Source: an uncultured Bacilli bacterium
Lineage (GTDB): Bacteria > Bacillota_I > Bacilli_A > RF39 > UBA660
Assembly: GCA_944363925.1 (NCBI GenBank)
Contig: CALVVS010000001.1
Coordinates: forward strand, 450 to 64,449
Direction of reading: 5' to 3'
Length of the DNA stretch: 64,000 nucleotides
Translations under genes and position numbers: made by a program
Notes under the pieces: model-generated
Databases searched by the model: none
Told to the model about the DNA's origin: nothing
The model's input: the letters and a program-made list of their open reading frames with translations, nothing else
Shown here: piece after piece, positions 1 to 64,000 of the stretch
Position numbering within the stretch: the stretch's first letter is position 1
How the letters are laid out: every line of letters begins with the position of its first letter

Positions 1-3000
1 GATGGTCCATCATGTTTCATTGCCTCACTAATCGCTTTTATCGTCTGCATCATATTAGCCCCAAGTGATACCTGCGCCACATAAACATTTGGATAAGCCA
101 TTGCTATCCTAGCAAAATCTTTTTTGTAATTCTTCTTTCCGTGAGATGCAAACTGCGCCACCATACCTTCCGGCGTCGCCTTCGAAGCCTGACCACCAGT
201 ATTTGAATATACCTGCGTATCTAAAACTAAAATATTAATATTATCTCCACTAGACAAAACATGGTCAATTCCACCAAAACCAATATCATATGCCCAGCCA
301 TCGCCACCGATAGCCCACACGTTTTTAGCAATAATATAGTTCTTAAGTTCCCTTAATCGTGGATGTTTATCATAATTAACCTTGTCATAAACCTCTTTCG
401 TAGTAGCATAATCATTAGAATTATTAAGCCACTTATCAAATAGTTCATCCCTATTATTAAGCATATACTCCCTAACCATATTCTTGCCATACTCAAAACC
501 ACTTAACATACCATAGCCAAATTCCGCATTATCCTCAAATAAACTGTTAGCCCATGAAACACTGTATGGCGCATTTGGAAGCTCCCCTCCATAAATAGAA
601 GAACATCCTGTCGCATTCGCAATCACTAAACTGTCCGAAGCAAGCTGCGTAAGTAACTTAATATAAGCTGTCTCCCCGCATCCTGCACAAGCTCCATGAA
701 AAGCAAACTTAGGAGAAATAAGTTGACTTCCCTTAATAGTCTCCTTCTTAAAATTATCCTTAACAGAAACATTTTTAACCAAATAATCAAAAATCAAATC
801 ATTTTTACTATCCGCAAGCTTGCCAAAAGCCAAAGCCTTTTGGCCTCTCAAACCAGGACATGTATTTATACACACCCCGCATCCCGTACAATTCTTCGCC
901 GAAATACCAATAATATAATAATAATTAGGCGCACCAAACGCCGGCTTGCACCTTTCCTTAACATATAAAGGCGCTTTTTCATACTCCAAAGCATCAAGTA
1001 AAAATGGTCTAATAACCCCATGTGGACACACAAGCGAACACATACTGCACTGCGTACAATTTTCTAAAATCCATTCAGGCACAAACTCCGCAATATTCTG
1101 CATCTCAGGTTCCGTATGTATAAACGTTCCGTCTTCATGTCCCTTAAAATCAGAAACCTTAAGTTCATTACCCTTCCTGTGCTCCAAAGCTGAATAAATA
1201 TCATAAACATCAAAATTAAGCTCCGCATCCACATCATCTAACTCTATCTTTCTAAATGAAACATCCTGCAAAGCCGCAATATTATTTAAAGCAACCTCCT
1301 TGCTTTTAACCCCAAACTTTCTCATAACATAATCTTCAAGTTTAAGTAAAGCCTTATCCGTATCCACAAAATCGATAAACTCAAACATCGCTCTTTCCAT
1401 AATCATACTTATCTTCCGGCCCAAATTATGCTTTCTAGCAATCCCATCCGCATCAATCACATATACCGAAATATCATTATTCCTCAAAAACTTCTTATAT
1501 CCCTTTAAAGCCTCCAAAAGAGCAGTATCATCCATAGACGTATTTATCAAAAGTGTGCCACCATGTTTAAGTTTAGTAACTGCATCAAATAAAGATAAAT
1601 AAGTATCCTTAGCAATAAGCACTAATTCAGCACTATTCACAAAATAAGTCGACCTTATAGGTCTATCTGCAAACCTTAAATGACTGCAGGTCACACCACC
1701 TGACTTTTTAGAATCATACTCAAAATATCCTTGAACATACTTGTCCTCGCAAATACTAAGTAATGACTTGCTAGAACTAATCATCCCATCACTGCCATAG
1801 CCATACACTAAAGCCTCAAAACAGTCATTAATATCAATATCATCATAATTCAAACTCAAATTAGTCACATCATCGTCAATACCAATTGTAAACTCTTCCT
1901 TCGGTTCATCCAGCATATCATAAATAGCCTTAATCATGCCAGGTGTAACATCCTTACTAGAAAGGCCATAACGACCATGACAAATAACAATATCTTTACC
2001 CTTCAAACAGCTAACCACATCTAAATATAAAGGCTCACCCGCACTACCAGCTTCCTTAGTCCTATCTAATACCGCAATCTTACTTACACTATCAGGTAAA
2101 ACATCTAATAAAAACTCCGCACTAAAAGGCCTATATAAATGAACCTCAATAAGACCAATCTCTGAAGAAGAAAAATCTATAAACTCCTTAATCGTCTCAC
2201 AAACAGACCCCATAGCTACAATAACCTTCTTAGCCTTTAAAGATCCATAATAATTAAAAGGTTTATAATTAGTCCCCGCAAGCGCATTTATCTTATCCAT
2301 ATAATCTTTAACAATCAAAGGTACCCTATCATAAAACCTATTCCTCGACTCCGTCTCCTGAAAATAAATATCTCCATTTTGATTAGTACCCCTAGTAACC
2401 GGTGCCTCATTATTTAAAGCTCTCTCCCTAAACTCTTCTAGTTTTTCCACCTGAATAAGCTTTTTAATTTCCAAATTATCAAGTAAATTTATCTTATTAA
2501 GTTCATGACTAGTTCTAAAACCATCAAAGAAATGTAAAAATGGCAAAGAAGCTTCTATACTAGCTAAATGACTAACTAAAGCCAAATCATAAGCCTCCTG
2601 AACAGAAGACGATGCCAGCATACAAAAACCCGTACTCCTAGTCGCATAAATATCCTGATGGTCCCCAAAAATGCTAAGAGCATGCGTCGCCAAAGAACGC
2701 GCCGCCACATGAATAACACAAGGCAGCATCTCACCTGCAATCTTATACATATCTGGAATCATCAAAAGTAAGCCTTGACTAGCTGTATAAGTCGAAGCTA
2801 AAACACCCATCTGTAAAGCACCATGCACTAAGCCAATAGCCCCCGCTTCACTTTGCATCTCTATAACCTTTGGTACTGTTCCAAATATATTTTCTCTGCC
2901 TTCTGCTGACCACTTGTCAATAAGCTCTGGCATCGGACTAGAAGGGGTAATCGGATATATTCCAAGCACCTCACTAAACAAATACGAAGCCTGCACGCAA

Positions 3001-3031
3001 GCTTCATTACCATCACAAACTATCTGTTTCA
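1..3031 (-). CDS. nifJ: Pyruvate:ferredoxin (flavodoxin) oxidoreductase. The N-terminal roughly 1010 aa are present; the C-terminus runs off the window edge.
   Basis: Minus-strand translation from ATG at 3029-3031 (RBS GGGAGTG upstream) gives MKQIVCDGNEACVQASYLFSEVLGIYPITPSSPM. Downstream are two ferredoxin-type Cys clusters (CTGCGVC..CP) and the TPP motif GGDGWAYDIGFGG near nt 300. It is not in the ORF track because there is no stop codon within the window. Confidence 0.9.
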
Positions 3032-3043
3032 TATAATCACTCC

Positions 3044-3466
3044 CTATTTATGACAATCATCATCTGGATTGACAAAATTAACCGTATATTCAAAATCACT
3101 ACCATTACTAGTTGTAATAACCACGCTGTCACCATCCGCATAAGGCTCATCTGTCATTGGATTTTCTAACTCATCTTCTATATAGCCACCTTTAATAACC
3201 TGACCATTAATCTCACCGCCATCGTGTAATACACTAACCGCAATCGAAACTGACCCCGAAGCATCCGGAAGTATCTCAGGATAATCAATAGCCACCATCT
3301 TCGCCGCATCTATCAAATTAGTCTTTTGAACAGTGCAAGTATCAAACCGGCTTTGTTTCAAATTACTATCAATCGCTCCTACTGCTATAAGCCCTAAAAT
3401 ACTTAAAATAACAATAACTCCAAGTAACTCCGCCAAAGTAAAGCCATTGCGTAAAGCCTTCTTCAA
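3044..3466 (-). CDS. Type IV pilin/pseudopilin-like protein of 140 aa, either fused in frame to the rpe 3' end or started internally at TTG 3464-3466.
   Basis: The C-terminal 140 aa of ORF 3044..4081 read (L/M)KKALRNG-FTLAELLGVIVILSILGLIAVGAI. This is a class III (prepilin) signal: short basic leader, Gly, Phe+1, Glu+5, hydrophobic helix. It ends with a Cys-containing globular part (..TCTVQ..DDDCHK). AGG lies 9 nt upstream of the TTG. Confidence 0.6.
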   Translation of the reverse strand: MKKALRNGFTLAELLGVIVILSILGLIAVGAIDSNLKQSRFDTCTVQKTNLIDAAKMVAIDYPEILPDASGSVSIAVSVLHDGGEINGQVIKGGYIEDELENPMTDEPYADGDSVVITTSNGSDFEYTVNFVNPDDDCHK

Positions 3467-4081
3467 TTTATAAACCTGACTCTGATAATTATCACTATCC
3501 GTAATAAATGAACCAGCCACTACTATATCAGCTTTTTTAACCAGCCTTATAGTCGTATCATTAATACCGCCATCAACCTCTATCAAATAAGATAAATTAT
3601 TCTCTTTTCGGTAGTGCAAAAGAATATCAAGCCTTTCCGTAATATCGATAAAAGACTGCCCGCCAGCTCCCGCCTTGACACTCATCACTAAAACTAAATC
3701 TATTATATCTAAATATGGATAAATATCCTCAAAATTACTCTTCGGATTAATCGCTAGACCCGCTTTAATTCCTTTTCCGTGAATATAATTAATAACATCT
3801 AAAACATCATCTGCCACCTCAATATGAAAAATAATATAACTAGGTTTTAAAAGTGCCACCTCATCGACATACTTTTTAATATCCTCAACCATTAAATGAA
3901 CATCAAAAGGCTTTTTTAAAGATAAAATTGCACCTTTCATTTTATCCAAAGATAAAGTCGCCTTCTCTGTAAACTTTCCATCCATAATATCAAAGTGAAT
4001 TAAATCACAAACTCTATCTAACTCCCTTATCTTCTCAAAATCATTTTGAATTTTCAAAAAAGACCCCGCAACCTTAACCAT
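3467..4081 (-). CDS. rpe: Ribulose-phosphate 3-epimerase. This is the Rpe portion of a 345-aa ORF that continues in frame into a pilin-like domain.
   Basis: MVKVAGSFLKIQNDFEKIRELDRVCDLIHFDIMDGKF..., HLMVEDIKKY, SVKAGAGGQSF, EVDGGIND are a typical Rpe TIM-barrel. It sits after rsgA, as in the Bacillus yloN-prpC-prkC-cpgA-rpe operon. Confidence 0.85.
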
Positions 4082-4093
4082 TTAATAATCACC

Positions 4094-4921
4094 TCATTTT
4101 AAGAAATTCACATAGTTATCATATCTGCTTTTTAAAATTGTCCCATCTAAAACCTTTTCTTTCACTAAACACTTTTTCTCGTGAATATGAAAGCAATCTC
4201 TAAACTGACAGCCATCTCTGTAAAGATTAAACTCTGTAAAATTATCCTTAATATCCTCTTTACTCATGCCAGTAAACTCCAAAGCCGAAAAGCCAGGTGT
4301 GTCAGCCACCATCCCATCGCATAACTCTATCAGCTCCGTATGCCGAGTAGTATGCTTACCTCTGTTTAAAGCAAGCGAAATCTCTCCAGTTTTAAGCTTT
4401 AAATTAGGACTAATTCTATTAAGTAAAGTCGATTTCCCAGCTCCACTTTGACCAGTAAACGCACAAACTTTTCCAGCAAAAACCTTTTTAATAGCTGAAA
4501 TATCATCGTTCATATAAACCTCATAACCAATTTTATCATAATAATCAATTATCGGTTTTATTTTTTCCATTTCTAAATCACTAAGCAAATCAGCCTTTGT
4601 AAAAACAATCACTGGTTTAACCCTATTATATTCACAAATAACCAAAAATTTGTCGAGTAAATTAGACGAAAAATCTGGTCTTTTCAAGCTTGTAATAATA
4701 AACATTACATCCACATTCGCAATCGCTGGCCTATGAAATTCATTTCGTCTAGGTAAAATATCTAAAATATATTTATCCTCTAAATCAAATATAACCTCAT
4801 CGCCAACAATCGGTGAAAGGCCGAGATTTCTAAACTTTCCCCTAGCCTTACACACAAAATCACCTTCACTACATCTTACCGTATAATCATTGCTTATCTG
4901 TTTAATAATCTTTCCTTGCAT
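4094..4921 (-). CDS. rsgA: Ribosome small-subunit-dependent GTPase A (RsgA/CpgA/YloQ)
   Basis: Circularly permuted GTPase with G4 TKADLL before G1 GQSGAGKSTLLN. It has the C-terminal zinc motif CQFRDCFHIHEKKC. Confidence 0.9.
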   Translation of the reverse strand: MQGKIIKQISNDYTVRCSEGDFVCKARGKFRNLGLSPIVGDEVIFDLEDKYILDILPRRNEFHRPAIANVDVMFIITSLKRPDFSSNLLDKFLVICEYNRVKPVIVFTKADLLSDLEMEKIKPIIDYYDKIGYEVYMNDDISAIKKVFAGKVCAFTGQSGAGKSTLLNRISPNLKLKTGEISLALNRGKHTTRHTELIELCDGMVADTPGFSALEFTGMSKEDIKDNFTEFNLYRDGCQFRDCFHIHEKKCLVKEKVLDGTILKSRYDNYVNFLK

Positions 4922-4924
4922 CTA

Positions 4925-6649
4925 TTACATATCTCCAGTATCCTGCGGTTCTGTAGCCGTACCTTCTTCTGGTACCGGAACTTCAGGATTTTTAACTACT
5001 TTTATACGTAAATTAGCTCCTTTACTAACCTTACTACCTGCCTGCATATTTTGATACACAACCGTACCATTAGACTTCGTCGTATCTACAACTTCCGTCA
5101 CATTAAGCGTAAGTCCATGTTCATCGCAAAACTTCTTAACATCATCTTGAGTATAAGTTCCATCAGTAAAATTAGGATAACTTACATATATATTTGGAAT
5201 AACAAATGTAATCGTATCATCTTCACCAAGTTTTGTACCAGGTTTTACATCTTGCTCCAAAATAGTATTTTCTTTAACATTTTCATCCGTCGAAACATCC
5301 TTATAATCACTTAAAACCCGAATGCCCGCTTCTTCTAGCTCTTCTTTAACCTTATCAAAATCTTCACCAGTATAATCTTCTATTTCAATCTTCTCAGAAC
5401 CAGTCGAAATAATAAGTGAAACCGAAGAACCTTCCTTCAAACTCTCCCCAATCTCTGGGTCTGTACCAATAACCTTACCTTCTTCAACCTCGTCACTAGC
5501 CTCTTTCTTTCGCTTACCAGCAACTTCAAAGCCCTTATCTTCCAAAGTAGACTCTGCTTGTTTTACTGTCATACCTTGAACATCAGGAATATCTATATAA
5601 GGCTTTTCCGAAATCTTCGGCCATATTATAAACACAAATATAAGTGCCGCAATAAGTACTCCAACTATTGAACCCACAATAATAAGCGCCTTATTCATCC
5701 TCTTATCTTTCTTATTTTCACCTTTCTGCGCATTTCTAGCTGCCCTACCTTGTTTTGGCATACCCTCATCATCGTCAAAACCCTTTTCCTTATACTTATA
5801 TACTACCTTAGGCTCATTAAATCTATCCTTATCTAAAGCCGTTTCCAAATCTTCATGCATCTCATAAGCCGAATCATAACGGTTCTTTGGATTTTTAGCC
5901 GATGCTCTTAAAATAATATTCTCAATCGATTGTGGCATTTCTGGGTCGTATTCACAAATACTTGGAATTGGCTCGTTCATATGTTTAATAGCCACTTCAA
6001 CTGGATTGTCACCTTTAAAAGGCACATGACCAGTCACAAGCTCATACATCAAAATACCAAGTGAATATATATCACTTTTAATCGTTGCTGCCCCTCCATT
6101 AGCTTGCTCAGGCGGGATATAATAAACCGTTCCCATCACACTATTAGTCTGCGTAAATTCACCCGCATTAAGAGCCACCGCAATTCCAAAATCCATTATT
6201 TTAACTCTACCGTCTTCCAAAATAATCACATTTTGTGGTTTAATATCACGGTGAATAATATAACTCTCATGCGCATGCGCCACCGCACTCGTAAGCTGAA
6301 GCATAATATCCACAACTTCCGGTAAAGTAAGACTACCTCTTTTTTTAATAAGCTGTTTTAAAGTAAGACCCTGAACATATTCCATAACAATAAAATACTT
6401 TCCATTGTCCTCCCCAACATCATAAACCTCCACAATATTTGGATCATTTAAAGAACTAGCTGAAATAGCCTCCCTTTGAAAACGCCTAACAAACTTTTCA
6501 TCTTCAGCTAAATCACCTCTCAAAATCTTAACCGCTACTTTTCTATCCAAAATAGTATCCTGCGCTAAATAAACATTGGCCATACCACCTTCGCCAATAG
6601 ACCTAATAATTTCATAACGATCATTAATAAGTTGTCCCCTTGTTATCAT
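4925..6649 (-). CDS. prkC: Ser/Thr protein kinase with a transmembrane segment and three C-terminal PASTA repeats (PrkC/StkP family)
   Basis: Kinase motifs GEGGMANVY, VAVKIL, HRDIKPQNV, DFGIA. A TM helix (LIIVGSIVGVLIAALIFVFII) is followed by PASTA-like repeats. Confidence 0.9.
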   Translation of the reverse strand: MITRGQLINDRYEIIRSIGEGGMANVYLAQDTILDRKVAVKILRGDLAEDEKFVRRFQREAISASSLNDPNIVEVYDVGEDNGKYFIVMEYVQGLTLKQLIKKRGSLTLPEVVDIMLQLTSAVAHAHESYIIHRDIKPQNVIILEDGRVKIMDFGIAVALNAGEFTQTNSVMGTVYYIPPEQANGGAATIKSDIYSLGILMYELVTGHVPFKGDNPVEVAIKHMNEPIPSICEYDPEMPQSIENIILRASAKNPKNRYDSAYEMHEDLETALDKDRFNEPKVVYKYKEKGFDDDEGMPKQGRAARNAQKGENKKDKRMNKALIIVGSIVGVLIAALIFVFIIWPKISEKPYIDIPDVQGMTVKQAESTLEDKGFEVAGKRKKEASDEVEEGKVIGTDPEIGESLKEGSSVSLIISTGSEKIEIEDYTGEDFDKVKEELEEAGIRVLSDYKDVSTDENVKENTILEQDVKPGTKLGEDDTITFVIPNIYVSYPNFTDGTYTQDDVKKFCDEHGLTLNVTEVVDTTKSNGTVVYQNMQAGSKVSKGANLRIKVVKNPEVPVPEEGTATEPQDTGDM

Positions 6650-7383
6650 AAATTATCCTCCTTTTGTAAATAAGCAACTGTTATATTGTCTGTTCCACCT
6701 CGATTATTAGCTTTATTAATTAATTTTTGTACCTTCGCATCAATATCTAAATCACTATCTAAAACCGCTTCAATCTGCTTTTCGTCAAGCATATTTGTAA
6801 GCCCATCACTGCAAAGAAGTATCGCATTTACATCTCTTTCAACATCGAAAATATCCATCTCTACTGATATATTCGCTCCAAGTGCTCGCATCAAAACATT
6901 CTTTCGTGGATGATCCTTAGCCTCTTCTTCCGTAATTTCTCCTGATTTTACAAGTAAATTAACCAAAGTGTGATCATTTGTTATCTTATATATTTTTCTG
7001 TCTTTAATCACAAAACCAGAAGAATCACCAATATTTCCAAATAGTAAAAATTCGTCCGTCAAAAGTGCCATCACAATAGTCGTTCCCATACCAACACTTT
7101 CAGGGTTATCTTCCGTATACTTATATAAAAGCATATTAGCCTCACTGACAATCTCCTTAAGAAAATTAATTGCCTCATCTTTTGTCCCAACCCTAGAAGA
7201 ATCTGTAAACCTCTTACCAATATGTGTAATCGCAATTGACGAAGCAATTTCGCCGCCTTTGTGACCACCCATACCATCAGCTACTGCCATAAGTATTTCA
7301 CCAGCTGCATTTTTTACAACCGTTACACTATCTTCATTATGATCCCGAACTTGTCCAGCATCAGTTAAATATGAAAATTCCAT
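6646..7383 (-). CDS. prpC: PP2C-family Ser/Thr phosphatase (PrpC/Stp)
   Basis: MEFSYLTDAGQVRDHNEDS, ADGMGGHKGGEIAS, DGLTN. There is a 4-nt overlap with prkC. Confidence 0.9.
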   Translation of the reverse strand: MEFSYLTDAGQVRDHNEDSVTVVKNAAGEILMAVADGMGGHKGGEIASSIAITHIGKRFTDSSRVGTKDEAINFLKEIVSEANMLLYKYTEDNPESVGMGTTIVMALLTDEFLLFGNIGDSSGFVIKDRKIYKITNDHTLVNLLVKSGEITEEEAKDHPRKNVLMRALGANISVEMDIFDVERDVNAILLCSDGLTNMLDEKQIEAVLDSDLDIDAKVQKLINKANNRGGTDNITVAYLQKEDNL

Positions 7384-8405
7384 TATTTTTCCTCCTCAAA
7401 ATTACTCCGTAATTGCCCGCAGGCTGCACTTACTTCACTGCCAAATTCCCTGCGCACTGTCACATTTATTTTACTTTTCTTAAGTATATCATAAAAATCC
7501 ATTATTTTATCCTTATCTGTCTTTTTAAATTCAATATGACTTGTCTCATTATAAGGAATTAAATTCACATAAGCTGTCATACCACGTATTAAAGACGCAA
7601 GCTCCAAAGCACACTCATCACTATCATTAATTCCTTTTAACATAATATATTCAAAAGTCACCTTTCTATTAGTAACCTTCAAATAATCTCGCACCGCCGC
7701 CATAACATCTTTCAAAGGATAAACCTTGTTAATACGCATAAGCTTACTTCTAAGTTCATCGTTAGGAGCGTGCAGACTAATAGCTAAATTAACCTGCCTT
7801 TTTTCTTTAGTAAACTCCCTTATCTTAGGCACAATACCGCATGTTGATACCGTAATATGTCTAGCCCCAATCGCCATACCATAATCACTATTTATAATAT
7901 CGATAAACCTCATCACATTGTCATAATTATCAAAAGGCTCACCTATTCCCATTAAAACCACATGTGAAATTCGGCACCCTAACTCTGCCTCAGCCATAAG
8001 AACCTGTAAAACCATCTCATAAGTCTCTAAATTACGAACCTTTTTAAGTCTTCCACTTTCACAAAAAGCACATCCCATATTACAGCCAACTTGCGTCGAA
8101 ACACATAAACTATTACCATAATCATGATTCATTAAAACCGCTTCAACCTTTTGACCATCAGCTAAACCAAATAAATATTTATGAACATCTTTGCCACTTT
8201 GAACCTTTAAAATAGAAAGCTTATCCATATCAAAGTCTTCTTTTAATTTTTCTATAACGCTTTTTTTAATATTACTCATCTCATCAAAAGAATTAACTCT
8301 TTTCTTATAAAGCCAATCATATACCTGAATAGCTTTAAACTTCTTTTCACCAATATCTGTAAAATATTTTTCCAAATCTTCAAGCGATTTTCCATATATG
8401 TTCAT
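7383..8405 (-). CDS. rlmN: 23S rRNA (A2503-C2)/tRNA methyltransferase RlmN (radical SAM). The likely start is the internal Met (MNIYGK...) with RBS AGGTGA; the ORF track extends to 8441.
   Basis: CVSTQVGCNMGCAFCESG radical-SAM cluster and MGIGEP motif. Position matches yloN in the Bacillus operon. Confidence 0.9.
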   Translation of the reverse strand: MNIYGKSLEDLEKYFTDIGEKKFKAIQVYDWLYKKRVNSFDEMSNIKKSVIEKLKEDFDMDKLSILKVQSGKDVHKYLFGLADGQKVEAVLMNHDYGNSLCVSTQVGCNMGCAFCESGRLKKVRNLETYEMVLQVLMAEAELGCRISHVVLMGIGEPFDNYDNVMRFIDIINSDYGMAIGARHITVSTCGIVPKIREFTKEKRQVNLAISLHAPNDELRSKLMRINKVYPLKDVMAAVRDYLKVTNRKVTFEYIMLKGINDSDECALELASLIRGMTAYVNLIPYNETSHIEFKKTDKDKIMDFYDILKKSKINVTVRREFGSEVSAACGQLRSNFEEEK

Positions 8406-8526
8406 AATTATCACCTTATATTTAATTATAACAAAATTCAAAAAAAAATAATAGAATTACTATATTTTTTATCATAAGTTCTATTACTTTTTAAATTAAT
8501 AACCTCTTATTTGACAATATATTTAC

Positions 8527-8745
8527 CTATTTTACAAAATTCATTACTATACATATAACAAAGAAAGCCACACCAAGTAATGCTGTAAGTCTAGTTATAA
8601 ATAACTCTCCGCCTCTTTCTTTACGATTTGCAAAAAGTTCATCATTACCACCTAATATATTACTAGAAGGACTTACCGCTTTTCCACTTTGTAAAAGTAC
8701 AATAGCAATTAATAAAATAGATACAATAATTAAAAGTATTTTCAT
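8527..8745 (-). CDS. secG: Preprotein translocase subunit SecG
   Basis: 72 aa with two TM helices and LLQSGKAVS..GG glycine-rich loop typical of SecG. Confidence 0.8.
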   Translation of the reverse strand: MKILLIIVSILLIAIVLLQSGKAVSPSSNILGGNDELFANRKERGGELFITRLTALLGVAFFVICIVMNFVK

Positions 8746-8876
8746 AGTATCCCTCCAACTTCTAATAATTTACCATAAAATAAAGGAAAAATCAACAATC
8801 TATAAAAGAAAAACTCACTAATTAAAAATTATTCTTATATTTCCAAAATAAAATTGGAAAATTTCAAATTCCAATT

Positions 8877-9077
8877 TTATTTTTCTTTGATTTTAATTAA
8901 ACCTTTGTTAATTTCCTCTAAAGCCCTGCCAATATTTTTAGAACTTTTATACTCATTTTCTTTCATTTGATAATAACTAGTTTCATCCATTTCTTTAGCG
9001 CGCTTAGAAGCCACATTAACAAGTAAGTATTTTGACTCAATTTTTTGTAGTAATGCATCAATTGATGGAAATATCAT
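8877..9077 (-). CDS. rpoZ: DNA-directed RNA polymerase omega subunit
   Basis: 66 aa, MIFPSIDALLQKIESKYLLVNVASKRAKEM, matching the RpoZ consensus (M.YPSID.LL.K..SKY.LV.VAAKRAR). Confidence 0.85.
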   Translation of the reverse strand: MIFPSIDALLQKIESKYLLVNVASKRAKEMDETSYYQMKENEYKSSKNIGRALEEINKGLIKIKEK

Positions 9078-9146
9078 AACTACCCCTCCTATTTAAAATA
9101 TATACCACTTTGCAAAAAAACACAATAAAAACCCCAAAACTTGACA

Positions 9147-10973
9147 TTATTTAACGCTTTTCCTAAGGCCATCTAAAACCGCAAACATCGCATAAGTATC
9201 CTGTCTACAGTATTCGGTAAGCTTCGTATACTTATGTTTATAATCAAAAGGCAAAAGCTTTGGAAAAGAAGCATAAGTCACCATTGCCTCAACCCCATTG
9301 CCAACCTCCATCCCCTTGTAAGTCAAATTCGAAAACAAAGGTAAAACCTTCTTAATTGAAAACGAACCGTCCATATCTGGATGATAATAATTAAACATCC
9401 TCGCCTCTTCCTTAGAATATCCAAGCCTTTCATATAAAGAAGAATTAGTCTTAACAATATTCATTAAATCAAAAACATTATCCCTTATCTTAAGTAACTT
9501 CTCCTTATATTCAGGAAATATATAAGCAAGTTCCTTTAATCTCGTTTTTTCAAATGAATCATTATAAACCAAAACCATCCCATCATCAGGAATTAATTCA
9601 CACATCAGCTTAACCAATTCTAACCTGTGATCTAAATGATCAGCAGCCAAATAACCATAATGGTCTTTTTCTAAATCACAAACACCTTCTTTTCTTTCAA
9701 TATGAAGTGAAAATTGAAAAACCGATTGACTATAAGGCCTTTCACCTTTATATCTAGGAAGTGGACAAGGAAAAGTCTCAAAATCTAAATGATAAAGTGG
9801 ATATCTAATCATTTTTAAACCACCTTTAATCTTATTCTTGTTAATATAAGGCTCCCCACTAACCACACACTCTCTTTGTATTCTATTTTTTTCCCTATTA
9901 AGCATTGAACTTGGAATATCAAGCATCGATACCTTACCATCATTAATCAGATCAAAAACATCATATTTAGTATTACCATCCTTAAACCCAAAATTATTAT
10001 TCATATAACATAAAATAGAATGCTCCTTTGGAAGCACATCAAAGCATAACTTACAAAACTTACACTTAACCGTCTTTTTATATTCACAGTATTCCCCCAA
10101 AGCCACTCTAGACCCTGATAAATCATCTATATATCTCTTAATCTTCTGACTATCTAAATAAATCTTATCCATCAAATCTCTTGTAATACTTGTCACATCA
10201 ATATAAGCAATAATATCCTCACCATTTATAGTATCATAAATAGCTTCCCCATCTTTATACTTGCCATCAAACACATAATTGCTATTTAAAACCGCTAAAT
10301 AATATCTAACATTTCTCTTATCACCATGACTTTTCATATCATTTTCGATAATAAATCTTTGAACCGCTATATCATAAATATAATGCCCACATGAAGTAAA
10401 TCTATCAAATAACTTGGCTTTATTTCTCTCATAAACCTTCACCGGCATATAATCTTCTATATCATACCCTAAATCTTCAATTAATCTATAAATTCCTTTT
10501 TCATCCTTCAAAAAAATAGATTGTTCCTTACTCCCTAAATTCAAATACTTTTTAGTCGTCGTTGCTTTAACCTCAATAATATTAATACCATCATTATTCT
10601 CATTATAAATATCCACATAACATAAATACCTAATATTATCGATAACTGCATCAAAACTCTCTTGATTATAAGTACTCTTTGAAAACTTAAAATTACCAGA
10701 AAAATACTTCGAAGCAAGTTCACCAGCCAAAATTTCAACCTTATTATAATAAGGCATCATAGTCTCTAAATGTTCATTTTTTACATCTATCAAATCATTA
10801 CCTTCATCGTCAAACATACCCGAAAGTAACTCGGCAATATGCTCAAATTCCTCTTCTTTTTTATACTTATCTATCGAAATCATACTATCTAATTTTTCTT
10901 TTTTTAAATCATCCAAAGCCACATATCTAGGACATCTTGAGTAATTAATAAATTTCGTTTTAGTTATTGCCAT
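9147..10973 (-). CDS. Large cytoplasmic protein with a PD-(D/E)XK-like nuclease signature and a Cys cluster (DUF2779-like). The likely start is the internal Met (MAITKTKF) with RBS GGTGGT.
   Basis: INYSRCPRYVAL N-terminus; ..YVDIYNENNDGINIIEVKATT (D..EVK); C-x7-C-x2-C-x2-C (CEYKKTVKCKFCKLCF); later LDFETF acidic motif. No TM segment. Confidence 0.5.
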   Translation of the reverse strand: MAITKTKFINYSRCPRYVALDDLKKEKLDSMISIDKYKKEEEFEHIAELLSGMFDDEGNDLIDVKNEHLETMMPYYNKVEILAGELASKYFSGNFKFSKSTYNQESFDAVIDNIRYLCYVDIYNENNDGINIIEVKATTTKKYLNLGSKEQSIFLKDEKGIYRLIEDLGYDIEDYMPVKVYERNKAKLFDRFTSCGHYIYDIAVQRFIIENDMKSHGDKRNVRYYLAVLNSNYVFDGKYKDGEAIYDTINGEDIIAYIDVTSITRDLMDKIYLDSQKIKRYIDDLSGSRVALGEYCEYKKTVKCKFCKLCFDVLPKEHSILCYMNNNFGFKDGNTKYDVFDLINDGKVSMLDIPSSMLNREKNRIQRECVVSGEPYINKNKIKGGLKMIRYPLYHLDFETFPCPLPRYKGERPYSQSVFQFSLHIERKEGVCDLEKDHYGYLAADHLDHRLELVKLMCELIPDDGMVLVYNDSFEKTRLKELAYIFPEYKEKLLKIRDNVFDLMNIVKTNSSLYERLGYSKEEARMFNYYHPDMDGSFSIKKVLPLFSNLTYKGMEVGNGVEAMVTYASFPKLLPFDYKHKYTKLTEYCRQDTYAMFAVLDGLRKSVK

Positions 10974-11043
10974 TTTACCACCATCTAAATTATACACCAA
11001 AATCAACCAAACCACACTAAAAAAGAGCTTATAATTAAAGCTC

Positions 11044-12033
11044 TTAAGCTAATTTCTTTTTAGCAATTACTATAGCACCAGCACTTAAGGTTAAAGTACC
11101 AACAGCTAAAATAATTCCATCTGAAGTTTTTGGGTTTTCTACTTCATCTTTTACATCTGGTTTCTCTTCCTCAGCAGGAGTTGTAACATCTTCTTTAGTT
11201 AAAACAAAATTACCATCGTTATCCTTAGTCATTTCGTATCCTTCAGCTAAATAGTCAGTAACATCATCAGAGAACGTTCCCCCACTAACAGAAACACTAT
11301 CTTTTCCATCATTAAAGAAAACTGAACCATTAGCTTCAAAAGTACCACCAGTAACACTTAAAGTAGCGCTTCCATCAGTACTTTGGTTAGTAATTAAAGA
11401 ATAAGCTTTATCATTTCCATCAGTAATAGTAAATGTACCATCATTAACAGTCATTTTACCAGCATTGTTAACCACTGAAAAATTATGAGCTTGTTCAAAA
11501 ATACCACCTTCAATTAAAGCAACACCTTCGTTAACTAAACCGAATACATTATCAGCTTCAGTAGTAATCTTACCGCCTTTAAAAGTTAATGTTCCAGTAT
11601 TATGTAAAGCTGCACTTTTCTCACCATTTGCACTAATAACTCCACCTTCAACTGTCAAAATACCTTGATTGTTAACGGTTGGAGCACTAGAAATATCTTT
11701 TCTACTGATAGTTCCATTTCCTTTACTATCCTTAATTGTAAGACTTCCGCCATTTTCAATTAAAATAGCTGAATTATTAGCCGCATAATTAGTAAAATTA
11801 TAACCAGCTAAATCTAAAACTACAACCTCTCCATTTCTAATAATTAAATCTTCATCAGCGTCAGCTGTAAGTGTTAGAGTATAAACTCCATCTTCACCTT
11901 TCACACTTGTAACTCCACTGCCTTCATAACCAATAGTACCTTCACCATCGACATAAACAGCATTTACATAAGTAAAAGGCATTATCATCAAAGCACATAC
12001 AAATAAACCCAAAAATAAACCTAGTTTTTTCAT
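11044..12033 (-). CDS. Secreted beta-helix-like surface protein with a C-terminal sortase-B-type sorting signal (NPKTS + hydrophobic segment + KKK tail)
   Basis: Signal peptide MKKLGLFLGLFVCALMIMPFTYVNA. Degenerate GG/T-rich repeats (GGTF, GGIF, GGKI). C-terminus ENPKTSDGIILAVGTLTLSAGAIVIAKKKLA. A sortase B gene is divergent and adjacent. Confidence 0.7.
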   Translation of the reverse strand: MKKLGLFLGLFVCALMIMPFTYVNAVYVDGEGTIGYEGSGVTSVKGEDGVYTLTLTADADEDLIIRNGEVVVLDLAGYNFTNYAANNSAILIENGGSLTIKDSKGNGTISRKDISSAPTVNNQGILTVEGGVISANGEKSAALHNTGTLTFKGGKITTEADNVFGLVNEGVALIEGGIFEQAHNFSVVNNAGKMTVNDGTFTITDGNDKAYSLITNQSTDGSATLSVTGGTFEANGSVFFNDGKDSVSVSGGTFSDDVTDYLAEGYEMTKDNDGNFVLTKEDVTTPAEEEKPDVKDEVENPKTSDGIILAVGTLTLSAGAIVIAKKKLA

Positions 12034-12180
12034 TTTCTCACCCTTCCTAAGCAAGTAAACTTGCTAATAACATTATAGCAAAATGTGGTTATCAGTACAA
12101 CTTTTTTATAAAAAATTTTTATAAAAATGTCAAACAAAATAATAAATATGATATAATTATAAAAGTTAGGCGGTGAAAAA

Positions 12181-13029
12181 ATGCATACAAACGGACGAAT
12201 AACTAGAACTAAATATCAAAAAAGAAAAAGGCAAAAAAAAATCATTTGGACCATCATTTTAATCATAAGCATTTTAGTCACTATTCTTTGTACCCTGAAA
12301 ATATTCTTATGGAATAAAGATAATAATAAAATAGATGAAATTAATAAAGATATAAATACCAAAAAAATAGTCAAAGAAACCAAAAGTGAAACCGCTGAAA
12401 ATATAAATCCTCCAGAAAGTAAAGAAGACGATTACTGGTATTATATAAATATGGATATGATGAGTGTCGACTTCAATGAACTAAAACAAAAAAATAGTGA
12501 CACCGTCGGCTTCATAAAAGTAAATGGCACCAATGTCAACTATCCAATTGTCCAATCAAATGATAACTCATATTACTTAAAACACGCTTTTGATAAATCT
12601 AAAAACTCCGCTGGTTGGGTTTTCGCCGATTATCGAAATAATATGGTAAACTTTGATAAAAATACTGTCATCTATGGCCATAGTCGTTCTAATCAAACCG
12701 TCTTTGGTAGTCTTAAAAAAGTTACAAATAAATCATGGTATGGAAATAAAGATAACCATATTATAAAACTATCCACGCCAAAAGAAAACACCTTATGGCA
12801 AATCGTCAGCATCTATACAATTAAACCAGAAAGTTATTATATCACAACTAAATTCTCGGATAGTCAGTTTAAAACCTTTATAAAAACCATTAAAGATAGA
12901 AGCCAAATTGATTTTAGTGGTACTTTAAACGAAAACGATAAAATTCTAACCCTTTCAACTTGTGAAGATGTCGCTGGAACCACTAGACTAGTCATCCATG
13001 CCAAACTAATCAAATTAGAAACAAGATAA
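12181..13029 (+). CDS. srtB: Class B sortase
   Basis: N-terminal TM anchor. NYPIVQSNDNSYYLKH, GWVFADYRN, TVIYGHS (His), ILTLSTCED (TLxTC Cys), TRLVIHAKL (Arg). Confidence 0.85.
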   Translation: MHTNGRITRTKYQKRKRQKKIIWTIILIISILVTILCTLKIFLWNKDNNKIDEINKDINTKKIVKETKSETAENINPPESKEDDYWYYINMDMMSVDFNELKQKNSDTVGFIKVNGTNVNYPIVQSNDNSYYLKHAFDKSKNSAGWVFADYRNNMVNFDKNTVIYGHSRSNQTVFGSLKKVTNKSWYGNKDNHIIKLSTPKENTLWQIVSIYTIKPESYYITTKFSDSQFKTFIKTIKDRSQIDFSGTLNENDKILTLSTCEDVAGTTRLVIHAKLIKLETR

Positions 13030-13075
13030 GAAGCTATGTATCTCATAACTTCTTTTTTTACACTAAAAAAGCAGA

Positions 13076-13723
13076 TTATTCTTCTGCTTGAACAAAATTA
13101 ACTATAATATTCATATCCTTATTATACACTTCTCCAGGTGTAACCCCACCTTTATATTTAGCTGTCACCTGCATATTAGCTGTCTCTCCAGCTTTCAAAA
13201 CATCATTATAATCAATTCCACTTACAGAATATATTATAGGTTCATTTACCACATTAGGTAATTTAATACAAGAAAGTCTTGCATCAAAACTACCATCATT
13301 TTTAATCGTCAAATCATAAACAATCGTATCTCCAGCTTTTGCAAAAGAAACATAAAAATTAGCCACCAAATATTCAGAATTAGGTTTATCAGTTTCCTTC
13401 GCCCCACCAATCTGTTCGACAAGCTTTATATCAGAAAAATGAACATCCCACTTGCCATCACGTGGCTGATATTGTTTATTATTAGAAGCAAGTGGCTGTG
13501 CAAAAGTTGAATACCACATAAGAAGTAAAGCCCCAAGTGCCACTAAAATAATTACAATTCTATTAGTTGTTTTCTTAGACATTTTAATATGACGGTCTTT
13601 TGCATCTGTAATTTCATCCGCATGAGGCTCCCATAATTCTAATACTTCAATCTCTTCATCCTTATTATCTTTTTGTTCATCATTAAGATTAAATTTATCA
13701 TCCATATTAAATTTATTATCCAT
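13076..13723 (-). CDS. Hypothetical single-pass membrane protein with an extracytoplasmic beta-rich domain
   Basis: Acidic cytoplasmic N-terminus, TM helix IVIILVALGALLLMWY, then roughly 140 aa outside. Confidence 0.5.
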   Translation of the reverse strand: MDNKFNMDDKFNLNDEQKDNKDEEIEVLELWEPHADEITDAKDRHIKMSKKTTNRIVIILVALGALLLMWYSTFAQPLASNNKQYQPRDGKWDVHFSDIKLVEQIGGAKETDKPNSEYLVANFYVSFAKAGDTIVYDLTIKNDGSFDARLSCIKLPNVVNEPIIYSVSGIDYNDVLKAGETANMQVTAKYKGGVTPGEVYNKDMNIIVNFVQAEE

Positions 13724-13877
13724 AAAATCATCCCTTACGCCTACTCTAAACTTAGTATATCATAAAGAGCCTCTTTAAGCAATAAATAAGAAAAAAAGAC
13801 AAACAAATTTTTTACTAAGTAAAATAAATTCATAATAAATTCAAAAATAAAACATAAAATTTACTAAAGGAGGAACT

Positions 13878-14234
13878 ATGAAATACTTAAAAAAATTATC
13901 TTTAAACATTTTATATACAATTATACTTTTTATAACCCTATCTTTATTATTAACTGCTTTCAACTATTTTAACATTATAAATTATCAAACCCTTGCCATC
14001 TGTAAAATAATTATTCCTATTTTATCCTTATTTTTTGCTGGTCTTCTCATGGGTAAAAAAGCCACTAAAAATGGATGGTTAGAAGGCTTAAAAATAAGCC
14101 TTATCATTATTGCTATCATGATAATCTTTACCATCATCGCCAAAAGTTTTACCCCAAAAATATTAACCTTCTTTCTGATTTTAATTCTCTCAGGTATCTT
14201 TGGCAGTATAATCGGCATAAATAAAAATAATTAA
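13878..14234 (+). CDS. Small polytopic membrane protein (hypothetical)
   Basis: 118 aa with four predicted TM helices. Good RBS AAAGGAGGAAC upstream of the ATG. Confidence 0.55.
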   Translation: MKYLKKLSLNILYTIILFITLSLLLTAFNYFNIINYQTLAICKIIIPILSLFFAGLLMGKKATKNGWLEGLKISLIIIAIMIIFTIIAKSFTPKILTFFLILILSGIFGSIIGINKNN

Positions 14235-14260
14235 ACCTCGCCCTAAAAAGCGAGATTTTT

Positions 14261-15786
<1,526 letters not shown>

Positions 15787-15800
15787 ATAAAAATCAATGC

Positions 15801-16025
15801 TTACATATACTTTTGCATTGATTTCATCATCTGATTAACTTGTTTTTGACTAGGTGTTCTGCCCATACCAGACATCATCGCCTTAATCATTTTCTCATTA
15901 ATTGGTGGATTTTCTTTAAGTTGTTTCTTCATAACTTTTTTGGCTATCAAAAACCCAATAATAACACCAACTATCAAACCACCAATAACTTTTAATAAAT
16001 CTAATAAAAATGCTCCAATATCCAT
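15801..16025 (-). CDS. yneF: UPF0154/YneF-family small membrane protein. Likely start is MDIGAFLL.
   Basis: [67 protein letters not shown] matches the YneF consensus (..KKNPPINE.M.R.MM.QMG.KPS...I.QMM). Confidence 0.8.
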
Positions 16026-16088
16026 TTTATCTGCCTCCAATAACATTTTACTAAAAAAAACCGTTATTAGCAAGCAATATCCAAATAT

Positions 16089-16226
16089 TTAAGCATTTAC
16101 CATAACATTTACGCCATCATCTTGGGTATGACTGCTTACCATTGTATTTTCCGATGCACTAACATAACTTACTCCTAAAACCATTACAACTAAAGCAATA
16201 ACTGCCTTACATTTTAAAAATTCCAT
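16089..16226 (-). CDS. 45-aa membrane peptide divergent from lexA, with a LexA box in its promoter spacer. It is a candidate SOS-induced cell-division inhibitor (SosA/YneA analogue). Not in the ORF track.
   Basis: RBS GGGAGG-8nt-ATG. MEFLKCKAVIALVVMVLGVSYVSASENTMVSSHTQDDGVNVMVNA has an N-terminal TM/signal-like helix. Promoter TTGACA-17-TATGAT with CGAACAAACATTCG inside the spacer. Confidence 0.6.
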   Translation of the reverse strand: MEFLKCKAVIALVVMVLGVSYVSASENTMVSSHTQDDGVNVMVNA

Positions 16227-16261
16227 ATTTCATACCTCCCTTTGACACCTTAATCATATCA

Positions 16262-16275
16262 CGAACAAACATTCG
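16262..16275. promoter_or_regulatory. LexA operator (Cheo/SOS box) CGAACAAACATTCG
   Basis: Matches the Firmicute consensus CGAAC-N4-GTTCG with one mismatch. It lies in the spacer of the divergent peptide promoter, 85 bp upstream of lexA. Confidence 0.75.
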
Positions 16276-16289
16276 TGTCAATACCATTT

Positions 16290-16305
16290 TCAAACAAATG
16301 TTTGA
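16290..16305. promoter_or_regulatory. Second SOS-box-like inverted repeat TCAAAC-AAAT-GTTTGA overlapping the -35 (TTGACT) of the lexA promoter
   Basis: Perfect 5-bp arms with 4-bp spacer and the same geometry as GAAC-N4-GTTC. It is followed by TTGACT-17-TAAAAT and RBS AGGAGG. Confidence 0.5.
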
Positions 16306-16359
16306 CTAAAATAAAATCTTGTGTTAAAATGTGTATATAATATGTTTAGGAGGAAAAAA

Positions 16360-16977
16360 ATGGAAAAATTAACCCGTAGACAAACCGATGTTTTAAATTA
16401 TGTCAAATCATATATTGTATCTCATGGCTATCCACCAACCGTAAGAGAAATAGGCAAAGCCCTAGATATTTCATCCCCTGCCACTATTCATGCTCATCTA
16501 AATAATTTAGAAAAAAAAGGCTTTATAAAAAAAGAAAACTCTAAAAATAGAGCTATCGAACTTCTTGTAAAAAATGAATTTGAACCCGAAAACGAATTAG
16601 TCGCCGAAGTCCCATTACTAGGTAAAATAACCGCTGGCTCGCCTATCGAAGCTATCGAAATGCCTGACGAATACTTCGCCTTACCTTCATACCTATTACC
16701 TAAAGGTAAAGAAGTTTTCACCTTAAAAGTTGATGGTACCAGTATGATAAACGCCGGCATTTTAGATGGTGACATCGTCATCGTTGAAAGACGAAATAGT
16801 GCTAGAAACGGTGAAATAGTCGTTGCCATGACTGATGAAAATGAAGTAACTCTTAAAACTTTTTACAAAGAAAATGGTCACTTTAGACTTCAACCAGAAA
16901 ACGACACAATGGACCCTATCATTTTAGAAAACGTCACTATACTAGGTAAAGCAATTGGTTTATATAGAAAAATATAA
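16360..16977 (+). CDS. lexA: LexA repressor. Start taken at MEKLTRRQ after RBS AGGAGG; the ORF track starts at 16321.
   Basis: wHTH N-terminus, Ala-Gly cleavage site (KITAGSP), and S24 peptidase Ser/Lys (VDGTSM ... TLKTF). Confidence 0.92.
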   Translation: MEKLTRRQTDVLNYVKSYIVSHGYPPTVREIGKALDISSPATIHAHLNNLEKKGFIKKENSKNRAIELLVKNEFEPENELVAEVPLLGKITAGSPIEAIEMPDEYFALPSYLLPKGKEVFTLKVDGTSMINAGILDGDIVIVERRNSARNGEIVVAMTDENEVTLKTFYKENGHFRLQPENDTMDPIILENVTILGKAIGLYRKI

Positions 16978-17010
16978 AACATGTGAAACAAAACACATGT
17001 TTTTAGTTAT
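16978..17010. terminator. Bidirectional rho-independent terminator between the convergent lexA and repeat-protein genes
   Basis: aacatgtgaaacaaaacacatgtt hairpin flanked by A- and T-runs. Confidence 0.6.
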
Positions 17011-17587
17011 TTTTCTTTAAAACTTTTGATTTTTGACGATTATCCCAAATAACAATATTACAAGATTTTGATAAAACCTTCGATGACATTATCTGTTCAA
17101 TTGGTAAATAAGCCGCCCTAACTTTACGTTCGCGCTTAATAATCTCTGCAATAGCATATTTTAAAGATAAAACATCAGCCTCTTTAACATGACATAAAAA
17201 ATAATACATATACTCGATATCTCCAGCTTTGATTACCTCATCTTCTAATCTAAGTACATCCGCCTCTTCAAAATTTCGGGCAAATAAATACATATAACAA
17301 GCATTTCCACTAGAAATTATTGCCTCTTCCATCTTTTTAATATTAACCCCTTTGACATCTTTAGCTAAATGATACATATAAAAAACATCGTCAGACGCAA
17401 TAATCGCATCCTCTATTTTAGAATAATCTTCAAGCTTAACATTACAGGCAAACTCATACATATATCTAGGCACACCACTGAGTATAATAATATTTTCATA
17501 CTTACTTATATCACCGCTCTTCAAAGCTCCATAAATAAGTAAAGCTCCATTTTTTGAAATATTTTTATCTATCTTAAAATTATCCAT
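17003..17587 (-). CDS. Hypothetical protein with four tandem roughly 33-aa repeats carrying a Y-M-Y-x-F/L motif
   Basis: RYMYEFACNVKLEDY.., VFYMYHLAKDVKGVN.., ACYMYLFARNFEEAD.., IEYMYYFLCHVKEAD.. No TM segment. Confidence 0.5.
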   Translation of the reverse strand: MDNFKIDKNISKNGALLIYGALKSGDISKYENIIILSGVPRYMYEFACNVKLEDYSKIEDAIIASDDVFYMYHLAKDVKGVNIKKMEEAIISSGNACYMYLFARNFEEADVLRLEDEVIKAGDIEYMYYFLCHVKEADVLSLKYAIAEIIKRERKVRAAYLPIEQIMSSKVLSKSCNIVIWDNRQKSKVLKKNN

Positions 17588-17668
17588 CTTAATCCTCCTA
17601 ACAACAATTATCTATTATAACACTATTTTTTAAACATAAACCAAAAAATAACATATTCACAAAATATG

Positions 17669-18484
17669 TTACTTCCTATAATAAGTACTAGACATCCTAT
17701 ACTCGCCATCTTCTAAAACTAAAGCTATCACATTACCAGATACATCCAAAACCTCTTTTTTAGAAGCATCAGTCCAATTAATACCATCAAAACTATATTT
17801 ATAGCTGTAATTATCACCATCTGGATACTCAATTATTAAACCATCCCCATCTTTAAATTGAATACCATCTATAACCTTAATAAGCCTTTTTTTAGTAACC
17901 TCATTTCCCCTTCCATCAGTTGCCTTACACTCTATAACGTAATTACCAACCTCTGCTTTCAAAGTATTCTCACATCTAAAACTAACCTCACCAGAATTAT
18001 CTGTCGCTATAACTCCATCAGATACATCATAACTAAAAACCTCATCAGTTGTAATTGTCACTGCCGAAGGAACCACCAAACGTGGTTTTTTATTATCCGT
18101 AACAATAACCACTCTTTTAAGCTCTTCTAACTCACCTCCATAAGAAGCTTCGTATTTGACCATATAATTTCCTACCTTCGTCGTATCAATCGAACTAACC
18201 TGCCTGTCATCTAAATAATAAGATATAGAAATCAAAGGTGAAACTTTTTTACCATCAAAATAAGCCACCGCCTTCATCTCTTCGTACTTATCATTTATTC
18301 CCACATAAGTAATAAAATTACCATTTAATACTAATCTAAGACCATCTTTTGAAACATTTTCATTTTGAACAATTTCCTTAGCCTCTGGCCTATTTAAATA
18401 ATCAATAATTCTATTTCCAATAAACAAAATAATCAAAAAAATAGTAATCAACGTAACTAGACCTACTAACCGTGCCTTTCTCAT
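17669..18484 (-). CDS. N-terminally membrane-anchored surface protein with bacterial Ig-like domain(s). It lies immediately downstream of two pilin genes and may be pilus-associated.
   Basis: MRKARLVGLVTLITIFLIILFIG anchor, then a beta-rich region with a DUF5011-like Ig segment (..VTITTDEVFSYDVSDGVIATDNSGEVSF..GNYVIECKATDGRGNEV). Confidence 0.55.
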   Translation of the reverse strand: MRKARLVGLVTLITIFLIILFIGNRIIDYLNRPEAKEIVQNENVSKDGLRLVLNGNFITYVGINDKYEEMKAVAYFDGKKVSPLISISYYLDDRQVSSIDTTKVGNYMVKYEASYGGELEELKRVVIVTDNKKPRLVVPSAVTITTDEVFSYDVSDGVIATDNSGEVSFRCENTLKAEVGNYVIECKATDGRGNEVTKKRLIKVIDGIQFKDGDGLIIEYPDGDNYSYKYSFDGINWTDASKKEVLDVSGNVIALVLEDGEYRMSSTYYRK

Positions 18485-18488
18485 AAAA

Positions 18489-18923
18489 TCAGTCCTTATT
18501 CATATTAGCAATCGTGCAGCTATCCGCATCGTTAATATTTTCATTAATCACAATCTCTTTAGATGAAGCTCCTTTTACCACGCAAATATGCGCACTATCA
18601 CTCCATAAAGCAAGCTTCACCTTACCATTTTCATCAATCTCAAACTCTCCCGCATCTGGAAGTTCACCATCCGTTTTAAGTAAATTCTTAACATCATCTG
18701 AACTAGTCTTATAATTAACTAATAAAGTAGGACTTTCATTTAAAGCTTGCTTCTCAGCTTGATAAGTACCAGCTGCCACAACAAGTCCATGCGCTGAATT
18801 AATAAAAGCCTTTTCCCTAGACGACTGAATAACATCTATCACAATTGGCGCTGTTACCACTGCCACAATCGCAATAATCGCAATAACTGCCAGTAACTCC
18901 GCTAAAGTAAAACCTTTTTTCAT
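18489..18923 (-). CDS. Type IV pilin / competence-type pseudopilin. Start at MKKGFTLAELL; the ORF track extends further upstream.
   Basis: MKKG-FTLAELLAVIAIIAIVAVVTAPIVI class III signal peptide. C-terminal Cys pair (HICVV...SCTIA). Confidence 0.8.
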   Translation of the reverse strand: MKKGFTLAELLAVIAIIAIVAVVTAPIVIDVIQSSREKAFINSAHGLVVAAGTYQAEKQALNESPTLLVNYKTSSDDVKNLLKTDGELPDAGEFEIDENGKVKLALWSDSAHICVVKGASSKEIVINENINDADSCTIANMNKD

Positions 18924-18924
18924 A

Positions 18925-19290
18925 TTACTGAGCCTCCTCAACACTATAAACAAACTCCGTCTCACCAACTTTTTCAACGCAAACCTGCGTTAACTGTGAA
19001 AAATCTTCATTTGTCTTTGGGTTTTTAATATCAACAGGTAAATAACCATTACTCTTTAAACTCTCAAGACTTTGGCATGCCCTATCCCCAACATTAGAAG
19101 GCATCTCCTCTAAGTGCTGCGTATAATAATCTTCTCCACCTTTTTTTATCTGTTCGATTTGCGTTTCATATAAATCTTCTCGGCCACTATCTAAAGAACG
19201 GTTAATCGCCGGCACAGTAATAAGTGCAATAACTCCAAGTATCGCAATAACTCCAAGTAATTCTGCTAAAGTAAAACCACCATTTCTCAT
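18925..19290 (-). CDS. Type IV pilin / pseudopilin. Start at MRNGGFTLAELL after RBS AGGTGA.
   Basis: MRNGG-FTLAELLGVIAILGVIALITVPAI prepilin signal. C-terminal Cys pair (RACQS ... QVCVE). Confidence 0.8.
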   Translation of the reverse strand: MRNGGFTLAELLGVIAILGVIALITVPAINRSLDSGREDLYETQIEQIKKGGEDYYTQHLEEMPSNVGDRACQSLESLKSNGYLPVDIKNPKTNEDFSQLTQVCVEKVGETEFVYSVEEAQ

Positions 19291-19364
19291 ATCATCACCT
19301 ATCATAATTATACAACATTTTTATTTCTAAACAAAATAAAAAGTAACTATTTTTCATAATTACT

Positions 19365-19586
19365 TTACTCATTAACTTCAAAATCTTCTAATTTTCCATT
19401 TTCTGAAACTATTTTATTAACCTTAGTTTCAATATTTTTAAGCTCCGCATCACACTCTTTAACAAGTTTCATAGCCTCCGTATATTTCTTAATTGACTCA
19501 TCTAAAGATACCTCGCCATTTTCTAAAACTTCAATAATGCTTTCTAATTCTGCAATCTTCTCTTCAAATTTTTTCTCTTTTGCCAT
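19365..19586 (-). CDS. xseB: Exodeoxyribonuclease VII small subunit
   Basis: 73-aa coiled-coil protein ..KKFEEKIAELESIIEVLENGEVSLDESIKKY.., immediately downstream of xseA. Confidence 0.85.
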   Translation of the reverse strand: MAKEKKFEEKIAELESIIEVLENGEVSLDESIKKYTEAMKLVKECDAELKNIETKVNKIVSENGKLEDFEVNE

Positions 19587-20857
19587 TATTTATCCTCCTT
19601 AACTTCCAATACTTTAGCGTTTAAATTTCCATCACTTAATCTAATACTAATCATGTCATCTTCTTTAACCTTCAAAACACTCTTTAATGCTTGATCGTTC
19701 AAATATGTAATACTATATCCTCTAGATAAAATATTTAAAGGATTCAAAAGATTAAGCTTATCAATAATATTCTTAACCATTAAAACCTCATCTTTATAAA
19801 GTAAATAAGGATTAGTAAGTACATAACTTTTCTTTATTTTATCAAGTTCATTTTTAAAACACTGAACCTTACTAATCATTAATTCATTTAACTTGTCATT
19901 TATCAAAGATAAACTCTGCTTTTTATTTTCAAACATAATCTGCGGATTTTTTAAAACAAATGAATTTTTAACCGACTCCAAATATAATTTCAAATAATTA
20001 ACTTTCTTATAAATAGCCTCATTAAGCCTAACTTTAAATTGGGCAATATGCTTTTGTAAATCAGCCATATTTGGAACTGCAAGTTCAGCCGCTGCTGTCG
20101 GCGTTGGCGCTCTTAAATCAGCCACAAAATCAGCAATCGTAAAATCAACCTCATGACCAACCGCACTTATAACCGGAACCTTTGAATTATATATAGCTCT
20201 AGCCACTACCTCTTCATTAAATGGCCATAAATCTTCGATAGAGCCACCGCCACGACCAACAATCAAAACATCTAAATCATAATCCTGCGCCCTTTCAATA
20301 TTGCGTACAATATCATCCTTCGCATTTTCTCCCTGCACTAAAGTCGGAAATAAAATCGTCTCACAAATTGGAAACCTTCTTTTAATCGTCGTCATAATAT
20401 CGCGAATAGCCGCTCCAGTACTAGCCGTCACAATTCCAACCCGTTTAGGAACACTAGGTATTTTTCGCTTATATGAAGCCTCAAATAAACCTTCTGCTTG
20501 CAATTTCTTCTTAAGCTGTTCAAAAGCAATATATAAATTACCAACACCATCTTCCAGCATTTCATCGACATATATCTGATAACTTCCCATTGCCTCATAA
20601 ATACTAATGCGTCCACTCACCAAAACCTTCATACCATCCAAAGGTTTAAAAAGCACCTTACTCGCATTACTCCTAAACATAATCGCATTAATCTTACTGC
20701 CTTCATCTTTCAAAGAAAAATAAAAATGCCCTGAAGTATGCGCCTTAAAATTAGAAATTTCCCCTTTTAAAAATACCGTTTGTAAATTTTCATCAACATC
20801 CAGTTTAGCTTTTAAATATCTTGTAATCGCACTAACTGTTAAATACTTCTCGTTCAA
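19586..20857 (-). CDS. xseA: Exodeoxyribonuclease VII large subunit
   Basis: N-terminal OB-fold (FLKGEISNFKAHTSGHFYFSLKD), catalytic core GRGGGSIEDLWPFNEE, and long coiled-coil C-terminus. Confidence 0.9.
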   Translation of the reverse strand: MNEKYLTVSAITRYLKAKLDVDENLQTVFLKGEISNFKAHTSGHFYFSLKDEGSKINAIMFRSNASKVLFKPLDGMKVLVSGRISIYEAMGSYQIYVDEMLEDGVGNLYIAFEQLKKKLQAEGLFEASYKRKIPSVPKRVGIVTASTGAAIRDIMTTIKRRFPICETILFPTLVQGENAKDDIVRNIERAQDYDLDVLIVGRGGGSIEDLWPFNEEVVARAIYNSKVPVISAVGHEVDFTIADFVADLRAPTPTAAAELAVPNMADLQKHIAQFKVRLNEAIYKKVNYLKLYLESVKNSFVLKNPQIMFENKKQSLSLINDKLNELMISKVQCFKNELDKIKKSYVLTNPYLLYKDEVLMVKNIIDKLNLLNPLNILSRGYSITYLNDQALKSVLKVKEDDMISIRLSDGNLNAKVLEVKEDK

Positions 20858-21262
20858 CTACTGCACCTTCTCATGATAAATCTTGTCCAAAACTCCATTT
20901 ATCATCTTTCTAACACTGTCATCACTATATTTTTTAGCAAGTTCGACCGCTTCATTAATAGCTACAACATCTGGTGTATCCGTATATAAAAGTTCAAAAA
21001 TTCCCATTCTAAGTATCGCCATATCAGTATTTCCAAGCCTATCAATTGTCCAGCCATCTAAATATTTATTTGCCAGTTTATCTAATTCATTTTTATAAGT
21101 CAAAACCCCATACACAATTTCTTTAATATATTCATTATCAACCTTTGATACACCCATAATAACATCATCAGGATCATAACTTATATGAGCCTTATCATAA
21201 ACTATCATTTGATATAAAATTGTCATACATTTTAATCTTAATTCACTTCTATTTTCTGCCAT
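20858..21262 (-). CDS. nusB: Transcription antitermination factor NusB
   Basis: 134 aa, all-helical. It sits at the head of nusB-xseA-xseB as in Bacillus, with a 1-nt junction to xseA. Confidence 0.85.
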
Positions 21263-21353
21263 ATCATAAGTAGCAGGCTAAAAACCTACTATCCTCCTCT
21301 CCAAAATCTATAACTAATTATATCATACGCCAAAGATAAAGAGCAATAATATT

Positions 21354-22433
21354 TTACTTTCTGTGCGCATACTCTTCTTTAACCTCATCATTACTAATTC
21401 CAAACCTTTTTAAAAAGTTATTACCAGATAAAATCAAATAATTAAACCCTTTATGGTCTAAAGTCACCTTATTAAAAATCAAATAATTCAAACGCGCATA
21501 ACTAAGTTCAGCTCCTTGAATTAAATAAGAAGGCCTTTTTAATATCTCTCTTTCTAAAGAAACATCCATCAAAATATCTATTTTTTTATTCAAAGTACTA
21601 ATCGAATAACTATATACATTTGGCAATTTTAAAGTAATAAAAATAGTCTCCTCAGCGGAATATCCCTTACTTAAAAAACAATTAAAAGTCTCTTTTATAT
21701 TCTCTAAACTTAACGTATAAATAGCTGGATTAACACCTGTAACTATATTAATCTCATCTTCACTATATCCAAACTCTTTTAAACACTGTCTTTTACTTTC
21801 CATCCTCGAAATATTCATCACAATAATATTTGAATTTCGGTAAATCATCTTAGCTAATCTATCAGTATCATAACCTTTTGAAAGTAAATAATCATAATTT
21901 TTCTTTAAAAGCTCCAAACTACAAGTATAAATCATCGGCGAATCTTTAATTATTTTATTAATTTCCTTATCATTAAACCCTAAATCCTTAAAGAAATTCC
22001 TTTTATCATTAATTGCATCTACAGATAAACTAAATAAACTAGGAAGCATCACCGTAAATTTATGAACCATACTATTAGAATAACCATAACCTTTTAAAAG
22101 CTCTAACTTACTTAAAATAAGACCCTCGCTAATAGTTAGTAAAGCAGGTAAAATAATAACCATATTTTTCACTTCAGCCTCGCGATATCCAAGTAACTTC
22201 AAAAAGCTAAAACGTTCATTTAACGTTTCAGCTGGATAATTAAACAAAGTTGGATTTAAAGTAGTCATTAAAATAATTTGTTTATTATCATATCCTCTAC
22301 CTTTTAAATAATTAAAAGTTTTAACAACTTTCTTCTCTAAAGTTTCTCTAGCAAGCCTTTTAACCGCATGACTATTAATAATTTTCTCTTGAGCACGCTT
22401 ATCATACCCTAAATTACTTAGTACATCTGACAT
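21354..22433 (-). CDS. mTERF-like helical repeat protein (putative nucleic-acid-binding)
   Basis: At least eight tandem roughly 35-aa repeats of the form L(K/L)xxG(Y/F)sxxxIxxIIxxxPxLLxxSxExLxxxxxFL, for example LKEFGYSEDEINIVTGVNPAIYTLSLENIKETFNCF. This matches the mTERF motif. Confidence 0.6.
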   Translation of the reverse strand: MSDVLSNLGYDKRAQEKIINSHAVKRLARETLEKKVVKTFNYLKGRGYDNKQIILMTTLNPTLFNYPAETLNERFSFLKLLGYREAEVKNMVIILPALLTISEGLILSKLELLKGYGYSNSMVHKFTVMLPSLFSLSVDAINDKRNFFKDLGFNDKEINKIIKDSPMIYTCSLELLKKNYDYLLSKGYDTDRLAKMIYRNSNIIVMNISRMESKRQCLKEFGYSEDEINIVTGVNPAIYTLSLENIKETFNCFLSKGYSAEETIFITLKLPNVYSYSISTLNKKIDILMDVSLEREILKRPSYLIQGAELSYARLNYLIFNKVTLDHKGFNYLILSGNNFLKRFGISNDEVKEEYAHRK

Positions 22434-22437
22434 AAAA

Positions 22438-22815
22438 TCAACTCCTTAAATAATCTTTAAGCGAAAAGAAATACCAAAAATGTACATAAAAATATAAAAT
22501 GATAAAAACCGTCCATCCCAAAATTGGGATAATTAAACTAACTATCCAAACATAAGGTGGCAAATATATCTCCTCACCCGGAACCTTAAGTCTCGCACTA
22601 ACTAAACAGCCCATTTTAACCGAAAAAACCAAAAACATAACAAATGCCGGAAAAATACCAAGTATAAAACCTAAAACCCAGTAATACCAACGATGATACC
22701 AAGCATCTTTGTCATACAAATCTAATTTATACGCAATATAAAATGTGAAAAGGCCTAAAGTTATAACATTTAAAATTAAATAAATCCAAAAATATCTCTT
22801 TTTAAGCTTTACCAT
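22438..22815 (-). CDS. Small aromatic-rich polytopic membrane protein (hypothetical)
   Basis: 125 aa with 3-4 TM helices and a W/Y-rich loop (AWYHRWYYW). Confidence 0.5.
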   Translation of the reverse strand: MVKLKKRYFWIYLILNVITLGLFTFYIAYKLDLYDKDAWYHRWYYWVLGFILGIFPAFVMFLVFSVKMGCLVSARLKVPGEEIYLPPYVWIVSLIIPILGWTVFIILYFYVHFWYFFSLKDYLRS

Positions 22816-22860
22816 AAAAATCTCCTTTGAGGGGTCAAAAAAAAGATAAAACGAATTATC

Positions 22861-23052
22861 TTATTGGCAAGTTCCCTCGCCTGGCTTAGACCCTTCGACA
22901 TATTCTTTATCGATAAGTTTGCAAGATGTTTTTGTCATAGAGTCTTGAAGATAGCCCCCCAATAGTTTGACTAAACTAACGACTACTACACTAATAACCG
23001 CTATGATTAGTAAATATTCTACTAGGGCTTGACCTTTATTATTTAATTTCAT
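22861..23052 (-). CDS. flp: Flp/Fap-family (Tad-type) pilin, 63 aa. Start at MKLNNKG with RBS GGAGGG; the ORF track starts further upstream.
   Basis: MKLNNKG-QALVEYLLIIAVISVVVVSLVKLL carries the Flp prepilin motif G-xxxxEY followed by a hydrophobic helix. Confidence 0.75.
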   Translation of the reverse strand: MKLNNKGQALVEYLLIIAVISVVVVSLVKLLGGYLQDSMTKTSCKLIDKEYVEGSKPGEGTCQ

Positions 23053-23188
23053 AACACCCTCCACAAAAATATCATAACTTACATCAATTATAATTTTTTT
23101 TGGAAGAAAAATCAACCCCATTAGCAAAAAACAAACAAATTTAAAGACAAAAAAATAAAAATGTGTTAAGATAAATTAGGTGAGAAAA

Positions 23189-23473
23189 ATGAAAGTAATC
23201 GAAGCCAAAACCTTTATTCAAAAACTTAAAGGCCTTATGTTTCAAAAAGATTTCAATTATATATTAAAATTTAAAACCAATGGTATTCATACTTTTTTTA
23301 TGAAAACCAATATTGACGTTATTTTAACAGATAAAAATCATAAAATTTTATACATTTATAAAAATTTAAAACCAAATAAAATAATATTACCTAAAAAAAA
23401 TGTTAAATACACCTACGAAATGCCCATAAATTATCTAAACAAAACAAAAATCGGAGATTATTTCAATCCCTGA
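23189..23473 (+). CDS. DUF192 (COG1430)-like small protein
   Basis: ..KGLMFQKDFNY..NGIHTFFMKTNIDVILTDKNHKILYIY.. resembles the DUF192 core (GLMxR ... HTxxM ... DiiF). RBS AGGTGAG. Confidence 0.55.
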   Translation: MKVIEAKTFIQKLKGLMFQKDFNYILKFKTNGIHTFFMKTNIDVILTDKNHKILYIYKNLKPNKIILPKKNVKYTYEMPINYLNKTKIGDYFNP

Positions 23474-23479
23474 TTTTTT

Positions 23480-24361
23480 TTAAGAACTTACGACATATGG
23501 ATCAGATTGTGTTCCACTTCCAGTCAAAGTAATTTCAGAACTTAAATATAAGACTGGGCGAACCGCAGTGTTCGTATCATCCGCACCGTAGTAGTCGTGG
23601 ATGCTGCCACTCTCAACACAGAACACAGTGTAAGAGTTGTCAGAATTAGGTGACAAAGTCCACCAATAGTCATTTATATACATCCAAGTTGTATTTTTAC
23701 ACTTATTATAATTATCATCGTTTAAATTAAATGAACCACATTCACTTTTATTGCTATTTGTTCTGATATATTCACTTACTGTAGGTAAAGCTACTTTCCC
23801 GTTCAATTTTATTCCGTTTTCATTATTTATTTGTTGAGCTAAATCATTATTATCATTTGTTATTGTACCGATACTCCAGTCTTTTGCTACAATCTGACTT
23901 TTAGCAGTGACATTTAACCCATTATAATATGTCCCATTTAAGTATGTATTTAAACTTGCTGGTCTGGCCCAATTACTAATATTAGAACTATCCCACGCCA
24001 TCCTTTCTATATATGCTTGTCTCATTATTTTTATTGTCCCATCACACTCAACTGAGATTATTCTCCATCCAGCAGTTTCATTATTAAAAGTGACATAATT
24101 ATTTGGATTAGCTCCTGTAAAGAAATAACGACACTCATAAGGGTCTTTCTCTAAATCTGCATCTTCAATTACTTGATCACCAGCACTTGGAAAACACACT
24201 CCATATAATTCATCGATAGCTCCTTGCACATTGGTACTTGAAAGACCACTTTCTTTATTATCATATGTAACATCATTAGATGGAAAATATGTCTCCGCAT
24301 ATACAGCAACTATTCCTACTGACACAAAACCAAGTATAAAACCAATCAAATATTTTTTCAT
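23480..24361 (-). CDS. Secreted Asn/Tyr/Trp-rich protein of unknown function, preceded by a coupled 8-codon uORF and a long homopolymeric tract
   Basis: Signal peptide MKKYLIGFILGFVSVGIVAVYA. It has an NVQGAIDELYGVC motif and no strong RBS of its own. Confidence 0.6.
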   Translation of the reverse strand: MKKYLIGFILGFVSVGIVAVYAETYFPSNDVTYDNKESGLSSTNVQGAIDELYGVCFPSAGDQVIEDADLEKDPYECRYFFTGANPNNYVTFNNETAGWRIISVECDGTIKIMRQAYIERMAWDSSNISNWARPASLNTYLNGTYYNGLNVTAKSQIVAKDWSIGTITNDNNDLAQQINNENGIKLNGKVALPTVSEYIRTNSNKSECGSFNLNDDNYNKCKNTTWMYINDYWWTLSPNSDNSYTVFCVESGSIHDYYGADDTNTAVRPVLYLSSEITLTGSGTQSDPYVVSS

Positions 24362-24384
24362 AAATTCTTTTGCTTTTTTTTCAT
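24358..24384 (-). CDS. 8-codon upstream ORF (MKKKQKNL) whose TGA overlaps the ATG of the secreted-protein gene (ATGA)
   Basis: RBS GAGAGGTG 6 nt upstream of the uORF ATG. The downstream gene lacks its own SD, which suggests translational coupling. Confidence 0.4.
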   Translation of the reverse strand: MKKKQKNL

Positions 24385-24424
24385 TTCTGACACCTCTCTA
24401 TCTTATCCAATATCAAGATATCAC

Positions 24425-24458
24425 AAAAAAAAAAAAAAAAAAAAAATAAAAAAAAAAA
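24425..24458. repeat. Homopolymeric tract A22-T-A11 (poly-T on the coding strand of the downstream gene), 64-97 bp upstream of the secreted-protein start
   Basis: Directly visible: tcac-a22-t-a11-caag. Confidence 0.95.
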
Positions 24459-24530
24459 CAAGTAATATTTTAGATAGATAATCACTCGTTTTTTAGACCA
24501 ATTTTACACTTAAACCAAAATAAATTTAGA

Positions 24531-24548
24531 ACAAAATTAGTGCTAAAC
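24531..24548 (-). terminator. Rho-independent terminator of the rplU-prp-rpmA operon
   Basis: ttagtg-ctaaa-cactaa hairpin followed by a T-run on the minus strand. Confidence 0.55.
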
Positions 24549-24553
24549 ACTAA

Positions 24554-24838
24554 TTATTCAGGATAAACACTCACCTGTTTACGGTCACGTCCTAAACGTT
24601 CAAATTTAACACGGCCAGCAATTTTAGCAAATAAAGTATCGTCTTTACCAATTCCTACATTAACACCAGGATAAATTCTTGTACCTCTTTGACGATATAA
24701 AATAGAACCACCTGATACAACTTCGCCATCAGCCGCTTTTGCTCCTAATCTTTTAGATTCAGAATCACGTCCATTTTTAGTAGAACCTTGTCCTTTTTTG
24801 TGGGCAAATAACTGAATATTTAACTTCAATAATTCCAT
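24554..24838 (-). CDS. rpmA: 50S ribosomal protein L27, with the N-terminal Prp-cleaved extension typical of Firmicutes
   Basis: [32 protein letters not shown]. Confidence 0.95.
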
Positions 24839-24841
24839 AAA

Positions 24842-25138
24842 CTACACCTCCTCGTATATTTTTATGTTTTTATTATATTTCTTCTCTAATTCCTTAAGTA
24901 AACTAACCATATTTAATATAAGCAAATTTGTCTCACGGCTCTCACTCAAAATATCTAATGACATACCCTCATCAGAAATCTTGTATTTAATTGCCTTATC
25001 ATTTAACCTTAAAATACCATTAATACTAGTTATAACAATCGAACTTACCGCCGCACAGACAATATCCTTGCCATAATCATCAAACATCGCATGACCATTA
25101 ATATCAATATGATTATGTCTAATATAAACTTTAATCAT
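24842..25138 (-). CDS. prp: Ribosomal-processing cysteine protease Prp (YsxB)
   Basis: 98 aa with GHA..D..VCAAVS (Cys/His dyad), between rplU and rpmA. Confidence 0.85.
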   Translation of the reverse strand: MIKVYIRHNHIDINGHAMFDDYGKDIVCAAVSSIVITSINGILRLNDKAIKYKISDEGMSLDILSESRETNLLILNMVSLLKELEKKYNKNIKIYEEV

Positions 25139-25437
25139 TAAGCAACTAACTTTGTAATTTCAACTTTAGTATATGGTTGACGATGACCTTGAGTGCGACG
25201 ATATTTTTTCTTTTGTTTATATTTATAAACTTTAATCTTCTTACCTTTACCATGTTTTAAAACTTTAGCCTCTACTTTAGCTCCCTCAACATAAGGATTA
25301 CCTAAAGTACCACCAATCATTAATACATGATCAAAAGTAACTTTACTATCCGCAGCTGCGTCTAACTTTTCCGTATATAAAACGCTGCCTTCTTCAACAT
25401 AATATTGTTTTCCGCCAGTTTCAATAACTGCTTTCAT
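25138..25437 (-). CDS. rplU: 50S ribosomal protein L21. Start at [12 protein letters not shown] after RBS AGGAGG.
   Basis: [25 protein letters not shown] matches the L21 N-terminus. Confidence 0.93.
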
Positions 25438-25470
25438 ACTTTCTACCTCCTTTTTCCTAAGACTCGCCAT

Positions 25471-25543
25471 TAAGGTAAAGTAAAACTTTTTTTAACCTTT
25501 TTTGTGCGGTTGTAGATGGAGATCTACACATTTACAAATTTTA
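25471..25543 (-). ncRNA. Putative L21 operon leader (structured 5' UTR)
   Basis: gtagatggagatctac inverted repeat upstream of rplU. Firmicutes commonly carry an L21 leader here. Confidence 0.3.
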
Positions 25544-26242
25544 TCACAATCTTCCTTTAAAGTCAAACCTTTTTGAAAGCCTATCACCTTCAGATATATA
25601 CTTTTTACCATCAAAAAACAAATGACCATAATCTCTTCTCATAACCCGCATATCCATCGAACTAATCTTCATCCTTTTTTTAAAATGATATCTCTTTAAA
25701 TATCTCTCAAGTAAAAACCGGTTAAATAAACTTTCATGCTCTTTAATTTCTTTTATAACCCGCATAATTAAAAATAAACAAATTAAAAATAATATCAAAC
25801 TAAAATTAGCTTCCATAATCAAAATTAAAACACTTAAAATAGATATCAAAATCATCCATAAATGACTGCATTTAAAACTAACTACCTTATTAAAAAGCAA
25901 ACTCAGTATCTTAGAGCCGTCCAAAGGAAATATCGGTAGTAAATTAAACCCTAAGATAATTAAACTATAATAAACAAAATCATCCACCCTAAAAAAATAA
26001 TAAACTATCAAAGTAAAAACAATTTGAAAAATTGGGCCCATTATTACAATCAAAAACTCTTCCTTAATTGGCCTATTCAAATCCTCATGAAAAATAGTTA
26101 TTCCACCAAAAGGAAGTATCAAAACCTTCTCTATCTTCCACCTAAATAAAATCCCCATCAAAATATGTCCAAGCTCATGCACAGTAATAATCAAACTAAA
26201 CCAAACAAACCCCTTAAAATGCCCAGTAAACGCAGAAGCCAA
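25544..26242 (-). CDS. M50-family (site-2 protease) membrane metalloprotease, SpoIVFB-like
   Basis: HELGH zinc motif in a TM helix, LDG motif (PIFPLDGSKIL). It is immediately upstream of rplU, as spoIVFB is in Bacillus. Confidence 0.8.
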   Translation of the reverse strand: MASAFTGHFKGFVWFSLIITVHELGHILMGILFRWKIEKVLILPFGGITIFHEDLNRPIKEEFLIVIMGPIFQIVFTLIVYYFFRVDDFVYYSLIILGFNLLPIFPLDGSKILSLLFNKVVSFKCSHLWMILISILSVLILIMEANFSLILFLICLFLIMRVIKEIKEHESLFNRFLLERYLKRYHFKKRMKISSMDMRVMRRDYGHLFFDGKKYISEGDRLSKRFDFKGRL

Positions 26243-26270
26243 AGCCGAGATATAATAAAAAAGGTGAATT

Positions 26271-26828
26271 TTAAATATATTTCTTATAATCTAAAATCTC
26301 CCCTTCTTTTGTAAAAACCAAATATAATTTAGACCCATCAGCTTCACCTAAAATATCGCCAGCCTTTAAATAATCATACATACTAACCTTTATCTCCTTA
26401 ATATTCGCATACCATACCTCAACCCCATCTCCTTGCTGAACAACCACCGTATTTCCGTAACCTTCCTTCTCACCAGTAAATACCACTATTCCACTTTTAA
26501 TAATCGGTATCACATAATTTTCCGAAACCTTAAGCGAAACCCCATCTTTATATGGATCGCTTTCCTCGTATTCTATTTTAGACGCTGAAACAAGCGAAGT
26601 CTGCTCACTTCCAGTAAGTGGTAAAGAAGAGCCAAATAACTTCTCATAAACCGTATTTACCTCTCCAAAACTAAAATTATTCTTAAAAACATATTTGTAT
26701 AAATTTTCTCTTAAACTAGGACTTCCTTTAAGCGCAATCAAAACCCCTAAAAGTATAATAACACACACCAAAAACTTACTAAAAACTTTGCTTAAAAAAC
26801 TAACTTTTCGAAAAACTTTCTTCGCCAT
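26271..26828 (-). CDS. Membrane-anchored degenerate M23/LytM-domain protein, SpoIVFA-like
   Basis: N-terminal TM. C-terminal GIVVFTGEKEGYGNTVVVQQGDGVEVWYANI resembles the M23 fold but has Q-Q in place of the metal-binding His. Confidence 0.6.
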   Translation of the reverse strand: MAKKVFRKVSFLSKVFSKFLVCVIILLGVLIALKGSPSLRENLYKYVFKNNFSFGEVNTVYEKLFGSSLPLTGSEQTSLVSASKIEYEESDPYKDGVSLKVSENYVIPIIKSGIVVFTGEKEGYGNTVVVQQGDGVEVWYANIKEIKVSMYDYLKAGDILGEADGSKLYLVFTKEGEILDYKKYI

Positions 26829-26912
26829 AATATCACCTATAATATCCTATTATAAAAAAAACAAATTAGAACCTCTCTTAGGCAAAAGCATATATTAAAT
26901 TAGGTGATTTAT

Positions 26913-28241
26913 ATGAATATTTTAGATATTCTAAATATAACTAACGGTACTTTAATAAACAAAATTAATTTAAACACCAAAATAAATAAATTCAAAATAA
27001 ATAGTAAAGAAATAAATAAAGGTGACTGTTACATCGCCTTAACCCTTTCCAAAGATGGACATAACTTCATTAAAGAAGCCATAACTAATGGCGCTAGTTT
27101 AATAATCGTAAGTAAAAAAGTATTCTATAACATCCCCACCATTTTGGTTCAAAACACCACTAAAACCTTAGGCCAAATTGCCAAAACATTAAGAAAAAAA
27201 TATAACCCTAAAGTAATTGCCATCACTGGCAGCGTAGGAAAAACCACCACTAGAGAACTTATTTATACCGTTTTAAGCACTAAATATAAATGCCTTCCAA
27301 GCGAAAAAAACTATAATAACCATATCGGCGTTCCCCTCACCATCTTCAATTTAAACCTTAAAGATGAAATTGCCATCGTCGAAATGGGCATGAACCACCT
27401 AAACGAAATCAAATACCTCTCAGACATGATAACCCCAGATATCGCCGTAATCACCAATATCGGCACTTCCCACATTGGTAATCTTGGCAGTAAAGAAAAC
27501 ATCCTAAAAGCCAAACTCGAAATAAAACATGGTTTAACTGGGCCTCTTTTTGTAAATGGTGATGATAAAATGCTTAAAAACCAAAACGCTTATAAAAGTG
27601 GTTTTGATGAACATAATGACTTAAAAGCCTATGACCTGTCATCATCATTAACCCAATCATCATTTAAAATAAACTTAAATAATAAACCATATCAAATAAA
27701 CATAAACCTTCCAAAACATTTAATTAATAACGTCCTAATCGCTATCCATATCGGCTTATACTTAAATGTTGATATAAATGATATCATAGAAGCCCTAAAA
27801 AAATATAAGCCATATAATATGCGCATGAATATTCTCCAAGATAAACATGGTAACACCATTATAAATGATTGCTATAACTCATCTTTAGAATCTCTAAAAG
27901 GCGTCTTAAACCTTCTCGAAAAAGAAAATCAAAAAAAACTCCTAATCTTAGGCGACATTAACGAACTAGGCACCTATACTACAAAAATTCATAACCAAAT
28001 TCCAAACCTTTTAGATAAAATAAATAATAAACAAGTAATCTTAATCGGTAAAAACATGCAAAAAGTAAACTATAAAAACGCTTTACATTTTCTAAATTAT
28101 AAAAAAACCTTAAATTATCTAAAAAAAGAAAAAATAAAAGATACCTTAATATTAATTAAAGCATCTAGAAGTTTAAAATTAGAAAAAATCACTAACTATC
28201 TAATTAATCAAAATACCTGCGCCTCTTCGGAACCTTCTTAA
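26913..28241 (+). CDS. murF: UDP-N-acetylmuramoyl-tripeptide--D-alanyl-D-alanine ligase
   Basis: ITGSVGKTTTRELI P-loop and Mur ligase domain order. ATG at 26913 follows RBS AGGTGA. Confidence 0.88.
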   Translation: MNILDILNITNGTLINKINLNTKINKFKINSKEINKGDCYIALTLSKDGHNFIKEAITNGASLIIVSKKVFYNIPTILVQNTTKTLGQIAKTLRKKYNPKVIAITGSVGKTTTRELIYTVLSTKYKCLPSEKNYNNHIGVPLTIFNLNLKDEIAIVEMGMNHLNEIKYLSDMITPDIAVITNIGTSHIGNLGSKENILKAKLEIKHGLTGPLFVNGDDKMLKNQNAYKSGFDEHNDLKAYDLSSSLTQSSFKINLNNKPYQININLPKHLINNVLIAIHIGLYLNVDINDIIEALKKYKPYNMRMNILQDKHGNTIINDCYNSSLESLKGVLNLLEKENQKKLLILGDINELGTYTTKIHNQIPNLLDKINNKQVILIGKNMQKVNYKNALHFLNYKKTLNYLKKEKIKDTLILIKASRSLKLEKITNYLINQNTCASSEPS

Positions 28242-28686
28242 TAACCACAAACATTATCATCCCGTAAAGTAAATTCAAAATAAGCGATTTTAAAATACTA
28301 TATCCTAAAGCCACGATTTCAAAATGTATACTGTTGATAAACACCAAAAGTCCATAAGTAATAACCCTATAAAAAACAATACTTAAAGCAAGTATAATCA
28401 AAGCATTAATAAAATTATCACTTAAAACCAAATTAAGCCTTATAATTATAAAAGCCATAAAGCAAAAAATAATCGCATGAAAAATAATCGTATCCGTATA
28501 AATCAAATCATATGCTAAACCAGTAAAAAAGGCATACTTATAATAATCTGCACTATTTTCAAAAAAAGGACAAATCATAATCAAAGCTACTAAAGTAAAT
28601 AAAGGAGCCAAATATCCATTAATCGTCACAAAATTAGAAATAACTCCCTCAAGTAAAAAAGAAACTATTAAAATAATAACTTTCAT
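28204..28686 (-). CDS. mreD: Rod shape-determining protein MreD
   Basis: 160-aa polytopic membrane protein directly downstream of mreC. Confidence 0.7.
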   Translation of the reverse strand: MKVIILIVSFLLEGVISNFVTINGYLAPLFTLVALIMICPFFENSADYYKYAFFTGLAYDLIYTDTIIFHAIIFCFMAFIIIRLNLVLSDNFINALIILALSIVFYRVITYGLLVFINSIHFEIVALGYSILKSLILNLLYGMIMFVVIKKVPKRRRYFD

Positions 28687-29543
28687 TAGTTACTCACCCT
28701 TTTTAATACCGTCACATAATCTAAATCATCAAAATTAACCGAAGCTTCCACCTCAGCAACCTTCGATAAATCAAAATTATCCGTCGTCACCTTTTTTACC
28801 TTGCCAATCATAAGACCACTAGGAAATACCGTTCCCATACCAGTTGTCACCACATCGGCCCCTTCAGTAATCTCCTCATTTTCACTAATACCCTCAACCG
28901 TATAAGTATTAGTCTTTGAATCATACATCGAAATAAGCCCGTAAACATAATCATCTTTCGTCTTTATCTTCACACTTATCTTATCGCTCATATGGTCATT
29001 AGAAAGTAACTGTACTGTACTAGAATAATTACTAACCTTTGTAATCTTCCCAATAAGTCCCTTTGGTGTAACCACTGCCATATCCTTTTCAATGCCATTT
29101 TTAAGGCCCTTATCAATCGTAACCTCCTCGTACCAATAACCAATATTTCTCGATACCACTGTCGCATTGAGAAAAACCTTATCACTTAAAACCGTATTAA
29201 GCTCCAAAGTATCTTTTAATTTATCAATTTCACTGCGCAAATTATCATTTTGCGAAACTACTGAATCAATTTGTTCTTCTTTATTTTTTAATTCCTTATA
29301 TTTCTCATATACATTATCTTTTTCAATCATTTCCTCTATACTATCATGTACAAAATTAAATGGTGCGGAAACAACTTTTAAAACCACTGTCCCAATATCC
29401 TTTGCCACCTTCTCAATAGGGTTCAAATCCCGATCCTTCTGCAAAGATACCGCCAACACCACTAAAACTAAAGCAATAGCTATAACTACCAATATAAATA
29501 AATATCTCTTGTCAAAACCTCTTTTTTTATACATAGCTATCAC
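28686..29543 (-). CDS. mreC: Rod shape-determining protein MreC
   Basis: N-terminal TM, coiled coil (..QNDNLRSEIDKLKDTLELN..), C-terminal beta domain (..GLIGKITKV.., GMGTVFPSGLMIGKV). Confidence 0.85.
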   Translation of the reverse strand: MIAMYKKRGFDKRYLFILVVIAIALVLVVLAVSLQKDRDLNPIEKVAKDIGTVVLKVVSAPFNFVHDSIEEMIEKDNVYEKYKELKNKEEQIDSVVSQNDNLRSEIDKLKDTLELNTVLSDKVFLNATVVSRNIGYWYEEVTIDKGLKNGIEKDMAVVTPKGLIGKITKVSNYSSTVQLLSNDHMSDKISVKIKTKDDYVYGLISMYDSKTNTYTVEGISENEEITEGADVVTTGMGTVFPSGLMIGKVKKVTTDNFDLSKVAEVEASVNFDDLDYVTVLKRVSN

Positions 29544-29580
29544 CCATTAAAATTATAATACATTTTGAAAATAAAACCAA

Positions 29581-30261
29581 CTATATTTCTCCATTTTCTA
29601 AAAAACTATAGTACTTATCATCTCCAATAATAATATGGTCATCTAATCTAATTCCCATAATAAGCCCCACTTCTCTAATCCTAATTGTCATATTAATATC
29701 TTCTTTACTCGGTTTCACATCACCGCTTGGATGATTATGCACACAAATAATCGAAGACGCATTAAGTAAATAAGCCTCTTTAAAAATATCACGCGGATGA
29801 ACCAAACTATAATTAGCCGTTCCCATAAATAATAATTTCTCTTCAATCACCTTTTTACCCGCATCTAAATATATACAATAAAACTGTTCCTGCGAACCAT
29901 TAATTTTATCTTTATAAAACTCAAATACCTTATCCGACCGGTTAAGCCTAACTTTCTTTAAAGAAACAATCTTTCTATTCATCCTTCGGCTTATCTCACT
30001 CATAGCTACTAAAGTGCAGGCCTTCGCCTCACCTATCCCTTTAAACTTCTTAAGCTCGTGAAAATTTATATTTTTTAAATTCTCTATTCCTCCAAAAACA
30101 CTTAAAATATAAATTGCAAGCTCCTTAGCTGACATCCCCTTAACACCCGTCTTCAAAATAATAGATAGTAACTCCTCATCACTTAAATTCTCTACTCCAT
30201 AATTAATTAATCGCTCTCTTGGTCTTTCCAATAACGGTATTTCCTTTATTTTAATGCTCAT
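29581..30261 (-). CDS. radC: RadC-like JAB-domain protein (UPF0758)
   Basis: HNHPSGDVKPSKEDI JAMM motif and an N-terminal helix-hairpin-helix region. Confidence 0.88.
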   Translation of the reverse strand: MSIKIKEIPLLERPRERLINYGVENLSDEELLSIILKTGVKGMSAKELAIYILSVFGGIENLKNINFHELKKFKGIGEAKACTLVAMSEISRRMNRKIVSLKKVRLNRSDKVFEFYKDKINGSQEQFYCIYLDAGKKVIEEKLLFMGTANYSLVHPRDIFKEAYLLNASSIICVHNHPSGDVKPSKEDINMTIRIREVGLIMGIRLDDHIIIGDDKYYSFLENGEI

Positions 30262-30722
30262 TTAACCAACTCCTCATATTTTGCTAAAATCTGATTACAA
30301 ATCACTTTTATCGACTCACTATCATCTGTCTTTGAAAGTAACTCATCATATTGCCTCAAAACATCAGTAAACTCCCCATTATCCGTAATTTTATCTTTCA
30401 AAAAAGTATCATAACCCAAAGATTTATAATAATTTTGAATTTTCAAAGCATTATCTTTACTAGTCGTAATTCCAATATAAGTATAATAACTATTATCCTC
30501 AACATTATATATATAATGAGTAAAATCTTTCATCCCATCCTTCATACTATCCATATCTGAATAAACTCCTCTTTGAATATAATATAAAGTCTCAGCCTCA
30601 CTTGAAACAGCTAAAGCTGGCATATTTTCATATTGCCTTATAATAAAATAAGCCATAAAAACTCCTAAAACTAAAGATACCGAAATTGGAAATAAATATT
30701 TCTTCATAATATCACCTACCAT
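30258..30722 (-). CDS. Hypothetical membrane-anchored protein
   Basis: N-terminal TM (YLFPISVSLVLGVFMAYFII). It overlaps the radC start. Confidence 0.5.
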   Translation of the reverse strand: MVGDIMKKYLFPISVSLVLGVFMAYFIIRQYENMPALAVSSEAETLYYIQRGVYSDMDSMKDGMKDFTHYIYNVEDNSYYTYIGITTSKDNALKIQNYYKSLGYDTFLKDKITDNGEFTDVLRQYDELLSKTDDSESIKVICNQILAKYEELVK

Positions 30723-30869
30723 AACTTTAAAATAAATAACTTATTTTTTTTGTCACCTAAAGTCACCTTCATAATATATATACGATTTTTTTAATTAAAA
30801 TCCTTTTTTTTACTAAAATTATTTTTCAATTAATCAATAAATTGTTATAATAAAAATAGAGGTGAAAAC

Positions 30870-31721
30870 ATGTCTTATAAATTAGATAAAAAGAAATCAA
30901 ATAAATTTAGCAAATTTTTAATCGCATCTGGAATTGCCGTAGCCTTAATTGGTCAAGGATATGCTGGTATTACCATTTTTAGTCAATTAGAAGGTGTTAA
31001 AACAAATGACACCATCATAACCCAAGTCATCACCGATAAACAAGCAGACACTAAAGCCCAAGAAAATAATAATAATAATATAGACCAAGATATAAACCAA
31101 GAAGAATATATCCCCAAATATGATATTAACGAATTACAACAGCAATATCCAAATGCTTGGGGCATCTTAGAAAAACCAAACGGTACAGCTTTTCCAATTG
31201 CCACCACCAATTCTAGAGAAGAAGAAGACTACTATCTTACACACACCTTAGATGGTAACTATAGTAGCTCTGGAACCGTTTTCTTAGACCATCAAAACGA
31301 TAAAGACATGAACAACCAAGTCAGCCGTATTTGGGGACATAATCTACTTGGTGAAAACATGTTTGGTGATTTAACTGAATATCAAAATCAAGGTCAAAAC
31401 TTTTATGATCAAAATAAAACATATACTCTTTATACTGCTAAAGGTGTATATCAATTAGACGTATTTGCCGCCCTAGAAGAAGACGGAACTACTCAAGAAT
31501 TTGACTATAATAACCAAGATGCTTTTCTCGAAGATATGTATAATAATATAAACGCATCTAATTTTACTTCAGATGTAACCATCGAACCAGATAACCAAGT
31601 CATTATTTTAGAATGCTGTCCAGATAGAGGAAGTGCCTTTTCCGGAAATAATCGGTTTGCTGTTTATACCAAAATAACCCCAATCTACGAATACGATTTA
31701 TCACAAAATAAAACCTTATAA
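30870..31721 (+). CDS. Sortase-B-like protein with an atypical active-site region (ILECC instead of TLxTC)
   Basis: N-terminal TM. NAWGILEKPNGTAFPIATT, DYYLTHTLDG, RIWGHN (His), QVIILECCPDRGS, NRFAVYTKI (Arg). This is the same domain order as the srtB at 12181. Confidence 0.55.
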   Translation: MSYKLDKKKSNKFSKFLIASGIAVALIGQGYAGITIFSQLEGVKTNDTIITQVITDKQADTKAQENNNNNIDQDINQEEYIPKYDINELQQQYPNAWGILEKPNGTAFPIATTNSREEEDYYLTHTLDGNYSSSGTVFLDHQNDKDMNNQVSRIWGHNLLGENMFGDLTEYQNQGQNFYDQNKTYTLYTAKGVYQLDVFAALEEDGTTQEFDYNNQDAFLEDMYNNINASNFTSDVTIEPDNQVIILECCPDRGSAFSGNNRFAVYTKITPIYEYDLSQNKTL

Positions 31722-31773
31722 AACTAACCAAATTTTATAAGGTTTTTATTAACTCTATTTTCATTTTAAAATA

Positions 31774-32973
31774 CTACTTTAATAACCACTCTATTATATT
31801 AATAACCTTTATTCCATTAAAATCATTATTAATAGGTTTATCCATTGTAAGTATTATCTTTTCATAATTATCATTAATACTCTCCAAACTTCTAAGTTCT
31901 CTTTTTTTAACATCATCATTTACTAAAGATTGGGTTACCTGATAATACTTTATTTCATTAGGACTCTCAACCACAAAATCAACTTCATAGTCGCCTGACT
32001 TACCAATGTTAACTCTATACCCACGTCTAAGCAATTCTAAATAAACCACATTTTCAAGTAAATGCCCTTCATCAATATTTCTAAACCCCAGTATTATATT
32101 TCTTATTCCAGTATCCGCAATATAGTACTTACCTAAAGTTTTCAGTAAAGATTTACTTCTTATATCAGTTCTATCAGCTTTGTACATTATATATGATTTT
32201 TCTAACATACTTAAATAATTATCTATTGTTTGATGATTTGACTTAAGAGTAATTTTATTGCTATTCAAATAATCACTTATTTTAGTCGATGATATAAAAC
32301 TACCTATATTATTAGCTAAATATTTAATAATATTTTCAAGCAAAGCCATATCTTTTATATTATTTCTATCTATTATATCCTTTTTCACAATACTATTATA
32401 AATATCATTCAGATAAGACAAAACAAGCTCATCATTATCCTTTATAGATGTAATTGCCGGAAGACCTCCATACTTTAAATACTCTCTAAATTTTTCATCT
32501 AAATTATTATTATCATAGTTATTAAATTTTAAATATTCTTTAAATGATAAAGGATACATCTTTATTTCAATATACCTGCCCGATAATAATGTCGATAATT
32601 CCGATGATAAAAGATAAGCATTTGAACCAGTTATATAAATATCTATATTAAAATCAACCTTAAAAGAATTAATAGCCTTCTCCCAAAACTCTACATTTTG
32701 TACTTCATCTAATAGTAAATAAACTTTTTCATCCTTTATTCTATCCTTTACATAACTATATAAATCTTTATAATTTGTTATATTATCATACATTGCTGAT
32801 TCAAAATTAATATATATAATATTTTCATTTATAATACCACTATTAAGTAAATAATCTCTAAACATCATTAAAAGAGTTGACTTTCCACTTCTCCTAACTC
32901 CTGTAATAACTTTTATAAATTCAGTATCCTTAGCATCAACTATTTTTTTTAAATAATTTTCTCTTATTATCAT
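31774..32973 (-). CDS. AAA-family ATPase with a DUF4143-type C-terminal domain
   Basis: Walker A GVRRSGKSTLL, Walker B LLLDEVQ. Confidence 0.8.
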   Translation of the reverse strand: MIIRENYLKKIVDAKDTEFIKVITGVRRSGKSTLLMMFRDYLLNSGIINENIIYINFESAMYDNITNYKDLYSYVKDRIKDEKVYLLLDEVQNVEFWEKAINSFKVDFNIDIYITGSNAYLLSSELSTLLSGRYIEIKMYPLSFKEYLKFNNYDNNNLDEKFREYLKYGGLPAITSIKDNDELVLSYLNDIYNSIVKKDIIDRNNIKDMALLENIIKYLANNIGSFISSTKISDYLNSNKITLKSNHQTIDNYLSMLEKSYIMYKADRTDIRSKSLLKTLGKYYIADTGIRNIILGFRNIDEGHLLENVVYLELLRRGYRVNIGKSGDYEVDFVVESPNEIKYYQVTQSLVNDDVKKRELRSLESINDNYEKIILTMDKPINNDFNGIKVINIIEWLLK

Positions 32974-33018
32974 TTTTCAATCACCACTTTCATAATATCA
33001 TAAAATAATATTTTTGTA

Positions 33019-33046
33019 AAGTTTTGCAAGTGCACTTGCAAAACTT
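33019..33046. promoter_or_regulatory. Perfect 28-bp palindrome AAGTTTTGCAAGTGCACTTGCAAAACTT abutting the predicted promoter (TTTACA-17-TATTAT) of the AAA ATPase gene
   Basis: Reverse complement is identical over 28 bp. It sits between the ftsZ stop and the ATPase start. Confidence 0.7.
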
Positions 33047-33102
33047 CGATATTTTGACATTTTTTGCAAATAAAACAACAAAAAAGCCTTCAAAACGAAA
33101 GC

Positions 33103-34143
33103 TTAATAATTTCCCCTTTTTCTAAGGAAAGCTGGAATAACAGTATCTTCATCATCTAATCCGGCAATAGGAATTACATCGTCATCTTCTTTTTCCTTAC
33201 TTTGATCAAAACCAGTTGCAATAACCGTTACGATAAGTTCATCCGTAAAATTCTCATTAATAACTGCACCAAATATTGTATTAATATCAGTATTAGCTGA
33301 TTTTCTAATCGCTTCAACTGCCTCTTCAACTTCAAATAAAGTTAAATTTGGTCCACCAGTAACATTGATAATCGCATCAGTTGCTCCATCAATACTAGTC
33401 TCTAAAAGTGGACTAAGTACAGCTTGATTAGCCGCTTCAACCGCTCTATCTTCACCTACGCCAGCACCTATACCAATAAGCGCATTGCCACGTTTTTCCA
33501 TAACAGTTTTAACATCCGCAAAATCCAAATTAATAAGTCCTGGACAAGCAATCAAATCAGAAATAGATTGTACTCCACGTCTAAGTACATTATCAACCTC
33601 TTTAAATGAATCTAAAAGTGGTGTTGATTTATCGATAATCTCTCTTAATCTATCATTTGGTACCACAATTAAAGTATCAACATGTTTCTTAAGTTCTTCA
33701 ATTCCGGCCAAAGCTTGCTCCATCCTCTTTTTACCTTCAAAAGAAAATGGTTTAGTTACAATTCCAATCGTCAAAGCTCCTGAATTTTGGGCAATATCAG
33801 CGATAACTGGAGCAGCTCCAGTACCAGTTCCACCACCCATACCACAAGTGATAAATACCATATCTGCCCCTTTCAAAGCCTCTTCTAATTCACTTTTAGA
33901 CTCTAAAGCTGCTTCCTTTCCAATTTGTGGATTTGCTCCAGCACCAAGTCCATGAGTAAGCTCTACACCTATTTGAATTTTATGTTCAGCCAAAGAATTA
34001 TTAAGAACTTGTGAATCTGTATTTGCCACTATAAATTCTACGCCTTCTACGGATTCAGTCATTCGATTAACCGCATTACAGCCGCCGCCCCCGACACCTA
34101 TTACTTTTATTTTTGCAAGTTGATCCATTTCAATTCCCATCAT
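33103..34143 (-). CDS. ftsZ: Cell division protein FtsZ
   Basis: [20 protein letters not shown] tubulin signature. Confidence 0.95.
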
Positions 34144-34155
34144 ATTAATTTCCTC

Positions 34156-35385
34156 CTATTCGCCAAAAAAGTAACCAAATACTTTCCCTAGCATTGTATC
34201 ATCGTTAGAATTTTCCTTTGGTGAAGAAATTTCATCCATTTCATCTTCACTAAGCATCGAATAATCCATGCCCTTTAATTTTAATGTATTTAGAAAATAA
34301 ATAATATTTCCAATTACTGTACTATATTTATTATTTCTAACTCCTACTAATTTAACTGTTCCTTTACTAGCTGACGGTAATACATCTCGCACACAGTATT
34401 CAAAATCCAGCATGTTACTCATGCCACCAGTTACTATTATATACTGAATTGGCTTATTTGTTAAGTCTTTTAACTCATTTTTTGCCAAAGTAAGTATCTC
34501 ATTAATTCTACTCATTACTACCTCAGAAGCTGCTCGTTGATTAATTTTAATCCTCACATTATCTGAATTAACCGTCTCATAAACATCGTGAATATTCGCA
34601 TTTTTAACATGTGCCAAAGCAAACTTTTCTTTGATTTTTCTAGCCTCAGATAATTCAATCTTATACATATGTGCTAAATCATGATCAATATCATTTCCTC
34701 CAGCTCCAATTATTTTTGTACTAACTGGAATACTTTTATTATATAAAGATACCGTCGTAATTTCTGCCCCAACATTTATTATCGCACTAATACACTTATC
34801 AAGTGCCTCATTTTTAAAACAATTCATATCGCCAATACTAGATGTCGAAATATCGACAATCTCGATACCTAAACTCTCAAGTATACTGGCCACTGAATAG
34901 ACATTTTTCTTCGGCGTCGTTACCATCATCGCTCTTCCAACTAACTTTTTGCCAGGAACTCCTTTAGGATCCTTCATAACCGTTTTCCCATCAATCTTAA
35001 AATCAATCGGCACCACCGTTACAAACTCCTCATTAGGACTTAAATTAGCTTTAATTCCCGCCTTATATGAATTAATCATATCATTAGAAGATATCAAACC
35101 AGAGCGCACATCACACTCACCTCTAATAAGTTTATATTCAGCCATATGATTAGGCACATTCGCAATAACTTTTTTAATTTTAATTCCAAGCATCTCTTCA
35201 ATAGACCTAAAAGCCATTAATATTGACTTCGTAGCTAATTCAGGTTCAGTTATTAACCCCTTTCTTATTCCCCGTGAAGGAATAGACGTTGCCGCAAGTA
35301 AATTCAAATGCTTTTGATATAATTCACACACTGCAAGTTTAATGGAATCAGATCCAAGCTCAATACTTGCGTAAACTTGCTCCAT
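34156..35385 (-). CDS. ftsA: Cell division protein FtsA
   Basis: Actin-fold ATPase (IELGSDSIKLAV..., IVTGGMS) upstream of ftsZ. Confidence 0.92.
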   Translation of the reverse strand: MEQVYASIELGSDSIKLAVCELYQKHLNLLAATSIPSRGIRKGLITEPELATKSILMAFRSIEEMLGIKIKKVIANVPNHMAEYKLIRGECDVRSGLISSNDMINSYKAGIKANLSPNEEFVTVVPIDFKIDGKTVMKDPKGVPGKKLVGRAMMVTTPKKNVYSVASILESLGIEIVDISTSSIGDMNCFKNEALDKCISAIINVGAEITTVSLYNKSIPVSTKIIGAGGNDIDHDLAHMYKIELSEARKIKEKFALAHVKNANIHDVYETVNSDNVRIKINQRAASEVVMSRINEILTLAKNELKDLTNKPIQYIIVTGGMSNMLDFEYCVRDVLPSASKGTVKLVGVRNNKYSTVIGNIIYFLNTLKLKGMDYSMLSEDEMDEISSPKENSNDDTMLGKVFGYFFGE

Positions 35386-35491
35386 AACATCATCCTCCTA
35401 CGGTCTATCATTAATTATACTATAATTTTACCTTACTTAAAAGAAAATGTAAACCCAATTTATTTTTTTAAAGCATTTTCTTTGAAAATAA

Positions 35492-36160
35492 TTACCCTTT
35501 AACCTCAAAATATTCACCAGAATCTAAATATAAAATTCCTTTTTTATTATCAAATTCCTTAATAATATCTAAATAATCATCTATTTTCTCAAAACTATTA
35601 AGCGTTAAATAAACTTGATTACCATCGTTCATCGTTAAGAAAAACCTTCCCTCATCCACTTCATTAGGGTCATACTTAATTTCTGAAATTCTTTTAACTA
35701 TATCATAATTAACCGAAGCTATTGCTTTTAAAAACTTCTCATAAACCTTGTCAGGCACATAATTAATAACCGTTGGTACTGGAAAATTCTCTAAAACCTC
35801 CGTCTTATCCGCCAAAATGGTCTTCTGCGCCGGCAAATAATAAAATAACGGCAAATTCTCATCTATCTTTATAACCACCTTAGTTAAACTAGGTCTTTCA
35901 ACCTTAACTTCCTTTATATAAGCATCCTCTTCAAGCCTGCCTTCAATCTTTGAAGATAAAGTCTTCAAACTACTAGGATAATCATCTAAACCAGCCTTTT
36001 CAATAATCTCCCAGTCACTATAAAGAACATTTCCTTTTATCACAATATTATTAATCTTCACATCCGTCAAAAAAGCCAAACCTAAAAGAATTATTGTAAT
36101 TAAAGTCAAAACTAATAAAACATTTCTTACCTTTAACCTTCTTTTCTTCTTTCGGACCAT
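35492..36160 (-). CDS. divIB: Cell division protein DivIB/FtsQ
   Basis: Basic N-terminus, TM, POTRA-like domain, position between murB and ftsA. Confidence 0.75.
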   Translation of the reverse strand: MVRKKKRRLKVRNVLLVLTLITIILLGLAFLTDVKINNIVIKGNVLYSDWEIIEKAGLDDYPSSLKTLSSKIEGRLEEDAYIKEVKVERPSLTKVVIKIDENLPLFYYLPAQKTILADKTEVLENFPVPTVINYVPDKVYEKFLKAIASVNYDIVKRISEIKYDPNEVDEGRFFLTMNDGNQVYLTLNSFEKIDDYLDIIKEFDNKKGILYLDSGEYFEVKG

Positions 36161-36172
36161 AACATCACCTTT

Positions 36173-37024
36173 TTATTCTATAATTTCTTGTTCACACTCA
36201 AGTAAAACCCCTGTCTTCTCATAAACCGTTTTCTTTATCAAATTAATAAGTTCAATCACATCTTCGCCCTTCGCCTTGCCTAAATTAACAATAAAATTCG
36301 CATGCTTTAAAGAAACCATCGCATCTCCTACTTTAGTTCCTTTTAAACCCGCATCCTCTATCAATTTTCCAGCACTCATCAAAGGTGGGTTGCGAAAAAC
36401 AGACCCCGCCGATGGATACTCAAGTGGTTGTTTTTCTCGTCTAAGTAAACTATTTGAAACCATCTTTTCCTTAATATCTAAAATATTACCTTCTTTTAAT
36501 TTCAAAAACACTTCTAGACAAATAAGTTTCCTATGCTTAAAAATAGAATCGCGGTACCCCAACTTTAAATCATCTAAAGATAAATATAAAATATTATAAT
36601 TTTCATCCAAAACATTAACTCCTTGAACAACCGAAGCCATCTGCTTTCCATAAGCTCCCGCATTTTGACATACCGCCCCACCAATCGTCGCCGGAATTCC
36701 AAAAGCAAACTCAAGTCCACTAAGGCCTCTTTTCATACACTCTGAAGAAAGCTTAGATAAATTGTAACCGCATCCGGCCCTAACCATCGTACCATCTATA
36801 CTTAGTTTATCAAATTTTTCAAGTTTAATCAAAACCCCATCGTACTTAGAACTTATAATCAAATTAGAACCATTGCCAATAACCTTGTATTTCCCCTGTA
36901 AATTCTTTAAAAGCTCTTCCAATTCCGAAATATCATCCGGAAAATATATCGCCTTAACCACGCCAGCTAACTTATAAGTCGTATAATCTTTAATCAAAGC
37001 ATTACTTATTTTTTTCATTACCAC
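36173..37024 (-). CDS. murB: UDP-N-acetylenolpyruvoylglucosamine reductase
   Basis: FAD-binding GNGSNL, and a C-terminal domain with SAGSVFRNP. Confidence 0.88.
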   Translation of the reverse strand: MVMKKISNALIKDYTTYKLAGVVKAIYFPDDISELEELLKNLQGKYKVIGNGSNLIISSKYDGVLIKLEKFDKLSIDGTMVRAGCGYNLSKLSSECMKRGLSGLEFAFGIPATIGGAVCQNAGAYGKQMASVVQGVNVLDENYNILYLSLDDLKLGYRDSIFKHRKLICLEVFLKLKEGNILDIKEKMVSNSLLRREKQPLEYPSAGSVFRNPPLMSAGKLIEDAGLKGTKVGDAMVSLKHANFIVNLGKAKGEDVIELINLIKKTVYEKTGVLLECEQEIIE

Positions 37025-38092
37025 TAACTACCTTTTTCAAATTATCATATATTATACTTGCACTATCCTTAACCTGCATCTTACCTAAATTATCTTTAAT
37101 TTCTGAAAGTCTTTCACTATCATTTATCAAATTATCAACACTTTCAAATAAAACCCCATTTTGTAAATCTTTCTCTTCAATCATCAAAGCCGCTTTTTTA
37201 TTCACTAAATCTAAAGCGTTCAAAAACTGATGATTATTCGCCACATATGGTGATGGAATTAAAATCGTCGGCACCTTCAAAGCAATAATCTCACTTAAAG
37301 TAGATGCCCCCGCTCTTGAAACCATTAAATCAGTCTTCTTCATCACCTTCGTAAGCCCCTCGTAAAATGGAATAATCTTTACATTATCTGGATAACTGTG
37401 TTTCATAACTTCATCGTAAGAAGCCTTACCCGTTACAAATAAAATCTCATAATCCTTACCCTTAAACAAAGAAAGCTCCTTTTCTAAATACTTACTAACC
37501 CTAGAAGCCCCTAAAGACCCCATAACTATCAGTACCAACTTTTTCGATGCCGAAAGACCTAAACTAGACTTAACTAAACTAGGAACCTTTAAAGCATCCT
37601 CACTACAAGGATTACCCGTCATCACTGCTTTTCCACTAGGCATATACTTTAAAGAAGATTCAAAAGATACCCCAATTAAATCAGCGTACTTGCTTAAAAA
37701 CCTGTTAGACTTACCCGGCAAAGCATTTTGTTCGTGTAAAAAAGTCTTATACCCTAACTTTTTCGCACTAATAATTACCGGCACCGTCACATAACCACCA
37801 ACCCCAATAACAATATCCGGTTTAAACGAAGAAATAATCTTCCGGCACTCCTTAAAAGCCTTAAATAAACATCTCACTGTCTTAAAATTTCTAAATATTT
37901 TCTTACTAAAGCCATACATTTCAATCGATTTAAAAGGAATTCCTTTACTAGGAACAATATCCTTCTCCATCCTGTTATGCGTACCAATATATAAAAATTC
38001 ACTATCTGGTTCCTTCTCTTTAATCTTATTAATGATAGCCAGCGCTGGATAAATATGTCCGCCTGTACCACCCGCACTAATTATAACTCGCA
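37002..38092 (-). CDS. murG: UDP-GlcNAc:lipid I GlcNAc transferase MurG. Start at MRVIISAGGTGGH; the ORF track extends to 38147.
   Basis: SAGGTGGHIYPALA G-loop and glycosyltransferase family 28 fold. Confidence 0.88.
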
Positions 38093-38146
38093 TAAATTTC
38101 ACATCCTTAAAATAATTATATATCATAATTATATGTGCCGCAACCA

Positions 38147-40081
38147 TTAAAATTTATCATCTTTAATATTATATATTAAACTATTCCTATATAAACGTAA
38201 ATGACTTAAAATCATACATCCAAACACCAATAAAAAACTCATCAAAAAACTTAAAATAAATACCTTATAATTCATAAATACCAAATCAATTTCAAAAAAT
38301 CTATCCAAATTAACATATAAATACCTACTAATAAGTAAAATAAATGGAAAAGCGTAAAATAAACCTTTAAAACTAATTATTAAACTCTCAAGCCCTAAAC
38401 ATAAACTAATACCAGTATTTGTCAGTCCTAAACTTTTAATCGTCGCAAACTCCCTTTTTCTAATAACAATATTAGCTGATATCACATTAAAAATTCCAAA
38501 CACAAAAATAAATGCAATAATAAGTAACCCAAGTCCCATAAAAAGTCTTAAAACTAAAATAAAATTATTTATAAATTCATATCCTTTTTTAACATTTACG
38601 TAACTCAAATCATCAAAATCATTTTTTAAAGCATAATCTAAAACCTTATCATCAAGTCCCTTTTCATCAGTCCAAATAAAAGCCCTTCCCTCGTATTTAG
38701 GACATACTAAATTAAAATCATTGTCGCTCAAATTAAGTACATAACTTCCTTCTGAAAGCATATTTTCAAAACCTAAAGGCACTTTAGACGTCAAACTAAC
38801 CTCAATCTTATAATTGCCTATCTTAATATCCTTCAAATTATTAAATGGACTATAAAAATTTCTATACATCTTGTCGCCTTTCAAAGTAGTACTATCAACC
38901 CTATTAATAAGTTTATTTTCACCTAAATTAGTAATAAATAAATTACTCGTCTTTTGATAATTTCCATTATAAAACTCTTTAGGAATTAAAACAGTTTGCT
39001 CACAAGCTTTAAAAATAACCTTTTTTGAAGCCTTTAAAAAATTACTAAAATCTGAAAGCCTCTCATAATCATCCATCGAACTAATTAAAGCTATATCATA
39101 CTTTGGTAAATCAACATAATCATCAAATATTCTAAACATATAACTAGTAAAACTCATAAAACTATTTAAAAGCAAAACAAAAATAAAAATACATATTACC
39201 CCACCCCTATACTTCTTTTTGCCGCGCTCATAATTAGTAATTGCATAACTTAAAATAAAATTTTTATGTATCTTCCCTTTAACTTCTCTATCAATATCAT
39301 CATCCCTATAAATATCCATTACCATATACTTTCTCATCTTAAATAAAGAAAATAATGAAGAAAAAATAACAATTATGAGTAAAAATATAAACGGTATCCA
39401 AAGAAAAGGTAAATATAAACTAAACCTTAAATCACCATTAAAATATTCAAACAAAATATCATTAATAATCTTCAAAACAAAAGCATTAAAAAAAATACTA
39501 AAAAAAAGTCCTAAAATAATACCTATAAAACCACAAATAATCTCCTTTAAAAAAAATACCTTGCGGGTTTGACCTTTAGTCGCTCCAAGCGATGAAAGTA
39601 AAAATATATCCTTCTTTTTCTTAGTCAAAACCATTTGAAAACAATTATATATAATAAAAAAAACCGAAACCGCTAAAATAAAAACAATCCCTATAATTAA
39701 ATTTTTAAAAAGCTCTAAATAATTATCATCACCCGTGCCATATAAAGAAAGAAGTTTATTATTATAATAAATCTCATCACATAAATTTGTATGACAAAGC
39801 TTATCTGTATACTCATAAGTTTTCGTAACATCTTTAAACTTAATAAAATATGTATTATCTTCTTCCTTTAATGAAATAATATTATCATTAAAATCAATTT
39901 GACCTTTAATTTTCACATGATAATTATTCTCTTCTAAAGCCTTTCCTATCAAATAATCTCTAAAAGAAGAAAATAAAATTCCTACACTAAAAAGTAAAAT
40001 ACTAGCTAGTACTACCCCAATCACAAGAGTTAAACTCTGCCTTTTATTTTTAAACAAATACCTAAAGCTTAACCTTACCAT
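38147..40081 (-). CDS. ABC transporter permease, FtsX/MacB-like (two permease repeats)
   Basis: Polytopic membrane protein with LSSLGATKGQ motif. It overlaps the upstream ATPase gene. Confidence 0.75.
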   Translation of the reverse strand: MVRLSFRYLFKNKRQSLTLVIGVVLASILLFSVGILFSSFRDYLIGKALEENNYHVKIKGQIDFNDNIISLKEEDNTYFIKFKDVTKTYEYTDKLCHTNLCDEIYYNNKLLSLYGTGDDNYLELFKNLIIGIVFILAVSVFFIIYNCFQMVLTKKKKDIFLLSSLGATKGQTRKVFFLKEIICGFIGIILGLFFSIFFNAFVLKIINDILFEYFNGDLRFSLYLPFLWIPFIFLLIIVIFSSLFSLFKMRKYMVMDIYRDDDIDREVKGKIHKNFILSYAITNYERGKKKYRGGVICIFIFVLLLNSFMSFTSYMFRIFDDYVDLPKYDIALISSMDDYERLSDFSNFLKASKKVIFKACEQTVLIPKEFYNGNYQKTSNLFITNLGENKLINRVDSTTLKGDKMYRNFYSPFNNLKDIKIGNYKIEVSLTSKVPLGFENMLSEGSYVLNLSDNDFNLVCPKYEGRAFIWTDEKGLDDKVLDYALKNDFDDLSYVNVKKGYEFINNFILVLRLFMGLGLLIIAFIFVFGIFNVISANIVIRKREFATIKSLGLTNTGISLCLGLESLIISFKGLFYAFPFILLISRYLYVNLDRFFEIDLVFMNYKVFILSFLMSFLLVFGCMILSHLRLYRNSLIYNIKDDKF

Positions 40082-40763
40082 TTACCTCATCCTTTATAAT
40101 TTTGCCATCGCTCATCGTTATAACCCTATCCGCCCCTTTAGCTAAACTTAAATCATGAGTTACCATTACAATTGTCTGTTTAAACCTTTTATTATAAAAT
40201 CTTAATAACTTAACCACATACTTGCTATTTTTACTATCTAAATTACCCGTCGGCTCATCTGCAAATATTATTTTAGGCCTGTTTATTAAAGCCCGGCCAA
40301 TCGCCACCCTTTGTTGCTGACCACCTGATAAATCATTAGGAAACATCGTCTCTTTTCCCATAAGACCTAAACTCTTAATTAAATCTAAAAACCTTTTATC
40401 ACTTACCTTTCGCCCATCTAAAAGTGCTGGAAGTAAAATATTTTCTTTAACATTTAAAACCGGTATTAAATTATAAAATTGATAAACAAAACCAATATAC
40501 TTTCGCCTAAATATCGTAAGTTCCTTATCTGAAAAATCATAAATATCTTGATTATTTATCATAACACGGCCATCACTTGGCTTATCAAGCCCAGCCATCA
40601 AATGAAGTAATGTACTTTTACCACTGCCACTTTTGCCAATAATAACCACAAACTCCCCCTTATTGACACTAAAACTTACATCTTTTAAAGCATAAAATTC
40701 ATTATCACCAGTTTTATACTTTTTACTCAAATCCTTAACATTTAAAATTTCCAAAATTATCAC
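40062..40763 (-). CDS. ABC transporter ATP-binding protein
   Basis: Walker A GKSGSGKST, signature LSGGQQQRVAIGRAL, Walker B IIFADEPT. Confidence 0.9.
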   Translation of the reverse strand: MIILEILNVKDLSKKYKTGDNEFYALKDVSFSVNKGEFVVIIGKSGSGKSTLLHLMAGLDKPSDGRVMINNQDIYDFSDKELTIFRRKYIGFVYQFYNLIPVLNVKENILLPALLDGRKVSDKRFLDLIKSLGLMGKETMFPNDLSGGQQQRVAIGRALINRPKIIFADEPTGNLDSKNSKYVVKLLRFYNKRFKQTIVMVTHDLSLAKGADRVITMSDGKIIKDEVNGKVKL

Positions 40764-40835
40764 CTCTACATATAAACATACGACGTAAAAAGCAAATTTC
40801 CTTCAAAAACACAAAAAAATCGGCAAAAAACCGAT

Positions 40836-42665
40836 TTATAACTTCTTCTTCATAATTCGAAGCGCATTTAAAACCGCCAAAAGCGTCACACCAACATCCG
40901 CAAACACCGCCATCCAAATACTAGCCACTCCAAACACCGCCAAAATAAGCATCAAAAATTTAAAACTCAAAGCAAATACAATATTAAAAATCACAATTCT
41001 TTGTGTCATTTTCGCAATCTTAATTGCTGTGATAATTTTATCTAAATCATCACGCATTAAAACAATATCTGAAGCCTCAATTGCCGCATCACTGCCAACG
41101 CCGCCCATCGAAATACCTAAATCAGCTAGTTTTATAACTGGTGCATCATTAATTCCATCACCCACAAAAGCCGTCAACTTATCTTTCTTAATTTTCTCTA
41201 ATATAGCCACCTTATCAGCCGGCAATAGCGAAGCATAATATTCCTTAATTCCTGTTTTAGAGGCAACTTTAGAAACCACATCTTTATTATCACCAGAAAG
41301 CATTACTATTTGATTTATACTTTCATATTTAAGCCTATCTACCAAATTTAAAGCCGAAGTTTTAATCTTATCGCCGGTAACTATATAACCAATATACTTT
41401 CCATCATAAGCAATATAAATGGTTGTTCCCAAAGTATCAACACTAGGTACACTTATTTTCTCCTGATCAAACAACTTCTCATTACCTATAATTAATTTTT
41501 TATCAAGTACCGTAGCTGTAATGCCATAACCACTAATTTCCTTGAAATTTTTGATACTTTCCTCGTCAATACTTTTATCATAAGCTTGCGTAATCGTCCT
41601 CGCAATAGGATGATTAGAATAATACTCTCCATAAGCTGCTAACTTTAATAGCTCATCTTGAGAAACTTCATTACTAACTATCTCTCGAACCTCAAACTTA
41701 CCTTCCGTAATCGTTCCTGTTTTATCAAATAAAATTGCCTCTAACTTGCTTAATTTTTCTAACCCATCACTACCTTTAACTAAAATTCCTTCCTTACTAG
41801 ACCTACCAATTCCACAAAAGAACCCTAAAGGTACTGATATAACAAGTGCGCAAGGACATGCTGTAACTAAAAATACTAAAGCCTTATAAAGCCAGTCGTT
41901 AAAATTACCCCCAAACATCACCGGTATTATTACTATCAAAATAGCTAATACCACCACTACCGGTGTATATATCTTTGAAAATCTCGTAATAAATTTCTCG
42001 GTATTAGTTTTCTTTTCCATAGAATTTTCCAGCATATTAATAATCTTACTAGCCGTCGAACTTGCAAAAACACTTGTCGCTTTTACCGTAATAACTCCAC
42101 TTTCATTAACATAACCACTAAGTACCTTATCAAAAACTCCAGCTTCCCTTAAAACGCTCTCACCTGTCAGACTAGAAGTATCTAAAAAAGTACTCCCTTC
42201 TTGAATAATTCCATCAAGAGGCACTTTCTCACCCGGCTTAACTACAAAAATATCACCAACTTTAACTTCTCTTACATCCACCTTTTGAATTCCATTATTT
42301 TCTTTCAAATTAACATAATCACTTCTCAAATCCATAAGTTTAGTTATCGATTTCTTAGAATTAGATGTTGCCAAATCAGATAAATATTCCCCAAATTCAA
42401 AAAGTAACATAACCATAACCGCCTCTGGGTATTCACCAATTATAAAAGCGCTAATGGTAGCTATAATCATTAAAGTACTCTCGTCAAAAACTTCACCATG
42501 AAATAACTTCTTAATCCCTTCTTTAAAAACGTCAAAACTAACAACTAAATAGCTAATTACTAAAAAAGCTACATAAATACTATAATCTTTAAAAAATAAA
42601 GCCAAAACAAACAAAATAGTACTAATTATAATTTTAAATAACGTTTCATTTATCTTAATTTTCAT
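40836..42665 (-). CDS. cadA: Heavy-metal (Cd/Zn-type) P1B-type ATPase
   Basis: CPC metal-binding TM motif (ACPCALVIS), DKTGTITEG phosphorylation site, GDGINDAP. Confidence 0.9.
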   Translation of the reverse strand: MKIKINETLFKIIISTILFVLALFFKDYSIYVAFLVISYLVVSFDVFKEGIKKLFHGEVFDESTLMIIATISAFIIGEYPEAVMVMLLFEFGEYLSDLATSNSKKSITKLMDLRSDYVNLKENNGIQKVDVREVKVGDIFVVKPGEKVPLDGIIQEGSTFLDTSSLTGESVLREAGVFDKVLSGYVNESGVITVKATSVFASSTASKIINMLENSMEKKTNTEKFITRFSKIYTPVVVVLAILIVIIPVMFGGNFNDWLYKALVFLVTACPCALVISVPLGFFCGIGRSSKEGILVKGSDGLEKLSKLEAILFDKTGTITEGKFEVREIVSNEVSQDELLKLAAYGEYYSNHPIARTITQAYDKSIDEESIKNFKEISGYGITATVLDKKLIIGNEKLFDQEKISVPSVDTLGTTIYIAYDGKYIGYIVTGDKIKTSALNLVDRLKYESINQIVMLSGDNKDVVSKVASKTGIKEYYASLLPADKVAILEKIKKDKLTAFVGDGINDAPVIKLADLGISMGGVGSDAAIEASDIVLMRDDLDKIITAIKIAKMTQRIVIFNIVFALSFKFLMLILAVFGVASIWMAVFADVGVTLLAVLNALRIMKKKL

Positions 42666-42966
42666 AATTAACCTTCTCCTTCAAATGTTCGGTGCCATAC
42701 TTTAAAATAATATAGATATGCTCATCACTAATACTATAATTTACCGTTTGTCCAATTTTATTTGCTTTAACCAAATTAGAACTTCTAAGCGTTTTTAATT
42801 GATGTGACACCGCTGATTGACTAACATTAAGCCTTCTCGAAATCTCATTGACAGACTTTTCTCCAGACACAAGTAAATTAAGTATCCTAAGCCTTGTTTC
42901 ATCCGCAAAAATCTTAAAAAATTCAGCTAATCCCCCTAAAAATTCCTTACTATACACTTTCATCAC
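42655..42966 (-). CDS. cadC: ArsR/SmtB-family metalloregulator (CadC-like)
   Basis: ETRLRILNLL..EKSVNEISRRLNVSQSAVSHQLKTL wHTH, overlapping the cadA start. Confidence 0.85.
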   Translation of the reverse strand: MMKVYSKEFLGGLAEFFKIFADETRLRILNLLVSGEKSVNEISRRLNVSQSAVSHQLKTLRSSNLVKANKIGQTVNYSISDEHIYIILKYGTEHLKEKVNYEN

Positions 42967-43032
42967 CTCTGTTATATGAATGTTTGTTCATATAAACATA
43001 TTACTACAAAGAAAAAAAGATGTCAATAACAT

Positions 43033-43803
43033 CTAACACATTCCAGCTCCATCCACTGATAAAATTGCCCCAGTAATAAAACTAGCCAAATCACTAGCTA
43101 AAAATAGAAAAGCATTCGCAACATCCTCTGGTTCACCCATCCTACCAATTGGAATAGAAGCAATAATTGGCTTAATCATCTCTTCTGGTAAACTATCAAC
43201 CATATCTGTATGAATAACGCCAGGTGCCACCGCATTTACCCTAATATGATCACGTCCAAGTTCACGAGCTAAAGATTTAGTAAGTCCATTAACCGCAAAC
43301 TTACTAGCTGGATAACCACATCCTGCCGCTTGTCCATAAATACTAACCATTGAACTAGTATTTAAAATAACTCCGCCACCATTTTCTTTCATATATTTAG
43401 CCCCAACCTTTGAGCAATTAAAAACAGCTTTCAAATTCAAATCTATAATCTTATCAAATTCTTCCTCTTCATAATTATAAAGACTATCACTAGCCGAAAT
43501 ACCAGCATTATTAACAACAATATCAATCTTTCCAAATCTACTTTTAATATCCGCAAAGGCCCTCTCAACAGCCCGCATATCCGTAATATCAGGATGCATC
43601 CCCATTACTTGGTAATTAGGATTTTCCTGTTTCAATTTAGTTAAAGCTTTTTGTACGCTCTCTTCCTTACTTCCAAATAAAACAACTGTTGCTCCATTAT
43701 TTAAAAAAGTTCTGACAACCGCAAAACCAATACCTCTTGTACCTCCAGTAACAATAGCCACTTTTCCCGGTAACATATTATCCCTACCTTTCTTACTTAT
43801 CAT
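43033..43803 (-). CDS. Short-chain dehydrogenase/reductase (FabG-like)
   Basis: TGGTRGIG Rossmann motif, NNAG, and a YxxxK catalytic pair (YPASK). Confidence 0.85.
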   Translation of the reverse strand: MISKKGRDNMLPGKVAIVTGGTRGIGFAVVRTFLNNGATVVLFGSKEESVQKALTKLKQENPNYQVMGMHPDITDMRAVERAFADIKSRFGKIDIVVNNAGISASDSLYNYEEEEFDKIIDLNLKAVFNCSKVGAKYMKENGGGVILNTSSMVSIYGQAAGCGYPASKFAVNGLTKSLARELGRDHIRVNAVAPGVIHTDMVDSLPEEMIKPIIASIPIGRMGEPEDVANAFLFLASDLASFITGAILSVDGAGMC

Positions 43804-43905
43804 ATCACATTTTTCTTATTAAATCTTAAAACACTAAACAAATTACATCTTCTTAACATTATTTAATTACATAATCAAAATATTTTAATTCATATCAAAC
43901 ACCAT

Positions 43906-44856
43906 CTAAAGCATATTCTTTTTCTTAAGCCAGCACGCCAAAATAAATGAAACAATAAATGAAATAACACATATTAAAATAAATGATAACCCGCTTTCAC
44001 CAATAGATCCTAAAGGAACGTTCATCCCTAAAAAAGAAGCTATCATTGTCGGAACCGAAAATACAATCGTAATTCCCGTTAAAAATTTCATAATAACATT
44101 CAAATTATTAGAAATAATCGTTCCGTAAGCATCAATTGTCGATGATAAAATCTCCCTAAAAATCAAACTACTTTCAATACATTGTTTATTTTCAATAACT
44201 GCATCTTCTAAAAGTATTTTCTCATCCTTACTCATTGGAATAACATTTTCCTTTTGAAGTTTTTCTAAAACAGTACTATTTGCTCTAAGAGACGTAATAA
44301 AATAAACAAGTGATTTTTGAATATTCAAAAAATTAAGCATTTGTTTATTATTGGTTGAATGATAAGAACTCTTTTCTACTCTTTTTATATCCATATCTAA
44401 AACATCTAAAGTATATAAATAGGCACTAGAAGAATTAAAAAATATTTGCATCAAAAATCTCGATCTTTTAGAAACGTCAAAATTTTCGACCTTATTTTGT
44501 TTAAACTTGTTCAAAAAAATATGTTCAACCAAAGATACCGTCAAAATATAATCACTATCACAAAGAATAATGCCAAGTGGATAAGTAACATATTTATTTC
44601 TAATACTTTTATCCTTCATATAAGGAACATCAATAACAATCAAAACCCCACCCTCAAACTTCTTAACTCTAGGTAACTCCTTCTCAACCAACACCTGTAA
44701 AATGATTGAAGTGTTAATCTTACACGCCTCAGAAACTTTTTGAATTTCTTCCTTAGTCGGATTTACTAAATCTATCCAAGAATCCTTTTCAAAAGAGTTA
44801 TCCTCATTTAAAGTACTATCTAAACTACTTTTAAAAATTTTAAGCATAATAAACAC
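43906..44856 (-). CDS. corA: CorA-family divalent cation transporter
   Basis: Cytoplasmic N-domain, two C-terminal TM helices, and the GMN signature (FLGMNVPLG). Confidence 0.8.
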   Translation of the reverse strand: MFIMLKIFKSSLDSTLNEDNSFEKDSWIDLVNPTKEEIQKVSEACKINTSIILQVLVEKELPRVKKFEGGVLIVIDVPYMKDKSIRNKYVTYPLGIILCDSDYILTVSLVEHIFLNKFKQNKVENFDVSKRSRFLMQIFFNSSSAYLYTLDVLDMDIKRVEKSSYHSTNNKQMLNFLNIQKSLVYFITSLRANSTVLEKLQKENVIPMSKDEKILLEDAVIENKQCIESSLIFREILSSTIDAYGTIISNNLNVIMKFLTGITIVFSVPTMIASFLGMNVPLGSIGESGLSFILICVISFIVSFILACWLKKKNML

Positions 44857-44988
44857 CTTCCAACCTCTATCATAATAAATATATCACGTAAAAAGCCAAG
44901 TTGTAAAGAAATTATTACAAATTATAATTCAAAAAAACTATATCAAACAAATTATTTTTTTGATAAAATATAGATGGATGTGAGATAG

Positions 44989-45621
44989 ATGATTAAATAC
45001 ATTAAAAATTATATAAATAAAGACCAAACATTTGATAAAAAAAGAAAATTAGCTATCATTTGTCTAATAATAGTCATATCAGGTATCTTTGGGTGGTTAT
45101 ATGAATTCATTTTTTATTTTTTTAATAGTGGCATGAAACAATTTTACTTTAGAGGTGGTAACTTCTTACCATGGATAAACATATATGCCATAGGAGCTGT
45201 TGCTATCTTTTTATTAACATATAAAAAGCGAAAACATCCATTATGCATCTTCTTAATAAGCATACTTGCTAGTGGCATATTAGAATATATTGGTGGCTGG
45301 TATATGGAAAATATTAATGGTGTCAAATGCTGGGACTATAATAAAGAAATACTAAATTTTGGCAACATCAACGGCTATGTTTGTCTAAGAAGCGTTTTAA
45401 TATTTGGTATTATGAGTTTACTTTTAATGTACCTAATAGTTCCCTTATGTTTTTATCTTGCAAACAAAATAAATAGAAAAACCTTCTTAATAATTAGTTA
45501 CACCCTATGTGCCATAATCTTAGCCGATGAACTATATAACCTAATATTTGCTAATCTCTTCTCTCTTCCAAGAGCATCATCCATATATAAAATGTTAGGT
45601 CTCAAATACCTTTATTTTTAA
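44989..45621 (+). CDS. Hypothetical polytopic membrane protein
   Basis: 210 aa with roughly 6 TM helices. RBS GGATGTGAG. Confidence 0.55.
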   Translation: MIKYIKNYINKDQTFDKKRKLAIICLIIVISGIFGWLYEFIFYFFNSGMKQFYFRGGNFLPWINIYAIGAVAIFLLTYKKRKHPLCIFLISILASGILEYIGGWYMENINGVKCWDYNKEILNFGNINGYVCLRSVLIFGIMSLLLMYLIVPLCFYLANKINRKTFLIISYTLCAIILADELYNLIFANLFSLPRASSIYKMLGLKYLYF

Positions 45622-45700
45622 AAAATGCACCATAATTCAAAAATATTGTGCATTTTTATCTTGACTTATACTAAAAATGCACAATCATAGTGCATTTTTA
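45620..45700. repeat. Operator-like unit L: palindrome AAAAATGCAC-N17-GTGCATTTTTA, TTGACT, then palindrome AAAAATGCAC-N7-GTGCATTTTTA. It overlaps the fic 3' end.
   Basis: Directly visible. It is a direct repeat of the unit at 46815..46895, about 80% identical. Confidence 0.85.
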
Positions 45701-46764
45701 CCGACAAATACATTATATATTTCCTCATATCTATAACCCAATTTAGTATGAGAAGAATCTTGAACCAATATTCCAAGATCTACCAATCTATCTACAATCC
45801 TCGAAACCGTATTTCTAGAAACACCAGACTCCTGAACTATTTCTTTTTTCGTAAATACAATTTGATGCATCATTGCCGGCATAACCCTATAAATAGACGT
45901 GCTTCTAAAAGACTTAACCTTTTCCATATCCCTATTAAATATTTGCTTTATCATCTTTATCTTAGCTATATAATTACCACACTGTTCAATAATACATTGT
46001 AAAAAAAACTTAATAAACCCCAGCATATTTCCTTTCCTACTCTCGTTTAAAAATTTATGATAACTTGGTTTATATAATTCTATAACTTCTGATAAGAACA
46101 AAATAGGTTCATCATCAGTTAAATTAGCTAATTGAATTGGAATAAGTGCTCTTCCTAATCTTCCATTTCCATCTCTATAAGCATGAATCGTCTCAAATTG
46201 CGAATGTGAAATAGCCATATTTATAAATATTGGATCTATAAAAGCATCATTCATATATTTAAAAAGATTATCTAAAAGAATAGGAACATCTTCTGGAATA
46301 GGTGGAACAAAAATAGCCTCACCAATACTACATCCCTTCGGACCTATCCAATTTTGAATATTTCTAACATGTCCAGGTTCCTTTTCATTTCCTCTCACAC
46401 TGTCCAAAAGTATTTTATGAATATTATTAACAAAAACTAAATTAATTTCATTATTTTTTTTCAAATATTCTTTAGAATAATCAATAACTTTTTTTAAATT
46501 TTGAATTTCCAAATTATCATCACTTTTAGGCATATATTTTAAATAATACATTTCATCTTGTGAAATTTGAGTACCTTCAATCTGTGTAGACTTCAAACTT
46601 TCACTAAGTATAATTGAATCTAAGAAAAACTTTGAATCAAATTCAACGTTTCTCAAGTATGTTTTATACTCTGCATATTTTGAATTTGCCTCTGCAAGTA
46701 ACCTAAGCAATTCCTTATCCATAACATAATCCACAGGTAATTTTTCAACTTTCATCGGTTCCAT
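45685..46764 (-). CDS. fic: Class II Fic (AMPylase-type) protein with a C-terminal winged-HTH domain
   Basis: Fic motif HAYRDGNGRLGR, N-terminal inhibitory helix STQIEGT ((S/T)xxxE(G/N)), C-terminal ..SGVSRNTVSRIVDRLVDLGILV.. Confidence 0.88.
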   Translation of the reverse strand: MEPMKVEKLPVDYVMDKELLRLLAEANSKYAEYKTYLRNVEFDSKFFLDSIILSESLKSTQIEGTQISQDEMYYLKYMPKSDDNLEIQNLKKVIDYSKEYLKKNNEINLVFVNNIHKILLDSVRGNEKEPGHVRNIQNWIGPKGCSIGEAIFVPPIPEDVPILLDNLFKYMNDAFIDPIFINMAISHSQFETIHAYRDGNGRLGRALIPIQLANLTDDEPILFLSEVIELYKPSYHKFLNESRKGNMLGFIKFFLQCIIEQCGNYIAKIKMIKQIFNRDMEKVKSFRSTSIYRVMPAMMHQIVFTKKEIVQESGVSRNTVSRIVDRLVDLGILVQDSSHTKLGYRYEEIYNVFVGKNAL

Positions 46765-46814
46765 AAAATTATCACCTCAATTAAAATATATCATAATCGT
46801 ATTAAAAAGTAAAT

Positions 46815-46895
46815 AAAATGCACAATATTTCAAAAATATAGTGCATTTTTACTGTTTTGTTGACAAAAAATGCACTATGATAGTGCATTTTTACA
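46815..46895. repeat. Operator-like unit R upstream of fic: AAAATGCAC-N17-GTGCATTTTTA, TTGACA, then AAAAAATGCAC-N7-GTGCATTTTTA
   Basis: Directly visible. A minus-strand fic promoter (TTTACT-17-TATATT, RBS GAGGTGA) lies just downstream. Confidence 0.85.
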
Positions 46896-46940
46896 GGTAA
46901 ATCTTTATTCTAAAATTAATATTAAGAAAATTTTAATAAA

Positions 46941-46968
46941 AAAATTTCCTTAAAATATAAGGAAATTA
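46941..46968 (-). terminator. Rho-independent terminator of the tRNA-Thr gene
   Basis: aatttcctta-tatttt-aaggaaatt hairpin plus T-run on the minus strand. Confidence 0.7.
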
Positions 46969-46977
46969 ATTACAAAA

Positions 46978-47051
46978 TGGTGCCGCAACGGAGAATCGAA
47001 CGCCGATTAAAGCCTTACCATGGCCTCGTAATACCTTTATACTATTGCGGC
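46978..47051 (-). tRNA. tRNA-Thr (anticodon GGU), CCA encoded
   Basis: Minus strand GCCGCAA..AGGCC-AUGGUAA-GGCUU..UUCGAUU..UUGCGGCACCA. 7-bp acceptor stem, T-loop TTCGATT, anticodon loop with GGT. Consensus promoter TTGCAA-17-TATAAT at 47054-47100. Confidence 0.7.
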
Positions 47052-47112
47052 ATAATCAAATTATATAATATTTTACTGCCTATTGCAATAAAAATACCAT
47101 ATAATTTAAAAT

Positions 47113-48483
47113 TTATTTCAACTTGTCAATAAGCCCAGTAAATTCATCTTGAATTTCTTTTAACCTATCTTCAGTCGAAGCCTCAAACCTAACCGTCAAA
47201 TCTGGTCCTGTATTGCTTGCCCTAACCAAAGCCCATCCATCAGCAAACATAACCCTAATTCCATCAACTAAAGAAAAATCGTAATTTTTACTTTTGGCAT
47301 ATTTAACCACATTAGATACAATATCAAACTTATTATCATCAGTCACTTTAATTTTAATTTCCTCAGTCGAATAATAATGTTTCAAACCCACAAACAACTC
47401 ACTTACCTTCTTATCAGTGTGTGAAACAAGCTCAATAATCCTAAGAATACCATATATTCCATCATCAAAACCTAAATACCTGTCTTTAAAAAACAAATGT
47501 CCAGAATACTCTCCTCCAAAAATCAAACCATTTTCATTAACATATCTTCGGCAATATACACTGCCTGTTCTATTCATACAAGGCTCTAATCCAAGCCTTT
47601 TAATCTCATCAATCAAAGAAAGTGAACACTTAACATCAAACACACCTTTACGAACCTTCATCAAAGGCGCTAAATCACGATAAAATAAAGCCATAATTAA
47701 ATCAGCTGGAACAAACTTTCCATCGTCTAAAACAAGTCCACATCTATCAGCATCCCCATCTACAGCCACACCTAAATCATAGCCAAGTTCTTTAACCTTT
47801 TGACCTAAATCAAATAAATTATCCTTAACCGCCGGATCCGGAACATGATTTGGAAAATTAGAATCACTTTCACAATACAAAAGCTCATAATCAATATTAA
47901 AATGTTTTAAAATATCTTTAATAAATAAACTTCCTGTCCCGTTTCCACAGTCCACCACTACCTTAACTCTTCTTTCACCAAAATTTAAAGACTTCTGCAA
48001 ATTTTCAAGATATGCTTTAAATACATCCACCTCTATAAGCTTTCCAGCTCCAGAACTAAAATTATACTCATCCAAAAATTTTTTAAAACTCCTCAAATCA
48101 TCGCCAAATAAAGAATCATCTTTCAAAGTAGACATTTTAAAACCATTATACTCCTTCGGATTATGACTAGCCGTTACCATAATTGCTGACTGAACATCAT
48201 AATATATCTTCGCAAAATTATGCATCGGTGTCGTAACCATCCCTAAACTAACTACATCCACTCCACTATCTAAAAGACCCTTAACTAAAGCCGGATAAAT
48301 AACCTCATGACTTTTTCGGTTATCATGCCCCGTAATAACCTTATCTTGCCCAAGATTTCTTATGTAACTGCCAAAAGCCTTACCAATCGTATAAGAAACA
48401 TCCTCATCTATATCACTTTCATAAATTCCTCTAATATCATACTCTCTAAAAATATCTTCATTAATGCTGTGAGTTATCTTCAT
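47113..48483 (-). CDS. Phosphohexomutase (phosphoglucomutase/phosphomannomutase family)
   Basis: Active-site TASHNPKEYNGFK and metal-binding DGDADR. Confidence 0.88.
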   Translation of the reverse strand: MKITHSINEDIFREYDIRGIYESDIDEDVSYTIGKAFGSYIRNLGQDKVITGHDNRKSHEVIYPALVKGLLDSGVDVVSLGMVTTPMHNFAKIYYDVQSAIMVTASHNPKEYNGFKMSTLKDDSLFGDDLRSFKKFLDEYNFSSGAGKLIEVDVFKAYLENLQKSLNFGERRVKVVVDCGNGTGSLFIKDILKHFNIDYELLYCESDSNFPNHVPDPAVKDNLFDLGQKVKELGYDLGVAVDGDADRCGLVLDDGKFVPADLIMALFYRDLAPLMKVRKGVFDVKCSLSLIDEIKRLGLEPCMNRTGSVYCRRYVNENGLIFGGEYSGHLFFKDRYLGFDDGIYGILRIIELVSHTDKKVSELFVGLKHYYSTEEIKIKVTDDNKFDIVSNVVKYAKSKNYDFSLVDGIRVMFADGWALVRASNTGPDLTVRFEASTEDRLKEIQDEFTGLIDKLK

Positions 48484-48593
48484 TTTCCTAACCTCCTAAT
48501 ATAATTATATATTACTTTTTTTAAAATCACAAATATATCTTTACACATCATAATTTAAAACCATATTAAGTATAATATGATGAGGTGATAAAA

Positions 48594-49649
48594 GTGAAAA
48601 ACACTTTCAAATTACTTTTAACACTCCTAATAGTGAGCCTAATATCAATTATTATATATTTAAAATTCATCAAAAATAATTCTATTGAAATACCAAAAAT
48701 AACCTTAAATGGAAAAAACATCATCACCTTATATCAAGGACAAACATATCAAGAGCCAGGATATAAAGCTACCGATGAAAAAGATGGAAACATTACAAAA
48801 AAAGTCAAAATAACGGGACAAGTAAATACAAATAAAATAGGAACATACGAATTAATATACACCGTAACCAACTCAAAAAAAGAAAGTGCGAAAGCTCATA
48901 GATTTATAAAAGTCATTAAAAATAAAACCATAAATTATAAACCAGAATATGATAACATTGATAATAAAACTAGAGGCTGGTGGGCCAATAATAAATTTGA
49001 TGGCAAAAGACCATCTGGTGGAGCTGATATAAATGAATTAAAAAAATATGATGCTTTCTATATGGGACCTGACGAAAAAGTCTTATATTTAACCTTTGAT
49101 GAAGGCGCATTAGAAACATATGTTAAAGAAATTGTCGATGTTTTAAATAAAAATAACGTCAAAGCCACTTTCTTCCTATGTCAAAAATTTATGGAAACTA
49201 ACCCAGAACTAATAAAACAAATGGCCAACACTGGTCATACTATTGCTAATCATACATCTCATCATCTAAACATGCCTACCCTTGCCACCAAAGAAAACTT
49301 TAATAAATACCTAGAAGAAATCAAAAATGTTGAACAAACCTACTACAAAATAACTGGAAAAGAAATAGAAAAAATATATCGAGACCCACGCGGTGAATGG
49401 AGCTATAGAGATTTACAAATAATAAAAGATTTAGGATATAAAACTTACTTCTATAGCGCTTATTATATGGACTTTGGTGAAAACCTATCCAAAGAAGAAG
49501 CCTTAAATGAATTAACCAAAAGAGTTCATAATGGAGCAATATATCTAATTCACCCCAAAAACAAAGGAAATTATCTTGCAATGGATACCTTTATAAAAAA
49601 CATGAAAAAACAAGGATACACATTTGACCTTGTTAAAAATATAAAATAA
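48594..49649 (+). CDS. Membrane-anchored polysaccharide deacetylase (NodB domain) with an Ig-like (DUF5011-type) domain
   Basis: TM anchor, Ig-like segment (..YKATDEKDGNITKKV..GTYELIYTVTNS), NodB motifs TFDEG, HTIANHTSHH. Confidence 0.8.
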   Translation: MKNTFKLLLTLLIVSLISIIIYLKFIKNNSIEIPKITLNGKNIITLYQGQTYQEPGYKATDEKDGNITKKVKITGQVNTNKIGTYELIYTVTNSKKESAKAHRFIKVIKNKTINYKPEYDNIDNKTRGWWANNKFDGKRPSGGADINELKKYDAFYMGPDEKVLYLTFDEGALETYVKEIVDVLNKNNVKATFFLCQKFMETNPELIKQMANTGHTIANHTSHHLNMPTLATKENFNKYLEEIKNVEQTYYKITGKEIEKIYRDPRGEWSYRDLQIIKDLGYKTYFYSAYYMDFGENLSKEEALNELTKRVHNGAIYLIHPKNKGNYLAMDTFIKNMKKQGYTFDLVKNIK

Positions 49650-49659
49650 CCCTTTATCA

Positions 49660-50862
49660 CTATGGAATTCTTAACACTTGACCTATCATTAATGTATTAC
49701 TCGTAAGACCATTTAAATCTTTTAAAGTATTAACTGTCGTTCCAAACCTATTAGCAATACTCCACAAGCTATCGCCACTTTTAACCGTATATGTATTACC
49801 ATCACTAGAAACTTTTAAAACCTGACCAATACTCAAATTATCACTAGTAAGTCCATTTAAACTTTTAAGCTCCGCTACCGTCATACCATATTTATTCGCA
49901 ATATTCCATAAACTATCGCCTGATTTAACAACATAAGTATTGCCAGAAACATTATTAGATAGACCATCAGATACCTTTAAAACCTGACCAATACTTAAAT
50001 TATCGCTAGTAAGTCCATTTAAACTTTTAAGCTCCGCTACCGTCATACCATATTGATTAGCTATCTTCCATAAACTATCACCTGATTTAACCGTATATGT
50101 ATTACCATCATTAGAAACATTAGGTATCTCCAAAATCTGACCAACACTCAAATTATTACTTGTAAGCCCATTTAAACTTTTAAGCTCATCCACACTAATA
50201 CCATATTGATTAGCTATTTTCCATAAACTATCACCGCTTTTAACTACATAATAATTATCTCCACCAGGTAAACTAGGAATATTCTCTCCATTAGCCGTTG
50301 CTATTACAGCATCGACAACAGCATCAACATATTCCTTATAATTATTTTGAATTTTAGCCAAATCCTCAGGATTATCAATAAAACCATACTCAACAATTAC
50401 TGGATGAGTATTACTCCCAGTATTCCTATGAATAAAATAATAATCCTTAGAAGTATCACTAGGAAGTCTTCTTTGATAAAACTTTCTCATCTTCTGTCCA
50501 GCATTTCCAAGTGCCTGTAAAATATTTGAAGCAAGAGTATCATCATCCCTAAGTGCATAGATAACCTCTGCCCCTTCTGCCCCTTGCGTTGCACTACCAG
50601 CAGCGTTAATATGATTAGAAATAATCACCACATTGGGATTATCACCATAAGCCGCCAAAATTCTATTAACTCTCTCAGTCGGTGAAACCGTCTCATCAAT
50701 CGAACGCACTATAGTCACCGGTACACCTCTTTTTTGAAATTCATCATACATATAATTCGCAATCATTAAAGTCAAATCTTTTTCTCTAACACCAGAACTA
50801 CTCACAGCTCCAGGATCACTGCCACCATGACCAGCATCAATTACAACCTGTAAATTATTCAT
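49660..50862 (-). CDS. N-acetylmuramoyl-L-alanine amidase (Amidase_3) with four C-terminal LysM repeats
   Basis: VIDAGHGGSDPGA N-terminus. 4x (YxVKSGDSLWxIANxYG..V..LKxLNGLTS..L.IGQ.L). Confidence 0.88.
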   Translation of the reverse strand: MNNLQVVIDAGHGGSDPGAVSSSGVREKDLTLMIANYMYDEFQKRGVPVTIVRSIDETVSPTERVNRILAAYGDNPNVVIISNHINAAGSATQGAEGAEVIYALRDDDTLASNILQALGNAGQKMRKFYQRRLPSDTSKDYYFIHRNTGSNTHPVIVEYGFIDNPEDLAKIQNNYKEYVDAVVDAVIATANGENIPSLPGGDNYYVVKSGDSLWKIANQYGISVDELKSLNGLTSNNLSVGQILEIPNVSNDGNTYTVKSGDSLWKIANQYGMTVAELKSLNGLTSDNLSIGQVLKVSDGLSNNVSGNTYVVKSGDSLWNIANKYGMTVAELKSLNGLTSDNLSIGQVLKVSSDGNTYTVKSGDSLWSIANRFGTTVNTLKDLNGLTSNTLMIGQVLRIP

Positions 50863-50888
50863 AACTTCACCCCTACATTAAAATATGT

Positions 50889-50915
50889 AAAAGTAGGCAT
50901 TTAGTTACAAAAAAA
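50889..50915. repeat. 27-bp element AAAAGTAGGCATTTAGTTACAAAAAAA (copy A), just downstream of the metG terminator and upstream of the amidase gene
   Basis: Exact match to 55538..55564. Confidence 0.9.
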
Positions 50916-50973
50916 GATGTTTAAACACCTTTTTAATTATTTTTTCAAATTAACACTATTTAAAAATTACTAG

Positions 50974-52620
50974 TTATTTATGCTTAACATGTGAAACTTC
51001 AGAATTATTTTTATCATCTATTCTTTCATACAATAATGATAAATTATTTACTTGCATATCTCCAGAAATTTTTTCTTCTTCCCACTTAAATTCTGATAAA
51101 TCAAGCATATCTTTAATTTTCTTAGAAGCATCAGGCAAAATAGGAGCAATCAAATTAGCAATATTAGCCATCATATAAACACATGTATAAGTAGTATTAT
51201 TAAAAGCATTTATATCATTTTTCACTTGATTCCATGGTTGTTGACTATCATAATACTTATTACCCAAACTAATATAATCTAAAATGGAAATAACAGCTTT
51301 CCTAAATTCGCCAGCTTCAATATGACTTCCAACTAATTTATAGATTTTAGAAGTAGTATTAACAATATTAGAATCTATAATTCCTTCTGTAATTTTACCC
51401 TCAAATTTTTTACAAATAAATGATAAATTTCTATTTACAAAATTTCCTAACATACCAACCAAAAATTTATTATGACATTGTACAATTTCCTCATAAGAAC
51501 AATTAATATCGTCTACCTCAGGGCCGTTAAATGCGAAATAAAACCTAATCGTATCTTTATCAAAATACTCTAAAAGTTCATTAGCTGTAATTAAATTACC
51601 TTTACTTTTACTCATTTTTTCATTATTTAAATTAACATAAGCACTAGAAATAATATAATCAGGTAATCTATACCCTTTGTTTAGTCCTGTCAAAAGAGCC
51701 GGAAAAATTGTAGTATGAAATGGTATATTATCTTTTCCGTGAACATAATAAGTAATTAATTTTTCATTAGAATCTGATAAAAATTCATCAAAATTAATAT
51801 TTTTTTCATTAGCAACTTGAGTGCCAGCAGAAAGATATCCAAGTACGGCTTCTATCCAAACATAAATTCTTTTATCATCATATCCTTCTACAGGTACTTC
51901 AACTCCCCAATTTAATTGTCTTGTTGCAGCTCTATCAATTAATCCAAGATTAAGAAACTTTTGTGCTTCACCAACAGCATTTTTTCTCCAGTGTTCGCCA
52001 TTTTTATTAATCAATTCTTGCAACACGGATGTAAATTTAGATAAAGCAAAATATAAATGATTGTTGTTTTTAGTAACGCAGTTAGTACCACAAGTTTTAC
52101 AATGTTTATCAAGTACTTCAGAACTGTCTAATGAAGCATTACAAACTTCACATTGGTCACCAGTACTTTTACCACCACATATTGGACAAGTTCCAACTAT
52201 CTCTCTATCCGATAAAAATGTCTCGCATGTTTCACAGTAATCTTGAGGTACTTCTTTTGCATAAATATAGCCATTTTCAATTAACTTTTTAAAATTATCC
52301 TGAACATATGATTGATGGAAATTATCCATTGTATTTGAATACAAATCATATTCAAACCCTAAATTATCAAAAGTCTTTTTAAATTCTTGATGATAATATG
52401 TAGCAATTTTCTGAGGAGAAACACCTTCTTTTTTCGCCCTTTCAGTTATAGGTGTACCATGACAATCAGAACCAGATACATAAATTACATTATCTCCATT
52501 GCCTCTAAAATATTTTGCTAAAATATCCCCTGGTAATAATGCCGCCAAATGACCAACATGCAAAAAATAATTAGCATACGGCCATGCTCCTCCAATAAAA
52601 ATATCTCTCTTTTGTATCAT
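50974..52620 (-). CDS. metG: Methionyl-tRNA synthetase (short form lacking the C-terminal tRNA-binding domain)
   Basis: HVGHL (HIGH), KMSKS, two zinc knuckles (CETCE..CPICGG ; CEVC..CKTCG). Confidence 0.93.
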   Translation of the reverse strand: MIQKRDIFIGGAWPYANYFLHVGHLAALLPGDILAKYFRGNGDNVIYVSGSDCHGTPITERAKKEGVSPQKIATYYHQEFKKTFDNLGFEYDLYSNTMDNFHQSYVQDNFKKLIENGYIYAKEVPQDYCETCETFLSDREIVGTCPICGGKSTGDQCEVCNASLDSSEVLDKHCKTCGTNCVTKNNNHLYFALSKFTSVLQELINKNGEHWRKNAVGEAQKFLNLGLIDRAATRQLNWGVEVPVEGYDDKRIYVWIEAVLGYLSAGTQVANEKNINFDEFLSDSNEKLITYYVHGKDNIPFHTTIFPALLTGLNKGYRLPDYIISSAYVNLNNEKMSKSKGNLITANELLEYFDKDTIRFYFAFNGPEVDDINCSYEEIVQCHNKFLVGMLGNFVNRNLSFICKKFEGKITEGIIDSNIVNTTSKIYKLVGSHIEAGEFRKAVISILDYISLGNKYYDSQQPWNQVKNDINAFNNTTYTCVYMMANIANLIAPILPDASKKIKDMLDLSEFKWEEEKISGDMQVNNLSLLYERIDDKNNSEVSHVKHK

Positions 52621-52726
52621 ATTATTTACCCTCTCACAAAATATTTATAACTAAATTACTACATTATTAAATGCCTTGTCAACACATTTTTAACATTTTT
52701 TACATTTTTTTAGCAATTTTAACATA

Positions 52727-52769
52727 CAAAAAAAGACTGTCATTGAACCATAAGTTACAGTCTTTTTCT
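52727..52769 (-). terminator. Rho-independent terminator after the S66 peptidase gene
   Basis: agactgt..acagtct stem with a U-run on the minus strand. Confidence 0.65.
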
Positions 52770-52782
52770 AACATTTTTAATT

Positions 52783-53823
52783 TTAATCACTCATTGGTTT
52801 TTCTAAAAAAATTATCTCTTTATTATCAAGATCTATTCTTATTTTTTGTCCCATAGGAAAAATACACATTGGAGCTGTATGTCCAATATTTACATTATAT
52901 AAAATTGGCAAATTTGGTCTACCAGCTTCTTCGGCAATTAGTCTTTTATACACTTCTTTATACTCTTCATAATATTTCTCGTCTTGAGGTTTTCCAATGA
53001 CAATTCCATTAATTTCATCAATTATACCTTGAGCAATTAAGTTTCTTAAATAATATTCGATGTAATCAGGTTCAACTTCATCTTCACTAGTTTCTAAAAA
53101 TAATATTCTATCTTTCCATTCACTTTTCTTAGGCCATATTTCTGTACCAATAAACATTGGAAACACATCAAAACAACCACCAAGCAAATATCCTTCTACA
53201 CTTCCTTTACCTTGTAAAACTTCATATCCATGTTTTTCGTCATTCATTTTTCTTTTAACATTATCATATTCAGCATTAGACCAATCTAAAAATTCACTAG
53301 TCCACTTTGAACTTGAAGTAATTTTAATATTTTCCTTATTTTGAAATAACACTTCGTCTACATACTTTTTTGTATATTCGTGCATTTTAAAATTTTCAGC
53401 AAATTCACCCATTACTGATGGTCCATAATATGATGTTACTCCAGCCTTATACATCATAAAATGATTAACTGTTGTATCAGAATAACCCATAAACACTTTA
53501 GGATTATTTTTGATAGTTTCATAATCAATATATGGTAAAAGCCTAACGGTATCAGCTCCACCTATATTACATATAATACCTTTTATAGATTTATCTTTAA
53601 TAGCATCCATAAAATCTTTAGCACGAGCTTCCGGATGTTTAGAAAGATATTCACTTCCTTTTAAAGCATTAGGCATAGTAACAACAGTTAAGCCAAACAC
53701 TTCTTCAAGTCTTTTTTTTCCTTGTTCATACCTATGTTTAAATAGTTTATCACCAGCTGTACCACTTGAAAGACTAACAATAGCGACTTTATCGCCTTTA
53801 CATAACTTTTTTGGTTTAATCAT
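52783..53823 (-). CDS. S66-family serine peptidase (LD-carboxypeptidase / MccF-like)
   Basis: Nucleophile motif FMGYSDTT, and the His region NIGHTAPM. Confidence 0.85.
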   Translation of the reverse strand: MIKPKKLCKGDKVAIVSLSSGTAGDKLFKHRYEQGKKRLEEVFGLTVVTMPNALKGSEYLSKHPEARAKDFMDAIKDKSIKGIICNIGGADTVRLLPYIDYETIKNNPKVFMGYSDTTVNHFMMYKAGVTSYYGPSVMGEFAENFKMHEYTKKYVDEVLFQNKENIKITSSSKWTSEFLDWSNAEYDNVKRKMNDEKHGYEVLQGKGSVEGYLLGGCFDVFPMFIGTEIWPKKSEWKDRILFLETSEDEVEPDYIEYYLRNLIAQGIIDEINGIVIGKPQDEKYYEEYKEVYKRLIAEEAGRPNLPILYNVNIGHTAPMCIFPMGQKIRIDLDNKEIIFLEKPMSD

Positions 53824-53832
53824 AAACTTTCC

Positions 53833-53949
53833 TCACTTTTTCAAATTTTTCATTGTATTTTTTTGACTTTTTAAATCATTAAATAAATTATTACCAACAA
53901 AATTAGTAAAACCATCAACTGGATTACTTAAAATATAAATTTTTTTCAT
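53833..53949 (-). CDS. 38-codon sORF between the two S66 genes. Its start overlaps the stop of the GNAT::S66 gene (ATGA) and its stop sits inside the RBS of the downstream S66 gene.
   Basis: MKKIYILSNPVDGFTNFVGNNLFNDLKSQKNTMKNLKK. It is not in the ORF track (under 60 aa). Confidence 0.3.
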   Translation of the reverse strand: MKKIYILSNPVDGFTNFVGNNLFNDLKSQKNTMKNLKK

Positions 53950-55379
53950 TGTAATACTTCCTCATTAATAATCAACTTACTATTATAACCAGTTAAAGTA
54001 ACTTGGGCACCTACCGGAAGAACACAGTTAATACCAGCATGACCAAAATCATGACATTTTACTATCGGAAAATCATAATCAATTAATTCCGGCAATACTA
54101 AATCTTCTAATTTTACATTTGCTTCATTAATATAATCAGCTAATAGAATTCCTTTAACTCTTTGCATTATTCCTTTTTTCTTTAATATATTAATGTTTTT
54201 AATAATATCTTGTTTGCTAGAAGCACCTTCTAAATCTTCCAAAAAAAGTATAATATTTTCATCTTTAGGAACATATCCCATTTCACATAGCATTGTAAAA
54301 CATGTTAAATTTCCGCCTATTAACGTACCAGTTCCAACACCATCTTTCAATGTTTTCCAAGCACTTTTTTGTGGGATAGCGCCAATTTTTTTATCTAAAA
54401 ACATATTAACAAAACATGTTTCATTATATTCATCATTTTTTATAAATCGTTTAAAATCAGACATATGAAATGTTATTAATCCCGTCATAGCATATATAGC
54501 ATTAAGTAAAAATGTACCGTCACTAATTCCAGTAAAAACTTTAGGATTATTTTTAATAATGTCAAAATGGATATAATTAAGTAAATAACTACAAAATTGG
54601 CCGCCTTTAGCACAAAATATACCATTAATTTTTGGATTTTCAAACATAGCTTCTATATCATCCACTTTTTCTTTTATTTTAATTTCTTTATCATTTGATA
54701 TTGAATAAGCATTTTTACTTATTTCTACTTTAATTCCTAATTCATTACATTTAATAATAGATTCTTGAATATCATTTTTATTACTCTCTTTTAAATTAGT
54801 TGATGGAGCAATAACACCAACTGTAGAGCTTTTTAAATTTTTAGGTTTTAGCTTTGTACTTCCTAAATTAATCCAATAACGCTGAAATTTATTGCCTTTA
54901 TCATCATTTACGGTATTTTCTAATTTTCCACCAACACTTATAATTGCTTTTGCAGAAGCAATATTTTTTTCATTACATGTTAATAATACATATTGAATAT
55001 TTAATTTTTTACATATATCTAAAGCAAATTGCAAAGAAAGTTCAGCATATCCTTTTTTTCTCTCACTTGGACAAGTACTTCCGGCAATATGTCCACCATA
55101 TAAATAAAGTCCTTTATCTAGTTTGTGACAAACTGTAAAAGTCCCTATTACTTTATCATCACTTTTACGATATAAAGCATATAAACTTTTAGAAACACCA
55201 AATTTACCTTCTTCAAATTGTTTTAAAACTTCTAACCATTTTTCAAAACTTATATTTGTATCAAATCTTAAATCCCCGATAATTTCATTTTCACCGTTAT
55301 TATAAAAATCATTTCTATATGACAAAAACTGTTTTTCATATTTTTTTGAAGGCTTTATCAAAATAATATCTTTATTCAT
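53946..55379 (-). CDS. Fusion protein: N-terminal GNAT (RimL/Acetyltransf_3-like) acetyltransferase plus C-terminal S66 LD-carboxypeptidase/MccF-like peptidase
   Basis: N-terminal roughly 170 aa: ..HIAGSTCPSERKKGYAELSLQFALDICKKLNIQYVLLTCNEKNIASAKAIISVGGKLE (GNAT core). C-terminal: FTGISDGTF nucleophile motif and DFGHAGIN. Confidence 0.8.
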   Translation of the reverse strand: MNKDIILIKPSKKYEKQFLSYRNDFYNNGENEIIGDLRFDTNISFEKWLEVLKQFEEGKFGVSKSLYALYRKSDDKVIGTFTVCHKLDKGLYLYGGHIAGSTCPSERKKGYAELSLQFALDICKKLNIQYVLLTCNEKNIASAKAIISVGGKLENTVNDDKGNKFQRYWINLGSTKLKPKNLKSSTVGVIAPSTNLKESNKNDIQESIIKCNELGIKVEISKNAYSISNDKEIKIKEKVDDIEAMFENPKINGIFCAKGGQFCSYLLNYIHFDIIKNNPKVFTGISDGTFLLNAIYAMTGLITFHMSDFKRFIKNDEYNETCFVNMFLDKKIGAIPQKSAWKTLKDGVGTGTLIGGNLTCFTMLCEMGYVPKDENIILFLEDLEGASSKQDIIKNINILKKKGIMQRVKGILLADYINEANVKLEDLVLPELIDYDFPIVKCHDFGHAGINCVLPVGAQVTLTGYNSKLIINEEVLQ

Positions 55380-55537
55380 ATTTTATTTTCTCCTTTAATT
55401 TTTTAACTTGTTCAGTTATTTTTTATAAATTGGCTCTTTTTTATCAAAACAGCTTTATTTAAAAAATAGTCGTATTTTTAAATAACCTATCACTTACTTT
55501 TTCATCACTGACTAAATAATGATACATATATTATCTA

Positions 55538-55564
55538 AAAAGTAGGCATTTAGTTACAAAAAAA
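55538..55564. repeat. 27-bp element AAAAGTAGGCATTTAGTTACAAAAAAA (copy B), just downstream of the leuS terminator
   Basis: Exact match to 50889..50915. Confidence 0.9.
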
Positions 55565-55592
55565 CTATATATATAATTAAAACTATATATAG
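55558..55592 (-). terminator. leuS rho-independent terminator
   Basis: CTATATATAG..ATATATATAG hairpin followed by T7 on the minus strand. Confidence 0.6.
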
Positions 55593-55656
55593 TTCTTTTA
55601 AAACAAACTTTAAATAACTCTAACCATTTTAAAAATTTCTTCATAATTTTTTATAA

Positions 55657-58050
55657 TCACTTAACCACAATATTTACTATCTTATTTGGAATAACAATTT
55701 CCTTAACAATATTTTTGTTTTCAATATACTTTTTAATATTATCTATTTTATATACTTTATTTAAAATACTATTTTTATCTTCATTAATCTCAGTCTCTAT
55801 ACTTCCTCTTAATTTACCATTAATTTGAATACCTATAGTAATTTTATCATCCAATACTTTGTTCTCATCATATGTTGGCCAAGATTCATACGCTATTGTA
55901 TTATCATGACCTAACATCATCCAAATTTCTTCAGTAAGATAAGGTGCTATAGGATTCAAAAGCTTAATAAAATCTTCAGCCATATTTTTAGGAAAAACTT
56001 CTTCCTTATAAACCGCATTTATAAAAATCATCATTTGACTAATAGCCGTATTAAAATTCAAACTTTCAAAATCCTTCGTAACCTTTTTTACAGTTTGATT
56101 ATAAACCTTCTCTAAATTTGGATTATTTTTATTAACAATCTTATCAGAAGTATATAACCTATAAATTCTTTCTAGAAAACGCTTCGCCCCTTCTACTCCC
56201 TCTGTACTCCAAGGCTTATCTGATTCTAAAGGTCCCATAAACATTTCATATAACCTAATCGTATCAGCTCCATAATTTTCAACAATATCATTTGGATCAA
56301 CAGAATATTCTGGATATCTTTTTCCCATTTTAATACCATTAGAACCTAAAATCATCCCTTGATGCACTAACTTTTTAAACGGTTCTTTAAAAGGCGTAAT
56401 ACCCTTATCGTATAAATAATGATTCCACATTCTAGAATATAAAAGATGTCCAACCGCATGTTCTGGTCCTCCAACATATAAATCAACTGGCATCCAATGC
56501 TCTAATAATTTTTTATCTGCTAATTCGTTATTATTATTTGGATCAATATATCTTAAATAATACCAACTAGAGCCAGCCGAACCAGGCATCGTCGAAGTTT
56601 CTCTTTTCACATCTTTTCCTTTATAAGTTGTATTAACCCAATCCTCAGCTTTTGATAAAGGAGATTCCCCCGTCTTGCTTGGAGAATAATCTTTAAGTTT
56701 TGGTAAAATTAATGGTAAATCCTCTTTATCTAAAATACCTATTTTACCGTCTGGATAATATACTATCGGAATAGGTTCACCCCAGTATCTTTGTCTAGCA
56801 AAAATCCATTCGTGAATTTTATAATTTACTTTTCTCTCTCCAAACTTTTTCTCTTCTAACCACTCTATCATTTTATTAATAGAATCATCCTTATTAAGTC
56901 CATTTAAAAATTCCGAATTAACATGTATGCCATCACCTACATATGCCTCCTTAGAAATATCACCGCCATCAATAACTGGTATAATCTCTAAATCAAACTT
57001 TTTAGCAAATTGATAATCTCTTGAATCATGAGCCGGCACCGCCATAATAGCACCCGTACCATATGTTGCAAGCACATAATCACTCACCCATATAGGAATT
57101 TTCTTATTATTCACTGGATTAATTGCATAAGCACCCGTAAAAACACCTGTTTTATCCTTATTTAATTCAGTTCGCTCCAAATCAGATTTTAATGAAGCTT
57201 CTTTTTGATATCCCTCTACTTTATCCGCACAATCATCTTTTACTATCTTTGATAATAATTTATGTTCAGGAGATAAAACACAATAAGTTGCCCCATATAA
57301 AGTATCTGGCCTAGTCGTAAATACTTCAAATTCTAAATCACTATCATCAACTTTAAACTTCACTTGTGCCCCAATAGACTTTCCAATCCAATTTCTTTGT
57401 ATTTCCTTAGTTGACTCTGGCCAATCAATCTCATCTAATCCAGACAAAAGTTTTTCTGCATACTTAGGTATATCAATAACCCATTGCTTCATTTTTTTTC
57501 GAACAACAGGAAATCCACCTCTCTCACTTTTTCCATCTATAATCTCATCATTAGCCAATACTGTACCTAACCCCTCACACCAATTCACTGGCATCTCAAC
57601 AATTTTAGCTAATCCATCCTTATACAACTGTTCAAAAATCCACTGTGTCCATTTGTAAAATTTTGGATCTGAAGTCGATAACTCTTTTGACCAATCATAA
57701 GAAAATCCAAGCAAATTTAATTGTTTTTTAAAAGTTGCAATATTCTTTTCAGTAAATCCATCAGGATGATTACCTGTCTTAATAGCATACTGTTCAGCCG
57801 GCAAACCAAAAGAATCCCATCCCATAGGGTGTAAAACATTAAATCCTTGCATCCTTTTCATTCGCGCAATAACATCCGTTGCCGTATACCCTTCTACATG
57901 TCCAGCATGCAAACCAACACCAGATGGATAAGGAAACATATCTAAAACATAATACTTAGGTTTTGAAAAATCCCAAACATCAGTTTTAAAAGTTTGATGT
58001 TCCTCCCAATATTTTCTCCATTTTTTTTCTATTTCTTTATAATCATACAT
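55657..58050 (-). CDS. leuS: Leucyl-tRNA synthetase
   Basis: [12 protein letters not shown] (HIGH), KMGKRYP (KMSKS), CP1 editing domain. Confidence 0.95.
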
Positions 58051-58281
58051 TAACGAACTCCTCCTTTTGTAACGATTATACCATAAATATTAAATTAATG
58101 CTAAAGCAGTCATATAATCCCTTAAATATAATTTGACATATACATTAAATATACAATTTTTACTTACATAAAGTCCCCATCTATCTTTACTTTATAACAT
58201 ATAATCAATTAATACCTATTCAAACAAGCAAACAAACATACAAAAAAGATGTATAAACATCCCTTAACTTTAAAATTAAGT

Positions 58282-59172
58282 TCAATACCACTTCTTCTTC
58301 ATTGAAAATTTTCTGTGCTTACTAAATATAATCACATCCATCTGCATAGGACATAAATGATTTAAAAAATGTAACTTCTTAGGCGCACATTTTGAGATCT
58401 TAATCACCCCACCAGTAACCAGAATATAACCATTACCAATTTTTCTAATCCCTCTAACATTCTTAGGAAAAAACTTCTTTTTAGGACTAATAATACCTCT
58501 TGTAAATTCACCCACACCAAATGGAACACATCCATCATGAGTATGACCACAAATAATTAAATCATACTTATTTAATAAAGATATACATCTTTTATCATCA
58601 CTAAATTCAGGTGAATGCACCAAAGCCACCGATGGCAAACGCTTATCAACATTCTTATAAAGTAAATCATGCTTACTAAAATCATCATAAAACTCTTTAA
58701 AATCATAATTTTTCCTGCGATAATACTTAATAGTCTCCGTATACCCCATAAGCCAAAGCTCATCATCAGAATAAACATCATTATCTAATAATGTAATACC
58801 TTGAATATTCTTTATAACCAAACTAATTTTTTCCTTATAACTACTATAATTTTCTCTATGAATATAATCGTGATTTCCTAAAACAACAAAAGTTTTTGCC
58901 ACTTTAGCTGAAAACTCAAGTAAATGCTTTAACTTAAATAAAGACTCACTATTATTAATTTCTTCTACTCTATCAATCAAATCACCAACAAAAACAATAT
59001 AATCAGCCTTTTCTTTTAAAAACTGTCTTTCTATTCTTTTTATCTTTTTAAAACTAACCAAATTACTAATATGTATATCACTAATTGCTAAAATCTTTAA
59101 ATCATCAGTAACCTTTTCATTATATAAATTAATATACCTAACTTGTAAATAATCATCAACAAATATTCTCAT
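58282..59172 (-). CDS. Calcineurin-like metallophosphoesterase
   Basis: DIH..., GDLIDR, GNHD, GHTH motifs. Confidence 0.8.
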   Translation of the reverse strand: MRIFVDDYLQVRYINLYNEKVTDDLKILAISDIHISNLVSFKKIKRIERQFLKEKADYIVFVGDLIDRVEEINNSESLFKLKHLLEFSAKVAKTFVVLGNHDYIHRENYSSYKEKISLVIKNIQGITLLDNDVYSDDELWLMGYTETIKYYRRKNYDFKEFYDDFSKHDLLYKNVDKRLPSVALVHSPEFSDDKRCISLLNKYDLIICGHTHDGCVPFGVGEFTRGIISPKKKFFPKNVRGIRKIGNGYILVTGGVIKISKCAPKKLHFLNHLCPMQMDVIIFSKHRKFSMKKKWY

Positions 59173-59184
59173 ACCTCACCCCTT

Positions 59185-59874
59185 TTAAATATTATTCACA
59201 TCAACCACCTTGTTTTCCAAATTCTTATCAACTAAAGTCTCATGAATCTTCTCCTCAGGACTATCCAAAAAGACTTCCTCAATTCTATCAACCCTACATT
59301 TTTCAGCTCTAATAATTGCCTCTAATTTTGTAGCTGCCTCCATAACCTCATCATTGACAATAACATAATTATATTTTGATAATTCATTTATTTCTTTATA
59401 AGCAGTTTCAAACCGTTCCATTACCTTTTCCTTTGATTCAGTATTACGTTCTGTAAGTCTCCTCTTAAGTTCTCTCATACTAGGTGGTAATAAAAATACA
59501 AATAAAGCCTGTGGAATTTTCTTTTTAATCTGTAAAGCCCCTTGAATTTCAATAACTAATATTACATCTTCACCATTATCTAAATGTCTTTGTACACTCT
59601 CACTAGGTGTTCCATAATAATTACCAGCAAACTTGGCATACTCAAGCATCTTATCGTCCTTAATATTCTTTTCAAACTCTTCCTCGCTCACAAAATAATA
59701 AGCCTTACCATCTTCCTCACCCTTACGCGGTTTCCTACTAGTCATCGAAATAGACTCCCATATATTTAGATTTCTTTTCTTAACCTCGTCACATACAGTA
59801 TTCTTACCACTACCAGAAGGTCCGGAAAGAACAATTAATAATCCTTGTTTCTTTGTCTTTATCATATATTTCAC
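59185..59874 (-). CDS. gmk: Guanylate kinase
   Basis: P-loop LSGPSGSGKNT, with ..YYFVSEEEF.. and ..RRLTERNTES.. regions. Confidence 0.92.
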   Translation of the reverse strand: MKYMIKTKKQGLLIVLSGPSGSGKNTVCDEVKKRNLNIWESISMTSRKPRKGEEDGKAYYFVSEEEFEKNIKDDKMLEYAKFAGNYYGTPSESVQRHLDNGEDVILVIEIQGALQIKKKIPQALFVFLLPPSMRELKRRLTERNTESKEKVMERFETAYKEINELSKYNYVIVNDEVMEAATKLEAIIRAEKCRVDRIEEVFLDSPEEKIHETLVDKNLENKVVDVNNI

Positions 59875-59905
59875 TCCCTTGAAAGAAAAGAACTGTTCAA
59901 GCAGT

Positions 59906-60196
59906 TCAATTATTTAACAATTCCTTTATTCTCTCTGGATTTTTTATCAATTCTTTAGCATCATCTACCAAAATTGGTACAACTTTCCTAAGCTCATCAC
60001 CATTAACTAAATCCATATATTCATCATTTCCATCAAAATAGCTTTTAACAACTTGATACTCATCAATGAAATCATCTTCACTTTGATTTAATCTAATCAT
60101 ATAACTATACTTACTACCATCAATTACCTTCTCAGCTATTACAAACCATTTATCATTATCATCAAACTCAACTGTTGTATATAATCCATTTTCCAT
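59906..60196 (-). CDS. Small acidic protein, DUF1292-like
   Basis: 96 aa, ..TVEFDDNDKWFVIAEKVIDGSKYSYMIRL..DEY..VKSYFDGNDEYMDLVNGDE. Confidence 0.5.
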   Translation of the reverse strand: MENGLYTTVEFDDNDKWFVIAEKVIDGSKYSYMIRLNQSEDDFIDEYQVVKSYFDGNDEYMDLVNGDELRKVVPILVDDAKELIKNPERIKELLNN

Positions 60197-60209
60197 AAAA
60201 TGCCCCTTT

Positions 60210-61769
60210 CTATTTAATTAATCCACTTTTACTAACTTCTGAAACAACATCACTAAGTTTAACAAAACCAGATGGACTTTTCATACTATCACCCAAAAGT
60301 AACACATTATTTGAATCTTTAGCTAATTCAGCCATAAATGAAGAATCATTAAGTTGCTCCTGAGTAAGCCCCATATAACTATTAGTCGCTGTATTAAACA
60401 CATCTATAGGGTTATTATTAAACCACTCATTAGAAATAACTCCATTAACATTATTCACAGTATCATAAGCATTAGTAAAAACTTGATGCCCCTCACCAAT
60501 ACTTCCATAATTTAACATAGTTTCAGTAGAAACTTTATCCGTTGTATCATCAACTGTATTAAAAGTATTATTAGCCATATTAATATTATCTGCACTAACA
60601 AAATTATTAATACCATTCACAATCTGCGAATTAGCCGCAAACAATCCAACACCAGTAATCGCAATCATTGCCGCCACAATAGCTACTTTTCTACTAATAT
60701 TAAATTTCTTAAACTTTTCTATAATTGATGGCTTAGACTCTTTTCGCTTAATCAAACGGCCCTTAATCGTTGGCATCGATTCAACTTCACTATTCGAATT
60801 AACCAAATCAGGCATATCTGGTATAACATCTAAACCCGATAAATCCTTATCAACACTACCATTAACCTCTCCAAAATCATTTGAATTATCATCCAAAACC
60901 TTGTTATGAGCCTCTACATCATCAACATTACCAACAATATCTATATTTCCATCTTTTGAAACATTAATTTTCACATCTAACCCATAAACCTTATTCGTTC
61001 CATAATCTAAATTATTTATAAGCTTTACATTTTTAAGATTATTATTTAAAAGCTTAGAATCTAAAAGTTTATAATTTTTATTTAGATAATCACTAGTAAA
61101 ATTTCCAACAATATAACAAATACCATCTTTTACAAAAACCGTATATGGAAAAGATAATTCATTAACTTTAAAATGTTTAGCTCCTATATAAGGAATATAA
61201 TTTTCTTCTTTAACCTCAGCACCTTTAAAATGTTTGCCAGATTTAACCTTACTATTGTCTAAAACTAAGTCTTCATCTTTAAAATGTCTAGGTCTTGGCT
61301 TAATATCTTCCTCTTTTGATACATTTGAATTTTCATAACTCTTTAAATCAAAAAGAATATTACGACTTTGAACATATAAATCATCATAACCAGGTTTACC
61401 ATATTTAATACCATTAATTGGCATAGCCAAATAATAATTAAGTTCTAATTCTAATAACTTTCTTTGCTGAAAATAGGCCTTTTCATAATTGTCACTACCA
61501 AACTCACATAATACTTTATTAAAAACACTATTATCCTTATAACGAAAATAAAGTTCCTCTTTATTCTTGTATTTTCTTTCTAGCTCATCCATTTTATCTA
61601 AAATAGCTATCTCACCAGTAAGTTTATTAACTCTTCCTCTTTTTAAATTAACCTGTAAATTAAAAGAGGCATTGTTAGGATTTTTCTTTTGCTCTTCTTC
61701 CATAGCCTTAAGTTCTTTTTTCAAAACCTCAAGTTCTCTTTTTTTATCATTCAAATCCATAATAATCAC
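60210..61769 (-). CDS. Hypothetical bitopic membrane protein with an N-terminal coiled-coil cytoplasmic region
   Basis: KRELEVLKKELKAMEEEQKK coiled coil. Single TM (VAIVAAMIAITGVGLFAA) near residue 355. Asn-rich C-terminal ectodomain. Confidence 0.5.
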   Translation of the reverse strand: MIIMDLNDKKRELEVLKKELKAMEEEQKKNPNNASFNLQVNLKRGRVNKLTGEIAILDKMDELERKYKNKEELYFRYKDNSVFNKVLCEFGSDNYEKAYFQQRKLLELELNYYLAMPINGIKYGKPGYDDLYVQSRNILFDLKSYENSNVSKEEDIKPRPRHFKDEDLVLDNSKVKSGKHFKGAEVKEENYIPYIGAKHFKVNELSFPYTVFVKDGICYIVGNFTSDYLNKNYKLLDSKLLNNNLKNVKLINNLDYGTNKVYGLDVKINVSKDGNIDIVGNVDDVEAHNKVLDDNSNDFGEVNGSVDKDLSGLDVIPDMPDLVNSNSEVESMPTIKGRLIKRKESKPSIIEKFKKFNISRKVAIVAAMIAITGVGLFAANSQIVNGINNFVSADNINMANNTFNTVDDTTDKVSTETMLNYGSIGEGHQVFTNAYDTVNNVNGVISNEWFNNNPIDVFNTATNSYMGLTQEQLNDSSFMAELAKDSNNVLLLGDSMKSPSGFVKLSDVVSEVSKSGLIK

Positions 61770-61885
61770 CCACTTTAATTGAAAACTATTCTATAGCATT
61801 TATACATTTTTGTCAATTTGACAATATCTATATAAATTATAACACATGAAAATCATAAAAAATTATTTTTTTACCATATAACCAA

Positions 61886-62503
61886 TCATTTTACTCTAAC
61901 ATCCAATAATCTAACAAGTTCATGACATTGAAAACTATCCACAATCATACCCTTCACACTATATAAATCAAACATAACCTCATCAATAATGCAAGAAGAA
62001 AAATCTATATTCTTTAAAGATGTATTCAAAAATTCCGCCCATCTAAAATTAACTTCATCAAGTAAGATTTTTTTAATCTTTACATCCACAAAAGAACTCT
62101 CTGAAAAATCGCTATTAAAAATTTTCAAATCATTTATATTAACCCCTGACATATTTATATATCTTCCATTTACCAAATTAAACTCTGTATTCTTAATAAA
62201 ACTATTGATAAAACTAACCCCACTTAATTTACAACTTTTAAAAACAGTATCTTTAATTAATCTCTCATCAATACTTTTATTAGACAAATCACAATCTTCT
62301 AAAACACAATCAATAAAATCTACACCCTCAAACACTATATTATCAAAATTAACTCCTTTAAAAATACATCCCTCAAATGTCATATTTTTAAGCATAATAC
62401 TACCTTGCACACCTTCAAATTGTTGATTACTAACCGTCATATCTATCAAATCACTATCCATATAACTTACTATCTTATTTAATTTAGTCATAAATACCTC
62501 CAA
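61886..62503 (-). CDS. Pentapeptide-repeat protein
   Basis: Tandem A(D/N)LxX-type pentads (FEGCIFKGVNFDNIVFEGVDFIDCVLEDCDLSN...). Confidence 0.8.
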   Translation of the reverse strand: MEVFMTKLNKIVSYMDSDLIDMTVSNQQFEGVQGSIMLKNMTFEGCIFKGVNFDNIVFEGVDFIDCVLEDCDLSNKSIDERLIKDTVFKSCKLSGVSFINSFIKNTEFNLVNGRYINMSGVNINDLKIFNSDFSESSFVDVKIKKILLDEVNFRWAEFLNTSLKNIDFSSCIIDEVMFDLYSVKGMIVDSFQCHELVRLLDVRVK

Positions 62504-62552
62504 ATTAATTATACCAAAAAATCCGCTTTTTAAATAAAAACGGAAATAACTA

Positions 62553-63227
62553 TTATTCTTCTTTGTATTTATAAATCTTATATGAAATCTTATAACTAAT
62601 AAAATAAAGGATAAAACTTAATAGTACAAGAATAATCAAACCAAAATTTTTTAATGCACTTTCTAATTTTGCAATATCAACTGAAAGTCCAGATTTTTCT
62701 ATAAGAAAGCCTACTCCTACCCCTATAAGTGCTAAAACAAATATAACAATAAACATTTGAATTCTTCCTTTTTCGGCCCCCCATTTAAAAATACTAGGAA
62801 TTTGAATTGTCTCTATAAGAGATACTCCAAAAAATCCACCAATAGTAGTAGCAAGTAATGTATCAATACTTATATCTATAACTTTATCTGGTCTTACATA
62901 ATTCATAATATTACCAATTAACAAAGTTAGTACAAAACCAAGTAAACTTCCTAATATAGTTGCTCCAATAGCCAAAATATATTTTTCTAATACTATTTCT
63001 TTTCTAGTCACTGGTAAAGTTAATATATATCTATTTGATTTTGCCATTTCATCATAACTAAATGTCGAAAGTGAAATCATCCCTACAATCATGCCAATTA
63101 CAATAGAACCCCAGTATATAGCATCCGTTCCAATAATCGCCATACCACAAAATAACACAACTATAATTAATGTAGTTTTATAACTGGCTAAATTATATAA
63201 ATCCTTTTTAAGTAATCCTTTTATCAT
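62553..63227 (-). CDS. ABC-2-type transporter permease
   Basis: 224 aa with six TM helices, immediately downstream of an ABC ATPase. Confidence 0.7.
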   Translation of the reverse strand: MIKGLLKKDLYNLASYKTTLIIVVLFCGMAIIGTDAIYWGSIVIGMIVGMISLSTFSYDEMAKSNRYILTLPVTRKEIVLEKYILAIGATILGSLLGFVLTLLIGNIMNYVRPDKVIDISIDTLLATTIGGFFGVSLIETIQIPSIFKWGAEKGRIQMFIVIFVLALIGVGVGFLIEKSGLSVDIAKLESALKNFGLIILVLLSFILYFISYKISYKIYKYKEE

Positions 63228-63229
63228 AA

Positions 63230-64000
63230 TTATCTTTCTCCTTTTATGTAAAATAGCATAATATCATCAATAGATGGCTTATCAATAGAAGTAATACCAT
63301 ACTTTTTCTTAAAACTGTTTTTATCATTGATTAATACTTCATATTGATATTTTCCTTTTTTATAACTTACATAATCTTTTTCATCTATTTTAGAAAATTC
63401 TTCTTTCCTGCATTTAACAACACCATATTCTTCTAACAGTTCTAAAGTAGGTATATTTAAAACTATTTTTCCCTTATCAATAAATACTATATAATCCGAA
63501 ATATGTTCTAAGTCTGTTGTAATATGGGTAGATAATAAAATCGATCTTTCCTCATCTTCTTCAATATATTTTCTAAATATATCAAGTATTTCACTTCTTA
63601 CAACTGGATCAAGTCCACTAGTTGGCTCATCTAATATTAATAATTTTGGATTATGAGAAATAGCTACTATAATTTTTAATTTCATTTTCATACCACTTGA
63701 AAAGTCTTTCACTAATTTATCAGCTGGTAATCCAAATTGTTTTAATAAATCATTATATTTATTTTCATACCACGTTTCGTAGAAATCTTTCATAACTAAG
63801 TTTATATGTTTAGGTGTTAAATAAGCCGATAAAAAACTATCATCTAATACAACACCCAAATCTTTTTTTATTTCTTTTTCATATTTTTTACTGTCTTTTC
63901 CTAGTATCTTAACTGTACCTTCTGAATTTATAATATTAAGTATAGATTTTATTGTAGTCGTTTTACCTGCTCCATTTTCTCCAATAAGTCCGACAATCAT
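63230..64000 (-). CDS. ABC transporter ATP-binding protein (N-terminus truncated by the window end)
   Basis: Walker A GENGAGKTT, signature FSSGMKMKL, Walker B ILDEPTSGLD. Confidence 0.85.
   Translation of the reverse strand: MIVGLIGENGAGKTTTIKSILNIINSEGTVKILGKDSKKYEKEIKKDLGVVLDDSFLSAYLTPKHINLVMKDFYETWYENKYNDLLKQFGLPADKLVKDFSSGMKMKLKIIVAISHNPKLLILDEPTSGLDPVVRSEILDIFRKYIEEDEERSILLSTHITTDLEHISDYIVFIDKGKIVLNIPTLELLEEYGVVKCRKEEFSKIDEKDYVSYKKGKYQYEVLINDKNSFKKKYGITSIDKPSIDDIMLFYIKGER

Follow-up and report, generated by a model that had tools for sequence, protein, structure and literature searches.

A candidate slippage-prone promoter tract upstream of a DUF6273 lectin-like protein gene in an uncultured gut Bacilli lineage

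The long homopolymer tract at positions 24425..24458 of the window (the whole 64 kb stretch of DNA analysed here) is read, with moderate confidence, as the slippage-prone spacer of a putative sigma-A-type promoter, borne on a cassette that would switch or tune each DUF6273 copy carrying it. This poly-T cassette appears to be used by a subset of a large DUF6273 paralogous family in a lineage of uncultured gut Bacilli, whose genome measures ~1.5 Mb in a complete related MAG. The phase-variation reading, under which this would be a simple-sequence-repeat contingency locus, draws its support from comparison, namely length polymorphism of the tract, conservation of its flanks, and the occurrence of long tracts throughout the family.

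Gene, product and neighbourhood

The gene occupies positions 23480..24361 on the minus strand, where a 293-aa open reading frame runs from 24361 to 23480; features given below are on the minus strand unless the plus strand is named. The G+C content of the window is about 31%. The product scores 38.2 bits against Pfam DUF6273 (PF19789), for which the gathering threshold is 23.5. Its AlphaFold2 model presents a pLDDT of 81 and, as a Foldseek query, yields 9qa6 as the best match (E = 2.8e-7), followed by CLEC/LOX-1-type (i.e., C-type-lectin-like) folds at weak E-values only. Score and fold together place the protein in DUF6273; in PHROGs, only an unannotated family was matched. The closest intact orthologs have 301 aa, and a single complete Bacilli MAG of 1.5 Mb contains 14 or more members of the family. 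Further cassette or family copies were sought within the window, and none was found.

PDB entry 9qa6 is the IgA peptidase of Thomasclavelia ramosa, whose N-terminal domain is DUF6273 (PMC12402451), and in gut phages DUF6273/C-type-lectin receptor-binding proteins are targeted by DGR (PMC10743442). Our product has in common with both the same Pfam domain and the character of a diversified ligand-binding surface module. Unlike that of the DGR-targeted phage proteins, however, its diversification would proceed through paralogy and repeat-tract switching, and the immediate surroundings of the gene showed no DGR. The signal peptide proposed in the first-pass annotation is recognizable in a K-rich n-region, a hydrophobic helix and an AVYA-ET motif, which may form a signal or an anchor helix; signal- or anchor-bearing lectin-like proteins are a gene class usually under phase variation (PMC10743442). 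The surface theme once drawn from a nearby Flp pilin gene (22861-23127) is not supported, as its Flp_Fap match falls below the cutoff (21.5 vs 32.2 bits).

The upstream gene is the co-oriented rpmA (ribosomal protein L27; 24554..24838), with which the gene group rplU-prp-rpmA ends; the L21 leader of this group is located at 25450-25521. Immediately behind the stop codon of rpmA comes a first hairpin (24533..24559), ATTAGTG-TTTAG-CACTAAT followed by TTTTGTT, with a folding energy of -9.4 kcal/mol and z = -3.1. Judging by this predicted fold, it is probably the terminator of the rpmA operon.

The tract and its length among relatives

On the plus strand the tract consists of A22 (24425-24446), a T (24447) and A11 (24448-24458), exactly as initially reported, and the reported distance of 64-97 nt 5' of the main ATG is also correct. 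Because the gene lies on the minus strand, the tract reads T11-A-T22 in the sense orientation. The A22 and A11 runs are the two longest homopolymers in the window, the third longest having 9 nt. Given that runs of at least 22 A are expected ~6e-6 times under an i.i.d. model, the tract is non-random. Slippage is associated with runs of about 8-9 nt or more, a length exceeded by both T22 and T11 in the window and by the T16-20 of most orthologs and paralogs.

At the rpmA-downstream locus, three contigs (L081, L091 and L092) present tracts of T16, T19 and T19, against 34 nt in the window, with 0 mismatches over the 100 nt on the upstream side of the tract and the 41 nt on its downstream side. The more divergent rpmA-locus orthologs present T17, T17, T18, T20, T20 and T7. 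Overall, the lengths found at the orthologous position in other assemblies are T16, T17, T17, T18, T19 (four times), T20 (twice) and T7. At the rpmE-downstream locus, contigs encoding an identical 304-aa protein differ as well, with T19, T17, T7, T7, T6 and T6; the same locus has T17 in a complete HiFi MAG (L009). Among 30 cassette copies the tract measures 6-8, 16-20 or at least 28 nt. These lengths were drawn from SPAdes, megahit, hifiasm and canu-type assemblies, and any assembly sizes a homopolymer of 16-20 nt imprecisely. The variation between identical flanks nevertheless bears out the hypermutability that had been proposed for the tract, whose length is clearly not invariant among isolates. 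Most alleles were found through an exact look-up of intact proteins; the sample is biased accordingly, and for this reason tract length cannot be related to gene integrity.

The form seen in the window (34 nt with one interrupting A) might itself be an assembly or sequencing artefact, the true allele being an ordinary T16-20, which we consider less probable than not, yet worth serious weight. The 293-aa allele was retrieved in one other contig alone, L001, and this contig stops after 2 nt of the tract; several short-read contigs (L087, L095 and L096) break at it; and the only other interrupted tract among the retrieved cassette copies, T5-A-T23 in L019, lies at a contig end. On the other hand, L095, which comes from the same sample as L001, has at least 28 T at another cassette locus, and hence very long alleles do occur; moreover, a G deletion within the short upstream frame (see below) is present in both contigs with this allele. 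The breaks in L001, L087, L095 and L096 are also compatible with length heterogeneity, without being proof of it, and such tracts may help explain short-read assembly breaks at DUF6273 family genes.

Homopolymers across the family

Throughout 468 kb of family loci, 16 long tracts were found (A/T of at least 11 nt, G/C of at least 9 nt), all lying just 5' of a family gene or within its first codons, the start being unconfirmed in the case of L048. Examples within promoter spacers are TTGACT-cc-G10-taTGcTATTAT (spacer 17), TTGACT-ca-G9-tattaTGtTATAAT and TTGCG-T18-GATATAAT. In four distant members (L051, L067, L070 and L079), TTGACT/TTGACA and a TATAAT-like box are separated by a spacer containing G9-G14. 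Poly-G also occurs within coding sequence, in-frame in L075 (G9) and out-of-frame in L062 (G11), L057 (G9) and L073 (G9). This recurrence of homopolymers in promoter spacers and first codons throughout the gene family favours the phase-variation reading with which the first-pass annotation had begun.

Cassette and candidate promoter

A 5' cassette of ~90 nt is found in a subset of the family copies, comprising an A-run and a hairpin ending in CTTG, the poly-T, G-TG-A-TATCTT, a Shine-Dalgarno sequence and the ATG. Adjoining the tract is a candidate TRTG extended -10, T-G-T-G-A-TATCTT (24415..24425, with TATCTT at 24420..24415), in which position -17 is taken by the final T of the tract; transcription is predicted from this arrangement to start near 24408. 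The motif TGATATCTT is present in 30/30 cassette copies and the full GTGATATCTT in 29/30. Paralogs without the cassette have TGTGATATAAT or TGATATAAT as far from the start codon as the extended -10 of the cassette, and TGnTAnnnT occurs 24-40 nt upstream in 15 of 38 paralogs, against 0.04 expected per gene. Both the conserved box and its counterpart in these paralogs are consistent with the earlier placement of the tract in the promoter region. Upstream of the tract, the cassette has an invariant block, AAAATATTACTTG. All cassette copies share the Shine-Dalgarno sequence AGAGAGGTG (24391..24399), which would serve the start codon of the ancestral frame (24384..24382). TAAGAT/TAGAAT just 5' of it was rejected as a -10, since such a transcript would miss the conserved Shine-Dalgarno sequence.

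Neither the window nor the T16 allele gave any intergenic call when scanned for consensus promoters and terminators, the thresholds being 4/6 matches or more for the -35 and 3 or more G-C pairs for the stem. Compared with consensus, the -35 TTGTTT matches 3/6 and the -10 TATCTT 4/6, and most tract lengths yield a spacer of 18-21 nt, not 17, between the TTG and the -10. Rfam returned no known RNA on 24250-24650 at the gathering threshold or E <= 1. A degenerate cassette pattern produced 0 hits each in JGI metagenome contigs and IMG/VR viral contigs, from which we take the lineage to be absent from JGI and the cassette not to be phage-borne.

The A-run and stem-loop AAAAAACGAGTGAT...ATTACTTG (24459..24494) is terminator-like and conserved at other cassette loci. 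It folds at -11.1 kcal/mol (z = -4.8), the A-run pairing with the first Ts, and its 3' end, CTTG, is the sole source of the -35-like TTG. The stem is AT-rich, the loop is large (11-14 nt), and with fewer than 3 G-C pairs in its stem the hairpin escapes the terminator scan. Among the cassette copies the 3' arm is invariant and the 5' arm varies, the changes being solely one-sided G-U/A-U; with an invariant 3' arm, no double-sided covariation is possible.

These features raise the question of whether the poly-T is a mere U-tract of an intrinsic terminator insulating the gene, its excess length and variability being a neutral by-product of slippage in an AT-rich genome. The preceding A-run and hairpin would agree with this, cassette hairpins reaching -10 to -11 kcal/mol and z of -3.6 to -4.8, significant against shuffles, as would the co-oriented upstream gene present at every cassette locus checked (rpmA, rpmE, a DUF87 gene and a 114-aa ORF) and the coexistence of short T6-8 alleles with intact genes. 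However, ~7-9 U suffice for a terminator, yet tracts of 16-20 T persist both among orthologs and among paralogs from unrelated loci; the tract is followed directly by an extended -10-like box that does not vary, and the stems have few G-C pairs and are not called by the terminator scan. In addition, the poly-G of the distant members sits in canonical TTGACT/TATAAT spacers, where there is no hairpin, and poly-G cannot act as a terminator tail. We therefore consider a terminator alone to be an unlikely explanation.

Another possibility is that the tract acts as a rheostat, its length altering the helical phasing or distance between an extended -10 that has essentially no need of a -35 and AAAATATTACTTG, which would serve as a UP-like element or an activator site; expression would then be graded. 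The poor -35 is in line with this, as are the extended -10 boxes without clear -35 hexamers that are common in paralogs and the spread of lengths across 16-20 nt with no single peak. Likewise, that the hairpin 3' arm is invariant while the 5' arm varies suggests constraint as DNA, and Helicobacter pylori sabA offers a precedent with a promoter poly-T of 13-19 nt (PMC2715451). Yet the bimodal lengths of 6-8 versus 16-20, along with the very long outliers, look more like discrete states, and the poly-G relatives occupy true -35/-10 spacers. Graded tuning is regarded as possible but rather unlikely.

The short upstream frame

An 8-codon ORF, MKKKQKNL* (24358..24384), precedes the main frame, and the first-pass annotation took it for a uORF coupled to the main start. 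The ORF itself and its Shine-Dalgarno sequence (24399..24391) are present as described, and so is its ATGA overlap (24361..24359) with the start codon of the main frame; no SD-like purine run lies at a proper distance from the main ATG. The arrangement as a coupling device is, however, not conserved: in every orthologous allele retrieved with a 5' end the ORF is continuous, measuring 301 aa (303 in one of them), the closest beginning MKEKAKEF-MKKYLIG..., and the uORF with its main-start overlap was not found in any of these orthologs. Alignment, the P0001 sequence and a tblastn search with P0001 on the window indicate that MKKKQKNL is a frameshifted remnant of MKEKAKEF. At codon 3 the window and L001, and only these two alleles, have lost one G (ATGAAAGAAAAAGC -> ATGAAAAAAAAGC), which made an A8 run, seen as T8 at 24374-24381 on the plus strand. 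Pure A8/A9 slippage was rejected as the origin of the frameshift, given that the point deletion of a G in AAAGAAAAA is what created the A8 run.

That an 8-codon uORF with a strong Shine-Dalgarno sequence was designed for the translational coupling of a main ORF devoid of one is consequently highly improbable. The ATGA overlap, the good ribosome-binding site on the short ORF and the lack of one before the main ATG would all suit such a device, and termination-reinitiation at overlaps of this kind is plausible. Nevertheless, the arrangement arises from a single-base deletion confined to the window and L001, the orthologs are continuous, and the start codons of the paralogs precede the residue aligned to M1 of the window protein by 4-11 codons (usually 7-8). 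Reinitiation at the ATGA overlap is possible, and would be accidental. Annotators should be warned that 'uORFs' and truncated starts in the DUF6273 family are frameshift states, not separate genes.

Comparison with known phase-variable systems

Homopolymer-driven phase variation is textbook knowledge in Neisseria, Haemophilus, Campylobacter, Helicobacter and Mycoplasma. Of the two Mycoplasma systems to which the tract had been likened, Vlp is an apt choice and Vsa is not, since Mycoplasma pulmonis Vsa switches via site-specific inversion and not via poly(A).

The vlp genes of Mycoplasma hyorhinis undergo phase variation through a promoter poly(A) tract (PMC10502178, citing Citti & Wise 1995). 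As far as vlp is described in that source, both cases involve a multigene family of surface proteins in a low-G+C lineage of, or related to, Bacillota/Mollicutes; each copy is a separate transcription unit with its own promoter (a candidate one in our case) and an A/T homopolymer of ~17 nt, whose length is altered by indels. The differences are also clear. There is no sequence homology, the product here being a DUF6273 lectin-like domain; the N-terminus, MKEKAKEFMKKYLIGFILGFVSVGIVAVYA-ETY, has no lipobox Cys, i.e., the protein is not a lipoprotein; it has no C-terminal tandem repeats; and the host appears to be walled, with murF, mreC and mreD in the window. Furthermore, the tract here is fused to a terminator-like hairpin, and its ON/OFF behaviour is a predicted one. 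With neither lipobox, repetitive C-terminus nor homology, the protein does not belong to the Vlp family, and by analogy the locus may work like vlp while standing outside it.

The T-tract of sabA, located 5' of the -35, works as a rheostat, whereas the tract here would fill the spacer from -17 to about -33. The two are alike in having a poly-T of similar length adjoining the core promoter, here a candidate one, of an adhesin-type gene. They are further alike in a second, coding-region repeat switch, which consists of 5' CT repeats in sabA (PMC2715451); the candidates here are the poly-G of distant members and single-nucleotide indels within 5' A-runs. Poly-T length differs between and within strains, the within-strain differences being those of sabA (PMC2715451) and ours being between assemblies. 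Phylum and protein family are different.

Neisseria porA/opc and Bordetella fim have poly-G or poly-C in or next to the -35/-10 spacer. Exactly this spacer poly-G architecture is present in L051, L067, L070 and L079; the window copy differs in having poly-T, with TTG alone as its -35. Those repeat-tract systems (PMC5084427, PMC1891110) belong to Gram-negative pathogens.

In the literature, no description was found of homopolymer phase variation in uncultured gut Bacilli or in DUF6273 proteins.

Proposed mechanism and significance

If the tract is a promoter spacer, slipped-strand mispairing would alter the distance from the upstream TTG and the invariant AAAATATTACTTG block to the extended -10, a T16 allele giving TTGTTT-17 nt-TATCTT. 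The transcription of each copy would then be switched or tuned independently, as in M. hyorhinis vlp or H. pylori sabA. The hairpin and the first Ts may also stop read-through from the strongly expressed upstream ribosomal-protein genes, in which case expression would depend on the switchable promoter. Because most lengths give spacers of 18-21 nt, a rule of 'ON = T16-17' is a guess. An extended -10 promoter may function even if it has no -35, and therefore tract length might be almost neutral or have the role of a rheostat. As for the window allele, it is probably a copy that is OFF or decaying, expanded and frameshifted: its 34 nt with the interrupting A would put the TTG near -52, and at most it would yield an N-terminally shortened protein via termination-reinitiation at the AUGA overlap.

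Should the switch be real, hairpin-poly-T-GTGATATCTT or TTGACT-poly-G-TATAAT would provide a search signature for metagenomes. At a broader level, and tentatively, we propose that these gut Bacilli, which are related to the Mollicutes and are walled, apparently spore-forming and genome-reduced, may possess a 'phasome' in the style of Mycoplasma. Each genome would encode dozens of paralogous surface proteins of the C-type-lectin-like kind, every one of them switched independently of the others by a homopolymer, be it in a poly-T cassette (whose tract doubles as terminator U-tail and promoter spacer), in a poly-G promoter spacer or in poly-G first codons, with a second subset of the family under divergent double-HTH regulators. 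This would be an undescribed form of antigen or receptor variation, plausibly aimed at phage or host IgA, and the large lectin-like family would then constitute a variable surface or receptor repertoire of uncultured gut Bacilli.

The homopolymer tract and its gene

The first-pass annotation had claimed a long homopolymer 64-97 nt 5' of the ATG of a secreted protein, and the tract is found at that same distance in sense orientation. On the + strand (24425-24458), it consists of A22 at 24425-24446, a T at 24447 and A11 at 24448-24458, in the context ...ATCAC A22 T A11 CAAG.... Its two runs are the longest homopolymers of the window, where the third longest has 9 nt, and an i.i.d. model predicts about 6e-6 runs of such length. 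The gene runs along the minus strand (24361..23480, 293 aa), so that the tract reads T11-A-T22 in its sense. The gene is downstream of rplU-prp-rpmA and co-oriented with that operon, which contains an Rfam L21 leader.

The product matches Pfam DUF6273 with 38.2 bits (cutoff 23.5). Its N-terminus presents a K-rich stretch, a hydrophobic core and an AVYA|ET motif, read as a putative signal peptide or membrane anchor; a lipobox cysteine is absent. The AlphaFold2 model (36 homologs, pLDDT 81) presents an N-terminal helix (residues 2-32), a badly modelled linker and a globular domain. Foldseek places an IgA peptidase of Thomasclavelia ramosa first (9qa6, E = 2.8e-7), an enzyme whose N-terminal domain is annotated as DUF6273 (PMC12402451). 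Weaker C-type-lectin-like matches rank below it; published work also describes the DUF6273 domains found in phage DGR targets as C-type-lectin-like (PMC10743442).

Scanning GTDB genomes yielded 204 related stretches, the nearest all from MAGs labelled 'uncultured Bacilli', and at E <= 1e-20 the protein database has 1852 relatives. The window contains one family copy, and at least 14 are spread round the chromosome of OZ007022.1, a complete 1.52 Mb HiFi MAG.

Upstream cassette and candidate promoter

The window copy and its orthologs share one upstream module with paralogs that sit elsewhere, downstream of rpmE (L31), a DUF87 gene or a 114-aa ORF: (A-run) C[G/A]AGT[G/A]AT - loop - ATTACTTG - poly-T - G(TG) - TGATATCTTGATATTGGATA..ATAG(G)AGAGG - N4-7 - ATG. 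This pattern occurs once in the window, against zero expected by chance, and every occurrence is immediately 5' of a family gene and on its strand.

The sequence preceding the tract folds with -10 to -11 kcal/mol (z -3.6 to -4.8), its upstream A-run pairing with the first Ts of the tract, an arrangement that has the layout of an intrinsic terminator for an AT-rich genome. Consensus scans for a promoter and a terminator at the tract region called neither. The upstream gene is co-oriented at every cassette locus checked, two of these genes encoding ribosomal proteins, and the hairpin likely both insulates against read-through and supplies the element 5' of the spacer. The hairpin 3' arm (AAAATATTACTTG) is invariant whereas the 5' arm varies, which suggests the former is also constrained as DNA.

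Among the 30 cassette copies that include the tract, G-TG-A-TATCTT lies immediately 3' of it in 29, with L019 beginning at TGATATCTT. Together with the tract's final T this gives TGTG-A-TATCTT, a TRTG extended -10 having T1, A2, T3 and T6 of the hexamer. Paralogs lacking the cassette present TGTGATATAAT, TGATATAAT or TGTTATACT at equal distance from the ATG, and TGnTAnnnT ends 24-40 nt upstream in 15 of 38 paralogs (0.04 expected per gene). Given these extended -10-like boxes and their matching distance, TATCTT (24420..24415) is taken as the candidate -10, with a predicted TSS near 24408. The predicted leader would be about 24 nt, including the conserved SD, and the tract would begin at -17. 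The sole -35-like element would be the TTG closing the hairpin: a T16 allele would read TTGTTT-17 nt-TATCTT, and the 34-nt allele would place this TTG at about -52. Most of the tract lengths seen give spacers of 18-21 nt. We consider it somewhat probable that the tract acts as a promoter-spacer switch; its acting as a rheostat instead, a variant of the same model, seems unlikely.

Tract length among strains and loci

Comparison between assemblies, the kind of check that the first-pass annotation had proposed for isolates, reveals that the tract is hypermutable between strains: with zero mismatches to the window over the 100 nt preceding and the 41 nt following the tract, the orthologous loci L081, L091 and L092 carry T16, T19 and T19, respectively, against 34 nt in the window. 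At the rpmA locus, lengths are 34 (window), 16, 17, 17, 18, 19 (four copies), 20 (two copies) and 7, and a further copy that meets a contig end has at least 16. Six contigs of the rpmE locus, encoding an identical 304-aa protein, have 19, 17, 7, 7, 6 and 6, and the complete HiFi MAG (L009) has 17. The DUF87 locus presents 16 and 18, and two copies at contig ends have no fewer than 17 and 28; the remaining copies have 18, 17, 17, 8, 8, 7 and T5-A-T23. The linker between tract and -10 is also variable (GT, GTGT or GGTGT).

The assemblies behind these lengths are of SPAdes, megahit, hifiasm and canu type, and values of 16-20 nt are to be read as plus or minus a base or two in any of them. Several short-read contigs terminate right inside the tract. 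That the exact form of the window's interrupted 34-nt tract is an assembly artefact seems less likely than not, and is compatible with the other readings. Many short-read contigs (L001, L086, L087, L089, L090, L095, L096, L101, L103 and L106) end 20-110 nt 5' of family genes, at the tract or cassette or close to it, and family loci appear to be systematic break points in short-read assembly of these genomes.

Homopolymers across the DUF6273 family

Long tracts were defined as A/T of at least 11 nt or G/C of at least 9 nt. All 16 found in 468 kb of GTDB loci are placed just 5' of a family gene or among its first codons (the gene start being unconfirmed in L048). In distant DUF6273 genes of other Bacilli MAGs, G9-G14 separates TTGACT and TATAAT-like boxes: TTGACT-cc-G10-taTGcTATTAT (L070, spacer 17), TTGACT-ca-G9-tattaTGtTATAAT (L079, spacer 19), G10 (L051, spacer 20) and TTGACA-N7-G14-TATTCT (L067). 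T tracts occupy the same position in TTGCG-T18-GATATAAT (L056) and TTGC-T18-GATAAACT (L048). Coding G tracts fall within the first 5-12 codons, and the assemblies contain both in-frame and out-of-frame states: G9 is in frame in L075 and G11 out of frame in its homolog L062, while L073 has G9 out of frame and L057 a G9 that would be in frame as G10.

This distribution is a classical contingency-locus signature, and no other observation backs a regulatory role of the window tract as strongly, if indirectly. That the tract is a neutral terminator tail, as its position behind the hairpin would allow, seems unlikely.

Ahead of paralogs that lack the poly-T cassette is a divergent gene for a 144-162-aa protein (L004 2437-2871, L022 2430-2873 and L108 588-1076, all minus), for which the gene call in L108 and L109 contains Pfam HTH_3 and HTH_19. 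These HTH-type proteins suggest a second, regulator-based control mode within the family. The gene behind the L056 promoter (2248-) encodes a 485-aa family member with a type-IV-pilin/pseudopilin-like N-terminus (MKKKAFTLIELIAVLVILAILA); pili may accordingly carry some of the DUF6273 proteins.

The start region

An 8-codon ORF (MKKKQKNL*) with SD AGAGAGGTG and an ATGA overlap with the main start is present, as the first-pass annotation had described; its reading as a coupled control device was rejected. Paralog ORFs begin 4-11 codons (mostly 7-8) 5' of the residue matching window M1, with MKEKIKKI or MKKIKEF preceding it. Database protein P0001 matches the window product at 100% identity, but has 301 aa and starts with MKEKAKEF-MKKYLIG. 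Its locus, L081, has the gene order of the window (murF, M23 peptidase, M50 peptidase, L21, Prp, L27, gene), and aligning ATGAAAGAAAAAGC (L081) with ATGAAAAAAAAGC (window) reveals one G missing in codon 3 of the window allele. The same deletion occurs in a separate ENA contig, L001. Since all other orthologous alleles retrieved are uninterrupted (L082-L092 encoding 301 aa, in one case 303 aa), the short ORF is not a conserved regulatory device. The ancestral Met9 coincides by chance with the new stop codon (AUGA), where reinitiation could yield a protein lacking 8 residues and keeping MKK and the hydrophobic core.

Such 5' damage is recurrent in the family: single-base indels affect A-runs (A6/A7) at the 5' ends of L035 and L038, 14 nt of the start region are tandemly duplicated in L031, and the degenerate copy L107 has a T19 cassette with SD and ATG destroyed; L004 and L030 are apparently split, two separate pieces each matching the query. 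With its 34-nt interrupted tract and frameshifted start, the window allele most probably represents a copy that is OFF or decaying.

Neighbouring genes

The link of a nearby Flp pilin to surface variation is weak: the 88-aa ORF (22861-23127, minus) reaches 21.5 bits for Flp_Fap against a cutoff of 32.2, and gene callers give it 86 aa and no Pfam family. Beyond this ORF and one of 125 aa, and thus two genes 3' of the DUF6273 gene, is a 359-aa protein with a strong mTERF match (21354-22433, minus; Pfam E = 1e-33, three stretches), in a position conserved in all orthologous contigs. Given mTERF proteins are typical of organelles, a bacterial copy is unusual. The + strand of the window has 13572 C and 6129 G, an extreme GC skew of about -0.38, and 45 of its 52 ORFs of at least 150 aa are on the minus strand. 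SpoIVFB/SpoIVFA-like M50 and M23 peptidases (25544-26828) in the window, and a SpoIIGA-type peptidase U4 with a sigma factor in L107 (1130-2619), indicate the lineage may sporulate; a related complete MAG has just about 1.5 Mb.

Relation to known phase-variable systems

The mechanism class is already known: promoter poly(A) phase variation is described for M. hyorhinis vlp (PMC10502178), H. pylori sabA combines a promoter poly-T of 13-19 nt with coding CT repeats (PMC2715451), and Neisseria and Bordetella homopolymers belong to the same class (PMC5084427, PMC1891110). The proposed likeness to Vlp extends to the promoter homopolymer; the locus is no member of the Vlp family, its product lacking both lipobox and repeats and folding differently. 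Strain and family comparison supports the idea of phase variation, with the switch itself a predicted one. In the literature searched on DUF6273 and on homopolymer phase variation in gut MAGs, neither family nor lineage is described as phase-variable.

Follow-up and report, generated by a model that had tools for sequence, protein, structure and literature searches.

Among Fic–winged-helix proteins, an operator has, to our knowledge, been mapped for CccR alone. CccR of Yersinia pseudotuberculosis (PDB 7XUX) unites toxin and regulator in one chain; its dimer binds inverted repeats with a long spacer (26 bp) within the promoter of its own gene, which is thereby repressed (PMC9755527). SoFic, or MloA, of Shewanella oneidensis (PDB 3EQX, 3ZCN) is toxic and is a known abortive-infection defence; its dimers bind their own promoter, in the 100 bp upstream of the gene (bioRxiv 10.64898/2026.07.09.737422; PMC12249575). 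Fic proteins with a winged helix are widespread, and about 1800 InterPro proteins have this architecture (bioRxiv 10.64898/2026.07.09.737422).

The window, a stretch of 64,000 nucleotides from an uncultured Bacilli bacterium, contains a fic gene flanked by two direct copies of an 88-nt unit, each built of two palindromes, P1 and P2. The unit is probably the operator of the Fic protein's own C-terminal winged helix, as in CccR and SoFic, a reading drawn from the position and conservation of the unit. The features of the locus are as follows.

44989–45621, plus strand: gene of a CmpB-like membrane protein, convergent with fic (Pfam PF06541)
45622–45709, plus strand: unit A, downstream of fic (direct repeats and palindrome pattern matches)
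45626–45652: P1 core of unit A (palindrome search)
45678–45694: P2 core of unit A, overlapping the fic stop codon at 45685–45687
45685–46764, minus strand: fic, 359 aa, with Fic_N, Fic core and winged helix in this order
45784–45825: recognition helix of the fic product, GVSRNTVSRIVDRL
46150–46185: Fic motif of the fic product, HAYRDGNGRLGR, aa 194–205
46573–46590: inhibitory motif of the fic product, STQIEG, aa 59–64
46778–46772, minus strand: fic Shine–Dalgarno sequence GAGGTGA
46785–46813, minus strand: fic promoter, with −35 TTTACT (46813–46808), a 17-nt spacer and an extended −10 TGaTATATT ending at 46785 (promoter scan)
46815–46902, plus strand: unit B, upstream of fic (direct repeats and palindrome pattern matches)
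46819–46845: P1 of unit B, TGCAC-N17-GTGCA between an A-run and a T-run (palindrome search)
46871–46887: P2 of unit B, TGCACTATGATAGTGCA, a perfect 8+1+8 palindrome (palindrome search)
about 46943–46967: tRNA-Thr terminator, hairpin and T-run (read from the sequence)
46978–47051, minus strand: tRNA-Thr(GGT), 213 nt from the fic start (ARAGORN, Rfam)
47088–47060: tRNA-Thr promoter TTGCAA-17-TATAAT (promoter scan)

The tRNA-Thr gene thus has a promoter and a terminator of its own, as an earlier note on this DNA had stated; it has the same orientation as fic, and its 3′ end points toward unit B. Unit B has the tRNA-Thr terminator on one side and, on the other, the fic promoter (TTTACT-17-TGaTATATT), which sits outside the unit. 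On the fic strand, the order in unit B is P2, linker, P1, and the fic-proximal arm of P1 stops 5 nt before the −35 hexamer. Unit A fills the gap between fic and the convergent CmpB-like gene, starting directly after the stop codon of the latter; the CmpB-like gene is the outer boundary of the cassette and lies outside it. An Rfam search of the region returned the tRNA alone, the matches to rli40 and SpF41 being weak and far below threshold; assignment of the unit to a known RNA family was dropped, only the tRNA being above threshold. A 78-nt CCA-ending trailer was likewise rejected as a tRNA, with ARAGORN and Rfam negative and a fold no better than that of shuffles (z −1.7).

The fic product is a class II Fic protein, with the inhibitory motif (S/T)xxxE(G/N) located N-terminally to the Fic core in the same chain. 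The STQIEG sequence is invariant in 30 homologues, and the inhibitory motif is also found in all five distant relatives. The active-site motif HxFx(D/E)GNGRxxR is represented by HAYRDGNGRLGR, with Tyr replacing Phe. Pfam profiles detected Fic_N (PF13784), Fic (PF02661, E 1.5e-15) and HTH families at aa 301–338; the AF2 model of the winged helix contains helices 291–301, 306–313 and 317–329 and a wing at 333–346 (pLDDT 80–92). The best Foldseek matches were SoFic, the Mycobacterium marinum Fic protein (PDB 7CB8), CccR (7XUX) and CbFic2 (8CIL), with 3ZEC, 3ZCN and 3EQX at the top (TM 0.55–0.59). Motifs, profiles, model and fold search all agree with the class II assignment, the STQIEG helix, the canonical motif and the C-terminal winged helix proposed earlier. 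The PADLOC model of SoFic matches the protein over its full length (E 8e-85), and phrog_5978 matches it with E 7e-69; NCBIfam NF046030, the SoFic equivalog, scored 92.9 bits, below the cut-off of 550. Judged by its sequence, the protein is a relative of SoFic and not an equivalog. The model match and the prophage context described below predict a SoFic-type AMPylating toxin or defence protein.

The earlier note had described units of about 80 bp, some 80% identical, on both sides of fic. Units A and B are collinear, in direct orientation and 88 nt long; 70 of their 88 bases are identical (80%), their starts are 1193 bp apart, no indel separates them and the downstream copy overlaps the 3′ end of fic. 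The identity is unevenly distributed, reaching 92% in P1 and 84% in P2 and only 31% in a 13-nt linker. Each unit is a double palindrome of about 70 bp, consisting of P1 (TGCAC-N17-GTGCA) and P2 (TGCAC-N7-GTGCA). The two share one half-site, and all four half-sites of a unit are TGCACAAT; the distance between cores, centre to centre, is 12 bp in P2 (close palindrome) and 22 bp in P1 (wide palindrome). The 12-bp and 22-bp spacings cannot both fit a rigid Fic dimer in the same way. The pattern AAATGCAC-N(5-20)-GTGCATTT has four matches in the 64-kb window (45623–45655, 45675–45697, 46816–46848 and 46868–46890), with 0.00 expected from dinucleotide shuffles of the window, and a search for TGCAC-N7-GTGCA and TGCAC-N17-GTGCA with one mismatch gave no extra site within the 64 kb. 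All four palindromes are located at fic, unlike dispersed REP/BIME/MITE-like repeats, and each of two circular MAG chromosomes has one tile with the unit among the matches listed. The search for further copies suggested earlier thus found none beyond fic within the 64 kb, and, as far as the window shows, the palindrome is not a genome-wide repeat.

The earlier formula for the unit also placed TTGAC(A/T) between the two palindromes. The palindromes with their N17 and N7 spacers stand; TTGAC(A/T) occurs in both linkers but is shifted by 5–6 nt. This hexamer is supported neither as an element of the unit nor as a promoter. Its register differs between the two copies, it sits on the non-fic strand, no usable −10 accompanies it in unit B, and most relatives lack it. 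The suggestion that the downstream copy drives an antisense transcript fares no better, with a single weak match in the window (TTGACT-16-AATCAT) and a TTGAC that is not conserved.

Conservation of the unit was surveyed with one genome per species and with the exact double palindrome required. At least 119 stretches carry it, of which about 100 are low-GC gut Bacilli, Tenericutes or Erysipelotrichaceae MAGs; some phage contigs carry the unit as well. The invariance of TGCAC/GTGCA is partly ascertainment, since the scan required both; AAT/ATT beside the cores and the A/T flanks are conserved, though the search did not demand them. Among the 118 unit matches listed, 70 adjoin fic; 46 are just upstream of a Fic homologue (74–92% identity) and 24 just downstream, while another 46 lack fic in the fetched tile, 24 of these with at least 1300 nt on both sides. 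The palindrome spacings among the matches listed are 7 (133 times) and 17 (135 times) only; the linker between the palindromes is 24 nt (59 times) or 25 nt (57 times) long, though 20–30 nt were allowed, and its sequence is free. Loci reached via the protein rather than the DNA pattern also carry the unit. The distant Fic gene of one locus (L098, 30% identity) has no palindrome upstream and a canonical unit after it; this locus was set aside, the following unit being uninformative.

A promoter-like site whose sigma-70-type −35 starts 5–8 nt beyond P1 was found on the fic-sense side, the only side counted, in 34 of the 46 upstream units, 3 of 24 downstream units and 6 of 43 solo units. This distribution does not favour a promoter in the downstream copy. 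The unit is probably a composite protein-binding site with four TGCACAAT half-sites, whose spacing and fixed-length linker would turn all of them towards roughly one side of the DNA helix.

An RNA-level reading without any protein reader is that P1 and P2 are bidirectional intrinsic terminators insulating a toxic gene on both sides. Each palindrome folds into a hairpin (MFE of the unit −21 to −29 kcal/mol, z −2.3 to −6.3), and P1 is preceded by an A-run and followed by a T-run whether the copy is upstream, downstream or solo. In most two-unit loci the downstream unit starts 2–25 nt past the fic stop, several tRNA genes have no other hairpin and T-run ahead of the unit, and distant lineages keep perfect palindromes of different sequence through compensated differences, one of them (L267) with a palindrome on each side of fic. 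Within the family, however, 96 distinct P1 sequences (consensus aaaaaTGCACAATATTTTnAAAATATTGTGCAttttt) contain 236 one-sided changes that break pairing and 28 compensated ones, which indicates that the consensus is conserved rather than the stem. Independent terminators would not need a shared 8-nt half-site or a fixed 24–25-bp linker. Moreover, P2 is followed on the fic strand by AAAAT and not by a T-run in most loci; in phage contigs the endolysin stop and a separate, better terminator stand on either side of the unit, the interior of P1 being no longer palindromic; and a simple terminator scan of the window called nothing in the fic/unit region. Termination as the whole function of the unit is therefore rather unlikely. 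P1 with its A-run and T-run may nevertheless double as a hairpin terminator, shielding fic from read-through from the tRNA gene.

The likeliest reader of the unit would be the winged-helix domain of the adjoining Fic protein. Core and recognition helix change together: GVSRNTVS goes with TGCAC in the window family, GVSVNAVS with ATCAC in L262 and L264 (62–65% identity), EVSLNTTS with CTCAC in L265 (59%), CLSEGTVS with CCAC(A/G)G in L267 (63%) and DVTIQTAR with CTATAG in L261 (45%), in a comparison of six lineages that differ elsewhere in the protein as well. Loss of the Arg in the recognition helix accompanies loss of the G in the palindrome core. In every case, from the window family to the relatives at 45–65% identity, the palindrome directly adjoins the fic −35 or extends into it.

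The alternative that another protein, a phage or host regulator, binds the unit and that Fic merely adjoins it draws on units found apart from fic. Four phage contigs (L226, L235, L249, L257) carry a unit without fic right after endolysin genes, two others (L224, L242) have one just upstream of phage genes, and 24 solo units among the matches listed lack a fic gene across the 1.3 kb to their left and right. Against this, the proteins flanking the units form 493 clusters, among which fic alone recurs widely beside the unit; in distant lineages a changed Fic recognition helix goes with a changed core; and many solo units are demonstrably scars of fic deletion. Fic–winged-helix proteins are also known to bind their own promoters (PMC9755527). 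A different reader for the family as a whole thus appears distinctly unlikely, and another reader, or none, is possible at the solo units without fic in the fetched stretch (phage contigs and genomes).

Autoregulation of fic through the TGCAC/GTGCA palindromes, raised in the earlier note, is accordingly the reading that best suits the conservation, the fixed spacing, the proximity to the −35, the co-variation with the helix and the experimental precedent of CccR and SoFic. Fic bound at P1, which abuts the fic −35, would hold down its own toxic gene by negative autoregulation. In L262, L264 and L265 a distance of 18 nt separates the end of the palindrome from the −10, so that it overlaps the −35, whereas in the window family P1 ends 5–8 nt upstream of the −35 and is not over the core promoter. 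The latter position is less typical of a repressor, and it is therefore possible that unit-bound Fic activates fic rather than represses it. Unit A might serve as the terminator of fic and as a second operator, by way of a roadblock or of DNA looping; this role appears dispensable, since the downstream copy is missing from about half of the complete fic loci examined. In the species of the window, unit A is kept in every strain found (L135–L142, L007).

Two direct copies of the unit also recombine, delete fic and leave one chimeric unit. In L024 the synteny of the window is kept, with the same tRNA-Thr and the CmpB-like gene abutting, and a solo unit takes the place of fic and its flanking copies. 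In L117 the solo unit joins the left part of the L031 upstream unit to the right part of its downstream unit, and in L126 the crossover falls elsewhere; such single chimeric units in related genomes, at the position of the cassette, show unit-by-unit recombination. These three genomes, each lacking fic and retaining one unit at the corresponding site, bear out the view of the units as the boundary of a cassette. As to the presence of fic beside tRNA-Thr in relatives, the gene is absent from L024, and no empty site was found in the window's own species, where 8 of 8 contigs carrying the identical CmpB protein have fic. At the window's site in L160, fic is decaying through another kind of deletion. 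This genome and L146 were the only informative results of a metagenome scan with the PGM neighbour, which returned mostly distant genomes (37–52% identity) without the tRNA.

The same observations could be read as att-like or dif-like sites for a recombinase encoded elsewhere, with fic as a cassette that is excised or integrated and solo units as empty sites. Occupied and empty sites occur in at least five genomic contexts, and P2, with inverted arms around 7 bp, resembles a core site. The association with tRNA genes noticed earlier in the window holds at the level of the family, the units standing behind tRNA or tmRNA genes: about 25 distinct loci have a unit 30–100 nt beyond a tRNA or tmRNA 3′ end, with an orientation that never varies, and in one tight clade a 1.31-kb segment, 93–95% identical, is found behind tRNA-Thr, tRNA-Arg, tRNA-Leu and tmRNA. 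This mobile clade, however, has no downstream unit behind its different tRNAs, and its segment ends at CCA sequences, not at units. No recombinase gene adjoins the units, whose flanking genes are housekeeping genes, and the unit sites, being near-perfect palindromes, would give no direction. The crossover points of L117 and L126 differ, as expected from homologous rather than site-specific exchange; Fic clades track genomic context, which argues for vertical inheritance; and the other deletion type in L160 and the retention of fic in all eight contigs of the window's species speak against it too. A role of the unit as a recombination site is, on balance, very unlikely.

The cassette has the look of a self-contained moron derived from a prophage. 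In viral contigs the units follow endolysin genes; the order in L223 is endolysin, terminator, unit, promoter, fic, unit. Streptococcus prophages have a Fic homologue between the lysin gene and att; in phage 315.2 of S. pyogenes (NC_004585) lysin, Fic homologue and ssa precede att at tmRNA. An independent transcription unit between the lysis genes and att, the mark of a prophage moron, is thus present in L223 and in phage 315.2. The window itself has no phage genes left, the cassette lying among housekeeping genes, and a comparison of the cassette DNA with known plasmids and cultured phages gave no match.

In CbFic2, DNA binding switches the protein between AMPylation and deAMPylation. By extension, the unit could be a candidate recognition sequence of a DNA-sensing toxin, beyond being an autoregulatory operator, although we regard this as a long shot. 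Sites resembling the unit are present on phage genomes of the same hosts, behind endolysin genes and ahead of phage genes. An incoming or induced phage with such sites would draw Fic off the flanking operators or alter its oligomeric state, so that fic would be de-repressed and the AMPylation activity switched at once. The two flanking copies might hold a loop that keeps the toxin silent until the phage arrives, and they would also let the population shed fic by recombination.

Returning to the operator of Fic's own winged helix, the arrangement can be set beside several described ones. In repressor systems such as lambda OL–OR, gal OE–OI and lac O1–O2, as proposed for the window, one repressor has repeated operators well apart, with several sites per region; unlike in these, the copies at fic bracket a whole gene at a distance of 1.2 kb, the second copy is present in about half of the complete fic loci examined and looping is purely conjectural. 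Prophage morons such as that of phage 315.2 resemble the cassette in having their own promoter and terminator and in standing after an endolysin gene and beside a tRNA/tmRNA attachment site. The Streptococcus Fic homologues share 27–31% identity with that of the window and have no comparable palindrome, none being found upstream of the prophage mloA genes.

SoFic has the same three-part architecture as the fic product and is both its best fold match and its best PADLOC model, although identity in the Foldseek alignment is about 21% and the NCBIfam equivalog cut-off is missed. Unlike the SoFic locus, the window has no small antitoxin gene (AS1) after fic; for SoFic, the operator sequence is not defined and flanking repeats are not reported. 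CccR, like the fic product, is a class II Fic protein with a C-terminal HTH, its inhibitory helix being S59ARIEG, and it is detected both by sequence (E 1.9e-9) and by fold, with only 17–18% identity in the Foldseek alignment. It is, unlike the protein of the window, a T6SS effector of a proteobacterium. In CccR the operator comprises a single pair of 10-bp boxes, separated by 26 bp and close to the −35 and −10; in the window, two palindromes with spacers of 7 and 17 bp precede the −35, and the whole unit recurs after fic. The locus offers a sharply defined and well-conserved candidate operator for a large family of SoFic-type toxins borne by gut bacteria and phages, and its natural variants, in which DNA core and recognition helix change together, make a recognition code directly testable. 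It also accounts for a class of 70-bp orphan palindromes left at tRNA genes and prophage ends, and shows how a gene for a toxin or for defence can be made into an insulated, portable package that is easily lost through its own regulatory repeats.

In the window, fic lies between two copies of the double-palindrome unit. The order on the fic strand is tRNA-Thr, terminator hairpin, P2–linker–P1, promoter, fic, P2–linker–P1 and the end of a convergent gene:

45622–45709, downstream unit, same orientation as the upstream unit (repeat search)
45685–46764, minus strand, fic, 359 aa
46815–46902, upstream unit, same orientation as the downstream unit (repeat search)
46978–47051, fic strand, tRNA-Thr(GGT), followed by its own terminator hairpin
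Fic strand, after the upstream P1, fic promoter TTTACT-17-TGaTATATT, then GAGGTGA and ATG (promoter scan)
Convergent with fic, CmpB-like gene (Pfam), its end bordering the downstream unit

The units are indel-free direct repeats 1193 bp apart with 70 of 88 bases in common; identity is 92% in the P1 part, 84% in the P2 part and 31% in the 13-nt linker. In both, P1 is AAAATGCAC-N17-GTGCATTTT and P2 is AAAAATGCAC-N7-GTGCATTTTT; P2 of the downstream unit overlaps the fic stop codon. The palindrome pattern occurs four times against 0.00 expected, confirming the flanking units described in the earlier note, and a one-mismatch search found no further site anywhere in the 64 kb.

An exact scan for TGCAC-N7-GTGCA-N20-30-TGCAC-N17-GTGCA, with one genome per species, returned at least 119 stretches. 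About 100 belong to low-GC gut MAGs labelled Bacilli, Tenericutes or Erysipelotrichaceae; the remainder, among the matches listed, are obvious chance matches in GC-rich phyla. The consensus of the family, on the fic strand, is aaaaaTGCACAATnATTGTGCAaaat, a variable linker and aaaaaTGCACAATATTTTnAAAATATTGTGCAttttt. Among the matches listed, 46 of 118 units directly precede a Fic homologue (74–92% identity), 24 directly follow one and 46 have no adjoining fic in the fetched tile, 24 of these 46 with at least 1300 nt available on both sides; fic is the only gene recurring next to the unit. The unit is also present in loci found by Fic rather than by pattern (Ca. Onthousia L001–L006, L127, L131, L133 and L134). 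Nearly all complete fic loci (n = 45) have an upstream unit, and about 22 a downstream unit too.

In L133 (4081–4210 / 4206–5474) an ISL3-family transposase insertion splits P1 of the downstream unit, and the upstream unit has an additional P1 (P2–P1–P1). In Ca. Onthousia (L001 7136–7645; also L008 and L046), a gene for a 169-aa coiled-coil protein, which had no family match and could be a partner or antitoxin, lies between fic and the downstream unit; the downstream region varies by sample, with a Y1 transposase insertion or a NUDIX and zeta-toxin-like pair. SocA/Panacea-domain antitoxin-like genes adjoin the cassette in two unrelated lineages (L223 4273–4728, minus strand; L265 1–944, there fused to an MqsA-like domain), and L265 has four direct repeats of AATGTCGGT(T/A)T at about 2300–2400, between fic and a DUF3791/DUF3990 pair. 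Many contigs with close Fic homologues are just 1.2–1.5 kb long, one exactly 1193 bp, probably through assemblies breaking or looping at the flanking repeats.

A sigma-70-type −35 element begins 5–8 nt past P1 in 34 of 46 upstream units, but among the matches listed such a promoter is rare at downstream units (3 of 24) and at solo units (6 of 43); the promoter is thus a property of fic, not of the unit. Two earlier proposals find no support here. The TTGAC(A/T) of both linkers, suggested as an internal promoter, is shifted in register by 5–6 nt and lies on the strand opposite fic. The other is the antisense transcript that the downstream unit was suggested to drive; the promoter counts cover the fic-sense side.

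Window Fic has Fic_N, Fic and C-terminal HTH domains (Pfam). Its motifs STQIEG (aa 59–64) and HAYRDGNGRLGR (aa 194–205) make it class II and, with the winged helix, bear out the earlier assignment. The AF2 model, medium in overall quality (pLDDT 67), has a confident C-terminal winged helix (residues 291–354, pLDDT 80–92); the closest structures are SoFic, M. marinum Fic (7CB8), CccR (7XUX), Dde_2494 and CbFic2. The PADLOC SoFic model matches over the full length (E 8e-85) and phrog_5978 at E 7e-69; the protein does not come near the NCBIfam equivalog cut-off for SoFic.

More distant relatives each have a P1-type palindrome (A-run, core, AT-rich spacer, core′, T-run) abutting or overlapping their own fic −35. 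Across six lineages, the core and the first residues of the recognition helix differ together:

Recognition-helix start and palindrome core (identity to window Fic)
Window family, 74–100%: GVSRNTVS, core TGCAC
L262 and L264, 62–65%: GVSVNAVS, core ATCAC
L265, 59%: EVSLNTTS, core CTCAC
L267, 63%: CLSEGTVS, core CCAC(A/G)G
L261, 45%: DVTIQTAR, core CTATAG

A core with a G goes with a helix Arg, and a core lacking the G with none. This is suggestive, not proof: the comparison covers just six lineages, and compensated changes would be expected of a conserved hairpin too. In L267, a second and perfect palindrome, of that lineage's type, lies 37 nt past the stop codon, so the flanking arrangement recurs in a distant lineage. 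Autoregulation by the Fic winged helix through the TGCAC/GTGCA palindromes, a predicted operator and the main idea of the earlier note, is the best-supported explanation and a fairly probable one.

The palindromes could act as protein sites or as hairpins. Among the matches listed, spacings are only 7 (133 times) and 17 (135 times), and the linker, free in sequence, is 24 or 25 nt long in 116 of 118 units where 20–30 was permitted; with this length the four cores fall at about 0, 12, 41.5 and 63.5 bp, positions that roughly share one face of the helix. Conservation extends to bases left free in the search (AAT/ATT beside the cores, A and T flanks), and 96 distinct P1 sequences hold 236 one-sided pairing-breaking changes against 28 compensated ones, again among the matches listed. 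These features favour sequence-specific recognition. Hairpins are favoured by the good folding of the palindromes and, among the matches listed, by the A-run and T-run at P1 everywhere and by the distance from stop codon to downstream unit, which is 2–25 nt in most two-unit loci. Since both are supported, a dual role of P1 as protein site and hairpin is likely. On phage contigs, where the unit has the endolysin stop on one side and a separate terminator on the other, the interior symmetry of P1 is lost.

The units also mark the ends of a segment that can be missing, which supports the proposed cassette boundary: L024 retains the window synteny (CorA, CmpB, tRNA-Thr, PGM), lacks fic and has exactly one unit. 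Occupied and empty sites were found in at least four genomic contexts besides the window's. In the solo unit of L117 (PolC/AraC-like context), left flank, P2 and linker are those of the L031 upstream unit, and P1 and right flank are those of the L031 downstream unit; in L126 the crossover point is further right. No recombinase gene was found among the flanking genes of unit loci, and this, with the differing crossover points, points to homologous recombination between the direct repeats, through which fic would have been lost. Fic clades track genomic context. In L160 (6060–6250; PGM 77% identical) tRNA-Thr and the CmpB gene flank a fic pseudogene fragment with stops (aa ~77–135) at the window's site, and no unit is left there. 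The window's species keeps fic in 8 of 8 contigs; in one strain (L137, unit at 5831) the upstream P2 (window: 46871–46887) is TGCACGATGATTGTGCA, similar in sequence to the downstream P2, a resemblance suggestive of gene conversion between the units. These observations fit loss rather than gain.

The suggested link to a tRNA hotspot is upheld: in about 25 distinct loci among the matches listed, the unit lies 30–100 nt past a tRNA or tmRNA 3′ end in constant orientation, the RNA genes being tRNA-Thr, Leu, Arg, Glu, Gly and tmRNA. In one tight clade (L014, L021+L068, L073, L085, L115, L120, L122, L127; e.g. L021 1–1292, L127 2840–4160), a 1.31-kb segment of leader hairpin, unit, fic and 78-nt trailer ending CACCA, 93–95% identical in DNA, stands directly behind the CCA end of tRNA-Thr, tRNA-Arg, tRNA-Leu or tmRNA, the flanks being unrelated; it resembles an integrative cassette lacking an integrase. 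The conserved 78-nt element, ending ...CCTTACTGGCACCA (L021 1215–1292; L229 13288–13365, minus strand; L115, L073, L127), follows the fic stop in this clade and in L229 lies upstream of the unit, with a TATAAT box before it. It had no ARAGORN or Rfam call and may represent either an att remnant or a small RNA.

Viral contig L223 has the order endolysin, terminator, unit, fic, unit; other viral contigs carry solo units directly after endolysin genes. In viral contig L229 (oriented minus), fic (321–956) is cut after about aa 201, and a 523-aa large serine recombinase (947–2518) begins the inserted element; a prophage appears to have integrated into this fic. In cultured Streptococcus prophages, the stretch from the lysin gene to the attachment site contains a Fic homologue ("MloA"). 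In S. pyogenes prophage 315.2 (L260, NC_004585.1 38482–41072) the homologue is SpyM3_0921, annotated as hypothetical; it has the lysin gene on one side and the superantigen gene ssa on the other, and the adjacent attachment site is at the tmRNA gene. Given these contexts, the fic cassette is best described, on genomic setting, as a putative prophage moron, which would be either left behind at a tRNA site or carried along with phage ends. The window has no other phage remains beyond the cassette.

Published work on CccR and SoFic has established the principle, and the literature offers direct precedent for a Fic protein as reader of the unit. CccR belongs to the class II Fic proteins, carries an HTH at its C-terminus and is a repressor of its own promoter, acting via AGATAATCAT-N26-ATGATAATCT (PMC9755527); SoFic dimers bind the 100-bp stretch in front of the gene that encodes them (bioRxiv 10.64898/2026.07.09.737422), and the activity of CbFic2 is switched by DNA binding (PMC10628234). 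New here are a defined, predicted composite operator with a single half-site at two spacings, the duplication of the operator unit around the gene, the recombination scars where the gene was lost and the phage-moron setting of the cassette.

What the first reader, a model, noticed from the sequence alone, without database searches (positions are those of the whole stretch)
52783..55379. MccE/MccF-like detoxification module (GNAT::S66 fusion, sORF, second S66 peptidase) between metG and leuS
Two S66-family peptidases (LD-carboxypeptidase/MccF-like, GYSD/GISD nucleophile motifs) sit in tandem, and the first is fused to an N-terminal RimL-type GNAT acetyltransferase. In the microcin C system, MccF (S66) hydrolyses, and the MccE C-terminal domain (RimL-like GNAT) acetylates, toxic aminoacyl-nucleotide mimics that inhibit aminoacyl-tRNA synthetases.

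Finding both activities, one as a single fused polypeptide, directly between two aaRS genes suggests a self-protection or detoxification module against aminoacyl-adenylate-type antibiotics. A translationally coupled 38-codon sORF lies between the two peptidase genes. A role in peptidoglycan recycling instead cannot be excluded.
Basis: partly seen in the sequence, partly recalled or inferred. Interest (0 to 1): 0.6.

Follow-up and report, generated by a model that had tools for sequence, protein, structure and literature searches.

The report
Mosaic GNAT–peptidase locus beside tRNA synthetases
Two serine-peptidase genes, one fused to an acetyltransferase, really do sit between leuS and metG, but they came together by separate recent events, the small ORF is a gene scar, and a role in destroying aminoacyl-nucleotide toxins is plausible but untested.

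Summary
The ORFs exist as described. The fusion is 53946-55379 (477 aa, GNAT + S66). The second S66 is 52783-53823 (346 aa). leuS and metG flank them.

The "module" is not an evolutionary unit.
- The fusion gene is a fragment of a conserved 8-gene cluster seen in four other metagenomic lineages: HD_4, GNAT::S66, S51 peptidase, acyl-AMP ligase, GT2, archaeal-type MAT, HprK-like, AroE-like. Decayed remnants of its HD_4 and S51 neighbours flank it here.
- The 38-codon "sORF" is a junction scar. Its head is the S51 gene's 5' end. Its tail comes from the 3' end of the gene that precedes the second S66 in relatives.
- metG is missing from the nearest relative that carries the second S66. leuS is missing from the nearest relative that carries the fusion.

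The functional idea keeps some support. The second S66 retains the MccF loop and the adenine-stacking Trp, invariant in 118 relatives. The fusion's S66 domain lacks that loop. The GNAT is a genuine but generic GNAT. S66 genes of these lineages recur beside GNATs, nucleotide-cleaning enzymes and bona fide aaRS genes of seven specificities. The ancestral cluster holds three families known to give microcin C immunity (GNAT, S66, S51). The orphan fusion is under purifying selection (dN/dS 0.16).

Verdict: partly supported. It is a rare new variant of a known kind, with function inferred only.

The parts
55657..58050 (-). leuS (797 aa), a bona fide bacterial LeuRS. Its composition is typical of the window. 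It is absent from the equivalent position in the closest fusion-carrying relatives.
   Evidence: TIGR00396 scores 1030.8 bits against a cut-off of 548. The best GTDB relatives are Erysipelotrichaceae/Bacilli at 70% identity with no shared synteny. GC3 is 0.212 against a background of 0.249±0.048. L005-7 go from metallophos straight to the fusion.
55375..55584 (-). Decayed 3' remnant of an HD_4 (RelA/SpoT-type HD hydrolase) gene, the upstream neighbour of the fusion in the ancestral cluster.
   Evidence: Translation shows ...YHYLVSDEKVSDRLFK... interrupted by stops and frameshifts, matching the C-terminus of the L008/L004 HD_4 proteins. tblastn gives 47% identity over 72 aa. blastn to L008 runs from 55540 to 53852 at 85.9%.
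54855..55379 (-). GNAT acetyltransferase domain (aa 1-175) of the fusion protein.
   Evidence: Pfam hits are sub-threshold. The R-x-x-G-x-A motif (R107-A112) is invariant. The AF2 model has pLDDT 94.7 with GNAT topology. Foldseek finds generic GNATs, with RimL 1s7n at TM 0.70 and MccE 3r95 at TM 0.69. More than 2000 stand-alone homologues exist.
53946..54842 (-). S66 peptidase domain (aa 180-477) of the fusion. It is the short type, without the MccF Trp loop.
   Evidence: Pfam S66 N scores 102.7 bits and S66 C 78.2 bits. The triad GISD / LFLED / FGHAG is conserved in all 9 fusion proteins. A gap of roughly 27 residues replaces the EcMccF loop that contains W186. dN/dS is 0.10-0.14.
53833..53949 (-). 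38-codon ORF that is a chimeric junction scar: the 5' end of the S51 peptidase gene joined to the 3' tail of the gene that precedes the second S66 in relatives.
   Evidence: MKKIYILSNPVDGFTNFVGNNLFNDLK matches the N-termini of the S51 proteins of L008/L004, with the same ATGA overlap. tblastn finds S51 residues 1-19 at 89% identity. Homology with L090 starts at 53862. No Pfam or NCBIfam hit.
52783..53823 (-). Stand-alone S66 peptidase (346 aa) of the BA3275 subfamily. It is MccF-like, with a conserved Trp loop, and is native to this neighbourhood.
   Evidence: PDB 5f1y/5f5x (B. anthracis BA3275) match at E=2e-116. SSKWTSEFLDWSN aligns with EcMccF PEKWSDESINWNE. W174, W181 and the triad are invariant in 118 relatives. 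There are 6695 homologues at E<=1e-20. dN/dS against L090 is 0.04. L090/L091 carry it at 92% nt identity next to the same amidase gene.
50952..52727 (-). Single-gene metG cassette (ORF 50974-52620, 548 aa, no C-terminal tRNA-binding domain), present here and absent in L090.
   Evidence: TIGR00398 scores 462 bits against a cut-off of 336. It matches the E. coli-type model PRK00133 (521 bits) better than the B. subtilis-type PRK12267 (282 bits). The window-L090 alignment jumps from 52728 to 50951. GC3 is 0.146, about 2 sd below background.
49660..50862 (-). N-acetylmuramoyl-L-alanine amidase with four LysM repeats. It is the immediate downstream neighbour of the second S66 in L090.
   Evidence: Pfam Amidase_3 and LysM x4. 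L090 2393-2548 is 84% identical to its N-terminus.

Best explanation
The locus is a recent mosaic, not a co-evolved module.

The 346-aa S66 gene is the resident gene. It belongs to a very large, strongly conserved subfamily (the B. anthracis BA3275 type) that keeps the MccF nucleotide-binding loop.

A DNA fragment then landed immediately upstream of it. The fragment carried the GNAT::S66 gene, about 200 bp of the preceding HD_4 gene and about 80 bp of the following S51 gene. It was cut out of a conserved 8-gene cluster. It replaced the gene that normally precedes the resident S66 and left the 38-codon junction ORF. leuS and metG are present or absent independently in the closest relatives.

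Only the GNAT::S66 gene stayed intact, under purifying selection, while its cluster neighbours decayed. The most likely function of both enzymes is therefore a stand-alone, self-sufficient one: inactivation of toxic aminoacyl- or peptidyl-nucleotide-like compounds.
- The GNAT would acetylate the alpha-amino group.
- The S66 domains would hydrolyse the aminoacyl-nucleotide amide bond through their Ser-His-Glu triad.
- This parallels the MccE2, MccF and MccG immunity enzymes of microcin C.
- The fusion would be an 'orphan immunity' gene from an uncharacterised biosynthetic cluster.

Shown: the anatomy, the remnants, the indel polymorphisms, selection, domain folds, the catalytic residues, and the presence or absence of the Trp loop.

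Inferred: the substrates and the resistance role.
For: Mosaic origin:
- blastn of the window against L008 gives 85.9% identity across 55540-53852, spanning the HD_4 end, the fusion and the S51 start.
- The remnants are visible on translation.
- Four loci carry the full cluster.
- L090 lacks metG and the fusion. L005-7 lack leuS, the second S66 and metG.

Selection and transfer:
- Fusion dN/dS is 0.16 between the two orphan copies.
- Its dS is 0.20, against 1.2-1.7 for the flanking gmk and metallophos.
- GC3 of the fusion (0.113), the second S66 (0.144) and metG (0.146) lies 2-3 sd below the window background.

Function by analogy:
- The catalytic triad is kept in both S66 domains. The second S66 keeps the W186-equivalent loop.
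- GNAT, S66 and S51 are three of the four known families of McC self-immunity enzymes (PMC8323819, PMC9239234), and all three lie side by side in the ancestral cluster.
- A census of 124 neighbours of 47 BA3275-type S66 loci found 13 GNATs, 14 aaRS-domain proteins, 4 NUDIX and 2 S51.
- Bona fide LysRS, AlaRS, TrpRS, TyrRS and CysRS lie within two genes of S66 genes in other loci.
- L105-107 carry AlaRS-S66-GNAT-TrpRS.
- S66 is also seen fused to, or overlapping, nucleotide-cleaning enzymes: Ham1 (P0314) and a UMPH-1 nucleotidase.
- Neither protein reaches the LdcA equivalog cut-off.
Against: - No activity was measured.
- The fusion's S66 domain lacks the adenine-stacking loop and has LdcA-like length.
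- The GNAT shows no specific relation to MccE2.
- No MccB-like adenylyltransferase, precursor peptide or exporter typical of mcc clusters was found. What the 8-gene cluster makes is unknown.
- Residues aligned with EcMccF N220 and K247 are not conserved. I recall these, from memory only, as binding the Asp side chain.
- The resident S66 also sits next to cell-wall genes: amidase_3-LysM in L090 and the window, a polysaccharide deacetylase in L101, and LysM/PG_binding_1 proteins in L094.
- The aaRS enrichment is modest once redundant loci are collapsed. My rough binomial estimates give p about 0.01-0.05.
Confidence: 0.45

Rival explanations
1. Both S66 proteins are peptidoglycan-peptide LD-carboxypeptidases used in cell-wall turnover or recycling. 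The GNAT domain modifies a cell-wall peptide or an unrelated small molecule. The aaRS neighbours are coincidental.
For: The S66 family includes LdcA. The fusion's S66 domain has LdcA-like length and no Trp loop. In L090 the resident S66 is directly followed by an amidase_3-LysM gene. In the window it lies in a stretch with that amidase, a polysaccharide deacetylase and a phosphohexomutase. L101 and L094 also show cell-wall neighbours. Source databases auto-annotate relatives as LdcA.
Against: NCBIfam LdcA equivalog scores are 58-66 bits against a cut-off of 378. PDB LdcA-type chains score E=1e-4 to 1e-16, against 1e-29 to 1e-36 for characterised and putative MccF-like chains (E. coli and B. 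anthracis MccF, BA_5613, Lmo1638). The two Trp of the MccF-type loop are invariant in the resident S66 family. The review PMC8323819 states that LdcA does not protect against McC, so the two subfamilies differ functionally. No Amidase or LysM family appears among the 25 most frequent neighbour families, whereas GNAT, aaRS and NUDIX do.
Confidence: 0.25
2. In its native cluster the GNAT::S66 protein is a biosynthetic or tailoring enzyme, for example removing a protecting amino acid or acetyl-capping an intermediate. In this window it is a functionless, recently stranded relic.
For: It is always the second gene of the 8-gene cluster and overlaps its neighbours. The window copy is flanked by decaying remnants. 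Its GC3 is the most deviant in the region.
Against: It is intact over 477 codons while both flanking cluster genes are destroyed. dN/dS is 0.16 between the two orphan copies (window and L005-7), with both domains constrained (GNAT 0.25, S66 0.13). The orphan form persists in at least two different genomic arrangements.
Confidence: 0.15
3. The S66 and GNAT enzymes serve normal translation housekeeping beside aaRS genes, for example clearing mis-made aminoacyl-adenylates, N-acylated amino acids or small peptides to recycle amino acids. They are not antibiotic defence.
For: The neighbouring aaRS genes are bona fide enzymes of many specificities: Leu, Met, Cys, Tyr, Lys, Ala and Trp. The short S66 P0012 sits 57 bp upstream of cysS-truB-rpsO-pnp, an ordinary housekeeping row. 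The resident S66 family is huge and strongly conserved, with dN/dS 0.04.
Against: No T-box or other shared regulatory RNA precedes the S66 genes. The fusion's own history ties it to an accessory cluster, not to translation genes. No such housekeeping role is documented for S66 enzymes in the papers read.
Confidence: 0.15

Closest known systems
MccF (S66 serine peptidase, microcin C self-immunity; E. coli plasmid mcc operon, B. anthracis MccF)
   Same: It has the same two-domain S66 fold and Ser-His-Glu triad. The 346-aa protein also keeps the catalytic loop, with the Trp aligned to EcMccF W186.
   Different: Identity to EcMccF is only 26-29%. The 346-aa protein belongs to the separate BA3275 subfamily, whose substrate is unknown. 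The fusion's S66 domain lacks the loop. No mcc operon is nearby.
MccE C-terminal domain (MccE2) / RimL-type GNAT acetyltransferases
   Same: It has the GNAT fold with an acetyl-CoA motif. Its homologues fall in Pfam Acetyltransf_3, like RimL, RimJ and MccE2. TM-scores are about 0.7 to RimL and MccE.
   Different: Similarity is generic: 14% identity, hhalign probability 23%, and many other GNATs (YncA, SpeG, RimJ) score equally or better. It is fused N-terminally to S66, whereas in MccE the GNAT is C-terminal to a decarboxylase domain.
MccG (S51 peptidase conferring McC resistance, PMC9239234)
   Same: The ancestral cluster has an S51-family gene directly after the fusion (Pfam 47.7 bits). Its 5' end survives as the head of the sORF.
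   Different: In the window only about 27 codons remain, so no S51 enzyme is made. The cluster's S51 protein is 341 aa, highly divergent (no PDB sequence hit), and was not placed in MccG clade V.
LdcA (murein tetrapeptide LD-carboxypeptidase)
   Same: It shares the S66 family, and the fusion's S66 domain has a similar length.
   Different: Scores are far below the LdcA equivalog cut-off. Similarity to LdcA structures is weaker than to MccF-type structures.
B. anthracis BA3275 'MccC family protein' (PDB 5f1y, 5f5x, 5f9m, 5jyb)
   Same: This is the closest solved relative of the 346-aa protein. It matches full length at E=2e-116 and has the same loop motif, APEWTSERLEWIE.
   Different: No function was found for it in the papers searched. 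The depositors' name, 'MccC family', does not reflect its S66 fold.

Membership tests
MccF-type S66 immunity peptidase | S66 N- and C-terminal domains with a Ser-His-Glu triad | tested here: met
   Both proteins meet this: Pfam, triad alignment to EcMccF S118/E243/H311.
MccF-type S66 immunity peptidase | Catalytic loop bearing the Trp that stacks on the adenine (EcMccF W186; PMC8323819) | tested here: inconclusive
   Met for the 346-aa protein (W181; invariant in 118 relatives). Not met for the fusion's S66 domain, which has a gap in place of the loop.
MccF-type S66 immunity peptidase | Encoded in or next to an mcc-like cluster (MccB ThiF-type adenylyltransferase, precursor peptide, exporter) | tested here: not met
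   tblastn with E. coli MccB, MccC and MccE found nothing in the window or in any of the other fetched loci.
MccF-type S66 immunity peptidase | Hydrolyses the aminoacyl-nucleotide carboxamide bond and confers McC resistance | not testable with these tools
   This needs enzyme assays and heterologous expression.
MccE2 / RimL-type GNAT | GNAT fold with an acetyl-CoA-binding R/Q-x-x-G-x-G/A motif | tested here: met
   AF2 model with pLDDT 94.7, Foldseek hits, and R107-K-K-G-Y-A112 invariant.
MccE2 / RimL-type GNAT | Specific sequence relationship to MccE2 or RimL beyond the generic GNAT core | tested here: not met
   hhalign against the MccE CTD gives probability 23% over the core only. In the profile search RimL 1s7k scores E=0.08, and no MccE chain appears up to E=1.
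MccE2 / RimL-type GNAT | Aromatic pair that clamps the nucleobase. I recall these as MccE W453 and F466, and both residues are present at those positions in the sequence fetched. | not testable with these tools
   The N-terminal region did not align and no superposition tool was available. W48 is invariant in the family, but its equivalence is unknown.
LdcA (muramoyltetrapeptide carboxypeptidase) | Reaches the NCBIfam equivalog score (NF008424, cut-off 378 bits) | tested here: not met
   65.8 bits for the fusion and 57.9 bits for the 346-aa protein.
Functional, translationally coupled small ORF | Conserved as an independent ORF of similar length in relatives | tested here: not met
   In relatives the same sequence is the start of a 338-341-aa S51 gene. 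In L005-7 only 26 bp of it remain. Its tail comes from another gene.
Conserved operon 'aaRS - GNAT::S66 - S66 - aaRS' | The same gene order in independent genomes | tested here: not met
   None of the 8 fusion loci, the 47 S66b-type loci used in the neighbour census or the 80 leuS loci has it. L105-107 have an analogous but non-homologous AlaRS-S66-GNAT-TrpRS row.

The most novel reading that the evidence does not exclude
The 8-gene cluster (HD_4, GNAT::S66, S51, acyl-AMP ligase, GT2, MAT-like, HprK-like kinase, AroE-like) would be a biosynthetic cluster for a new, non-ribosomal aminoacyl- or peptidyl-nucleoside inhibitor of aminoacyl-tRNA synthetases, made by gut Firmicutes and protected by three layers of self-immunity.

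The window's GNAT::S66 would be an orphan immunity gene spreading on its own.

The BA3275-type S66 enzymes, GNATs and extra or mobile aaRS copies that recur together would form a widespread, undescribed defence against such compounds. The metG cassette here and the decayed cysS in L005-7 would be examples of those mobile aaRS copies.
Probability: 0.2. Interest if true: 0.8.

Novelty: new variant of a known kind. Interest (0 to 1): 0.55.

Why it matters
If the inference holds, a single polypeptide would combine the two classical microcin C immunity chemistries: acetylation of the toxic aminoacyl-nucleotide and its hydrolysis. That polypeptide would be travelling as an orphan resistance gene in gut Firmicutes.

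The finding would also point to an uncharacterised gene cluster that carries GNAT, S66 and S51 side by side. Such a cluster is a candidate source of a new aaRS-targeting natural product.

The recurrent S66-GNAT-aaRS neighbourhoods would give a testable function to a very large family (BA3275 type, thousands of members) that has solved structures but no known substrate.

If it does not hold, the locus is still a clear worked example. It shows how an apparent 'module with a coupled sORF' can be an accident of insertion and gene decay.

Tried and rejected
- **Anti-phage defence:** PADLOC has no meaningful hit for any cluster protein or for the 346-aa S66.
- **T-box or other RNA regulation linking S66 and aaRS genes:** Rfam finds nothing in window 46000-64000 except a tRNA. 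In 11 related loci it finds only one T-box, before a class I aaRS in L107.
- **Promoter and terminator scans:** matches are at chance level.
- **An mcc-like cluster nearby:** no MccB, MccC or MccE homologue was found. The MccD-like hit in context A is to a generic UbiE-like methyltransferase.
- **leuS as an alien resistance copy:** its best relatives are Erysipelotrichaceae/Bacilli and its composition is typical of the window, so there is no support, although its position is polymorphic.
- **Synteny of leuS in GTDB genomes:** uninformative, because no relative is closer than 70%.
- **Exact-sequence look-ups of the window proteins:** not on record.
- **Full-length AF2 model of the fusion from 9 sequences:** too poor for domain-interface analysis (pLDDT 66.5).
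- **Primary MccF and MccE structure papers (PMC3690760, PMC3311384, PMC3122189):** not held. Residue roles other than W186 and S118 therefore rest on memory and are flagged as such.
- **Literature search for 'ScmC':** gave nothing relevant.
- **Other GNAT::S66 fusions at greater distance:** none among the best 150 of 1.84 billion representatives. Long hits are tandem GNATs or other S66 fusions.
Full report
**1. What is there**

All genes of the finding lie on the minus strand.

| Coordinates | Feature |
|---|---|
| 55657-58050 | leuS |
| 53946-55379 | 477-aa ORF (the fusion) |
| 53833-53949 | 38-codon ORF; its ATG overlaps the previous stop (ATGA) |
| 52783-53823 | 346-aa ORF (the second S66, "S66b" below) |
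| 50974-52620 | metG |

- Pfam finds both halves of the S66 peptidase fold in the 477-aa protein (residues 187-462) and in the 346-aa protein, well above the cut-offs.
- NCBIfam confirms LeuRS and MetRS.
- The N-terminal 175 residues of the 477-aa protein give only sub-threshold GNAT hits.
- A profile of this domain finds more than 2000 stand-alone ~170-aa GNATs at 40-44% identity carrying PF13302/PF00583.
- A 53-sequence alignment gives an AlphaFold model with pLDDT 94.7 and the complete GNAT topology.
- Foldseek matches hundreds of GNAT structures.

The observation of "GNAT::S66 fusion + sORF + second S66 between leuS and metG" is therefore correct as a description of ORFs.

**2. The fusion gene is a stranded piece of a larger cluster**

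A search of 5.8 billion proteins found only eight full-length fusion clusters, at 60-93% identity. An exhaustive HMMER pass over 1.84 billion 50%-identity representatives found a single representative (P0007) with both domains in one alignment. The other long hits are tandem GNAT repeats or different S66 fusions.

In four lineages (L008, L004, L003, L001/2) the fusion is the second gene of a conserved, tightly packed cluster:
- HD_4 hydrolase
- GNAT::S66
- S51 peptidase
- acyl-AMP ligase
- GT2 glycosyltransferase
- archaeal-type methionine adenosyltransferase
- HprK-related kinase
- AroE-like dehydrogenase

The window matches L008 at 85.9% nucleotide identity from 55540 to 53852. That span runs from inside the HD_4 gene, through the fusion, into the S51 gene. 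Translation shows two remnants:
- The window's 55375-55584 is the C-terminal end of HD_4, broken by stops and frameshifts.
- The "sORF" begins with the first ~27 residues of the S51 protein (MKKIYILSNPVDGFTNFVGNNLFNDLK), with the same ATGA overlap.

No other cluster gene is present anywhere in the 64-kb window.

**3. The sORF is a junction scar, and the second S66 is the resident gene**

The 346-aa protein has relatives at 97% (P0241) and many at 62-85%. In L090/L091 (92% nt identity) it is preceded, with overlapping stop and start, by a 337-399-aa protein with faint AlaRS-core similarity. It is followed directly by the amidase_3-LysM gene that in the window lies beyond metG.

Homology between the window and L090 starts at 53862, 39 bp upstream of the S66 start. 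The last ~10 codons of the sORF therefore come from the 3' end of that upstream gene. The homology then jumps from 52728 to 50951, so the 1776-bp segment holding only metG is absent in L090.

The fusion fragment thus replaced the resident upstream gene. The sORF is the chimeric junction.

**4. The aaRS flanks are not conserved**

- The closest fusion (93% aa; L005-7) sits as gmk-metallophos-fusion. It is followed by a decayed cysS pseudogene and a hydrolase, with no leuS, no second S66 and no metG.
- leuS has ordinary composition and Erysipelotrichaceae/Bacilli affinities.
- The fusion, S66b and metG all have GC3 values 2-3 sd below the window background.
- The fusion's synonymous divergence between the window and L005 (dS 0.20) is six to nine times lower than that of the adjacent gmk and metallophos (1.2-1.7). 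The fusion therefore moved between lineages after they split.
- It is nevertheless constrained: dN/dS is 0.16 overall, 0.25 for the GNAT and 0.13 for the S66 domain.
- S66b is under strong constraint, with dN/dS 0.04.

**5. How MccF/MccE-like are they?**

I fetched the E. coli mcc operon from plasmid NZ_CP009074 and aligned MccF with both S66 domains.

- The Ser118/Glu243/His311 triad is present in both.
- S66b keeps the catalytic loop (SSKWTSEFLDWSN against PEKWSDESINWNE). Its Trp aligns with W186, the residue that stacks on the adenine of processed McC according to the review PMC8323819.
- Both Trp and the triad are invariant in 118 family members and are present in B. anthracis BA3275.
- The fusion's S66 domain, and its stand-alone relatives of 291-311 aa, lack this ~27-residue loop entirely.
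- Both proteins score much better against MccF-type structures than against LdcA-type structures. Both are far below the LdcA equivalog cut-off.
- The GNAT is generic. RimL (TM 0.70) and MccE (TM 0.69, rank 46) are no better than SpeG, YncA or RimJ. hhalign against the MccE C-terminal domain gives 23% probability, over the acetyl-CoA core only.
- No MccB, MccC or MccE homologue exists in the window or in any fetched locus.

**6. Comparative context that bears on function**

GNAT (MccE2), S66 (MccF) and S51 (MccG) are three of the four enzyme families shown to detoxify processed microcin C (PMC8323819, PMC9239234). All three lie adjacent in the ancestral cluster.

I fetched 47 further BA3275-type loci, called the two neighbours on each side and scanned the 124 proteins against Pfam. 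The hits were:

| Family | Neighbour proteins |
|---|---|
| Acetyltransf_1 | 13 |
| Acetyltransf_3 | 5 |
| tRNA-synt_2c | 6 |
| tRNA-synt_1b | 4 |
| tRNA-synt_2 | 4 |
| NUDIX | 4 |
| Peptidase_S51 | 2 |

Collapsing redundant loci leaves several independent arrangements:
- AsnA-like, rSAM-like, methyltransferase, LysRS, 399-aa protein, S66.
- B12-rSAM, AlaRS, S66, GNAT, TrpRS, then a T-box and a class I aaRS (L105-107).
- S66, TyrRS (L095).
- NUDIX, GNAT, S66 (L121-123).
- S66, GNAT and GNAT, S66 (L116, L102).

The closest stand-alone relative of the fusion's S66 domain (P0012, 64%) lies 57 bp upstream of bona fide cysS. Another relative (P0022) overlaps a 5'-nucleotidase-like gene. An S66b-type protein is fused to a Ham1 NTP-pyrophosphatase domain (P0314).

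aaRS genes make up roughly 1-2% of a genome (general knowledge). On that basis, my rough binomial estimates for the non-redundant contexts are p about 0.01-0.05 for aaRS and below 0.01 for GNAT. That is suggestive, not decisive.

Cell-wall genes also occur next to S66b: an amidase in L090 and the window, a deacetylase in L101, and LysM proteins in L094. This keeps the peptidoglycan rival alive.

**7. Interpretation**

The anatomy is secure. The locus is a mosaic produced by insertion of a cluster fragment next to a resident S66 gene, plus independent gain or loss of leuS and metG. The sORF is a scar.

The function is inferred. The fusion survives intact and constrained while its cluster neighbours decayed, and it recurs as an orphan in another arrangement. 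A self-sufficient benefit such as detoxification or immunity is therefore the most economical reading, and the family-level neighbourhoods fit an aminoacyl-nucleotide substrate. Against this stand the loop-less S66 domain, the generic GNAT and the absence of any mcc-type biosynthetic genes.

I put the detoxification reading at about 0.45, peptidoglycan recycling at about 0.25, and the remaining two rivals at about 0.15 each.

**8. Novelty and score**

The GNAT::S66 architecture is rare: one 50%-identity cluster among the best hits of 1.84 billion representatives. It was not mentioned in the microcin C papers read. It is best filed as a new variant of a known kind (stand-alone or orphan MccE2/MccF-like enzymes), not as a member of the mcc system.

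Interest is 0.55. A specialist would find three things worth an experiment: the fused immunity-like enzyme, the uncharacterised cluster with GNAT + S66 + S51, and the recurrent S66-GNAT-aaRS neighbourhoods. Nothing here is demonstrated biochemically, however, and the specific "module between two aaRS genes" is an accident of recent rearrangement.

Noticed in passing
L008:421-8890; L004:2147-10616; L003:2649-11781; L001:7463-15076: A conserved, tightly overlapping cluster of unknown function: HD_4, GNAT::S66, S51, acyl-AMP ligase, GT2, archaeal-type MAT, HprK-like kinase, AroE-like. It has no PADLOC hit and no MccB. It may be a biosynthetic cluster.
   Followed up: partly
window 50952-52727: metG sits on a clean 1776-bp single-gene segment that is absent between the S66 and amidase genes of L090. 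It is an E. coli-type MetRS without the C-terminal domain and has low GC3 (0.146). It could be an auxiliary or mobile MetRS copy.
   Followed up: partly
L005:9666-9905, L006:6008-6700: Just downstream of the orphan fusion lies a decayed cysS pseudogene: a 57-codon N-terminal piece, a stop, then further CysRS-like remnants. Decay implies it was a redundant aaRS copy.
   Followed up: partly
L093:462-7038 (also L092, L097, L098, L135): A gene row of AsnA-like (342 aa), rSAM-like, UbiE-like methyltransferase (E=1e-19 to E. coli MccD, but generic), LysRS, a 399-aa protein with faint AlaRS-core similarity, and BA3275-type S66. The last two genes abut, with a 1-nt gap (the corresponding pair overlaps by 4 nt in L090/L091).
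   Followed up: partly
L107:1542-10129: A gene row of B12-radical SAM, short AlaRS, S66, GNAT (268 aa), TrpRS, then a T-box (8113-8329) and a class I aaRS. This is an independent S66+GNAT pair flanked by aaRS genes.
   Followed up: partly
window 53946-55379 vs L005:8001-9434, and flanks: The fusion's dS between the two lineages is 0.20, whereas the neighbouring gmk and metallophos genes have dS 1.7 and 1.15. Yet both copies lie downstream of gmk-metallophos. The mechanism of this exchange is unexplained.
   Followed up: partly
P0362, P0371, P0412, P0372: The GNAT family of the fusion's N-terminal domain also occurs as two or three tandem copies in one polypeptide.
   Followed up: no
P0314; P0055, P0112: Other S66 fusions exist: with a Ham1-type NTP pyrophosphatase, with a UDG-superfamily domain, and with a PF02578 (YfiH-like) domain.
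   Followed up: no
window 45685-46764; 61886-62503; 62553-64000; 46981-47051: A Fic/DOC protein with a C-terminal HTH, a pentapeptide-repeat protein next to an ABC-2 transporter pair, and a tRNA gene.
   Followed up: no
L095:5302-6870; L001:2212-3777: Large serine recombinases lie close to the S66-tyrS pair (L095) and to the 8-gene cluster (L001). This hints that these regions sit on or beside mobile elements.
   Followed up: no
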